A DNA stretch of 63,695 bases, counting the filler, from Dugesia japonica (Eukaryota): the NCBI GenBank assembly GCA_001938525.1. It is 6 parts of 6 records of this genome, joined end to end, with 100 filler letters (N's around TTAATTAATTAA, not from the genome) between each part and the next. Parts side by side here need not be neighbours in the genome. Positions count along the whole stretch, not along the records: positions 35,258 to 44,429 come from MQRL01633452.1; 5 more parts are not named here. One strand, given 5' to 3'. This document shows positions 1 to 63,695 of this stretch, piece after piece (positions within the stretch are counted from its first letter, which is position 1; the number at the start of each line of letters is the position of its first letter). The position numbers were made by a program, and so were the translations under genes. Under the pieces are notes generated by a model, which saw only the letters and a program-made list of their open reading frames with translations, did no database searches and had not been told where the DNA came from.

Positions 1-11636: not shown

Positions 11637-11790
11637 CAATTACAAGAATTATTGCGAGAATAATTGTTGGACTAAACCAATGATCGTATTTGAGATTTCA
11701 TTAAATTAAAAGTTTCGATCAAAATACTGTTTTTCTTTTTTATATTTATTTCTTTATAGTATTTCGACTTTATCTTCCCCAGGAATTGAA
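11637..11790 (-). repeat. Penelope-like/retrozyme repeat with a degenerate hammerhead motif
   Basis: Homologous to 21195-21305 and 56277-56430; the minus strand has CAATTC-CTGGGGA-AGATAAAGTC-GAAA (mutated core). Confidence 0.65.
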
Positions 11791-11828
11791 GATAAATTTT
11801 AAATACTATCAAGAACTAAAAAATGAAG

Positions 11829-14796
11829 TGTTGGGGTGAAACACTCAGTTAATAAGAAAACAAGGCTAGGGGCTCAAATCATGAAACATCAAAGGCGGGG
11901 GTTGGAAAGAGAATTAAACAAACGCAGGGGAAAGAATATAAAAATCATCCATAAAAGAAGTCGAAAAGAAAAGCAATTACAAATAATCAATATGGTTAAA
12001 ATATAACGAAAATAATCAATCATAGAACAAAAAATTAAAAAGAAGATGGGTATGGAGATTTTGAGTGAACAAAAACAACTCGCAACCATGCCAGTAATTA
12101 AAGAAAATTATCAAATTAATAATAAAAGACAAAAAAATTATTATTGGAAAATAAGTATTTATCACAAAAATATTAATTAATTTGGACGAAAAAATAAATT
12201 GAAAGAAAATCAATTTTTAACGATTATCTCTGCTCAGAATAATCGCAGAGACTCGGAGAAAGAAAATCTAGAAAGAAAAAGATTGGGGGCATTATGATTT
12301 GGCAACTAAGAAACCATGTCGTCGTCAGGAACACCCCTGTAAGCATCTAGAAAACTAGCCAATGAGGGGTTGAAAAATAAAAATAAAACAAAGAGAAGAT
12401 GATCATATAACGCTCCAAAAATAAACGCCAATGAAAGTTCTAAAATTCCATGAAAACATTTGAAAAGTAACATCAGAACAAATGGAAAACAAGAAATTTG
12501 AACTAAAAATAGTTGTCCAATGTAGAAAAAATAGGGGTGTAATCAAAAACGGTATATAAACCATCCAAATTTTAGAAACAAAAAACAACGTTTTCATAGA
12601 TCAGAGTAACAGAAATCTACGTATTAATATCAAAAGGAGAAGCTCGAATCTTTGGTGATCGAAAATCAACAGAATTACTTATTACTTAAAATCAAGCATT
12701 ACGGCGTGTACTCAAGAAACCCAAAAGTAAAATTATCATTGGTACCAGTTTACTTATTTTCATTTCCAAGGAGATCTTAAGAAAAGAATATCATATTCAC
12801 CCTGTGTAAAATCATAGAACTTAGAAAATATGGAGAAAACCCATTGCAGGAATACCAATCGAAGTTAAAAAGTAAAGAATTTTTGTTTTATTCGTTGTCT
12901 TATAGCAATAAAAACTTATTTAAAGAAAATTAATTTTGCATTATGCTATTATAAATGAAGAAATAAAACAAACACAATTTTATATGTTGTATTTAATCAA
13001 CAAACCTACTTTTTGTCTGTTAAAGTTTAAAAAAATCCAATTCCCGAAAAACATGTAAATTTAACCCTCACTAGCTTGATAAATACAATATTGCCATCAA
13101 CTTTTTCATAGATTAAATTTGAACCTTTAGTAAATTGAGATACCAAGGCCATAAGTGTTACAACTCCCGATACGGAGTAACTTGAATTTTCTGTTTTGAT
13201 CAACCAATGATTCACAGACTAATTGCTGCTTATAACAAAGTAAGAAATCCACAGAAGTAAACCGTATGACACACCAACACACATGTAGAGCACAAAAATA
13301 TCATAGTAATAAGACACACCAGCATCACCTAGTATGAGTCAACACACACGAGGCTGACATCGTGATTGCCAATTTCTGTTAAAAAACTGAATGTGTAAAT
13401 ACCACTTTTAATTTAGTAGACTATTATGACAACCACCCCAATTAATGTGCATCGTCATAAGGTATTCAGCTAGGTCGAATCCACTCTACTTAAAGTCAGG
13501 AACCTGCAATTCTAGTAATTTCATGAGGGTGGGTTAATATAGAGAGGTTAACGGATTAGCAATCTGAAAATATTAATATTGCAAATTATAACATCGTGAT
13601 GATTAGTTTTGGTGTTATGATGATTATCAGTATTGTTAATATTGATCTTACAGTGTGGGAATTATGTATCAGCATGTTTAATGTCCGACGTTCCCATTAT
13701 CGCGATCTGCGTGGGAGTGAGTAAAGTATTTATATTTCATTCGTAGCATTAAATATGGCAGGCTCTATTACCATGATTAAATACAGTTTTTTAGACATAG
13801 CATAGATGGAATGCGGGGCTCAAACATCATTAATACTCCTCGTTAACCGTATTATTAACAAGCAATTATGTTGGACTTCATTATGCCAAATCATTTTGGA
13901 TCTTTCCGGGAACTACCATTATTAATACTATGATTAGCATTAAAATATTGCGGTCATTATTATTATTATTAATTTTATTAGTTTTATTGTTATTAGTATT
14001 AAAATTGCCCTTATTATTATTAATATTATTGTTAATAGTATTCGGATTATTATTAACCGGACGATTATTATCATAATTATCCTCGTCCTTGTTGTTAGAC
14101 ACAGTAGTCGGGAAATTATCAATGTAAAATTGTTAACGCCGTTTTATAATACCTGATAGGATTATCCAGAACGATTAACTTAATTCACCGGCCATATTCG
14201 CAGGTTTAAGATTTTCATTAACAATTGATCCAACTTCAGGAGCAACTATTTCCAGCAAGAAATCAGTTGTGATACTGCCGCGTCCTCTGCTGGTGTTGCC
14301 ACCAGAAGAAGGGTCCTTGGCATTTTTATTATTCACCAAAATTAATTATCTTAGTCCTTAGTCATAATAAAAGTTACCATAATTGTTTGTTAATTTTCTA
14401 GATAATGCCAACCAAGCTAATCCGCACTTTNNNNNNNNNNNNNNNNNNNNNNNNNNNNNNNNNNNNNNNNNNNNNNNNNNNNNNNNNNNNNNNNNNNNNN
14501 NNNATCAAACACCCCGACGAAACCGACTTAGGTTGTTTCGTCCAGATGTTCCCCCTAGAACGCCAAGAAGATCTGGATGAGGAGTAATAATGCGTAAAAA
14601 TTTCCTACTCGTGCTTAGATCAAATTGGTGTAGACAATGGTGATTTATTTATTTGTACTTTAATTTATTTTAATAATAAAGGTTATTTATTTGGTTTGTG
14701 CATTCACCCATATTAAATTTCTTCTGAGTAAAGTTATTTCTGTTTTACATAGTTATGTGTGAGTTTATTAACAGAAATGGAATACCTATGGGAAAC
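11829..14796. mobile_element. LTR-family element, cut by the scaffold end
   Basis: Starts TGTTGGGGTG, resembling 29948; internal decayed minus-strand frames include an Asn-rich tract (13881-14102); right boundary not determinable. Confidence 0.45.
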
Positions 14797-14896
14797 NNNN
14801 NNNNNNNNNNNNNNNNNNNNNNNNNNNNNNNNNNNNNNNNTTAATTAATTAANNNNNNNNNNNNNNNNNNNNNNNNNNNNNNNNNNNNNNNNNNNN
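14797..14896. other. Artificial scaffold spacer N44-TTAATTAATTAA-N44
   Basis: Identical 100-nt six-frame-stop linker recurs five times. Confidence 0.97.
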
Positions 14897-16074
14897 CTCG
14901 ATTTTTTTCAACAAACCTCTGAATATTTGTCTCTGGATTCTGTTCAATTATTTCGATAAAACTCAGAATAGTTGTCTTTTGATTGATTTCAATTTTCTTA
15001 AATCAAACTCAGGATACGTTTGCTTTGATCCGTTTAACTTTCTCAAATAAAATTCACAATATTTTTTTGTGATTTCACTTCTTTTTTCTCAAATCAAACC
15101 CATAATATCTCTCTATCGTTTCGTTTTAGATTGTCTCAAATAAACTCGTAATATCTTTCTCTTGGGAGCACGCTCATCATTTTTTCGTGGAAGACACTTG
15201 CATCATAAGTGTGAAATCATAATATTAAACTAAACAAAATTTATAAGTTTTCTTTATAATCTGTCTTTGAGATCTNTGTCCAAATAATAAAAGTAGATTA
15301 ATTCTTTAAAACTTTAATTTAAGTACAAAATATTTTAACACAAAAATAACTTTAATATTCTGATTTTTCTCGGCTCGCAGTGCATTTTATTGAGTTGAAA
15401 CGTCTGTGGTTCGCCAACCAACCTATATATTGTAACTGCTGCTTTCTCATTGGCCGGTCAGTTCTCTTTTTCTCTGGTGTCCTTCCAAAAAAAACAGTGC
15501 AGGTGACTAGAATACAGCTTATTCACTGTTATTTTGACACCACCTCGCCAACTCGATTTTTCTGCCGGTCACCTCGTATGACCTCTGATGACTGAATTTG
15601 GTTGCTACAGATGTTCTTTGTCTGGTTTATGGTGATTCACGGATTTTCTTGTTAATTTTGGACTTCATTCTCTCTAACCAGACAATGACTATACCAGATA
15701 ATTAATTTATAACACTAATATTAAACGGTTAATGCCGTTACTATAATAAATAAAACGGGTCGTAGAGACCCTTTTAATATAATATTATATTAAAGTATAT
15801 TATTTTTATTACTTAATTTTTTATTTCCTTTTCATGTATCTAATTTTCATTTTTCTATCACGAATTTAGGGTCATCCACGCCCGATTTTTATTTTTCAAC
15901 ATTTTAATATAAATTCGTAATAATTATAATAATAATAATATAATAAAAAGGATAATAATACTAATAATAACTCATTTTCCTGGTTCAGTATTATTAAACT
16001 CTCTTAAGTTTGTCCTTGATTTTCACATACGTTTCTCATTTATTACTCTGTTATATGAATGTTCTAGCCCAACA
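14897..16074 (-). mobile_element. LTR-family fragment with palindromic cassette and terminal GTTCTAGCCCAACA
   Basis: End matches 34388-34401 and the reverse complement of 47694; cassette 15724-15883 is homologous to 29760-29920 and 49018-49177. Confidence 0.7.
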
Positions 16075-16849
16075 ATAATAATACTAATTCTCGCATTGTG
16101 AATAACTGTAGAACGTTTTTAGAATGAGTTAATTTTATTCAGAACCGCTCACTTTATTTGTTCATTTTTTCTGTAATTGTAGATTTTTCAAATTTATTCG
16201 TCTTTTAAAATTTTTTATTGAACAGAAACTTTAAAATAAGGGTTCATTGTAGGAAACTCGTTAATTTCAATCGTAACTTCAGAATTGGTTTTCTCAATAA
16301 AACAATTAATAAAACATTCGATAATGATTAACAATTCTGTGGACTGATTTATTGAACTATTTAATTTAGACTATCCATGAATTTTTATTCCTAAAGTGTT
16401 CTTATGTGTGAATTGCTATTAATAAAATAACAATAATTAGAAAATGAAAATAAATTTGATTTATAATAGATTTCTGCTGATTTTTTTTAGGATTTCGTGT
16501 CGCACTTAACTTCCAGTTCAATTAATTATTAGTCGTTAATTACGTTCATTTTACTAGCTCTATTTTCCGTACCCAGACATTTCATGTAAAACATTTTCAT
16601 ATTAAAGGTTTTTTTCAAAAAAAATATGCAAAACAATAATAATAAATAAACTATTATACCAAAAAATTAATGAACTATTGAAAAACTAGTAACGAAATTT
16701 AATCTTTTATTTTTTAAACTTTCTTCAATGATGGTAAATTGTTGCAATGAAATAAATTGTTAAAATTATTTTTGANAAACACTCCAATATTAAATAAATG
16801 TTTATCAATTTGATCGTCTCTGTTGTGAAATTAATACTTGATTGTATCT

Positions 16850-17320
16850 TTCATTATTTTGTAAGAATTCGATAGACTTTCAAATTGTCACATGTTCAGA
16901 AATGCAATTTTTTTAAAATCATGAAATGCCAACCCTTCACAACCTTGTTTGTCCTCTTCTCAACAAATAAAACAGAATTACAACGATTCCAAGTATTAAC
17001 CTTAAACCTAGCGTTTGAATTTTTCCAATTAGAACTATTAAACTCAAGGCCAACATAGTATTTTACAAGGTATTGTACAAAATCAATTAGCAAAATGGAG
17101 GAACTTCCAACTTAGTCATTAAAAATCGCTATCAAATCCTCTTCAGAAATAAATGAAAGTGCCATAAATCTGATTACAGAATCTCTAAATGTTTTTCAAA
17201 ATCATATAAATTGATGATAATCCCATTTCCTGAATTTTTCGCCAAAGTGACTGTTTACGATGAAAGAGACATCCCTTTTTAATAAAAAATGGGAAACTTT
17301 CAGAAGCGGCTTGAGTAGAG
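16850..17320 (-). mobile_element. Mutator-like (MULE) transposase remnant
   Basis: GCLFHRKQSLWRKIQEMGL and KRTNKVVKGWH (RTNNxxEGWH motif). Confidence 0.8.
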
Positions 17321-17789
17321 AGATATGAGCGCACCAAACAACCTCCCCTCTTGTGAAAAAAAGTTTGGAAAAATTTTAATGTTCTATTACATTTATGTGC
17401 TATTACGTAAGTAGTTTGGAAAATTTGCTATGTAAAAAGGTGACGAGAAAAATTTATGTGCGATTACATAACTTTTACTCGTAGTTTTTGTGTCTAAATC
17501 GAATTTTTTCAAAATTTTATATTTTGCACCAATTTTTTATTATAAATTTATTTAAAAGTTCTTTAAATTTATATAGGAAATTATTCTTTGTTTAAATATT
17601 TCAATTTAATTTATAATAAACATTAATTTTTAAATCTTATAAAAAATTTTATAAGTAGCAAATAATAATTATAATTTATAAATAAGAAAAACATGAAATA
17701 AAATTATAAACATAACATATAACACAACACATATAATCAATAATAAAATAATAATAATTACAAATACAAAAATAATAAGAAATAAGAAA

Positions 17790-20700
17790 TTTCAATAAAA
17801 CATTATATAAGAATTTTACCCGAATATTTTTTTACATTTAATTTTAGTTGGATAATTTTAACAAATTTTTAGTTAAATTTTACAGTTTAAATTTTTAGTG
17901 GTAAATAATTTTCTAAACAAGATTTTAGTAGTTTATTTTAGAATTTTGAGATAGATTAATTTTTCACTCTAATTTTTTATAGGTTTATTTTTAGCAGTTA
18001 ATTTTAGAATTAAATTTTTTATATAAGACTTTCACCGGTAGTATTTTTACAATTGATTTTAATATTAGATTTTAAGTAGTTAAGTTTTACTCTATAATTT
18101 TTTATATAAGATTTTAACAAAGTATGTTTTCATTGGTTAATTTTTAGTTGGATTAATTTTCAAGTAGTTAAGTCTTTAAATTTACATAGAGCAACTTTTC
18201 ATAGAATTAAATTTTTATTTAAAACTTTCACGGGTAGTATTTTTACAATTGATTTTAAGTAGTGGATTTTTAGAAGTTAATTTTAGAATTAAATATTTTA
18301 TATGAATGTATTGAATATAGTAATCAAGTAATCTTGATGAAATAAATAGGTTGAATGTTTTGAATGCTTTTATTAAATTTGATGAATCGATAGATTATAT
18401 TAAATTTATTAAAATTAAAAATAAAATTGAGTATATTATAGGACTTATTTGTGTCAAATAATTGAAAGTGTCAATTTCATTGAATGTATTGAGTGTAATG
18501 ACTGAATAACTTGGTTTTAAATTTTCATATGTTAGATTATAATTTATCGTGTGATTTATGTAACGTTTATATGTTGGGTTAATATTTTCTGTGATGGATT
18601 TCAAATTTTAATATGTTAGATTACAATTTAGTGTGACGGATTCTAACTTTTGAATATTTTCTATGTGAGATTACAATTTTTGTTATGGATTCTAATTTGT
18701 GAATTTTTACATGCTAAGTATTTATTTTTATGTGTTTGATTACAATTTCAATGTATTGTTTAGGATTTTTGTAAGATGGGTAATAATTTTTATGTAATGT
18801 GTGACAATTTTTTTATTGTGTTGGTTTAAAGGTTCTGTTTTAAATTTTTATGTAGTGGTTTAGATTTTCATATTTTGGTTTTTAATTTAAAGTGTAAGCT
18901 TTGAATTTAGGTATAATAGTTTCCAATTTCATGTTATGAGTTTAATATTTTACATGTTGAGTATTACTTTTTAGGTTAACTTAGAATTTTTATTTATTAG
19001 TTTTGATTTTTGTAAGATGGATTACAAATTCTATGCTTTTGATTACAATTTGTATTGTATTGGATTAGAAATTTTAGTGAATTTGTTTAGAATTTTTATG
19101 TATTAGTTAGGAAATTTTATGTACTTGTTTAGAATTTTTATGTAATGGTTACGAATTTTTATGTAATAGTTTAGTTATTTGTATGATGGGTTATAATTTT
19201 AATATGTTGGTTTTGAATTTTAAAGTGTGGACTTATTATTTCTTTGTAATGTGTTAAAATTTTTATTGTGTTGGCTTAATGTTTAAGAGTATTAGTTCAA
19301 AATTTTTATATATTAGTTTAGACTTTCATCTATATGTTTTGAACTTTAAAGTGTTGATTTATAATTTCGATGTATTGGATCATAATACTTTGTATGTCAG
19401 CTTTAAATTTTTGTATTGAGTTAAGTTTTGTATAATGATTTATAACTTTTTTCGATTGATCGGTTAAATTTAGTGTGATAGATTTCAATTTTCATACATG
19501 AATTAAGAACTTTAATGTATTGGTTAAGAATTTTACATGATGGGTTATTATTTTTATATCTTGGATTAGAAATTTTAACTAGATTAAGATGACTGAACTC
19601 AAATTATTGAATCAAATTATGCACCTAACAAACTTTAGACTGAATAATTAGTGTATATTTTTATTAAATCTACTTATTTATAAGATCGTTATGATTATAT
19701 AAGTGTATTGTATAAGTATCATAGTAGATAATGCGAATGATAGATACATAATACGATTTGTGAAAAAAAGTAAATTAGGTAAGACGAGGTTGAGTTTACA
19801 TAAATGAAATCCTATGTTCCGGATCAAGTGTTTTCAATAAATTGTTTATTGAATGTATCTATTTTATTGGGTGTTATGGTTTTATATGATATAATTATTG
19901 AATAAATTGAATGCACGATGGTTAATCGTATTGAAAATTTTGCTGATATTTGTATGAAATTACCACATACTTATAATATTAGTACACATATTCTAATAGT
20001 AAAAAGTAGGAATTGTGAAAAATTATTAAAAGTGAGAATATATCCTATTGCAATTTATTGCTTATTTTAATGAAATCTATATTTGTCATGACTAAAATCT
20101 TATTTTCCATCATAAAACTCTTAATTTCTATGATGACTCGTATATATTCTGAAATATAACCCGTATAATATTTGATGAAACTTGTATATTCTGAGATGAA
20201 TCATGTATTTCTATGATGAAAGTGACTAATTTTTCCATATAGATATTAGAATTCGCACAGTAAGCACTGATTACTATACAATTGACTGTTGTTCCTTTGC
20301 ATATGTATTGTACTCATATTGCACCTATATTGTACTTATATTACCCACGTATAAGAAAAATTCATTGCTGAATAGACTAAATGAGTTTGAATGACTAATT
20401 TAATGTTGTTTCTGATAGATAAATTGACTATAATTTTTATGTTTTTGATAGAATCAATGAATATCTATAAGAACATTANATATTTTGTACAAAATGCTAT
20501 ATTTTAGCAAACTTATTAAAATTTATAGATTTTTGCATGAAATTTGTATAATTCTCATCAAAATTACTCAAGATGTTATTGAAAATTAGGTATATTTGTG
20601 TTATTCAATGACGTTTGAATAAAATTGATACTATTTTATTAGAAGTTTGGTTAAAATAGTATGAAATTATTGTTTACTTATGAAATATTTGTGTATGGTT

Positions 20701-20790
20701 GATTAAAATTGTTATATTATTCACGAGATTGTGTAAGCTTTATATATTCCTTAATGAAAATAGTATATTTGATAATGACATTAGATTAAA
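17790..20790. repeat. Long, highly degenerate array with ~21-nt period
   Basis: Units such as TTAGAATTTTTATGTA.T.GT (19087-19170) and T(G)AAACT.GTATATTCT..GA (20094-20220); strong T/G skew on the + strand. Confidence 0.7.
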
Positions 20791-21194
20791 ATTTTATTGA
20801 AATGAGTGAACTGTAGTCAGAGAAATTGAAATTTAAAGACGGAATACCGTAAAGTCCCGCATGAACTTGAGGTAGATGAAAAAATTCACGAGGCATTGTA
20901 AAATTTCTGAAGGCTTCATAGTATCTAACACTAGAAAATATTAAGATGGAAAACGCATAAAAAAGAACAGTTAGGAGAAAAATAGCAAAGAATATGTCCA
21001 AAAAGAAATATAAACTCCCAAAGCCTCGAGGCCCAACTAATATAATTACGTAAAATAATTTAAAAATATATTTTTTTTTAAAAATAAACAATTTTGTATT
21101 TCAACATATATTTGTATTTTTTTAAAATTATACAAGTTGATAGAACAGAAAATTCTTTTAAATGAAATTATTAACAAAAAATATATAAAAGTTT

Positions 21195-21305
21195 TACAAT
21201 TGCAATTATTTCGAGAATAATTTTTTGATGTAACCATTGATCGTTTTTCAGAATTCATTTAAAATAAAAGCTTCAATCAAAATTTGTTTTTTGTGTTTGA
21301 TAATA
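21195..21305 (-). repeat. Fragment of the hammerhead-associated repeat family
   Basis: Near identical to 56277-56385 (GAGAATAATT...AACCATTGATCGTTTTTCAGAATTCATTTAAA). Confidence 0.75.
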
Positions 21306-21539
21306 TGTTGTGTATTCTAACTCAACAAAAGATTTTATGGTTCGTTATTAACAAATATCTTTATCAAATTTTGGATGTTAATATTTTATGATGTGTGTAC
21401 TACAATATTATATAACTGTAATATTTTAAACANNNNNNNNNNNNNNNNNNNNNNNNNNNNNNNNNNNNNNNNNNNNNNNNNNNNNNNNNNNNNNNNNNNN
21501 NNNNNNNNATGTATAATAAATATTTGTACAGTATCTCTA

Positions 21540-21720
21540 TCGTCAGACTTAACTCGCAATATTTTAATTATATGAACTACTGCCGCCATTAGAGGTTGGA
21601 GTGTTCTATAATTGAAGTCTGATTTACACTAAAAACGAATCAGTATTTATACTGATTTCACACTATTGGGTTTCATACACCTACACCATAATTTTCAAAA
21701 AATAAATTCATATTGTTAAT
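21540..21720 (-). mobile_element. Fragment of the 8226-9134 LTR family
   Basis: TGCCGCCATTAGAGGTTGGA...GTCTG...AATCAGTATTTATAC...TTTCACAC matches the reverse complement of 8730-8830. Confidence 0.7.
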
Positions 21721-22151
21721 AAAAAGTTTTACACATTAAAACAACTCAATCACAATTTTTTATAAAAATAATTGTTCAATTTAATATTATATAATTAAAA
21801 ACTTTTAACAATTAAAATTGATCAAATAAAATACATATAAAATAAATAATGTCATTTAAAATTAATCAAATAAACTACACATAAAATAAACAATCTCATA
21901 AAATAACCAATGTCATAAAATTCAAATTAAATATTAAAGTTAGATCAGATAAAATATTGAAGTCAATTATGAATGTTGAATTGGTTGATTGGATATGCTC
22001 GAGGACTTGAACTTGATGATTGAGGACTTGAACTTGATGATCTGATTAGGGATTAAGTTGGTGTTGTGATGTTATGTTTGTATGTTGTGCATGCTATGTT
22101 TTATGCTTGCGTGTTATGCATGCTTTGTACAACTGTACCTCAACAAATAAT

Positions 22152-22195
22152 AATTCTATATTTCGACTTTGTCTTCGCAAGGAATTGACTTTTTT
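22152..22195 (-). ncRNA. Degenerate minimal hammerhead ribozyme copy
   Basis: AATTC-CTTGCGA-AGACAAAGTC-GAAA-TATA-GAATT; CUGA core mutated. Confidence 0.55.
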
Positions 22196-22495
22196 GACTA
22201 ATTTGTATTTGTTTTTACTTTGTTTGAATAAACAAATTATTATTGTCATCGTTTTATTAATAAAATTCTATGGGTCAATGAGTGTTACAACGATGCGTGT
22301 AAAAGATTAATTTTGCGATTATTAGTGCTTTCATAAATATAACTCATTAAAGAATACTCTTGCTAGAAATATTTCAATCCAAATTAATCATTACAGTAGA
22401 TGCATAGGAACCCACTGCAATACCTCTCCCAGGAGAGAAATTTTTAAGGTTGACTTGTCTTAATGAAATCTTGTTGAAAATTTTTAAATACTTTG

Positions 22496-22741
22496 TTATT
22501 TTAGGAATTTTGACTGGATAAACATATTACGGGTTGAAATGCTAACATGTTCACATGGTAGACAATTATTCTTTTCTACCCATATTCTTTTGTCATCTGT
22601 GTTAGTAAAAGCTACTTTAGGACTCTTAAAGCTATACACTCGGTAGTTTCTAATCTCTATTCTAAACTGATTCATCGAGACCGATTGATTATTGTTGTAA
22701 CAATTAAGATACGATTTATGTGTTAAGCCAGTATCTTTCAA
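22496..22741 (-). mobile_element. Polinton/Maverick protein-primed DNA polymerase B, C-terminal fragment
   Basis: FRIEIRNYRVYSFKSPKVAFTNTDDKRIW...LPCEH fits the K.AL...DDKR...LP.GH C-terminus of Polinton pPolB. Confidence 0.8.
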
Positions 22742-23591
22742 TTAATTAAATTAAAAAAGATGTTTAAGTTATTTTAACTTAACTTAAATCTGTATTATTT
22801 GATTACATATTAAAATATAAAACAAGTTTATTATCTAAACTTTAAAAAAATGTTTATTTTAATTTTTCAAGATATTATTTACAAATTGTTTTATTATAAA
22901 AAATTAAAACACTAGAATCTTTTTAATTCTAAACAATTCAAAATAAAAAAAAATTATCTCTAAAAATTCTTGTTAAAAGTCTTGTTTAAATAAATCACTA
23001 CAATCGTATATAATATTTTATTAATTCAAATTGAAATATCTTTTTAAAAATTAAAATTAAATTAATATTAAATTATTAATTTATTATTATATTTATTATT
23101 TATATTTAATTAAATTGTCTGTAAAATTGTTGTTTAAAATATTAGGTTTTTTCTATTTTAAATGAGGTAAGAAAGCATTTATGAATGTTAATGTTTTACT
23201 ACAGATTTTAGTGAAAAGGATTTGTTTCTAAAGGCAGTTGAAACTGGATCCAATAGAAATTTTCAAATATATTTCAAAAGTCAATATTTGGAAGAAGTAT
23301 TTTATAATGTAATTTTTGTTACAATATTTATAAAATTTAAAAAGAAATGCCTCGTTTTAAAATTATTTTTGATTGATAAAGTTTGAATTTATTTTTTTGA
23401 TGGATACGTAAAATAAGTAATTTTCACTAACAATTTAATATTATTCCGCAAATTATATTATGATAATTTGTAAGTAACATGCCTAATATTCTTGTAGTGA
23501 TTTCTATTAGATAATTCTGTATCGATTTAGATGAAAAATGAAAGTTTTACAATTGACATTATTGTCAAAATAATTGTTATACTAAACCATT

Positions 23592-23691
23592 NNNNNNNNN
23601 NNNNNNNNNNNNNNNNNNNNNNNNNNNNNNNNNNNTTAATTAATTAANNNNNNNNNNNNNNNNNNNNNNNNNNNNNNNNNNNNNNNNNNNN
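23592..23691. other. Artificial scaffold spacer
   Basis: N44-TTAATTAATTAA-N44. Confidence 0.97.
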
Positions 23692-24053
23692 ATACAGTTA
23701 AATAATACATATTATTCAGTCAACAGAATGGAGTTTAATGTAGCAAATAACGAAATGTTATTTCCCTTTAGTTCATATATAAATTGCTGTAAAGAATTTT
23801 AAGTCAAACCACAACTTAGTTTACAAGATTTCAATAAATTATCTCCAATATTTTGTGTTGATACGTCAGCACAAGACTATAAATTGGCGATTAATAATGT
23901 TGATGTTTCTTTACATTGTTCAAAAGAAACAGGTTTCAAAGCTAAATTATATGGTTTAATTCTTGAAGAAAAGAAAATTGAAATGAGATTAAATGGAGGA
24001 AAAATAGGTATAATAGAAAATTTTAGAGGAGATGCCAAATTTTTATAAAAATG
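23692..24053 (+). pseudogene. Polinton major capsid (double jelly-roll) C-terminal fragment
   Basis: QDFNKLSPIFCVDTSAQDYKLAINNVDVSLH...LYGLILEEKKIE fits the Polinton MCP C-terminus; adjacent to other Polinton genes. Confidence 0.7.
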
Positions 24054-24210
24054 AATGAACAAAATTAGTATTGTAATGTTAGTAATTCTTCTACTTTACT
24101 TAAACATAAAGCTAGACATGAAGAAAGGATAAACAAATAAGAAATCTTATATGTTTAATTTTTAAATTTAAATCTTATATGACTAATTGTAATACTAATA
24201 AATAATTTCC

Positions 24211-24600
24211 ATGGGAGAAAACTGGTGGAGATATTCAATCTCCTAAAGTTACTTCATTATTATTAAAACCATTTACTACTGAAAAGTATCCTGGTGAAAG
24301 ATATTTATTTAGACATAATTATACTGGACCATATACAAGATTGGATATTAGATTAGATGAAAATAATAATCCTTTACCGGGAGAAGAACCAATAAATAAA
24401 GTTGACGCTGCAACATTAAAACAAGATGTTGCTTATAAATCCTAAGATTTATGAGATAGACATATCGCGGATGTAAATTTAATTCATGATTTAAATAATA
24501 TTGAAAATCCTTCATTTAAAGAAATGATTCAAAGAGCTTTATTTAAATTGGCTATCAAAGGAAAAATATTAATTGGAGGAGGATTAGAAAGACAAACTAA
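24211..24600 (+). pseudogene. Polinton parvovirus-type phospholipase A2-like ORF
   Basis: HNYTGPYTRLDIRL...PINKVDAATLKQDVAY...RHIAD matches the YxGPGT / D..A..HD..Y PLA2 pattern; the catalytic His reads Q here. Confidence 0.8.
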
Positions 24601-24689
24601 AAATATAGCTAATCAAAAGATTATTAAACAAGCGGCGCAAGAACACAAAGAAAAAGATGAGGATAATAATAATAAAATTATTGAAACGC

Positions 24690-24834
24690 AAGAAGATGAA
24701 TTAAATTATGCAGCGGAATTACATCATGAATATAGAAAAGCAAAAAGATTTTTAAAAGTACAAATATTTTTAATTAAGATCACAAATGGGTGATGTGATA
24801 TTGCAGATATGGTTAAAAAATCTACTGATAGCTT

Positions 24835-24874
<40 letters not shown>

Positions 24875-25949
24875 AAATAGTTTGTATAGATTTATATACA
24901 AGATATGCTTTTTGCATACCGATGATAAATAAAACTCAAGAATCTTTAAGAGAAGCTTATGAAAATATATTTGAAGAAAATAATAGATAAAATAATAAAT
25001 GATAGATAGACCAGATTATATTACGTTTGATAAAGAATCAGCAATAAAATCAAAATACTTTTTATACTTTTTTTAGCCAATATTGACTAAAAATTAACCA
25101 AGTTACTATTTCCGATTAAATAATTGACCATATCTTCCAAAAATTACCTAAACTGGCCAAAACTGAGGAAAAATTTGACCAATTTCACCTAAACCAGTCA
25201 AAAATTGACCACATTCGACCACACCGAGAAAATTTCTGACAAAATTCNCCTAAAAAANTCAAAAATTGACATCATTCCACCTCACCGAATAAATTCTTAA
25301 CTAAACACACATGAAAAACTAAACACCACTTTTAATTTATTTTTAAAAATTTATCCACACTTTTAATTTATTTAACTATTTAATTAGTTCCCACTTTAAG
25401 CTTATTTTTTAAATTTATCTCTTTTAAAGAATTTATCCCCTTGTTAAAAGGGGGAGGGGCCTTTTTATGGATAAAATCAAGAGGGGATATGCGCCACTAT
25501 CTACTATATTGATTTTTGCTGAAAGATTAATAAAAACTTTGAAAAATAAAATGTTTAAATATTTTACTTCAATTGGGAAACTGGATTATAATAAAGCATT
25601 ATTAGATAAAATAGTTAATGAATATAATAATTAAATTCATAGTAGTATTAAATTATCACTAAAAGAAGCATCAGAAAATCCTGATAAAATTAAAGATATA
25701 ATTAATTTACATAATCATAAGAATGATAATATCTTAAATAGATAAAAGTTCCAAATAGGTGATAGAGTAAGAATATTCAAATATAAAAATAAATTTGAAA
25801 AAGGATAAACAACAAAATTTCCCAATAAAATCTTTATAATAACTAAAGTTCATCACACTAAACCAATTACAAATGGAATAACTGATTTAAATAATGAAGA
25901 TATATTAGGAAGATTTTATGATAACGAATTACTAAAAACATCTTTTTAA
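24690..25949 (+). pseudogene. Polinton c-integrase, interrupted
   Basis: AAELHHEYRK, CDIADM, CIDLYTRYAFCIP, AERLIKTLKNKM, EYNN..HSSIK, KFQIGDRVRI, GRFYDNELLK; broken by (TA)n at 24840-24873 and an insert at ~25070-25500. Confidence 0.9.
25070..25500. mobile_element. Non-coding insertion in the integrase with ~10/30-nt subrepeats (MITE-like)
   Basis: Recurrent AAAATTGACC-like units 25075-25290, GGGGAGGGG tract and terminal GCGCCACTA; the integrase frame resumes afterwards. Confidence 0.55.
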
Positions 25950-26641
25950 AATAAATCTTTAATAATCTCTTCTTTTTCTCTATCTAAAAAGATATAATTA
26001 TATTTATCTTTCTAATGATTTCTAATAAAATTGTCAAAGGATAATTTATCCTGTTCGATATTACTAATTTAATCTTGATAAACCATATCTTTATCTCTTT
26101 GATTTAACTTGAAAAATATGAAATAATTAGAATTATTTCTAATTGAGTTTTTATCTAAAGCGTAATAAGTTTGGGATATATAAATAACATTACAATTATT
26201 ATGTCTTCCTCTAGTAAAATAAGATTTTTGAATATCTTGATTTTTCATATTTACTACATCATCAAATATAACTAAATTCTTTTTATTCATAGGAAGATTA
26301 TCACAATAAATAATATCTTCAGGGTTATTAGAAAACGTAACATCAATTTTATTTTCCTCATCTATGTATTCATTTTTGTTAAACTTTGCACGTTCAGACA
26401 TCGAAGATGTCGCTTTTATATAAGAATTAATAATATTTTCTTTCTACCATTCAACAATACTATACGCAGTATTTACTTTATCTGGTATTCTATCTTGATT
26501 AATAATTAATATATTTAAAATAGCTTTCTTAGTAAAATTATTCTCTAAACCTTCTTTTAATATTTGTAATTCAATTTGATTTATAGTTGTAGAATAAAAT
26601 ATTAAATTGTTATAATCCATGAAATTATCTGCTAATAACAT
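25950..26641 (-). pseudogene. Polinton A32-like packaging ATPase, C-terminal part
   Basis: Walker B NLVIFDD, FTRGRHNNCNVIYISQTYY, SIRNNSNYFIFFK. Confidence 0.92.
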
Positions 26642-27562
26642 TGTTGGGTTTTTAGGATTTGTTTATCTGAGTTTAATGTCTGGATGCTTTCTATTTGATT
26701 ACTTCCTTAACTGAATAAATCCGATATACTCCATCTATGGGCATGCCTAAAAACCACAAGCATTTAGTCACCTCTGTGACATGCCCCTCTTCTTCCACGG
26801 GTTCAGCGCGACTTTGTGGTATCGCTCCTTACGTTTCTTTTACAGGAATACCGATTACCACTCACTCATTGGCTTATTACTCGTTTTCATTCAAAACTTT
26901 TTAAATCGATCATAACATCGTCCAATATTACCTTACACCATACTCAGATCTCACCATCAATGCTGAATATTAACCCGTACAATCGTGGATAATAGAATTG
27001 GAATTCATTTATGTCACTAATTTCCAAAGTAAAATATAACTATAAATAATACACTTCTACCACCTAAAACCTGCGGTTGATAAATCAAAAATTAACTTGT
27101 CTTATCAATAAATAATAAATAATTTGAGGCATATTTAATTTTTAGCAGAAATGATCAAATCATTCAGAATAATCTTTGAACGATCTTTTGCCATTCCTTT
27201 GCAAAATGTGGACATCATTTCAGAAATAATTACCGTACGATAAATATATTTTATATTTTTCGCATTTGGTAATTTTCCTTGTGCTCAGTTATGGCATTTC
27301 TACGAACTGCCGAATAAACGATATAAAACAAGCTAAAACGAAAATTGATTAACCCTGCCTCTGCAGCTTATCGTGACCTACATATCACACTTTCACCTCT
27401 TTACTAAAGTTTAGCAAAAACAATGAAAAATTTAAAAATAAATCACTAGCAATTTCTCCAATACAGTTAAATATTTTTTAATTTTTTAATTACACTTGAA
27501 GCCACACTAGCACCACTCAGGACCAGCAAGCTCTTCATTATCTCCCCTTCTTCTCATTCGTC

Positions 27563-27898
27563 TTACGAATGCAACTCGCCTTCTTCACTCTCATCCCCAT
27601 CGGGATCAATCTCCGGCGGTTGGACGTCCTCGGCACTGGCTGTCGATTCGGTCTTCTCAAGGACCGCCATTAACCGATTCCGTTGCGATGTCAGTAACGT
27701 ATTATTGGCTTCGAGGATGGCAATCCGCAAACTGGTCACCTCGAGGTCCGCCCTCAACTCAGTTACCTCTTCTTTTCTTTCTATTTTTTCCTCGCNAATC
27801 ATTTCTTGGACCTCCGTCCACTCAATATAATAGTAACCGTTGCGATCGATGTACGGCCATATGTAGCGTGGTCGCTTTAAATTTCTTCTATTACTCAT
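27563..27898 (-). CDS. LTR-borne coiled-coil protein with acidic tail, function unknown
   Basis: 111-aa ORF, locally GC-rich, heptads VTELRADLEVTSLRIAILEANNTLLTSQRNRL, D/E-rich end; acceptor ttattag just upstream. Confidence 0.55.
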   Translation of the reverse strand: MSNRRNLKRPRYIWPYIDRNGYYYIEWTEVQEMIXEEKIERKEEVTELRADLEVTSLRIAILEANNTLLTSQRNRLMAVLEKTESTASAEDVQPPEIDPDGDESEEGELHS

Positions 27899-29399
27899 TA
27901 CCTAATAAATTATGATTATTTTATCAATTTCCTCTATATATGATAATACATTTATAAAAGAAAATTAAAATTTTCTAAATTAAAATTTATATCGGAGCGT
28001 TCCCTGCCTGACTTTCTTCGGCCTTCGGCCTATTAAATATGGTTCCTTAGATTATAACACGAACCAGGGAAGATACCTGTTGGAAACAAGCATGTCATCA
28101 CTAAACTCCGTTACACTTTCCTTACGAACTACCTGCCTATCGACATTGATAAATTAAGTATAAACTGATAACTAAATCATTCGTTGATCTTTCACAGATA
28201 TCAAAATAAAAAAAATTCTTAATTCATAATTTATTAATTTTATGATTGGAATGGTAATTTCCTTTATCAATTAACAATATTGTATTTTTGTATTTAATAG
28301 GTTAGTACTTGACGAAAAGAATCGATAACTTGTTTTTATTTAACTGGGTTTTATTCTTATGTGAAAAGCTGTAATTAAAGCATTATATATATCTTCGTTA
28401 ATGATTATCAATGCCAGTAAACAATAAAACTACTTGAATAATAATTGTAATCAAATAATCATACTAAAAGTAACTGGGTATAATAAATCCGTTCGACTAA
28501 ATAAATATTAGTAAATTCATTACCTGTTTGCTAAAATCAATTTAACATGTTAATACTAATTCACAAACAAAGTCGCCGATTCACTTCCTCTCAGTTGAAT
28601 TTATTACATCACTATATTATTTAACATGTAACGAATCACATCGATAATGACGATCACACCACTTATAACGATGGACCTAGTGTGCTGGTACTGGCATCGA
28701 TAAACTACTACGATATTTTTATTGCAAATTATGATCTAAAATAACTCTCAATTTAATAACAAAAAAAAAAACTTTGAAGATAAAAAATGGTAAAATTGTT
28801 TATTAACATTTTCAATGATTTTGATTTAATTACAGGCTCGTACTTAACTCCACATTTATAGTCAATTATGATCAACATAATTCGACCACGCAACAATACT
28901 ACTTCTAGAGAAATTTGACAGAACCCCACCTAAACGATTACTCGCAATTGCTGGCATATATTCTCCGCTACTATCGGGCATTACGTAATTATTCATATAC
29001 TGAATTCATTCTCGGGTATTCCCCAAAAAATATAATTTTATTAGTGGAATTTAATTGCGCAAATCTACTAGTGCTCTTCTCAAAATGGGTAGAGTTCTCG
29101 GCTATCTCTAGCTCTTTATTTATCAAATCCGGATTATACTTTTCCTTCCCACTACTCACAATCATCGTCTACCACTCTCATTATGACACTCGGATAATCA
29201 GTTATTTAATATCAAAAATTAATTTTAGTATGCGAATACATTATTGAATAAAATTGAATATTTACTTTTTCCTTTGCAATCAGTGTTTTTTCTGGAAATA
29301 TCTCGGATTAACTGCTGACAATTTTTACTATTTTCTCGAAACAAAATTTATTCTTCAAATAGAATCCTAAAATTTTTCTTTATTCACAATAATTGACAA

Positions 29400-29947
29400 C
29401 AGAAAAATATTTTCACAAAAATTCAAAGTTTATTCTGATTCTTTTCTCCGGGTAACGATGTTTTATTCCTTCACAGATTGACGAGCTCTCATTGCTCGCC
29501 CAATCATCGGTTTGTATTGCAAAATCTTGGAGTCTCATTGGTTCCCGGGAATAGATTTCTCGAATCTCTAAAATCATCACACCACCACTATGCGTGCCTG
29601 CATGCACGATTGATTGACAACGAATTTGGGAAAAACCAAATTCGTGTCGTCATGGAGAATGTCTTCGTTTAACTATCTAGTTTTTCAAGTGAATCAGCAC
29701 TTGGAAAAACCAAAATAAAAGTGACTGGACCAAAATAAATCAACTTCTTAATAATATTAAACGCTAATTAGCGTTATTTATAATAACGATAGTGGGTCGT
29801 AGAGGCCATTTTAATATTTTATTATAGTATTTTATATTATTTTTATTATTTGGCTTATCATTTTCTACTTGTCCATTAAAGTTTCATAGTTGGATCACCA
29901 AATTTGGGTCCTCTACGCCCAATTTTCATTTTTTCTCGTTTTAATAA
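29400..29947 (-). mobile_element. LTR-family segment with palindromic cassette and short ORF
   Basis: 29600-29740 is the reverse complement of 49350-49495; cassette at 29760-29920; probably continues at 31949-32122. Confidence 0.65.
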
Positions 29948-31948
29948 TGTTGGGGTTTTACCTGAGTTGGATGAAAGAAATCGTGGCTGGGGAAAAACAG
30001 CCCTCAGAAAACCCTTTCAAGAATTTTAATCCAATACCCCTCAGTTGCATAATCAGTGCAGAGCGGTTGACCTTCAACCTTTACGGGAGGTTCAGACTCA
30101 TACACCTTTAATTTGGGTTCATTAATTTCCCTTATAGACACAAAATTAGACAAAAGTTATCAAAAACATCTATTAGCATTACAACTTATATGTCTTCCAA
30201 TACATCAGGGTCTAACCACTGAGTCGGGTCAGTCTCCCAAAAATCAAACGCGGCCATATCGTCGTTATCATTCCACTGCGCCCACACAGGGTTTCCCATT
30301 TGGCTCGACAGATCGGCTATGTATTGCTTCAAGAAATCTATCTTTCGTTGTAATATTTGTTTTTTTTGTACTTCAAGAGCCAATGTTTGGGCAGCCGAAT
30401 CACTCTGTTTTTTGACTATTTAATCTAATTTCTTTATTAATCGGTTCCTCTGGGTGAGATGTCTTAGAAGGACTTCTTCGGTCTTGCGCTTTAAATGGCG
30501 TTCTAACAATAATCGACGCATAATCCGGTGACACCTTCGCAAACTTGTCGGGAATACGATTCGTGTCACTAAATGAAAAGTATAGCTAAGTCGGCTTAAA
30601 CCAATTTTAAAACAGAGAAGCAAATTAGAGTTGATACAATTAAAGCAATTTATTAAAGACAATCTAAATCATAAACGCGATAGCTCACGAGCGGTTGGTC
30701 TGGGTACCTTTATCTACCAAAAGTGGGGGCAACGGCATGGCTGTTTTCAACTTCAGGATATTCTCTATTAACTGATTCTCGCGCTCCTGATATGACTTGA
30801 TGAATTCGGTGAGGGATTCGACTTGTGCCTTCCACACCCTTTCCTTCTTCTGGGTTGCTTCTATCTCCGATTTGAAAGTCAAGCACTTCCGTTTATACCG
30901 TTTAACTTTAGCCTCGGCGGTCGCAGTTTCTGCTTCCCACCGCCGTTTAGAGAGTCGGTATAAATCCCATGTAAGCTCGATGTCCTCGCTGGTTTCACGT
31001 AATTTCTTATTCGGAGCTTGGGATCTATTCAAGGAAGAATGCACTGAAAATACAAATACCATGAAGAAGGTCTGACTCTTAACTGATTTATAATTTAATA
31101 AAAGAAGATAGATGGTTTATGGATAAAAGAAAAACGAATAGCGGGTTGACAATGTTTATTCTATGCAACAACAATACACTGAAACCTCTACAATGTCTTC
31201 TTCGGTATTCTCATTGTTACTATTAGAAGCCTCATTTCGGGCACTCCAAAGGTAGTTCTGAACAAAGGCGGATAATTGAGAAGTGGACGGTAACCGGTTC
31301 GTGGTGACGCGTATTAAAGAAGGTCCATCATGCCACAGCCGCTCTACCTGTAGTACGTCAGCAGATCTTTCGAAAGAAAGTGCAGTTGGAGGAAATGCAA
31401 CTCGATCCCTTCTCGGACCACACCAACTATAGTAGGCACTCCTTTCCGTCGCATCCCACTGCCTTTTATCCATTGCGTACTTGGCGGAGACATTGGAGCG
31501 ATCGACTAGAACGCCGGCGTCACGATTATACGGATTTTGGTATCATTTAAATACTGTTCGTCCCGAATGAATATCCAGACTTACCTCCCATTTGAACTAC
31601 ATAATGCCGATTCTGTCTCGTCGGGATGTTCCACCTGGCCTTTCGTTAAACAGTGTGCTAGTAATTGCTTCAATTTAACGGCACGACGTTGTTGTTTGAT
31701 CCAGTGTAGCATATGGCGTAGCTCCGCTGGCATTTGCTAAAAAGAGAAATAAAATAAAATTCTACCTAGAGACACAGAGCTTAGATGTGGAACATCACTT
31801 GGGGACATACAGCAAAGAGTAATACAAACACAAAGAAAAATTTGTTTACTTTCCATTTCACTCATAAGGTTACAAAAGTAACCGGGATGGGCAGGAGAAA
31901 GCCGAAAATGCCAACCATATTAAGATTGTGGACCGCGATCCCTCAATA
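29948..31948 (-). mobile_element. Nested ~2-kb LTR carrying a multi-exon coiled-coil gene
   Basis: Starts TGTTGGGG, probable other end CCCTCAATA, imperfect TSD ATAA/ATAC; minus-strand ORFs 31156-31473, 30685-31062, 30420-30662 and 30186-30383 with GT-AG signals; homologous to 42040-42821. Confidence 0.7.
30685..31062 (-). CDS. LTR-borne coiled-coil exon ending in DKGTQT
   Basis: Open frame after a ttttcag acceptor near 31044; heptads; the homolog at 42060-42136 ends DKATQT. Confidence 0.6.
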   Translation of the reverse strand: MVFVFSVHSSLNRSQAPNKKLRETSEDIELTWDLYRLSKRRWEAETATAEAKVKRYKRKCLTFKSEIEATQKKERVWKAQVESLTEFIKSYQERENQLIENILKLKTAMPLPPLLVDKGTQTNRS

Positions 31949-34401
31949 ATACTAATAACGATACTGATGACGTGATGCTAATAACGCCAAAATCATGGTG
32001 ATGCTGCTACTATTAACTATTACCTTAGATGGTTAATGACTTTTCCACTCTCAAAATATTATGGAAAATAAATATAATTATGATAACAATCTCTTATTAG
32101 CGGTTTTGTTAACGACCCCAGCGTTGACTAGTGACATTACTTATATAATCTTACTCACAGTAATAATATAACTAAAAATTATAATATTAATACTAGGGGT
32201 ACAATAATAACTAAATTAATAAGTTGGATGGATATAATAAAAAGCGGAAGACCAGTGATGCTGGTAGTTTGATACCTTAATTGCTCTATCTCCAACTTCC
32301 TTTACACATTTACTTTATTTAATTGAACTTATCATTATCCATACTAATTTAACAAGTAGCAAATTTTAAATTTTCTGTAATATTAAAGAAATCAACTATT
32401 ATCTACTTGTTTAGGAATCATAGATTTAATTGTAATCATAATATCTTCCATTCTCATTATTCTAAATAAATTATTTTTAAATTTCTGCATATTGTGAGAG
32501 TCACTTAGTAACTGTTACCTTAGTAGAATAGTCTCGTTTTGCTAAACCGTGTGTGGGAACACACAAACAGAAAATTTTTAGACGTGTGGAAACATCAAAT
32601 GGATGTTGAGATTCTCACAATATGCATGCATGTGCAATCGTCTGTTGTGTTGATTCGTTTCCATTTCGGAGTTTGACGATATGCTATTTTATTATTCATC
32701 AACTAATTGAGATAATCAATATCAAGGTATTTATTCCTTATTCATGCCGAATTACAAAAGACACGAAACTACCACTAAATTAATGGAATTTGCCTGAGAG
32801 TGTATTACATTATTCTTATCGTTGGAGATTTAATTATAGAAATTCTGGGATTTATATCTTTTCAGTATTATTGAAGGTAACTATTTTATCTAAATAAATT
32901 ATTAGCATCTTATTTTTCTTCTGTTTTAATCTTAAACCAATAAATAAGCTTTCATATTTAATTACGATACTTGATTGTAGATTAATATTTATAAGTTTGA
33001 GTGTGGCTTTTAAATGATAAAAATTTTGCAAGGCAAAATGTGCTGTCAGCACCATCTTTTAATAATTGAAAATTAGTAGATTGAAAATTATTTTTCATAA
33101 TTTTATTCATCCAATTTAACAGCTTGTGCTCAATTTAGAAAATAAAAAAAGAAATTATTTAATTGGTAATTTTATTAAGAGCATAATGTTTGTACTTTAT
33201 CATTCAATGATAATAATCACAAATAAAATGTTACTTTTTTTCAATGATAAAAAGGCTTCTGCAACAGTGCTCGCAACCGGTAGTGATTAATACAGTCGGG
33301 TTCCTCGGATAACTAATTTTCTGGTCTAGGATCCACTGTTTATTTTTCTTATCTTTGAACTAAGGTTAATTAATGCGCAATGTATTAGAAATTACTAGAA
33401 AGTTTCCTCCTGAAGGTGATTACTTCTTGCCTGATAATAGTTTTCGTAAGTTAACGAGAGTCCGGTAATTGACCAATAAATACGTTGAATTTCTTTTTCG
33501 TTGAAGAGTGGTGTAAAATTTGTTTTTCGTAAGTTGTCAAAATTAATAGTATAAATTTGTTTTTCGTAAGTTGTTAAAATTAACAGTTATTTTCTGCCTA
33601 AACGGGGGTCCTTTTATAGGATTTGACTTACACCCCGACTTCTTCTAGATTTGCTGATTATTTTTAGATCAGCNNNNNNNNNNNNNNNNNNNNNNNNNNN
33701 NNNNNNNNNNNNNNNNNNNNNNNNNNNNNNNNNNNNNNNNNNNNNNNNNNNNNNNNNNCCTGACAATTGTGTCTTTGTTCTATTTTTATTTTTAGCTTTC
33801 TTATTGGCCCGATCTTCAAGACCCTTCAGCAACCTTCCGGATGGTGGTAAGTTTTTCCTTCTTAACCGTTTCAATGCACCTTGTTGTTTTCTTTTCATAT
33901 TTTCTTATCCGGGTTCTTTCCNATTTCCTTGAGTGAAGTTATTCGGGTAAAGCGGATTTTTNAACTAATTTTGCTTCTTTTTATTTTTAAAATTAATTAA
34001 TTTTCTTTTGTTAATTAATTATTTTCCATACTGCCTTTCTTTGTTGTTTATTATTAATTTAATAATTTTCTTAATTTCCAATTGTAAGTTGCTTTCATAT
34101 TACCCGGTTCTTCGTATTTATCTTTGATTTTATTTCGTTCTTTTTTAATGGTGGTTTCGTGCCTGATATTTCATTATTGGTGACTATATTGGTCCGCAAT
34201 TTTTTTGTTGATTCGGCTTTTCAGCCTTATTCGCGTTTAGCGGGTGTTCCACTCCAACAATAATAATGATAATATAAGATAAAATATCTGATCCAGCACC
34301 AATTTTCACTTAATTTTCCGCTTGTTCCCGGATAATTTCCGTATTATTTGGGGATGCTTTACTAGCTCTTTTGCACTGAAATTATGTGTTCTAGCCCAAT
34401 A

Positions 34402-34531
34402 ACATCTTCATTAATATTACGTTCTTTCAACAACCAGAAGAACCAAGGATTAATAATCTAAAATCATTTGGTAAAATTTTATTATTAAATAATGTTTTAC
34501 TTTTGTTCCAAATCGCCAAATCTTTACTCAT
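34402..34531 (-). pseudogene. Polinton A32-like ATPase, N-terminal part (Walker A)
   Basis: MSKDLAIWNKSKTLFNNKILPNDFRLLILGSSGC*K = GxSGxGK P-loop with G changed to stop. Confidence 0.88.
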
Positions 34532-34559
34532 TTTAAGATTTTTAAAAATAATGACTAAT

Positions 34560-34960
34560 ATAACTGAAACTGAATTAATAGATTCTAATACATAAAAATT
34601 GTTTTATTAGATAATAAAAATTATTGGATCGGCAAGAATGTAAAAGAAGCAACTAAAAACGAAGAAGCTAAAGAAGGAGGAATATTACCACTATTAACGT
34701 TAATTCCTGCAATAATCACTGGATTATCTGGTGCTGCTGGTATTGCTGGCAGAGTTGCAACAGCTGTTTCTAAAGCGAGAGAAGCTTTAAAATTAGGTGT
34801 AGAAAAACAAAAGGTTTGAAGAAGAATTAAAGCAATTAAAAGAAGCGAGAAATAAAACTGTTCAACCATTTAAAGGAAAAGTCGTCGTTGAAAGTTATAA
34901 AGGTAACGGAATTTATTTAAATCCTTATCAAGGGAAAGGAATATATAATTTTATAAAGAA
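34560..34960 (+). pseudogene. Polinton small structural/core protein remnant
   Basis: EGGILPLLTLIPAIITGLSGAAGIAGRVATAV and GNGIYLNPYQGKG: GG(I/F)LP amphipathic and GxG motifs like adenovirus-type precursor proteins of Polintons. Confidence 0.65.
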
Positions 34961-35157
34961 TTTAATTAATCAACCAATTTTGCCTGAAAAAACAGTAATA
35001 AATGAAACAGGTAAAAATTAAAACTAGGAGGAATAGTTAAAATAAAAGAATCAAAATATCTTTTAGGAATATACATGAGATATTATTAAATAAATAGATA
35101 TTTAAAAATGTATGAAGATAGAATTACTTTATTAAAACAATTAATCAAAGAACAAGA

Positions 35158-35257
35158 NNNNNNNNNNNNNNNNNNNNNNNNNNNNNNNNNNNNNNNNNNN
35201 NTTAATTAATTAANNNNNNNNNNNNNNNNNNNNNNNNNNNNNNNNNNNNNNNNNNNN
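35158..35257. other. Artificial scaffold spacer
   Basis: N44-TTAATTAATTAA-N44. Confidence 0.97.
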
Positions 35258-35318
35258 TAAAATGATATCTTGCTCATTTTATGCATTAAATTTGCTCATT
35301 TTAATTTTATCTATTCAG

Positions 35319-35648
35319 GTATCAGATAAAGGGGGTGGTATTAGTCGATCTATGATGCCTCTTATTTTCAATTACACATTTACGACAGCTCAATATCAGC
35401 CTACACTTCGCGAAAGTGGCGAAGCTGCTATGGCTGGTTTTGGGTATGGTTTACCGTTAAGTCGTCTTTATGCAAGATATCTTAATGGTGATATGATGAT
35501 AGTATCGATGGATGGTTATGGAACTGACGCTTATGTGTTTTTGAAATTACGTGCTGCAGATGCTGATGAATATCTCCCGGTTTTCAGCCGGTCATCTGTA
35601 ATGAAGCACGCTAATCAGATCAATAATCGTACTGATTGGTCTCGATAG
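35319..35648 (+). CDS. PDK: Pyruvate dehydrogenase kinase, last exon
   Basis: Acceptor attcag; VSDKGGG, FNYTFTTA, MAGFGYGLPLSRLYARY, SMDGYGTDAYVFLK are GHKL motifs diagnostic of the PDK/BCKDK family. Confidence 0.93.
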   Translation, partial: VSDKGGGISRSMMPLIFNYTFTTAQYQPTLRESGEAAMAGFGYGLPLSRLYARYLNGDMMIVSMDGYGTDAYVFLKLRAADADEYLPVFSRSSVMKHANQINNRTDWSR

Positions 35649-37024
35649 AAATGTTTACTTGACTTATTAATTTTTTATAACTCTCCCCATCTTTTAATAA
35701 TTTAAAGTTAAAATATTACTTTATAAAAATTAATCTTTAAAAAAAANNNNNNNNNNNNNNNNNNNNNNNNNNNNNNNNNNNNNNNNNNNNNNNNNNNNNN
35801 NNNNNNNNNNNNNTATTAAATATTCATTTAATGTTGAAATATCAATTTTATCGATCATTTAGATGTGTAAATTCAATAAATAATTTAGTTTAATCTGAAT
35901 TATTTATCATTTTATCTATCGGTTTCAGGGTATCTTAGAATGTTTGTAATTCTAACAGGCATTATTGGGCATAGCTTGACGAGTTCTTGTATTTCTATTG
36001 GGTACTTCGGTTTTATTTGAATTAAACTTTTATGCTTTTAATGATCTTCTTTGAGAATACATTACGTATTATATCATANNNNNNNNNNNNNNNNNNNNNN
36101 NNNNNNNNNNNNNNNNNNNNNNNNNNNNNNNNNNNNNNNNNNNNNNNNNNNNNNNNNNNNNNNNNNNNNNNNNNNNNNTATAGATTGTATCGTAAATTTC
36201 GTGTCTAAAATATCGATATTTTTCCTCTTTTGTCCTGTGAAATAGTTTATAACAATCATATAGTAAGGACAAAGTTTTATATAGTGTATGCTGTTCATTT
36301 GAAATTGAGATGGAAACTCTTTCAATAAATAAGATTTAAATTTTGAAATTTTCATTTCAATATTATTAGATATAACTATTACGATTAAGAAAATGGAATC
36401 TAATTAGGATATTTGCAAAAGAATGTCAGGTTTAGCTGTATTGTAGATTACTAGAAACCAGGAACAACATTTATCATACGAAGAATTATTGTTCAATGCT
36501 GTGTAATACTTAATTTGCTGATTAACATTTAAAAAATAAATTAATAGTATTAAGAAAATATAGGTAATTTATTACATAAAGGTTAAATAGCAATAGTATA
36601 TAGAGAGTGGTGCACTAGATCACAGTGAGTTAATTAATCTCTGATTAGCTACTTACAAATTTTAAGTAGCTAAAAAAAATTTTAACTTTGAATAAGTCAT
36701 TAAGTATGACTCATTTTCGAAAAATTTTTTTTAGTATTTTTCTTTGTTTTAAGAACAAAGCCTCCTGACAGAACTTTTAGAACAAAGATCTTAGGGTGAT
36801 TCAACGGCAACGAATTCATTTTTAAAATGTACTTCGTTACAGATGAGTTTAAAAAAATGAGGCTTACTTCCTCAGTTTAAAAAATCATTGTAGCTTTATG
36901 TATCGATTCATGAATTTCAAATATCTGAGATTTTTTAATTTTATATTTATAATATTCAAATTGAGTTTTTGAAACTTTTAAAATATAAAACAGGTTTTTT
37001 AAAATACAAATTAATTGAATAAAT

Positions 37025-37285
37025 TCTATAAATTATAAAAAATTAATTTGTAAAATTAGGTTTAAAAAATAATTAAATGAATATAATAAAGGTATTTTAA
37101 AATTAAAGTCGATATTATATATTATATTAAATTATAAAAATAATTTTATAGAATTAGGTTTAAAAATAAATAAAGATATATGTAAAATAAAGGTATTTGA
37201 AAATTAAAGTCGATATTTTATATTATGCTAAATTATAAAATTTTAAAAATTATTTTGTAAAATTAGGTTTAAAAATAATTAGAGA
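37025..37285 (+). repeat. AT-rich tandem repeat, ~100-110-nt unit, ~2.5 copies
   Basis: AATTAGGTTTAAAAA...TAAAGGTATTT.AAAATTAAAGTCGATATT recurs. Confidence 0.75.
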
Positions 37286-37949
37286 TACAGGTAAATTAAA
37301 AGTAGAGGGGAATTTTAAAAATCAATATTATTGAAACATATTTTTACATATCTCAGATTATTTTGAATATTGTGAATTGTGCTTTATTATTTTTCATTTT
37401 AATAAAAGACTNNNNNNNNNNNNNNNNNNNNNNNNNNNNNNNNNNNNNNNNNNNNNNNNNNNNNNNNNNNNNNNNNNNNNNNNNNNNNNNNNNNNNNNNN
37501 NNNNNNNNNNNNNNNNNNNNNNNNNNNNNNNNNNNNNACTAATTTGTTCACGAAGGAAACGTAAAATGACGAGGATAATTTTAAAATTCTGTCATCTTTA
37601 TATTTAATGTACTTGAAAAATTTTTGACATAATAATGATGTTATATTTTCGATGTTTTCATGAAATATTACATTATTACTCACTTGGGAATGTCAACAAT
37701 CTGGAGAAAGGGATATAACTGGTATTAAACCATTCATCAATCATATAATGAATCAAGAGAAACGTTGCATGTTCAATGTTTTAATAAGGCATTCTCAATA
37801 GTATTGAAAATTTTTGAATAAACTTTTGTGAAAATAACCATTGTATTTATAGCTGTGGTGAACTATTCATTCACGGAATTGTGGGTGTAAATTGCTCTAA
37901 TTGATCAACAATATCGTACCATTTCTTTCCAAAACTTATGAACTCCAAT

Positions 37950-40430
37950 TAACTGCCCATCAAACCCTTTTAACTTTCTTTCTGAGGAGCTACTGCTTCC
38001 GAGCTTGAAAATTTGAAAGCTGCTAATTTATTCCAAATATAAATTTCTTATTTCCGATTTAACGGCAACGCGTTGAGCTTATACGCAGGGGAAAATTACG
38101 AGGAATTAACAAAAAAAGCTGTGTTGATGAAAACAAGCTTAATCAATTCCGAAAGCACATTTGTAATAAATTCAGAAAAGTCAAAAGTAGTTGAGTGTTA
38201 CCGATGTCATAAAAATGGACACATCCAAAGATTGCAAAGTTAAATTGAATACTGAGCAAAGTAAGGGTATTCAATGTACAAACTGTGGTTACAATAATTA
38301 CACTAAAAAGAATTGCAAAAGAAATATTTAAATTGCGAGAAATGTAAACGCATGGGCCATGTATCCAAGGTTTGCAGAACCAAAACAAATTATAATAATA
38401 ATGTCGATAGAGGCACAGTTAACTTAAATTGAAAAATAAAATGTCACGGATGCAGAAAATTCGGGCACTTGAAAATATCATGTTCACAGGAACAAAATAA
38501 ACGTGGCCAAGCAATCAGCAAATATGATCAACTCAGAAGATGGTATGACGTATTTACAGCAACTGGAAATGGAAATACAGGAGGAGAGAAACAGACTACC
38601 TAAGCTAAATAATAGGGACTCGGTCTTTATTATAACAGAGGATCCCCGTCATAGATCGGAAGAATGCACAGCAATGATTGTCGAAAATGAGCAATCACGG
38701 GGTACAGACCCAGAAGTAAATCAACTAAAATCCGAGATTCTTGACAGCTGTAAAGCATAGTTAAATCCAGGAAGGATTTTCAAACTTCGTTAAAAAGGTA
38801 TTTAGAGAAGTTAGCTAGCGTTGAATTAACTGACGAAGACATAGGTAGCTTAGTGCAAATGTTATCGACAATTAAGAGTGAGAACACTTATTTTAATCCA
38901 ATCGCGGAGATTTGCCGTTAAGTAGACAACAAATTGCTACATGCTTAGGATTTGCGAAATGCTCAAGTAGTTATACATAAGCCAAAAGTGGCAGATGTAG
39001 TTATTGAAATAGATGTGCGCGAACCAGTTGCGAGGTTGGCAACACATTTAAAGAGAGTAAACGCAGAGAATTTGAACTATATTAGTTCAACGAGAAATTA
39101 GATAGAGAAAAAATGATTCTGTTATGCGGCATATTACCAAATGTGAAAACAGAGTTACAGGTTAAGGAGAAAGTAGTGGAAGTAGCCAAAATTAGCCCAG
39201 ATAGCATATTTTTTATATAATACATGGAATTGGACCAGCTCCAAGAATTCCAATCTATTCCACAGCGATTGAAGAGAGAAATCCAATCAAATCCAAGAAA
39301 TACTGAAAATATTAAAGATATTTTGAGTTGGACATTGTCATTCAACATTCCAACGAAGACATTAACGGAAATAGTACCATTATTACTACCTCTGGCTGGT
39401 ATTCTAAGTAGTTATCAAAATGAAATCTCAATGCTAATACGGTAAAATGGTCAAATAATTAGACAAGACCCAAAAAGACAAAGCTAGATCAGCAGATATC
39501 TGAAATCAAAAGATTTTCGTGTTCTTAAAAGGTGCTAAAATTGAAAATGGTTACTGGAATCATATTTCCAAGCACTTGTTTGATAGAAATTTGGGGAAAT
39601 CAAGTTGATGATGANNNNNNNNNNNNNNNNNNNNNNNNNNNNNNNNNNNNNNNNNNNNNNNNNNNNNNNNNNNNNNNNNNNNNNNNNNNNNNNNNNNNNN
39701 NNNNNNNNNNNNNNNNNNNNNNNNNNNNNNNNNNNNNNNNNNNNNNNNNNNNNNNNNNNNNNNNNNNNNNNNNNNNNNNNNNNGAGCCTCAAGTTGATGC
39801 AATATATAATTCACAAAATGTACCACGAAAAATATTTGTGGAAGAAGATATTAATCTATGTCCAATTCCAAATCAAGGAATGGAAGCAGGACGATCGCCG
39901 CCTAAAGATCCAAGAGATATAAATTAACCAAGATTTAGACCAAATAAGAAACCTAATGTTAAATCGGTAGATGAAACGGTTGCAAGAGAAATTAGAGCTT
40001 AAGTATTGGAAAATATAATCAATGATTTTGAAAATGAAACAGATTTGGTCAACGTTTCCTGAAACAGTTTGCAAAATTATGCAAATAATTCGACTTATTT
40101 AGCCAAAATTAAAAATCGATAAATCTGGAGATTAGAATATGAGTAAGCTAGCATTTTTGCTAAAATCACTCATCAAACAGTTTCACAAAACATTACCAGG
40201 TGAAAGCACAAAAAATTCAATTCACACATTAGCAAAGCAAGGAGTTACAACAGGGCAAGCTCTGACTGCCTTAGCTCTTATGATTCAAAATGCCTTAGCA
40301 AATGCAGGGAATAATGTTCGAAAATTGCAAGCAAAGATATTAAAGTTTGTACCAGTAATTAATTATAGATTTAAATCATGGATCGAGATATCCTGTGAGT
40401 GGAAAGCAGAATTATCTGAAAATAGATGAA
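37950..40430 (+). mobile_element. Decayed gag-like region with at least four CCHC zinc knuckles and further helical ORF pieces
   Basis: CYRCHKNGHI.. (38196), CTNCGYNNYTKKNC (38275), CEKCKRMGHVSKVC (38334), CHGCRKFGHLKISC (38442); downstream broken ORFs lack RT, RNase H and integrase motifs. Confidence 0.75.
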
Positions 40431-40529
40431 ATTCCATTAAATAGTGGTGAAATGCCAAGATAATTCAATCCGAGAGCATTTCAATCCACTAGATCCGGAA
40501 TAGAAAGTCCAACGCATATTTGTTTACTA

Positions 40530-41988
40530 ATTTTGATGATGTTAGAATTAATAAAACAAACTGGTAGCTTAATAGCAAACAATTGTAAAAATTTTATTCC
40601 ATCAGGTATATACTCACTTGTTGATGTGGTAGAATGCAATGAAGCCTATCCAGATAAAATAGACGTAACTAAGTCATCTGTGTATTATATCTATCAAGAG
40701 AAAGAGTATTATAGAACAAAAGTGAGGGAATGCTGAGTTCAAAAAGCAGTGTTCGAATATTATTGTGTAACGCATAGTTATGCCCCTATATTATCAGCTA
40801 AGCTCATACCATGACCGGTAAGCGTGTTACCAGAAGATTGCTTAGATGCTTTTAAAAAAGGCAAATTAAAAATTGATAGTGAAGTGACGTTAAATGCAGA
40901 AGTTTGAAAGATACTGGCAGAAGCAGTTATTAGAAGTGAAACAATCGATGAAGACGGTGATTGTAATGGTCGATTAAAAACAAGGCAGAATAATTTGGTA
41001 AATCGAGTAGTTGCTTTAGAAGACTATACAGTTGAATTAAGAGAATATGAAGGAATAGTTGAAGTGGAGACTGGAAATCTGGTGGGAAATCCACACTGCA
41101 ATTCAAAGTTTTCTACCTGTCGAACTGGGATGGCTACACTCTTATATGATGAAAGACGTGAGTTTTGTGAATTAACATTATTAAAAAAGCTATCTTTCAC
41201 GAAAATAAATGGAACCTGGCATAAAATGGAAGAAAAAGGATCCAGATTGATGGATGATCAAAAGGTAAAAAAGTTAAATAAAAATCAAGTAGTAAACATG
41301 GTTAACAATACACAAAGAAATAAAATTGAGAAGGAAAGTACTCTCGTTGTATTAGTATCAACTAATCCCAAGGATGCACTACGATTTGTCAAGAAAGCTT
41401 CCACAACGAAATGAGCTCATCTTGTCTACGAAACAAATTATAAAGGTCTATATTTGTGAAAAACGAATATTCCTAAATCAACACAATTAAACGCTAAAGA
41501 TATAAACATGAAAATTATGTAAACAACAAGATTGATTACGCCTATCATAGTTTGTTGTTTTAAATGGAGGAAATGTATCAAGAAGTAATCTTGAAGGATT
41601 GCAAATTGAGTGAAGAAATAATCGAAAATCGATTAGCTTTATCGATTGTGAATCCTGACCTTGTTACTCCAATGTTGTTAAAAAAGGAGTATTTAGAAAG
41701 ATCATTGGAGAGGCAATATACAGTTATCATTGCCCACCAGTAGATGTGTCGTTAGCTAACTTTAACCAATGTACAATAAAGTTGCCAGCTGTTTATGAAA
41801 AGAAATTGAGATTCAGGAGTATAGTAACTAATATGTTATTAAAAGAAAATGCGAAGCCACAGGAATCAGTATGTAATCCTGCAATGTCACTACTATACAA
41901 GGTTAATGATCATTGGATTTCCTTGCCTGACAAAACACCTGCATCAAAACAAGGTACAAACTTTATATATATCCTCTCTGGCAAATAA
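40530..41988 (+). pseudogene. Env-like glycoprotein of chuvirus/Monjiviricetes fusion-protein type
   Basis: Cys/motif pattern ANNC..YSLVDVVEC..YQ..VREC..YYCVTHSY..EDCLDAFKKG..DGDCNG..C..C.TG..C.LTLL..IGEAIYSYHCPPVDV..C...LP..Y..C...Y.V..HW; stops and frameshifts; TM end missing. Confidence 0.75.
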
Positions 41989-42039
41989 AATGGAATTCAA
42001 AATAAGTGACAAATTAGCTAAATCACGTTTATTTATTAC

Positions 42040-42821
42040 TTGTGCAGAAACTTTCCATTCTTTATTTCTCAAATTATTTTAACGTTCTACCCCAACACCT
42101 TTGCAGATCGATAAGGCTACTCAAACCTGTAATTGACCTTTCTTTGTTGTAGTTTAAATTATTGAAATCATAAATTCTCTAGTTGTATTGCTCTTTTATC
42201 TAACTGTCACATTATTTAGTGCCTCGTATCCAGTGTCCACGAAGTCTAAAGTGCTGTCACAAGTTATTGCGTAGTCTCATAATCGAACGTCATTATGTAA
42301 AAAAATGTGAATGAACTCTCCTACGCCATATTCAGCAAAAGAACCAACTTATTAAGAAAATGGAGTAGGTGTCAAAGAAGCAGCTTGCTATCGACAACCA
42401 AACCGCGAAAAAAATCTTTAATAAGGTCAATTTTCTGACCCAATACATAGCGGATATAANAAACCAGACAAAACTTTCTCCCTATCAGCCCATGGAACAG
42501 TGACGATGATAAAACCGGGTTTGACTTAACAGTGAACCCTTTGGTGTCTTCTTAACTGAATTATGTTGTTGCTATTTGGATATTCTCCTAAATAAATCTT
42601 ACTAGATGTCAGTCTGTAACTTTTCTTCGTGAATAAGTGAAGCGGAAGTTTGAACCCGAACCAAATGGATACGGACAGGTACTCAAACTATGTGTTATGA
42701 ATCAATGATTCCATCCTGAAAACCTAATTAAGGGACATTAGGTAAAATTTTCGCAGGGTTTCACTGAGGACCGATTTACCAGTCAACATTTTTAACACCC
42801 AACTCAGATGAGATCCAAACA
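42040..42821 (+). mobile_element. 3' part of an LTR homologous to 29948-30800
   Basis: PTPLQIDKATQT; LVPRIQCPRSLKCCHKLLRSLIIERH..LLRHIQQKNQLIKK..VNFLTQYIAD..PWNSDDD aligns with ORFs 30186-31062; ends CCAACTCAG..CCAAACA. Confidence 0.8.
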
Positions 42822-44429
42822 ATAATAATAATTATTATTATAATTTCATTGCAAAAACAAAGTAAAATAAAATAGAGTAGACTATTGCATTACTTAAGAG
42901 AAAACTTCTTTATGTTTGAAATTTTATTTTAAAAATTATCTTGTACATAAATGGTCGTAATACAAAATATCCACACCTCATCCTACAGTTTCTCAATAAT
43001 TTTTAAATTGCTCACACAAAATATCAACAATAGTATTACATTAATTTTTATTCTCGACAATATTGCTACTCATAGGCTTTTGGTCTTGAATTGTTCTAGA
43101 GAGAATACGGGCAGTCATGTATGAGGAATTACACCCATTTTATTTAAATTGATAAACAAGGTCAGAACACAAACCAATCGGTCTACGAGATTTATTACTG
43201 AACGTATCAATATTTTTATGAGGTAAATACCATTGTAAAAGGAAGGTCTTTAGCAGTTTTCAGAATTAAATACTTAAATTTTTTAAACAATCAGAAAAAG
43301 GAATTGGCAGTGACTCAAATAGTAATAAGGCTCCAAATTTTCCATCAAAATACCAGCCATTTGATCAACTTTAATNCTATTAATTGTTTACTATGTCCGT
43401 TTGTTTTCCATAAATTTTAAAAATGTTTAATACTCTTAACAAATTCTTAATGTGTTCCATTCTGTTTAGTTATAACATTCTAAAAAGACCAAAAATAATT
43501 TCTTTCTTTCTCTATAATAAATTTGAATTCTTGTTTAAATGATCACAATTTTACATTTTGTGATGACGGTTAATCAACCGTAGTAGATCACACAAAAATT
43601 AGTTAAAATTTATGAAATTTTATTTCTTCATAAATTTTCATAAAAATCTTTTAAGGAATCTCAACCATTTAGCTTTAATTTTAGTTTTCTTTTTCCATAT
43701 TGAGATAAATAATTAATTTATTTAAATTCATTTTGTTAATTTTGTTCAAGAATCATGATTGGATAAGAATGTTAATACATACATTGTGATAAGGCACACC
43801 AAATCACTCACTCATGTATATTGATTTATCAATATCAAATATCAATAGTACTAAATTAGAAACTGGAAACATTTCCAAGAAATTTTTCATTTATAAATTT
43901 AATTAGCGTTAGAGTAAAATTGAAAATCCAAGCTTATAACAATAAGACCAGAGCTTCTCATTTTCATTTTGATAAATAATATTGATTAACTGATCTGTAA
44001 AAAAGAAAATTAAAATTACGACTAAATTCTTTATTTAAGATTCACCAGAGATTTCATGCCAACTTACAATTTCCTTTAATAATTGATTTTGTAATTGAAA
44101 TCTAAATTTATTTAAATAATTTAATTTGATCAATTAATTAGATTTTTCTGATGTGAATAATTAAATTTTCTACTGTTCTTCAATTTATTTATTCACTTTA
44201 CTAAACTGGAATTTTTATTAAATAAATTGATGAAATAGTAAATTATTTTATATCTAAATTTATCTTTAAAAAAGTCCAATCAATAAATTGCCATCTGAAA
44301 CTAAATAGGGATGAATTTCTTTTAATTTCATCATGTCTCTTCTCTTGTCACGCGCATTTCAGTGATTCACAATGGTAAAATCTCAATGTCTACAATTGCC
44401 GAACGCGTGTACATTTAATTTTATATTCA

Positions 44430-44529
44430 NNNNNNNNNNNNNNNNNNNNNNNNNNNNNNNNNNNNNNNNNNNNTTAATTAATTAANNNNNNNNNNNNNNN
44501 NNNNNNNNNNNNNNNNNNNNNNNNNNNNN
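44430..44529. other. Artificial scaffold spacer
   Basis: N44-TTAATTAATTAA-N44. Confidence 0.97.
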
Positions 44530-44944
44530 TTGAGTAGAAACCTCAGAAGGTCTATAGTGATGGCATTATGGCGTTGCCAGTTAAATGGTAGTAGATCATT
44601 GAAAAAAATGGCGCATATTTGTTTTAGTATTGTTTGTTTTAAATATAATGAAGTTTTGTCTCAATTTTGAAATATTGTTTCGGCTACCCAATATTTAACT
44701 AATTAAACTAACGAAACTAATAAAAGAAGTCTAAAATTATATACCGATCAATTAAAAGAAATATGAATTACACTTCTCAATCAAAAAGATGAGATTTATT
44801 TACTCTCAATAATTTTCAAAATTGGGAACCACTGAAATACTAAAACATTCTGATGGTTAATAGTTTAGAAATTTTGTGGGTTATTATTATTTAAAATANN
44901 NNNNNNNNNNNNNNNTTTTTGTTTTTTTTATTGATATTTGATAA

Positions 44945-44981
44945 CAATTCGATATTTCGACCTTGTCTTCGTCAGGAATTG
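44945..44981 (-). ncRNA. Minimal type I hammerhead ribozyme, core intact
   Basis: CAAUUC-CUGACGA-A-GAC(AAG)GUC-GAAA-UA-UC-GAAUUG: 6-bp stem I, 3-bp stem II, palindromic AUAU stem III, AUC cleavage triplet. Confidence 0.75.
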
Positions 44982-45803
44982 ACTTTTTTTGTTATTATTA
45001 TATGGTAAAATTGAAATATTTAAACAAATGTAATATCCTTGAAACTATATACAGAATTTTTATTATTCACAAAATCGGCTGAAAACTTTTGGACAACCTA
45101 ATATTTGATTTTCTAAACTAAAGAAACATTTATTTACATTTATGTTGCTTAAATAAAGCTTATATTTTTCAAGTGAAAATAAAATTAAACTGTTTCAGCA
45201 TTACATTCAAATCGATTTCACATAATTATTATAAAATATTGGAATTTTTTATTAATTTTAGATTATTTTCTTATTAATTTCAGATTTAAAATATAAGTTT
45301 AATAATTCATTTATATATTTAATTCCCAATATAAATATTTCATAATTATTGAATTGTCTGTTTGACGTGAATTTATACAATGACTTTTTATTTTAACTGA
45401 AAATTTTAATCTCTTTTCACGAGTTTGTCGAAATCACGATAGTAAGCTTCTTCGTGTGAGCATTTTTGAAAAACTTTTAGACTTGGTTTAAAATTGTACA
45501 ACTTGAAAATACGAAAAAAAAAATGTTTTATTTAAAAATATTTATTTATTATATTTTTACATATAAATTATATTAATGAATTATAAATGTTATTAAACAT
45601 TAATGAAATTAAAATATTTTAGTTTTTGCATATATGCAATTTTTAATAAAAGTAAAAAGCTTAGGTCAAAAAAGATTTTTTCTAGTTTCTTGTAAGAATT
45701 TTAAATATTCGCCAATAGTATTCTTTATGTATTCACTTTTTACTTTTATCCATGCTANNNNNNNNNNNNNNNNNNNNNNNNNNNNNNNNNNNNNNNNNNN
45801 NNT

Positions 45804-45947
45804 TCTGACGTGCAAATCGATCGTCAGATATGAGTATAGGAGTGAAAGACTAATCGAACCATCTAGTAACCAGTTCCATCCGAAGTTTCCCTCGTTTGTT
45901 ATTGTAGTTTTACCTGATAAAGCGAATGATTAGAAATATTTGGGGTT
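45804..45947 (+). rRNA. Isolated, mutated 28S rRNA fragment (domain II)
   Basis: TCTGACGTGCAAATCG..GAAAGACTAATCGAACCATCTAGTA..CCGAAGTTTCCCTC..TAAAGCGAATGATTAGA. Confidence 0.92.
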
Positions 45948-47693
45948 TAAAACAAATATAAATAATAATAAAATATTTGAATTTTGAAAATAAACCAATA
46001 ATTGTGAAAATCACTTACTTGAGAATTACATTACTTCAAATGTTCCTATTATTTATTATTATTTTTTTGATTTGGATTTCAATTACATATTTTATTTTTT
46101 TTATTTTCTGTTTAAAACAAAATATTTAAATACTGGTTTATAGACTTTGACATTTCTCCCTAAACCAGATGACATTTATAAAACATCTACACAAAAATTT
46201 CTTAAGAAAACTATTTTCGACAAATTAGTTTTAAAATCAAATCGATTGCCAACTACCAATACAAAAAAAGCTGTTGATCGGAATTTCTTTGTTGGGTATT
46301 TTTAACTTTTTATATGTGGGAAATTTGTTTACTTTATTCTAATATAACGCACTGGACATTTCTTTCGAATTTAACTCTCAGAGGCACTCGAACACAGCGT
46401 CTATGCGTTTTTTACGAGGGAAGACTGTGGTAATTTACTTTTTCAATTTTTCGAAATCAAATCCATTGTAAATTGTCTTAAGGTATAGTTATAAATAATA
46501 ATAGTAATAGTAATAACGGTGGGAGATCAAGGAAGTTTGGGAAGAGAATCTCGCGATTAATAATAATAATAATAATAATAATTATAATAATAAGTAAAAA
46601 TTATAAAATCAGCATTAATATGAAGTCAAATATTAATATGTCGGAATTTCTGATTAGATTATTTACGTAAAATGAATATTGAAATTATTGTAAAACCGTA
46701 TTTTCTTTTGTTTTGTGCGTAAAGGCGTCTATTAATGTTAGTGTTTGGTATAAAATTTTCTTTGTCCTATTTCTGTATTTTCTAAACAATAAATTTTTTC
46801 AAAAATTCATGAAACTCTTTATGAATGATTTATGGGTATATTGTGTTATTTTGACATAAAATATTTTTGATGACAACTAATCAATACTTAATGCAGATTT
46901 TCCATTTTTTTGACAATATTATTTTTAACTACNNNNNNNNNNNNNNNNNNNNNNNNNNNNNNNNNNNNNNNNNNNNNNNNNNNNNNNNNNNNNNNNNNNN
47001 NNNNNNNCAAATTTTTCATAAATAAATAAATAATTAAAATCATGTTTTATTTTTACTTATTAACAGTTTGTATTAATATTAATTTTTATTAAAAATGAAT
47101 TATTGTTTAAAATTGATATTACAAAACAAAATAATTTATGAAAAAAATTCAAAAAATAAAATATTATGAATTACATTTTTTTAGTTAAAAATAAGTTTTT
47201 TATTAAAATGTATACTAAATTTTGTTTTAAAATTTATTTTGAACAAACCTGAATTATTTCAATTCTAAAATTTCACTACTTTCCTTTCTACTTTTTTTTA
47301 TTAAAATACAATTTGACTGGAAATTTATTTAATGTTTTAATTATTATCGATAATTTTAATATTATTTAATTATTTTATTATTTAATAATCATTTTAAGTC
47401 ATTAATGCCCAAAATAAAACTATAAGGGAAAATAATGTTTAATTACTATTTGTTTAAACAAATTGGTTTATGAAAAAAATTCAAAAAATAAAATATAACC
47501 TAGCATGCAGTAAATGAAAAAATATGTCAAAATTATATTTCATGTTTTAATACATTTTAATTATAGAAAATAATTAAAAATAGATTTATTTATATTATTA
47601 CTAAAAAACAATCTTACCTGTGTTAGATGAGTTTTGAGAACTCGGATTATCAACATCAAAATTCAACTCCATAAAATTTATTTCAAATAGAAA

Positions 47694-47815
47694 TGTTGGG
47701 CTAGAACTAAAAAAGGGCGAGAGAAAAGTGAACTGGAAATTACCGGAAATAAGGAAAATAATAGCGAAGAACGAAAGAATAATTGGGAAAGTGTGTCTGG
47801 ACCAGAGAATATTAA
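47694..47815 (+). mobile_element. Short LTR-end fragment
   Basis: TGTTGGGCTAGAAC...GGAAATTACCGG...CTGGACCAGA resembles the reverse complement of 34280-34401. Confidence 0.65.
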
Positions 47816-47852
47816 TTAAATTATCATTATCTCATTCAAAAGTTTTGATACA

Positions 47853-48958
47853 ATGGAAGTAAATAAAGCGCACATTCGTCACTGTATGATGTTCATGTTC
47901 AATCTTGGGAAAACAGTAATGGAAACAAGATAATGGATTTCGGAAGCTTCTGGAGAAGACTCTTTTGGTCTTACGACGGTCAACGACTGGTTCGCTAAGT
48001 TTAAATGGGGAGAATTCAATTTGGATGATAAGCCAAGTAGTGGAAGACTCAAAGAGACTCAAGATAATTACATCAAAAGACTCCTGGAAAAAAGATAATA
48101 CTCAGTCCACCAGAGATATTGCCAAGAAGCTTAAGATTAATCAATCAACAGTCCAAAGAAGATTACGAGCTATGGGACTGATCCTGTAGGCAACGCGATG
48201 AATTCCGCATGATCTTTCAGAAAGAAATAAGAGTGACAGATTGAAGATTTCATTATATATTCTTGCAAGACATCGTAAAAAATCTTTTCTGTGGCGAATC
48301 GTGACGGGAGACGAGAAATGGGTATATTTTGAGAACCCGGTTTGCAAAAGGTCATGGGTGAATCCTGGACAGCCATCAACATCCACTCCAAAGCAGGAAA
48401 TTCATAGGAAAAAGTTTTATTGTGCATGTAGTAGAATATTAAAGGATTACTGTTTTATGATTNNNNNNNNNNNNNNNNNNNNNNNNNNNNNNNNNNNNNN
48501 NNNNNNNNNNNNNNNNNNNNNNNNNAACCACAAAATCAAAGAATTAAGGTCATTTTCTGCCCACAGTGAGCGAAAAATCTTTTTGTTGCATGATCACACT
48601 CGGCCTCATATTGCCTCATATACAAAAAATACGATTTTGGAGCTTGGTTGGGAAGTTTTATCACATCTGACTCACCAGATCTGGCATCTTCGGATTTTCA
48701 TATCTTCCGATCCCTACAACACACTCTTGCAAACCAATTCTTTAAGAATCGTGCAGATGTCACAGAATGTATCGACGAATTCTTTGCTTCTAAAGAAAAG
48801 AATGTCTACTTTAAGGGAATTCATATGTTGCCTGAAAAATAGCGAAAGGTCATAAATTCAAATGGTGACTATTTTGAAAATTAAATGTTTATGCAAATTT
48901 TTGTAATTTTAAATAAATATTAATGCAAAAGGTCGGAAACTTATGCATCAACCTAATA
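47853..48958 (+). mobile_element. Mariner transposon, decayed
   Basis: MEVNKAHIRHCM.., IPHDLS, RIVTGDEKWVYFEN, LLHDHTRPH, SPDLASSDFHIFRSL; right TIR ...AACTTATGCATCAACCTAATA. Confidence 0.93.
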
Positions 48959-48999
48959 TAATTATAATTATTATAATTACTATGTCATCATTATAGAAA

Positions 49000-49180
49000 T
49001 ATCGAAAAGTGAAAATCGGGCATAGAAGACCCAAATTTAGGGACACAGAAATGAAAATTATATGTACGAGGAGCAAATGAATGGTTAAATAATAAAAATA
49101 AAATACGATAATATAATATTATATTAAAAGGGTCTCTACGACCCATTTTATTTATTTTAGTAACGCTAATTAGCGTTTGA

Positions 49181-49243
<63 letters not shown>

Positions 49244-49810
49244 NNNNNNNNNNNNNNNNNNNNNNNNNNNNNNNNNNNNNNNNNNNNNNNNNNNNNNNNN
49301 NNNNNTCATCGAGAAATTTGTTAATTAACGAGTTAATTAACAACAAAAACTGGTCCAGTCACCGATATCATACGATTTTCCTGGTTTTTCAAAGTGCTGA
49401 TTCACTTGGAAAACCAGACAGTAGAACAAGGATATTCTCCTGACGACACGAATGAGGAATTTCAAATTCGGTGTCAATCATGTTTGCATACAAACTAACC
49501 AACACCATGAACGAGATGAGATAAAACACCAGAATAATCAATCAATGAGAGAACGAAATTCAGAGGAGCGACTCTCAGAATTACTAGCCGATGTAGAGAT
49601 GCTTGGATTGCAGTTGATAAATAAAGATGAATATATCAAGTCATTAAAGCGTCCGCGGATAGAAGGGACTAGAATGTGCAAGGAGCTATCAAAGAGTCGG
49701 CTCGACAAGTAACTGATTGCACGATGGAGGTGGCAAAATGTCAAGCCCTAAAAGCTGGGCAATTAGAGGAAGAGGAAAAGAGACGAATCGTACGCGAATT
49801 GATGGGCATG
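49000..49810 (+). mobile_element. LTR-family fragment: cassette, (ATT)n tract and coiled-coil ORF 49452-49712
   Basis: Cassette 49018-49177; 49350-49495 homologous to 29600-29740; ORF with HVCIQTN and heptads. Confidence 0.7.
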
Positions 49811-52689
49811 AGCGGTTCCATTCAACAACTCATGTTTAATGATTAAATAAATTGAGTGTCCAATGTTATGTCTGATTTTCTGCACTAATAGGGTGGTATG
49901 TATGTCACGTTTCTGAGCTGATTGTTTCATTATGAATTGCATAGGCAATCCCGTAGTTTCGATTTATAATAAATTAAATAAACAGTACAATTATNNNNNN
50001 NNNNNNNNNNNNACTTTCAAAACAAAATTGTCATTTCCAAAAAGTTTAACTTATTTTAATTTCTTAATTAATTTGTGGTTTTGATTTATTTTAAAAACAC
50101 AATTTCCAACCAGAGCACAAAAATTTTAACTCGCTTCTAAACTACTCACAAATAATCTTGTGCACTATTCACAACACACAGCATAAACAATGACATTTAA
50201 TTTATGCAGTAACGAGAAATTACATTTTTTCATAGATCATTAATATCGTCTAGTGTCAAAATAATGAATTACTTTCATAATAATCACACGAAGACACGCA
50301 AGATTGCATTTCGATCAGGTGTACAGTGGGCGTTAACGGGTTAATATTATTTAATAATTTTTTTATTAATAAAGTGCAAATTTTAAATAATTAAGTTTTC
50401 ATTTATTTATCAATATTATTATTGTTAGGTTTATTTGTTGGTTTCATATAAATCAACTAAAATAAGATTTTTGATTCAATACTTTATTTAAAATACAAAT
50501 AATTCTTCTTTGAAATTCTTCTTGCTTTTTGAACGCTTCTTTCAACACTTGCTTTTCCCAATTTATATTTTTAAATAATAATACACTTAAACAAATTTAT
50601 TATATTTATTAAAAATATTTTTTGCAAATATAAAACTTACGAATTCAAAATAATTTTAAAAAAACCGCTAAAATCTAATTATTAAACTTTTCACTAAATA
50701 TTTACATTTCAAAACCTTTGTAAATAACAAATTTTTATAAAGCTTTACAATTCAATTTCAAATTTACATTTAAAAATCTACACTAATAAACATTGATTTT
50801 AATAAAAACCTTATTGCATTAAATTTTAAAAATTTTAAAAAAAATTACAAATTTCTAAAATTACATAATAATAATAATAATAATAATAATAATNNNNNNN
50901 NNNNNNNNNNNNNNNNNNNNNNNNNNNNNNNNNNNNNNNNNNNNNNNNNNNNNNNNNNNNNNNNNNNNNNNNNNNNNNNNNNNNNNNNNNNNNNNNNNNN
51001 NNNNNNNNNNNNNNNNNNNNNNNNNNNNNNNNNNNNNNNNNNNNNNTTTTTTGTTTTAATTTAATTTTTGTTTTTTAATTGCATAAATTTCAAAGTAAAT
51101 ATTTTGTTATTTAGTTGAGACAAACCATCTTATCCATTTTTTGATTTTTTTAATATTAAACTGTGGGATAAAAATAGATTGCATATAACAATCGTCGACG
51201 ATGCGGATAACACGAAAACATATGCTTATTTCAAGTGGTCCATGTTTTGATTAATTTATTATAACTTTTTAAAACCTATTGACTATAAGGTTGTTCCAAA
51301 AGTTCTCTTACGGCTGCGAAGAATTCAATTTATATGTAATATTATATTTTGTTTGAAATTTAATTGCGTTTAAATGCTTTATTTGCATTACCCTTAGTCG
51401 TAAATTAATCGAAAACTAATCGTTACAAATATAATTTATGATTATAGCATTTCCAGGATTATTTAATTCTTTTTAAGAATGGTTTAATCCATTTTATTTT
51501 CATAAATTATTCATAATATATTCATAAATTATTAATAAGTAATGTAAAAATGGCAAACGAGCTTCGAATTTTGATCTTATATTATTGGAAGCGCGGACTT
51601 TCAAGAAGGGATGCTTAAAAAAGAGATGTGATACAGAAAGCAAAGTANNNNNNNNNNNNNNNNNNNNNNNNNNNNNNNNNNNNNNNNNNNNNNNNNNNNN
51701 NNNNNNNNNNNNNNNNNNNNNNNNNNNNNNNNNNNNNNNNNNNNNNNNNNNNNNNNNNNNNNNNNNNNNNNNNNNNNNNNNNNNNNNNNNNGTAATTTGT
51801 AAAAAATTAAATCGGCTAATTTAAACAAAAAAAGACCAAAGGTCTTTTTTAACCAAAACATATTTGGGTCAATTTTTTTGGCAATACCTCTGTGTCTGTA
51901 AAATTATAATAATTTTAATTAGATTTAGAAAAGTTTAATTTATGGAAATTTCTAGTAAATTTTATATATAATTATAATCTTTTATATAATCAAAAAATTT
52001 CAATTCACGCCATGAGTCGGATTGCACATCTTGACGGGCCGGCAGTTGTCCACTTCTATTTTACATAGTAATTTCAAATAAAAATCATGATCTAATTTAA
52101 ATATCAAGATTTATATCAGGATACACGAGAATATATTATATTATAATGAAGTATTAATTAGTACATAAATTAATCAAAAATAAATAAGAGTTAGTAAAAG
52201 AAAATATACTGGGCGTATGAATATTATTTTCGATTGAATATCAATAGTTAACAAAGTGTATGTTTATTGAGAAAGCAATTTTTTCATATTCATCTCAGTT
52301 GAATTTATTTCATTTTTCGAGAATGGTACAAACGAGTCCAATATTTTCTACAAATATTTTATTTCTCGTATTTGTACGTATGCAGACGACTGTTATTTTA
52401 ATAGACAATTAGATTTAAATATTTAAATATTTTAGAAATAAAATATATATTCAATTATTAAGTAAAAATGAATTTATTTGTACATTTTTCAATTTATTTT
52501 AATGAAATTTTTAATAAGAAATTCTGTCAAAGATACACGGATTTTGAACAAATTTGTTTAAATTATTTTTTTGATAAAATTGATTTTCACAGTTATAACT
52601 TTAGGCACATTGTCTTTAATTTTTCTGTTTCTGCTCCTGGTATCAATAACATTACTTACCAGGATCTCAAATTGGCAGATCCAAATTAT

Positions 52690-54290
52690 CTGTTGGTACA
52701 TAAAATCTTTTCCAACATACACTCAAGTGCATCACTCCTGAGAGTTGGCGAGTTTACAAGACTCTTATGATTCCAAAGCAGAGCAAATCTGTATTTTATC
52801 ACCTTGTCTCTTCTTGGTGGCCATTTACTCTGTTGGATTGTCTTTACAAGCTTTTCATGGCTCGTCTTGTCTCTCAACCTCTGAATTGGGCTCAGAAGTC
52901 TCATCTTCTTCACAATCTTCAAACGAGTACTGGAGAACCTGAGGGGTACTCTGAGCAAATTTTCTTGCTTCGCTCCTTGAAGAAAAAAGTCGATATGATA
53001 GTTTTAACTTACATATAGGCTTTCTAGATATTGCTGACGCTTTTGGTAGCATCACCATCGCATATATTCTTGGTTTTATTGATCGTATGAGGGTGTCTAA
53101 AGCGGCCTCTGGTTTGATTAGGACCTTGTACACTGACTGCTGAAGCCACTATATTTGCGGAGGGACTTCTACACACCATATTGCAAATAGAAGAGAGGTC
53201 AGGCAAGGCTGTCCATTGTCGATGTTACTTTTTAACATTGGTATTGACCCAGTCATCAAGGAAATAACAAAGACTCCTGGAGGTGGAGTTAGTTTTGCTA
53301 ATCATCACATCTCTGTCTTGGCTTATGCGGATCATGCGTTGCTTGTTTCTTCAAAGACATTCTTTCAGGACATGATCAATGCTGCTCCTCACTTGGCTTT
53401 TTGGTCTTCCTTGGAAATTGAGATAAAAGATGAGGATTCATATCGTTATCTTGGGGTTGATTTCAGTCGGAGTCATTTTCAAACTCAGCCACACTCGAGG
53501 GTCACCTTTGCTTTTAGGAACTTCAACATCCTACTCGTTATTTTTGATGCTGCGACATACATTGAAAATAGCGTTGTTTTAGACAGAAATTGGTTGATAG
53601 ACGGATTAGAGAACATATTAGGAGTATTTTAGATCTCCGTCAGTTTTCGCGGATAGATTATCTATACACCCGCAAGCATAATGGGGGTGAATACTTGATG
53701 AATACTTGATNNNNNNNNNNNNNNNNNNNNNNNNNNNNNNNNNNNNNNNNNNNNNNNNNNCAATCTGTCATTTAAGCATTTAAAAAGCTTGTTTGTCAAG
53801 ATGTGGTTGTTAGAAATGTAGCCAAGAATCTTCTAATTTACGGTGCATCGAAACAGCTCAGACACCAAAACTTATGTTCCATAGATGACGCATTGAACTG
53901 GCTAAAGAAGAGAACCTTTTACACTCATACTAAGTGGTGATCAAAAGTTCCAACCTCCATCAGTAATGAACCATCACTTATTTGGAAAGAAAATTAAATT
54001 TCCAAGTCAGTTTCAGGCGTATTTTTAGATTGTGGATATTCAATCAGAGGGGAATTATTTAATTTCCTATAAAGATAAATGTACTGTAACCAAGATGTTA
54101 CACTATATTTTGAACTGGTCACACACCAGAAAGTGGAATACTCTCAATAAGCCTTGCTCAGTTTTCGTGGCTGTGGGAGCATCGCCATTATCCAATAGAC
54201 CCATATATGATGGAACTGGTGTTTCATTCAACATGGTAGTACTTGTACCATTCCTGTAGGCTTCAATCTTGGCTTTGAGAATCAAGTCTT
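52690..54290 (+). mobile_element. R2/NeSL/R5-type non-LTR retrotransposon remnant
   Basis: ESWRVYKTLMIPK, SWWPFTLLDCLYKLF, EGYSEQIFLL, FLDIADAFGSI, VRQGCPLSMLLFN, LAYAD, YRYLGV; internal deletions. Confidence 0.85.
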
Positions 54291-55200
54291 TANNNNNNNN
54301 NNNNNNNNNNNNNNNNNNNNNNNNNNNNNNNNNNNNNNNNNNNNNNNNNNNNNNNNNNNNNNNNNNNNNNNNNNNNNNNNNNNNNNNNNNNNNNNNNNNN
54401 NNNNNNNNNNNNNNNNNNNNNNNNNNNNNNNNNNNNNNNNNNNAGATATTTGATGAGAAAAATTTTCTGTGATATGATTTTTATTATTTTATATGAATAA
54501 TTTACATTTGAGAACTGCAAACCATTGCTTATGTTTGTAAATCATTTATGCTTTATGGGGTTTCAATAAATAATTTAAGAAAACACTTATCAGTAATCTA
54601 ACTACTGAATTTCGTATTCCTTTAACCCATGGACCTTCAACCTGGGTGATATCGTCCAATAGTGGGCATTTGAAAATATTAATTGGGTGCTAGGAAGAAA
54701 GTGGGCAGTGTGTGGGTGCTCTATGTTTAGGTGGGCATTATCGTTTTGACAATTTATCTGCATCCTATACCCAGCTGTAACTAGTAACTAGCATATGTAC
54801 TTGCATACAAACACTCACCCACATAAAAAGGCACCATTCACCAAATCTAACTACCAATAAACTTAACTGCGTTGTCCTAGTATATGTACCAAGCTGTAAA
54901 TAGAATATGATACACACGCACTTGTAAAAATTCTATTATTAATAATGCAGGTAACGCATACTCACAGCAGTTCAAGACAACTTACAGTACATCGTTCTAG
55001 AGTAGTCAATCACTTACTCATCTTACAATGTATAAATAGTTTAACTCCTATTTTAAAGTTTGCACAGTTTTTCTTTTGCTTTTATCAGTAATACATGCAT
55101 TAACAGCACACTGCGGGTATGAACAGTGCTTGCTAGTTGACTTAAATACTTTACAAATAGATTAATTTGCATTTGATTATCCTTAAGATTGAATAAAGAC

Positions 55201-55300
55201 ATGTCATCAAAGAAGAAGCGTTGCCAGCAGTATTCATTGGGCTGTCTTTCATATAGATTTGTTAAAGGTCTTAATTATAAAGCCATCAAGTACATTGAAA
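55201..55300 (+). mobile_element. Possible hAT (Charlie-like) transposase N-terminus
   Basis: MSSKKKRCQQYSLGCLSYRF resembles the KKxRQYSxxYLxxGF start of Charlie-type transposases. Confidence 0.45.
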
Positions 55301-55342
55301 TTTTATGTACTCAGACAAAAATGATAAACCATCGGAATATTT

Positions 55343-55442
55343 NNNNNNNNNNNNNNNNNNNNNNNNNNNNNNNNNNNNNNNNNNNNTTAATTAATTAANN
55401 NNNNNNNNNNNNNNNNNNNNNNNNNNNNNNNNNNNNNNNNNN
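55343..55442. other. Artificial scaffold spacer
   Basis: N44-TTAATTAATTAA-N44. Confidence 0.97.
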
Positions 55443-56276
55443 ACATGTTTATTTATTTGTAATTATTTGAAAATTTTGGATTTACAATTTTTAGAAAAAT
55501 ATCGATAACATCGCCACCTACCGAGTAAAAAGTCAATAAAATATTTCCAATACATAGCTAGTTATATTTACCGTGCATAACAAAAACATGCGACAATAAT
55601 ACGATTTATTTTATAAAGCCACGTCCCAGCGAAGGGCTTTGTAACAGATGGGTTAATGGATTATTTAATTTAAATTATTATTTATAATACAATTGCCCAC
55701 TAAAATGTTTGTATTATTTCATATGGAACTTAATAATAACATTTTACTTTGATGGTTGGTTGTAGTTTTATTCTTTTTGATTGTTTTTTTTTTATTAATT
55801 TTTTGCCTTTTCCATATTTTCTAATGATTTCAATTCACTTGGTTTTCTCATTTGTATTGTTCTGTTTACCGAATTTATTAATGTTATTAACTGCTTCAAT
55901 TGAATTCTGAATTGTTTATTATATCGAATCATATTCTATTTGTCTTCTTAGTTGTTTTCATTGATCTACTATTATGGTTATCTATATTCTAAATCTGTGG
56001 ATCAAATAAAAAATTTTTAAATAGCAAAAGCTCTGAAAACTTTATGAGCACTCAATAAAAATCAACTTTTCCTAAATATTTTTATTTAATTATCTTTTAA
56101 ATTTTATCTTTAAATACTTTAAATGTAATAAATTCAAGTTTTCTTAATANAACAATTTGATTATGTAAAAGAATTGCCCAAACATATCAGTTAACAAAGG
56201 TGTTACAAAAAAATAAAACTTTAAAAAACTCGGTATTATCGCAAAATGATTTTCATTTTATGGGTATTTCTATATT

Positions 56277-56520
56277 CTACAATTACTATTATTGTGAGAA
56301 TAATTGTTGGACATAACCATTGATCGTTTTTCAGAATTCATTTAAATAAAAGATTCGATCAAAATTTTTTTCTATTTTTGATAATAATTCTAATTTTTGA
56401 CTTTGTCTTCGTCAGGAATCAACTTTTTGAAAATAATCGATTCCTGACGAAGACAAAGTCAAAAATTAGAATTATCAAAAACAAAAAACAATTTATCTAA
56501 GGTTTTATTTTAATGATTTC
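56277..56520. repeat. Hammerhead-family repeat present as an inverted pair
   Basis: Perfect 37-bp inverted repeat 56384-56420 / 56439-56475, each arm with CTGACGAAGACAAAGTC-AAAA. Confidence 0.85.
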
Positions 56521-58559
56521 TATATTCATCAAATTATTGAATTTTAGTAAAATATTTATTTTCATGTTCAAATAAATATATTGTAGTAGATTTCAACTAT
56601 CAGTAAACAAGGAGAAAAAGATTTAACATGCTGTTTTATTTCAAAAGCCTTGATTTCTATAAAAACTAGGCAGAAGTCCATTAAGACTGACGGGGTTTAC
56701 TGCAATGTCGGACTGTTACACAAACATATGTGTAGGCCCGGTCAAATTGTCAATATTGAAAAGGATGTAAAAAAATAAAATTTTACTTTATGTTTATCCT
56801 TATCTCTATGCTCAATTAAACAAGCTCCACCATCTCCAGCGTCTCATCAGCGTGATGATTTTCTAAAAGTTTTAATTGCAATTCTTTTCTAATTTTTTTG
56901 GAAGTATTTTTGCGTGGTCTTATTTATGTGGGGGCTCCACAAGAAAAAATGTCTTCATCTGAATGTGATTTTAAGCAATTCAGGTCTATAAAACAAGCTC
57001 AAGAATCACACTATAATATATCATTTATTTTAAATATAATTATATAAGAATCTGTAAAATTTAAAATTTAAAAATGCCATTAGGTTCATTTAATTCGTAT
57101 AAATTAATGTTTTCCGGCTATACTAAAAAACCTTTCAATAATTTATGAGTTACGATAAATGAGTTCACGTAAATATTCTAATCAAAGAAAAAGAAGAAAT
57201 AGAAGAAAAAAACTGGAACAATTGTTTTCAATAAATCAATATCAGAAAATATTAAAATTTTATTATAAAGTTTTTTTTTGCTTAAACAATTTGTTAAAAA
57301 TATTATCAACTAAAACAAAATTTACATTTTATTTTCTTTTGGAAATAAACAATTGAGAAACGTTTACTTTAGACAATTATATTTTCGAAAAAAATTATTC
57401 TTTAAAAACATAGAAATGCTTTTGAATAGGATAATGCTGAGTTTTACCAAAATAAAATTTATTTTGATTAGTAAATTTTTATACTTTTTTTTTATTCGGT
57501 ACGGATGGAAGAAGTTTTTAGAATTTAAATGTTGTATTATGAATTAGGATCAATTTGATCTCCAAATAAACGAAGTTTTTAACAAGTTTATGGTTATACT
57601 AGAAAAAAATTAGTTTTTTGATGGTCAAGCAAATTTTTAATAAATCCAAGAAAACCATAGGATTTGTGATTTAGTGAGCTTTGTCAAACTTTCAGCACGG
57701 ACTCGATGACGTAACATTTGTATTGTGAAACTGCATGCTCATGTTTCTCTATTTTGGATCTTTATACTATTTACGAAGATATTTAACACCGAGTATCTGT
57801 TAATGTTATCTGATAAAATAAAACCGTAATCGATTTATACTATTTCTTGCGAAGTTTCCGCAACTTATTGAAAATGCCAATTCAGGCTTTTAAAATTAAA
57901 AATTTATTAAATAAGCAATCATCTGTGGCTGACCCTTGATCTATGATGATTTTTTGAAACCTGTTTCGACTCTTTGCTTTTTATGTATGCTGAATATGAA
58001 TAGATATAAATCCGATTTTTCTCTTTAATTGTTGACCATTAAAATCTTGTTTTCACTGTACATCTTTCAATCTTGTGATGCAATGTTCAACAATTCGTAG
58101 GGTTTTGTTAGATCCCGTAGAATTGATTATTGGTGGTATATTTTATTAATGGATAATTAGAAGTTAATTGGTATACAGCGCCTGGCTAAGGTTTCCAGGT
58201 TTCCAACAACTCATTGTTTGGCACACTTGCTCTCCATTCCACATTTGATAAAATTAATATATGAATTTCAATAGCGTAATCAATGGCCACTTACAGTAAA
58301 TTTCAATCTAAAACAGTAGAATTTCTTAAATTTTAAATAATATCTAAATATGAAGCGTTTGTTTCAAAAATATTAGATCATTAAAAAAGTAATGGTGGAT
58401 TTTTCAATAGTCCAGAATTTCGAGAAAATCTAAAAAAATATCTATTTCTAATGGAATGTTAAGTTAATATCATTAATAACCATGTGTGTTAGTTACTTTA
58501 CAAAGGTTATTTTTNNNNNNNNNNNNNNNNNNNNNNNNNNNNNNNTGGACGAACTAGTT

Positions 58560-59140
58560 ACCATTGGCAAAATCGCTTTTTGTGTCAATATAATTCTAGA
58601 ATTTAAACTCAAACAAAATGCAACAGAAACAATAAAAAAAATCTAAACAAAGCTGGGGAAAATGATACTGCAGTTTAGTGTACCATGCAGAGATGGTTAT
58701 AGATGTTCCGAAGTATAAATGAGTCTTTTAAAGATAAAATATCATCAACAGCAGAAGATCACCCGAATCTTTATTTTAAACAAATAGTCTAAGAAGACAC
58801 AAGACAACTTGCGTCAGAGATAGCAGCAAGGATGGATNTTTCGAAATCAATTGCCTTCAAAANTTTGAGGCTGATTGGCAAAATCAAGAAACTGAATTTG
58901 GCTTCCCACATATTTTCATTTCTTAAAACATCTTGATCACTTCTTGAAGAATAAAGCATTCAAAAATTAATGCAATAATCAATTCAAAGACTTTATTGAC
59001 TCCAGAAATCCAAATTTATTAAACTGTTATTACGTTGGCAAAAGTGAAAAAAATTCCAATAGTTCTTATTTTCAATAAAACGTTTGTAATGGGCTTAGTT
59101 ATGAGAGTTTAAAGTTTCGTTTCAAAATCCGCCAAATAAA
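58560..59140 (+). mobile_element. Internally deleted mariner remnant
   Basis: EFKLKQNATET, TMQRW, DTRQLASEIA, LIGKIKKL, HFLKHLDHFL, RWQK pieces. Confidence 0.75.
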
Positions 59141-59684
59141 AGTTTGATGTTTTTGAGAGTTTATGCCATTTCAGCCATAATTAAACTGATTTGAAAATAG
59201 TATTAATTAGGAAAAATTTGGTTTCAAGAGCAAAGCAAATTTTCTTTCTATATATTTGATCTACTCAGTTTTACAGATAGCTTTTGTGCCCATGGCGATT
59301 GCTTGGTTTGCAATCCATTTAATCCTACTCTGTTGGTCTGAATTCTGAGGTGACTTTATTAACATTCCAGTATTAAACCATTATCTGATAATCGTAAAAA
59401 CTCAAACATGTTATGAAAATTTTCGTCAGCAATCGTGATATTTCAGTTTATAAATTTTCAACCAGTGACAAAACACTTTGAAATACGTGATTTATATATC
59501 TTTACGTGGATTACAATCAAGCTTGATTTTTGCTATGACAATGATGAATATAAATTTTTAGAACAGGAAACTAGTTATAATTCAAAAAATAATTTCAATT
59601 TTTTTTGAATTTAACGGATTATTAATTTAATTAAATTGATAGAGTTTTTGGAGTTTTTAATTGATCCCCAAATAAATATGCGCA

Positions 59685-59866
59685 TAGGGTTTCCAGGTAA
59701 AACCGTAAAAATGCCAGACTAAATTTTAAAATGAAACTTTTTTAAATTAAACTAAATTTTAAAATAAAATTATCCATGCACGTTCGGTCCTTCAATTTTT
59801 TTCCAACCGGACAAGCAGTTGAATTAACAGACTGTCCGGTTCAAAACTGGATACTTGGCACCCATA
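59685..59866. mobile_element. hAT-type MITE
   Basis: Imperfect TIRs TAGGGTTTCCAG / TTGGCACCCATA; 6/8 TSD TATGCGCA / TGTTCGCA; CCGG-rich subterminal repeats. Confidence 0.6.
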
Positions 59867-60637
59867 TGTTCGCATGTTTAAAATTCATTTATTTTTGTGT
59901 TGTGGTCCTATAATTCCATAACGTAATTAATGTTTTTTGAAATACAGACAACAATATTGTTTTAGTCATTTTCCGGATATATTAATTGGGTCTAAATTGT
60001 TTTTATATTTTATGGTTTCACAATTTTCTTAGATTGCTTATTTTATTTAATTTTTGTTTTTATCAATTTTTTTTATCAAGAAAATTTTTTCGGTATTTTC
60101 TGAGTTCTTCGGATTTTTACGGTTATTTTTATATTTCGAATTGTTATTTTACGATTTTTTGTTTATAAATACATTATATATAAGAAATCAAGAATACTAA
60201 TTAAATATTAATTAAAAGAACAATAAAAATAGTAGTTTATTTCGAAAACTTAAAAAATTTAAAAGTAAACAATTCTATAAAAATCTAAATAATAAAAAGA
60301 TAATTCCAAGAAAGTTGTGAAATTAACAATCTTATAAAAATTAAGTTTAAAAAATTAAAATCGACGATCTATAATTTTTTGTAATTAATCTTTTAAATGA
60401 TGTAAAAATCTATCGATAGAGTTAAATTACATTTAAAAAATCAGCTGATATTATCAAATGTAAAAAGTATGTAAATATAAACAAACTTCAAGCTCCCTAA
60501 TTTATTACATGAAAACTGAAAATTACGTAAGAAAAAACACGTTAAAACAACAGCAATTGATCCAATAAAACACACCAGTTCATGTGTGTACTTATATATA
60601 ATCTATGATATTATTAATTAGTTAAATTTTTTTTAAT

Positions 60638-60877
60638 ATGAATAGTGCACTTTTTCTTTTTAGTCTCGTCGTTACTTTAGCACAAGCCATAACTTTGGAA
60701 GAAGCCAATAAGGAACCCAACAAATACATATTTTATGACACAAATGTTTCAAGTAAATATGTTCATGGTGTAGTTGGCTTATTATTTGGATGGTGTATTC
60801 TCACTATTATTTGGATTACTGTGAACCTAATAAACAAATACGTTGTGAAAGCTGGAAAACGAAGGAAGCAATTTTAG
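60638..60877 (+). CDS. 79-aa protein with signal peptide, short ectodomain, one TM helix and basic tail
   Basis: Clean ATG-to-stop ORF, AQA cleavage motif, TM GVVGLLFGWCILTIIWITV, KAGKRRK tail; TATATATAA ~45 nt upstream and AATAAA at ~60939. Confidence 0.75.
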   Translation: MNSALFLFSLVVTLAQAITLEEANKEPNKYIFYDTNVSSKYVHGVVGLLFGWCILTIIWITVNLINKYVVKAGKRRKQF

Positions 60878-61348
60878 TGCATGACATTTTTGCATTCAAT
60901 ATATGAATCTTTTAAAAAATTGAGTTTTTTGATGAATTAATAAATATTTTTATTTTACATGCTTTATTTAATTATTCTGTAATTTCATATTTAAACATCA
61001 AAGTTGTTTGTTTTAATTTAAAATTTGTGTATACGTATGTAAAGTAATTAGTATTTATTACAATTCATTATAAATTTGATCATATTTTGGAAAAAATATT
61101 TAAAAAATTGAAAAAACAAACATTAATAAATTCTGTTGTTTATTAATGACAAAATTCTAAATATTTAAAAATTATAAATTTTAAACAAGTAAATATTTTA
61201 ATACTTTAAATTTTGTTTAAATTTGCATTATCTTAAGAGCGAATTCAGAATATTAATTGTAAGTCGTATTTAATATTTTCCTTACATAATTCAATGCGTT
61301 CTAACTTTTTAAATATCAGTCTCTAAATTATATTATTATGTGTTACAA

Positions 61349-63397
61349 ATGGTAAATGTGCTTGATGATTTAATGAATCTAAATGAGAAATTTAGCCATT
61401 TATTTTCTACTAACGAAAATACTACTACTTTAAAATTAATGTTAAAGGTTAGAATGTGCTAAATAAATTTTTTTATCTAATTTTTGATTCCTTTTATTGT
61501 TTTATTAAAAATTTATTTCAGCTTCATCACAACAATATGTCTGGATTATGTTATTGGTGTGAAAGTCGAGCTTTAATTCATTGCAAAAATTGTAAAAGAA
61601 ACTTCTGTAAATTTTGTGTTAAGGGAGGTCATTTAAATGATGAATCGAAGTGTGTTTGTTTTATTTGTGGTTGTTTTGAATTAACAGATGTAAGTGAGTA
61701 CATTGACTTTAATATTTATTCAAGTTTTTCGTTAGGTTATTAATGATAATAATGGTTATTTAAAAGATCGTGAAATGTATGATATGCTTCATAGATATGA
61801 GGGATTATTTAGTAATGACAAATTGGCTAATTCAATTCATGATTTATTAATAAACATCGATGCAATTGATAATGAGAAGTTGCCTCGATTATTTGATGTG
61901 ATAAAAATGAATATTTATTCTATGTTACACGATGTACAAAAAATTGAAACTATGGTTAATAGAGCGGTAACTGAACATCGAACTAATGATATAAAAACCG
62001 TTTTGATGCCTCTAATGAAAGTCGTTATGAAACATCACGTTTTTAAGAGGTTAGGCCGACCTCAGCATTGTATTGTTAATGAAGAGCCTATGAACACATT
62101 GAATAATGAAGATAATTATGTGTATTTAATGGAACATAGTCGAATGGAAATATCGAAAAACAGTCCTGAAAATAACGATTATGAACGCGTACAAAGATCT
62201 CCAGAATGTTTGGCTGATGAAGACAGATTGACGAGTAATTTTGAGATTGTTGAAACGAAAGAAGATGATGATAATAATCTATGTGATAAACGAATTGTTA
62301 TTCCTTCTGTACAATCGTTATCATTGATTTCCTCTCAAATCGATCAACTAAATAAGATCCAATTACAATTTGATATGAAGAATTCACCGAATCTCAACTC
62401 GGAAATGTTCAGTACCCCTTCAAAAGAAAATCAATTATCAAAACGGAAACGTTCTAAACGATCATCGGATATCGAACGAAGAAGTGTGCGTTTAAGATCC
62501 GAATCGAACATCATAATTCCGCCAATCAATGCTCTCCATTCAGATTTGAGTCAGGCAACAACAGTTTTCAAATCAATCGATGATAGCGAAGAGGAATCAA
62601 ATCATCGCCATATCACCAGTTCTTCCAAACTCGGTAAAAAGTCGTTCGAAACTCGACTCAGTCCGAAAAGGTTGTCCTGGGGAGAATTGAGTACAAAAAC
62701 AACAGCAGAAAAGAAAATAAATCCCATCAAATCGAATATTATGAATGACAAATCGAGTCTTTCTCGAACAAATACTATCGATATCAAAGAAGAAACGAGT
62801 TGTGAATTTAATCTTGATTTCAATAATTTGTCGTCGTGTCAATCGATGAGTGAAGGAGGTCATTATAATTCTGATCTGAAAAAGTTTATTCCAATAACCA
62901 ATCGAAACAAAAATTCTCATCTTGTTAGTCCAGCTCCAATTCAATATGAGAGACCGTTTGTATTGAAGGAGAACAGTGAAAAATCTCTCGATTGTCTCGA
63001 TGATGAAGATATTATCAAACAGCCAACATCTCACAAAACCTGGTCATGGGAACGCACGTCTCTCCCTGCAGCGAAATTTATCATCCCAACCAATAGAAAG
63101 AGCATTCTCAGTGACGATATCTCAAAGATACTCAGTAAAACTGTAATCATTCCCAAACCGACCTTCGATACGACAGTCGTTGTTCCTGTGCGTGGAAGAC
63201 CACGTTTATCGACAAGTGAACCATTGAAACGGGGTATTTCTCCAACGTTTAACAACAGCATCAACGATTCAGATGAACCCAAGAAGAAACGCGGACGTCC
63301 TCGAAAATATTTCGATTTCGTTGGCCACACTGGAGAAACATCAAACGGTTCTCATGAAGATCTGCGCAATTCGTCTGATATGTCGGATTCAAAATAA
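61349..63397 (+). CDS. ~642-aa nuclear protein with ADD/PHD-like zinc finger and two AT-hooks (exons 61349-61447, 61522-61689, 61736-63397)
   Basis: Two phase-0 GT-AG introns (74 and 46 nt) join the ORFs in frame; CYWC..IHCKNCKRNFCKFC..CVCFIC; VRGRPRL and KKRGRPRK; S/N-rich disordered middle; the first exon is less certain. Confidence 0.8.
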
Positions 63398-63695
63398 TCA
63401 TAAACTTTATAATCGGCATCTTTTGTACAGTATAGATTAGTTTTGTAATAGATATTGCAATTTTGTTATTGTTTTTCTGTGCTCACATTTTTGCCCGGTA
63501 TTCGCTTTTTAAATTTGTAAATATGTTTTTAAAATTCATTTCGATTCTCATAATAAATTTCGAATTTCAATCGGATTCAAGAAATGATATGATTGGCTAT
63601 TTGTTTAATATGTTAATTGACATACACTCTTCTTTTTTACATTTTGGATATTGATTCATTTTCTGTTGATTTAAATAATTAATTTAATACAAAAA

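Follow-up and report, generated by a model that had tools for sequence, protein, structure and literature searches.

The window, a stretch of 63,695 nucleotides of Dugesia japonica DNA made up of six records of assembly GCA_001938525.1 joined end to end, contains on its plus strand the remains of a gag gene, an accessory region interrupted by an assembly gap, an envelope glycoprotein gene (env) and one end of an LTR-like element. A larger element of solo-LTR type and a partial second copy of its family lie elsewhere in the window (Table 1).

Table 1. Features of the locus and of the LTR-like elements in the window.
Feature	Position	Strand	Remarks
3' portion of gag, from the last part of the capsid region through four zinc knuckles to the helix after them	37950..38622	+	start coordinate approximate
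Accessory segment: latter half of a ubiquitin-like domain, helical linker, and (by eye) the beginning of another ubiquitin-like domain, which continues into the N gap	39077..39612	+	
Assembly gap of 169 N	39615..39783	.	too small for pol; spacing across the gap consistent with contig L002
Bcl-2-like helical domain, directly 5' of env	40178..40438	+	profile matches
env: internal hydrophobic stretch resembling a signal (40518-40574) plus class III fusion ectodomain	40518..42034	+	
One end of an LTR-like element, about 750 bp, with small ORF remnants	42065..42821	+	start approximate (tblastx, by eye)
Solo-LTR-like element of 4.3 kb, TGTTGGGG...CTCCAACA, ATAA on both flanks	29948..34259	-	termini and flanks
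Second copy of the solo-LTR family, partial, inverted	11829..14080	+	blastn 64% over 423 columns, E 6e-31; two further colinear pieces

The gag remnant is interrupted by stops and frameshifts. Three CCHC-type motifs share one frame at 38196, 38334 and 38442 (zf-CCHC, E 5.5e-4), and a fourth, degenerate knuckle was read from the translation of another frame at about 38275-38316. The sequence-only reading had counted four or more knuckles; four are present, as in the relative on contig L002, and no more than four. Residues 149-357 of L002 align to 38064-38622 (best iE 1e-7) and residues 1-165 of L002 and L007 reach at best an iE of 1.4 against the window, so most of the capsid is absent. No 5' LTR was found at this copy, in which gag begins mid-gene in unique DNA: contig depth climbs from about 10 to about 900 within the bin 37880-38141, and a contig from run X3 (37552-38179) spans unique DNA into gag with 0 differences.

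The roughly 2 kb between gag and env, initially left as unassigned helical ORF pieces, can be assigned with profiles and with the structural model of L002 to ubiquitin-like, helical and Bcl-2-like segments. A profile built from four relatives matches 39092-39394 (iE 8e-7) and 39251-39478 (iE 2e-9), and the L002 model contains two ubiquitin-like folds (Z 11.7-12.1, rmsd 1.5-2.0 Å across 72-76 residues); the second such domain in the window was assigned by eye. With a profile of five env-upstream segments the stretch 40178-40438 ranks top among 1272 window chunks (iE 0.002) and a second profile gives it an iE of 8e-5; both Bcl-2-like scores are modest, but they fall at the expected place. The window piece by itself has no Pfam match, and the Pfam Bcl-2 matches of relatives (P0007, E 1e-3; P0050, 0.012; L001, 4e-5) all lie under the curated cut-off. 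It was focused profiles searched against short chunks that recovered the accessory segments, whereas mixed profiles of all env-upstream regions searched against whole frames gave no match. Resolvase-like clusters, the only matches for the Bcl-2-like piece in an Atlas search (all <0.9), were rejected. The idea that the middle stretch consists of viral N/P/M genes captured together with G was abandoned in view of the match of this stretch to a Gypsy polyprotein. The only gap, correctly estimated beforehand at about 170 N, leaves insufficient room for pol; landmarks on its two sides are 936 nt apart in the window versus 822 nt in L002, and the gag-to-env distance is 2628 nt versus 2406 nt.

The env reading frame contains six in-frame stops and several frameshifts. 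Its early recognition as a chuvirus-like glycoprotein is supported by the Pfam family Monjiviricetes_fusion (PF24664), matched at 40464-41513 (E 7.3e-16) and 41659-41985 (E 1.4e-10; profile positions 365-448 of 653), and by a structure prediction (pLDDT 88) whose fold matches that of chu-like G (E 7e-16) and that of herpesvirus gB (E 1.5e-6). While this identity stands, the gene is not a complete env: coverage of the env profile extends over positions 4-472 of 644, and the sequence breaks off near 42034, an end placed by eye against relatives, about 70 residues short of the transmembrane helix. Hydropathy finds hydrophobic stretches on both sides of env in the relatives. A word-indexed homologue search of env against proteins of 575-2000 aa returned no match, which is a weak negative. 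The glycoprotein phylogeny proposed as a check places the window env with the env of the L002 Gypsy polyprotein, in a five-row clade of a 41-row tree (support 100/98).

That no protease, RT, RNase H or integrase is visible was confirmed by tblastn with the pol regions of six relatives, which found no match at E<1 anywhere in the window. Among 16 long env relatives (P0003-P0008, P0010, P0012, P0017, P0024, P0025, P0027, P0040, P0043, P0047, P0065) a protease follows 3' of env in the same polyprotein in 11, and five of these 11 additionally carry an RT with RNase H/integrase; the remaining five either stop inside env or shortly past it, or represent unrelated fusions. The order env-PR-RT-RH-IN also occurs in P0082, L002 and L003. 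Contig L002 holds an intact ORF of 3184 aa that runs through gag with four knuckles, two ubiquitin-like domains, a Bcl-2-like domain, env, PR, RT, RNase H and integrase, and the window is colinear with it across gag, the accessory region, the Bcl-2-like domain and env. The RT of L002 is closest to that of Ty3 (E 3e-78) and its Pfam set is Gypsy-type.

With high confidence, the segment 37950-42034 is a decayed piece from the interior of a Burro/GYPSM1-like Ty3/Gypsy errantivirus encoding a single polyprotein, in a copy broken off before pol. The first description of the locus as an enveloped retrovirus-like element of Gypsy affinity agrees with this, given the Ty3/Gypsy RT of the relative and an env whose Pfam family and fold are those of a chuvirus-like class III glycoprotein. 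Its further suggestion of an element that is non-autonomous and pol-less by design is not supported, as the relatives carry pol 3' of env in the same ORF and this copy stops inside env. The missing pol is most probably a property of the copy at 37950-42034, not of its family: the copy would have no polymerase because it breaks off ahead of pol, env being located between gag and pol in this kind of flatworm retrotransposon. No intact member of precisely the window family was encountered, and because the closest env relatives show only 53% identity (over a 180-aa fragment) and then 36-37%, we infer pol for the window family from relatives.

The parent polyprotein would have comprised Gag (capsid, four knuckles), two ubiquitin-like domains, a Bcl-2-like domain, a signal, class III Env, a transmembrane helix, protease, RT, RNase H and integrase. 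In such an intact parent the internal signal ahead of env, together with a stop-transfer helix behind it, would thread only Env through the ER membrane; Gag and Pol would stay cytosolic, to be freed by signal peptidase and the protease of the element. Env might serve entry from cell to cell, and host cell death and protein turnover might be targets of the Bcl-2-like and ubiquitin-like modules. In the present copy, pol would have been lost post-insertion, either through a deletion that fused env to the distal end of the 3' LTR belonging to the same element, at a cost of at least about 5.4 kb of ORF as judged by L002, or through truncation against a piece of another LTR; the two routes appear about equally probable. 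Two RNA runs show almost no expression of the copy. The relatives and the AT-rich DNA point to a probable planarian host.

The original description of Burro is reportedly that of Grohme and colleagues in 2018. BEL/Pao elements had been suggested as the comparison, but the closest systems are the planarian Burro/GYPSM1 elements (PMC6431247) and the GAG-ENV-POL errantiviruses of Platyhelminthes (PMC13524379). Burro is described as having a single ORF with gag (two or three knuckles), Ubi/SUMO-like, BCL2, mononegavirus-like env, PR and RT, and D. japonica harbours decaying Burro/GYPSM1 fragments with stops and frameshifts (PMC6431247). The window matches this scheme in its gag knuckles, ubiquitin/SUMO-like and BCL2-like domains before env and a gB/mononegavirus-type env after gag. 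It differs in having four knuckles rather than two or three, and its closest intact relative has two ubiquitin-like domains and an ORF of 3184 aa compared with about 4870-5140; no MATH/TRAF, BIR or ankyrin domain was seen in the window element, a copy lacking both its ends. The Platyhelminthes elements are described as GAG-ENV-POL with an ENV of HSV/gB type, and the closest of six Schmidtea env rows is Smed_errantivirus_4 (~53%, 95/178 columns in a by-eye count), with the same gene order and a class III gB-like env (PMC13524379). At ~53% env identity the window family is distinct from it, and the non-intact window copy would fail the filters for full RT and integrase given there. The BEL/Pao element Anakin (PMC7642597) reportedly likewise bears this glycoprotein superfamily on an LTR retrotransposon, but in the window relatives the RT is Ty3/Gypsy and env lies inside the gag-pol ORF; a BEL/Pao pol was looked for in these relatives, and the L002 RT is nearest Ty3.

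The window env also shares its Pfam family and fold with the glycoproteins of Jingchuvirales/Monjiviricetes and with herpesvirus gB. It is nevertheless practically negligible that a chuvirus glycoprotein was captured independently, as in Anakin or as a free viral insertion, with gag adjacent by chance. Chu-like glycoproteins are indeed the best predicted viral structures, but at these best structural matches identity between the window env and viral G is 13-17%, whereas the top 17 sequence matches reach 25-53%; moreover, stand-alone G-sized proteins and P0065 fall outside the window clade, and from gag through env the locus is colinear throughout with a Gypsy polyprotein. The surroundings of the window env yielded no viral N or L gene, and no related loci were found in the viral contigs or prokaryote genomes searched.

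Further alternatives concern the join between env and the LTR piece. Summed contig depth, about 10 on the unique flanks, reaches 370-2800 over 37880-42071, which marks the internal region as part of a repeated family; across the join the depth falls from 370-570 to 38-84, so few copies can share this join at >=85% identity. Among the matches listed (16 of 16 plus 6719 pieces) no contig bridges 42034-42065, which together with the gappy nature of the assembly might indicate a short-read misassembly of two repeats. We regard this as very unlikely, since an absent bridge is weak evidence when based on listed matches and since X3 contigs reproduce both other junctions (37552-38179 and 42781-43098) with 0-1 differences. 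There is, in turn, a very faint chance of an amplified non-autonomous gag-env-LTR element that borrowed pol in trans and was the source of the gene-bearing solo LTRs. The gag, env and LTR ORFs do lie on one strand, pol is missing from the window and no N run separates 39784 from the LTR end (a single N stands at 42460), but such an element would have an Env without membrane anchor, its capsid and 5' LTR are missing in a copy that begins in unique DNA, the depth drop at the join implies few sharers, and the relatives keep pol downstream. Two intact LTRs, priming sites and many copies with the same deletion would mark a LARD/TRIM-like element; here there is no 5' LTR and depth is low past the join. 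A small pol-less family, once multiplied in trans, with an anchorless secreted class III Env behind ubiquitin-like/Bcl-2-like modules and constrained novel genes in 4.3-kb LTRs, of which the locus is a later 5'-truncated copy, is a slim prospect.

The LTR piece itself terminates in CCAAACA followed by ATAAT; one X3 contig matches it over 42426-42809 with 2 differences, and a second runs across the 3' end. Its similarity to the solo-LTR-like element, first noted for 29948-30800, is real: 42214-42828 aligns with 30574-29941, on the opposite window strand, at 57% over 654 columns (54 bits versus at best 31 in 50 shuffles; tblastx E 1e-19). The proposed extent was too short, as the element runs not to ~30800 or 32100 but over 29948-34259; an end near 32122 was dropped, the flanks there not matching. 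The element lies on another segment of the stretch, beyond the N-TTAATTAATTAA-N linker at 35158, has several small minus-strand ORFs and an 85-N gap, and the tetramer ATAA makes up 1.5% of 4-mers here. The internal region is at most a candidate parent of the gene-bearing solo LTRs, considering the 57% identity, an LTR piece far below the internal region in depth and the ambiguous orientation of that piece.

With somewhat less than an even chance, 42065-42821 is not the element's 3' LTR but comes, possibly in inverted orientation, from the end of a different Gypsy LTR family, a sub-question compatible with the preferred reading of a broken-off errantivirus fragment. Besides its low identity to the solo LTR, the piece has a contig depth some 5- to 70-fold under that of the internal region. 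T is abundant in the known U5 ends of L002 and L007 (0.39-0.42), as it is at the other solo-LTR end (0.51), versus 0.30 at this end; L002 also fits the other solo-LTR end better (z 2.9 and 4.0). On the other hand, the L007 U5 end fits this solo-LTR end better (z 3.2), with a common CTCAG...AACA terminus, and the piece has a clean terminus and, should its ORFs be sense, is oriented like a 3' LTR. Since LTRs evolve faster than coding sequence, they may fall under the 85% cut-off, which counts against a foreign LTR.

The locus is an ordinary fossil, env-bearing GAG-ENV-POL Gypsy elements of flatworms being already in print, and the importance of a single dead fragment is small. It does teach that the order gag, env, LTR need not mean a pol-less element where pol follows env in the lineage. 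Transposon specialists may find interest in a gag-env interval that resolves into two ubiquitin-like domains and a Bcl-2-like domain, and in a 4.3-kb LTR-like element with at least one small ORF that bears signs of protein-level constraint and for which no relatives were found. Two LTR ORF stretches gave no match in a word-indexed homologue search (a weak negative), an Atlas search with an LTR ORF returned unnamed clusters only (scores <=0.80), and no text on ORFs or antisense transcripts in Burro LTRs was found in the literature searched. Neither a tRNA gene nor a primer-binding site above chance was detected in the window. Synonymous changes are not in excess in the ORF at the other end of the LTR. 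Between the solo-LTR ORF and its copy at 42213-42377, mismatches by codon position number 26/15/33 over 55 codons, codons with a single change are synonymous in nine cases and non-synonymous in five, and the stop is common to both; the LTR likely carries real orphan genes.

The chuvirus-like glycoprotein proposed by the sequence-only reading is borne out by Pfam Monjiviricetes_fusion matches at 40464–41513 (E 7.3e-16) and 41659–41985 (E 1.4e-10) and by a structure model restricted to its N-terminal half (stops read as X, pLDDT 88), for which the best structural matches are chu-like virus glycoproteins (E 7e-16, TMq ~0.6, 13–17% identity). Among solved structures the model matched herpesvirus gB, baculovirus GP64 and Thogoto GP, with a best E of 1.5e-6 and low TM-scores. 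In a 41-row env tree, the window env groups with the protein relative P0001 (100/97) and then with the metagenome locus L002 and the proteins P0002 and P0019 (100/98); stand-alone glycoproteins fall outside this group, and several long branches make the deep nodes unsure.

The window is AT-rich eukaryotic DNA in a gappy assembly. Upstream of env, the multi-knuckle gag reported earlier is present, with three CCHC-type knuckles in one frame (38196, 38334 and 38442; translation and Pfam) and a degenerate fourth in another frame near 38275. The 2 kb of ORF pieces that follow do exist, but they are less unassigned than had been thought, as they are colinear with L002, which has an LTR end, a primer-binding site that we take to be of tRNA-Trp type and a single 3184-aa ORF in the order gag, four knuckles, accessory region, env, PR, RT, RNase H and integrase. 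Residues 149–357, 473–600 and 803–845 of L002 correspond, in the same order, to 38064–38622, 39077–39466 and 40187–40315. The predicted structure of its accessory region (mean pLDDT 62, first 280 residues confident) contains two ubiquitin-like domains (Z up to 12.1), and the accessory-region profile matches the window at iE 2e-9, 8e-7 and 8e-5. A profile from five env-upstream segments ranked 40214–40426 top of 1272 chunks (iE 0.002), and sub-threshold Pfam Bcl-2 matches occur at the corresponding position in three relatives.

That no pol motif is visible was seen correctly, since none of six pol queries taken from relatives has a match in the window at E<1, and the N gap cannot hide pol because the gag-to-env spacing is near-equal in the window (2628 nt) and L002 (2406 nt). 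The proposal built on this absence, a pol-less and non-autonomous element, is nevertheless very improbable, as relatives carry PR/RT downstream of env. When env was searched against 1.84 billion representatives there were 81 matches, 22 of which (16 long, six of stand-alone glycoprotein size) were scanned with Pfam. A retroviral protease follows env in 11 of the 16 long relatives, five of these also having RT and RNase H; P0006, P0007 and P0017 stop within env or shortly after, Pfam shows no pol domain in P0065, and P0025 is an unrelated fusion. The cluster member P0082 (4844 aa) has the order env-PR-RT-RH-IN, and for the RT of L002, one of seven loci from 274 candidate metagenome stretches, the nearest solved structure is that of Ty3 (E 3e-78). 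The window env carries six in-frame stops and frameshifts and ends near 42034, ~70 residues short of the transmembrane helix (by eye, seven relatives), while the L002 ORF runs ~1800 residues beyond this point; on the 5' side of the copy the N-terminal part of capsid was not found. The fragment is a decayed copy, truncated at both ends, of a known kind of element.

According to PMC6431247, planarian Burro/GYPSM1 has one ORF with gag knuckles, Ubi2/SUMO-like, BCL2, env and then protease, its env matches mononegavirus glycoproteins, and decaying fragments are noted in Dugesia japonica. In PMC13524379, nine gB-type elements of Platyhelminthes have the order GAG-ENV-POL, and six of them come from Schmidtea mediterranea (1–215 copies); the nearest env to the window's there is Smed_errantivirus number 4 (95/178 columns by eye), and the env match P0021 carries a motif of element number 1. 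With an env ~53% identical to that of its nearest published counterpart, the window copy is a new family member.

Among the relatives, P0082, P0003 and P0004 have several aspartyl-protease domains in tandem (up to six stretches in P0082), and the region from env to RT holds ankyrin or C2H2 inserts. Both intact relatives have a second ORF 3' of pol (L002 9958–11778, L003 10617–12104), which in L003 matches an RNase_T/DEDD exonuclease (E 1.4e-5) and in L002 has no Pfam match. P0012, a gag-env-pol polyprotein of the same kind, was deposited as a Flavobacteriaceae MAG protein, an assignment that is probably eukaryotic contamination.

Relatives have a hydrophobic stretch just 5' of env and another ~560–570 residues on (P0004 131/701, P0012 368/931, P0024 350/905), the first being retained in the window at 40518. 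An intact parent would thus make a single polyprotein of which Env alone crosses the ER membrane, Gag and Pol being freed in the cytosol; by family, entry would use class III fusion, and the Bcl-2-like and ubiquitin-like modules may act on the host. The window copy is capable of none of these functions.

Five 100-bp N-TTAATTAATTAA-N linkers with stops in all frames (14797, 23592, 35158, 44430, 55343) split the window into ~9–15 kb segments that may not be genomic neighbours; the one at 35158 separates the solo LTR from the gag-env piece, so these two may lie apart in the genome.

Features of the window
Feature	Position	Strand	Match
Gag-to-env fragment	37950-42034	+	
Solo-LTR-like element (strand of its small ORFs)	29948-34259	-	
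Second, partial LTR-family copy	starts 11829		
Kinase-like last exon, expressed	35319-35744	+	HATPase_c E 2e-8
Polinton/adintovirus-like, Pox_A32 packaging ATPase + Adeno_PX-like peptide	26069-26443, 34589-35021	-, +	E 3e-6, E 0.001
Mariner-type transposase + non-LTR reverse transcriptase fragments	5578-5877, 48202-48855, 4431-4892, 53144-53632		

Depth 5' of the element matches that of single-copy DNA, and in sequencing run X3 one contig passes from unique DNA into gag with 0 differences. Summed contig depth (85% likeness, two contig sets; not a copy number) is ~10 in unique flanks, 370–2800 at 37880–42071 and 38–84 at 42072–42857, a contrast indicating that the internal region belongs to a repeated family. 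Of seven raw-read RNA runs, two were covered (~6% and ~25% of reads), in which the kinase exon has depths of 8 and 36 and element bins at most 1.2. This exon, presumably pyruvate dehydrogenase kinase-like, is spliced to an upstream exon outside the window. Just 5' of the gap preceding the element lies an AT-rich tandem repeat (36832–37411, unit ~100 bp, summed depth 19,000–30,000).

The LTR homology noted earlier holds, as 42214–42828 matches 30574–29941 at 57% identity, exceeding 50 shuffles. The homologous stretch is part of a 4312-bp element, TGTTGGGG...CTCCAACA, one end of which is at 29948; it has an internal N gap and ATAA on each flank, a match that is suggestive only because ATAA makes up 1.5% of local 4-mers. 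The odds that 42065–42821 represents the 3' LTR of the gag-env element itself are about even: its strand and clean terminus agree with this, whereas the fall in depth and its U5 composition speak against it. The U5 ends known from L002 and the locus L007 disagree on which solo-LTR end they resemble, and none of the 16 contig pieces displayed bridges the env-LTR join. A small ORF common to the solo LTR and 42213–42377 shares its stop and has 26/15/33 mismatches by codon position, with nine synonymous versus five non-synonymous single changes, in a segment chosen by tblastx, which biases the codon-position test. The ORF at the other end of the solo LTR gave no synonymous-excess signal, and sequence searches and the Atlas found no homologues of the LTR ORFs.

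A second LTR-like piece (~9470–11118, +) ends in CCCAACA and holds coiled-coil ORF remnants; similar orphan coiled-coil ORFs at 27563–27901 and 49425–49712 have no Pfam match. By eye, 1719–2000 resembles a further mariner piece. Element ends at 16074, 34259 and 42821 (CCAACA or CAAACA) are each followed by ATAATAAT; ATAAT/ATTAT follows 5 of 38 CCAACA sites, two of the five in one other repeat, versus ~1.2% expected, a possible target-site preference.
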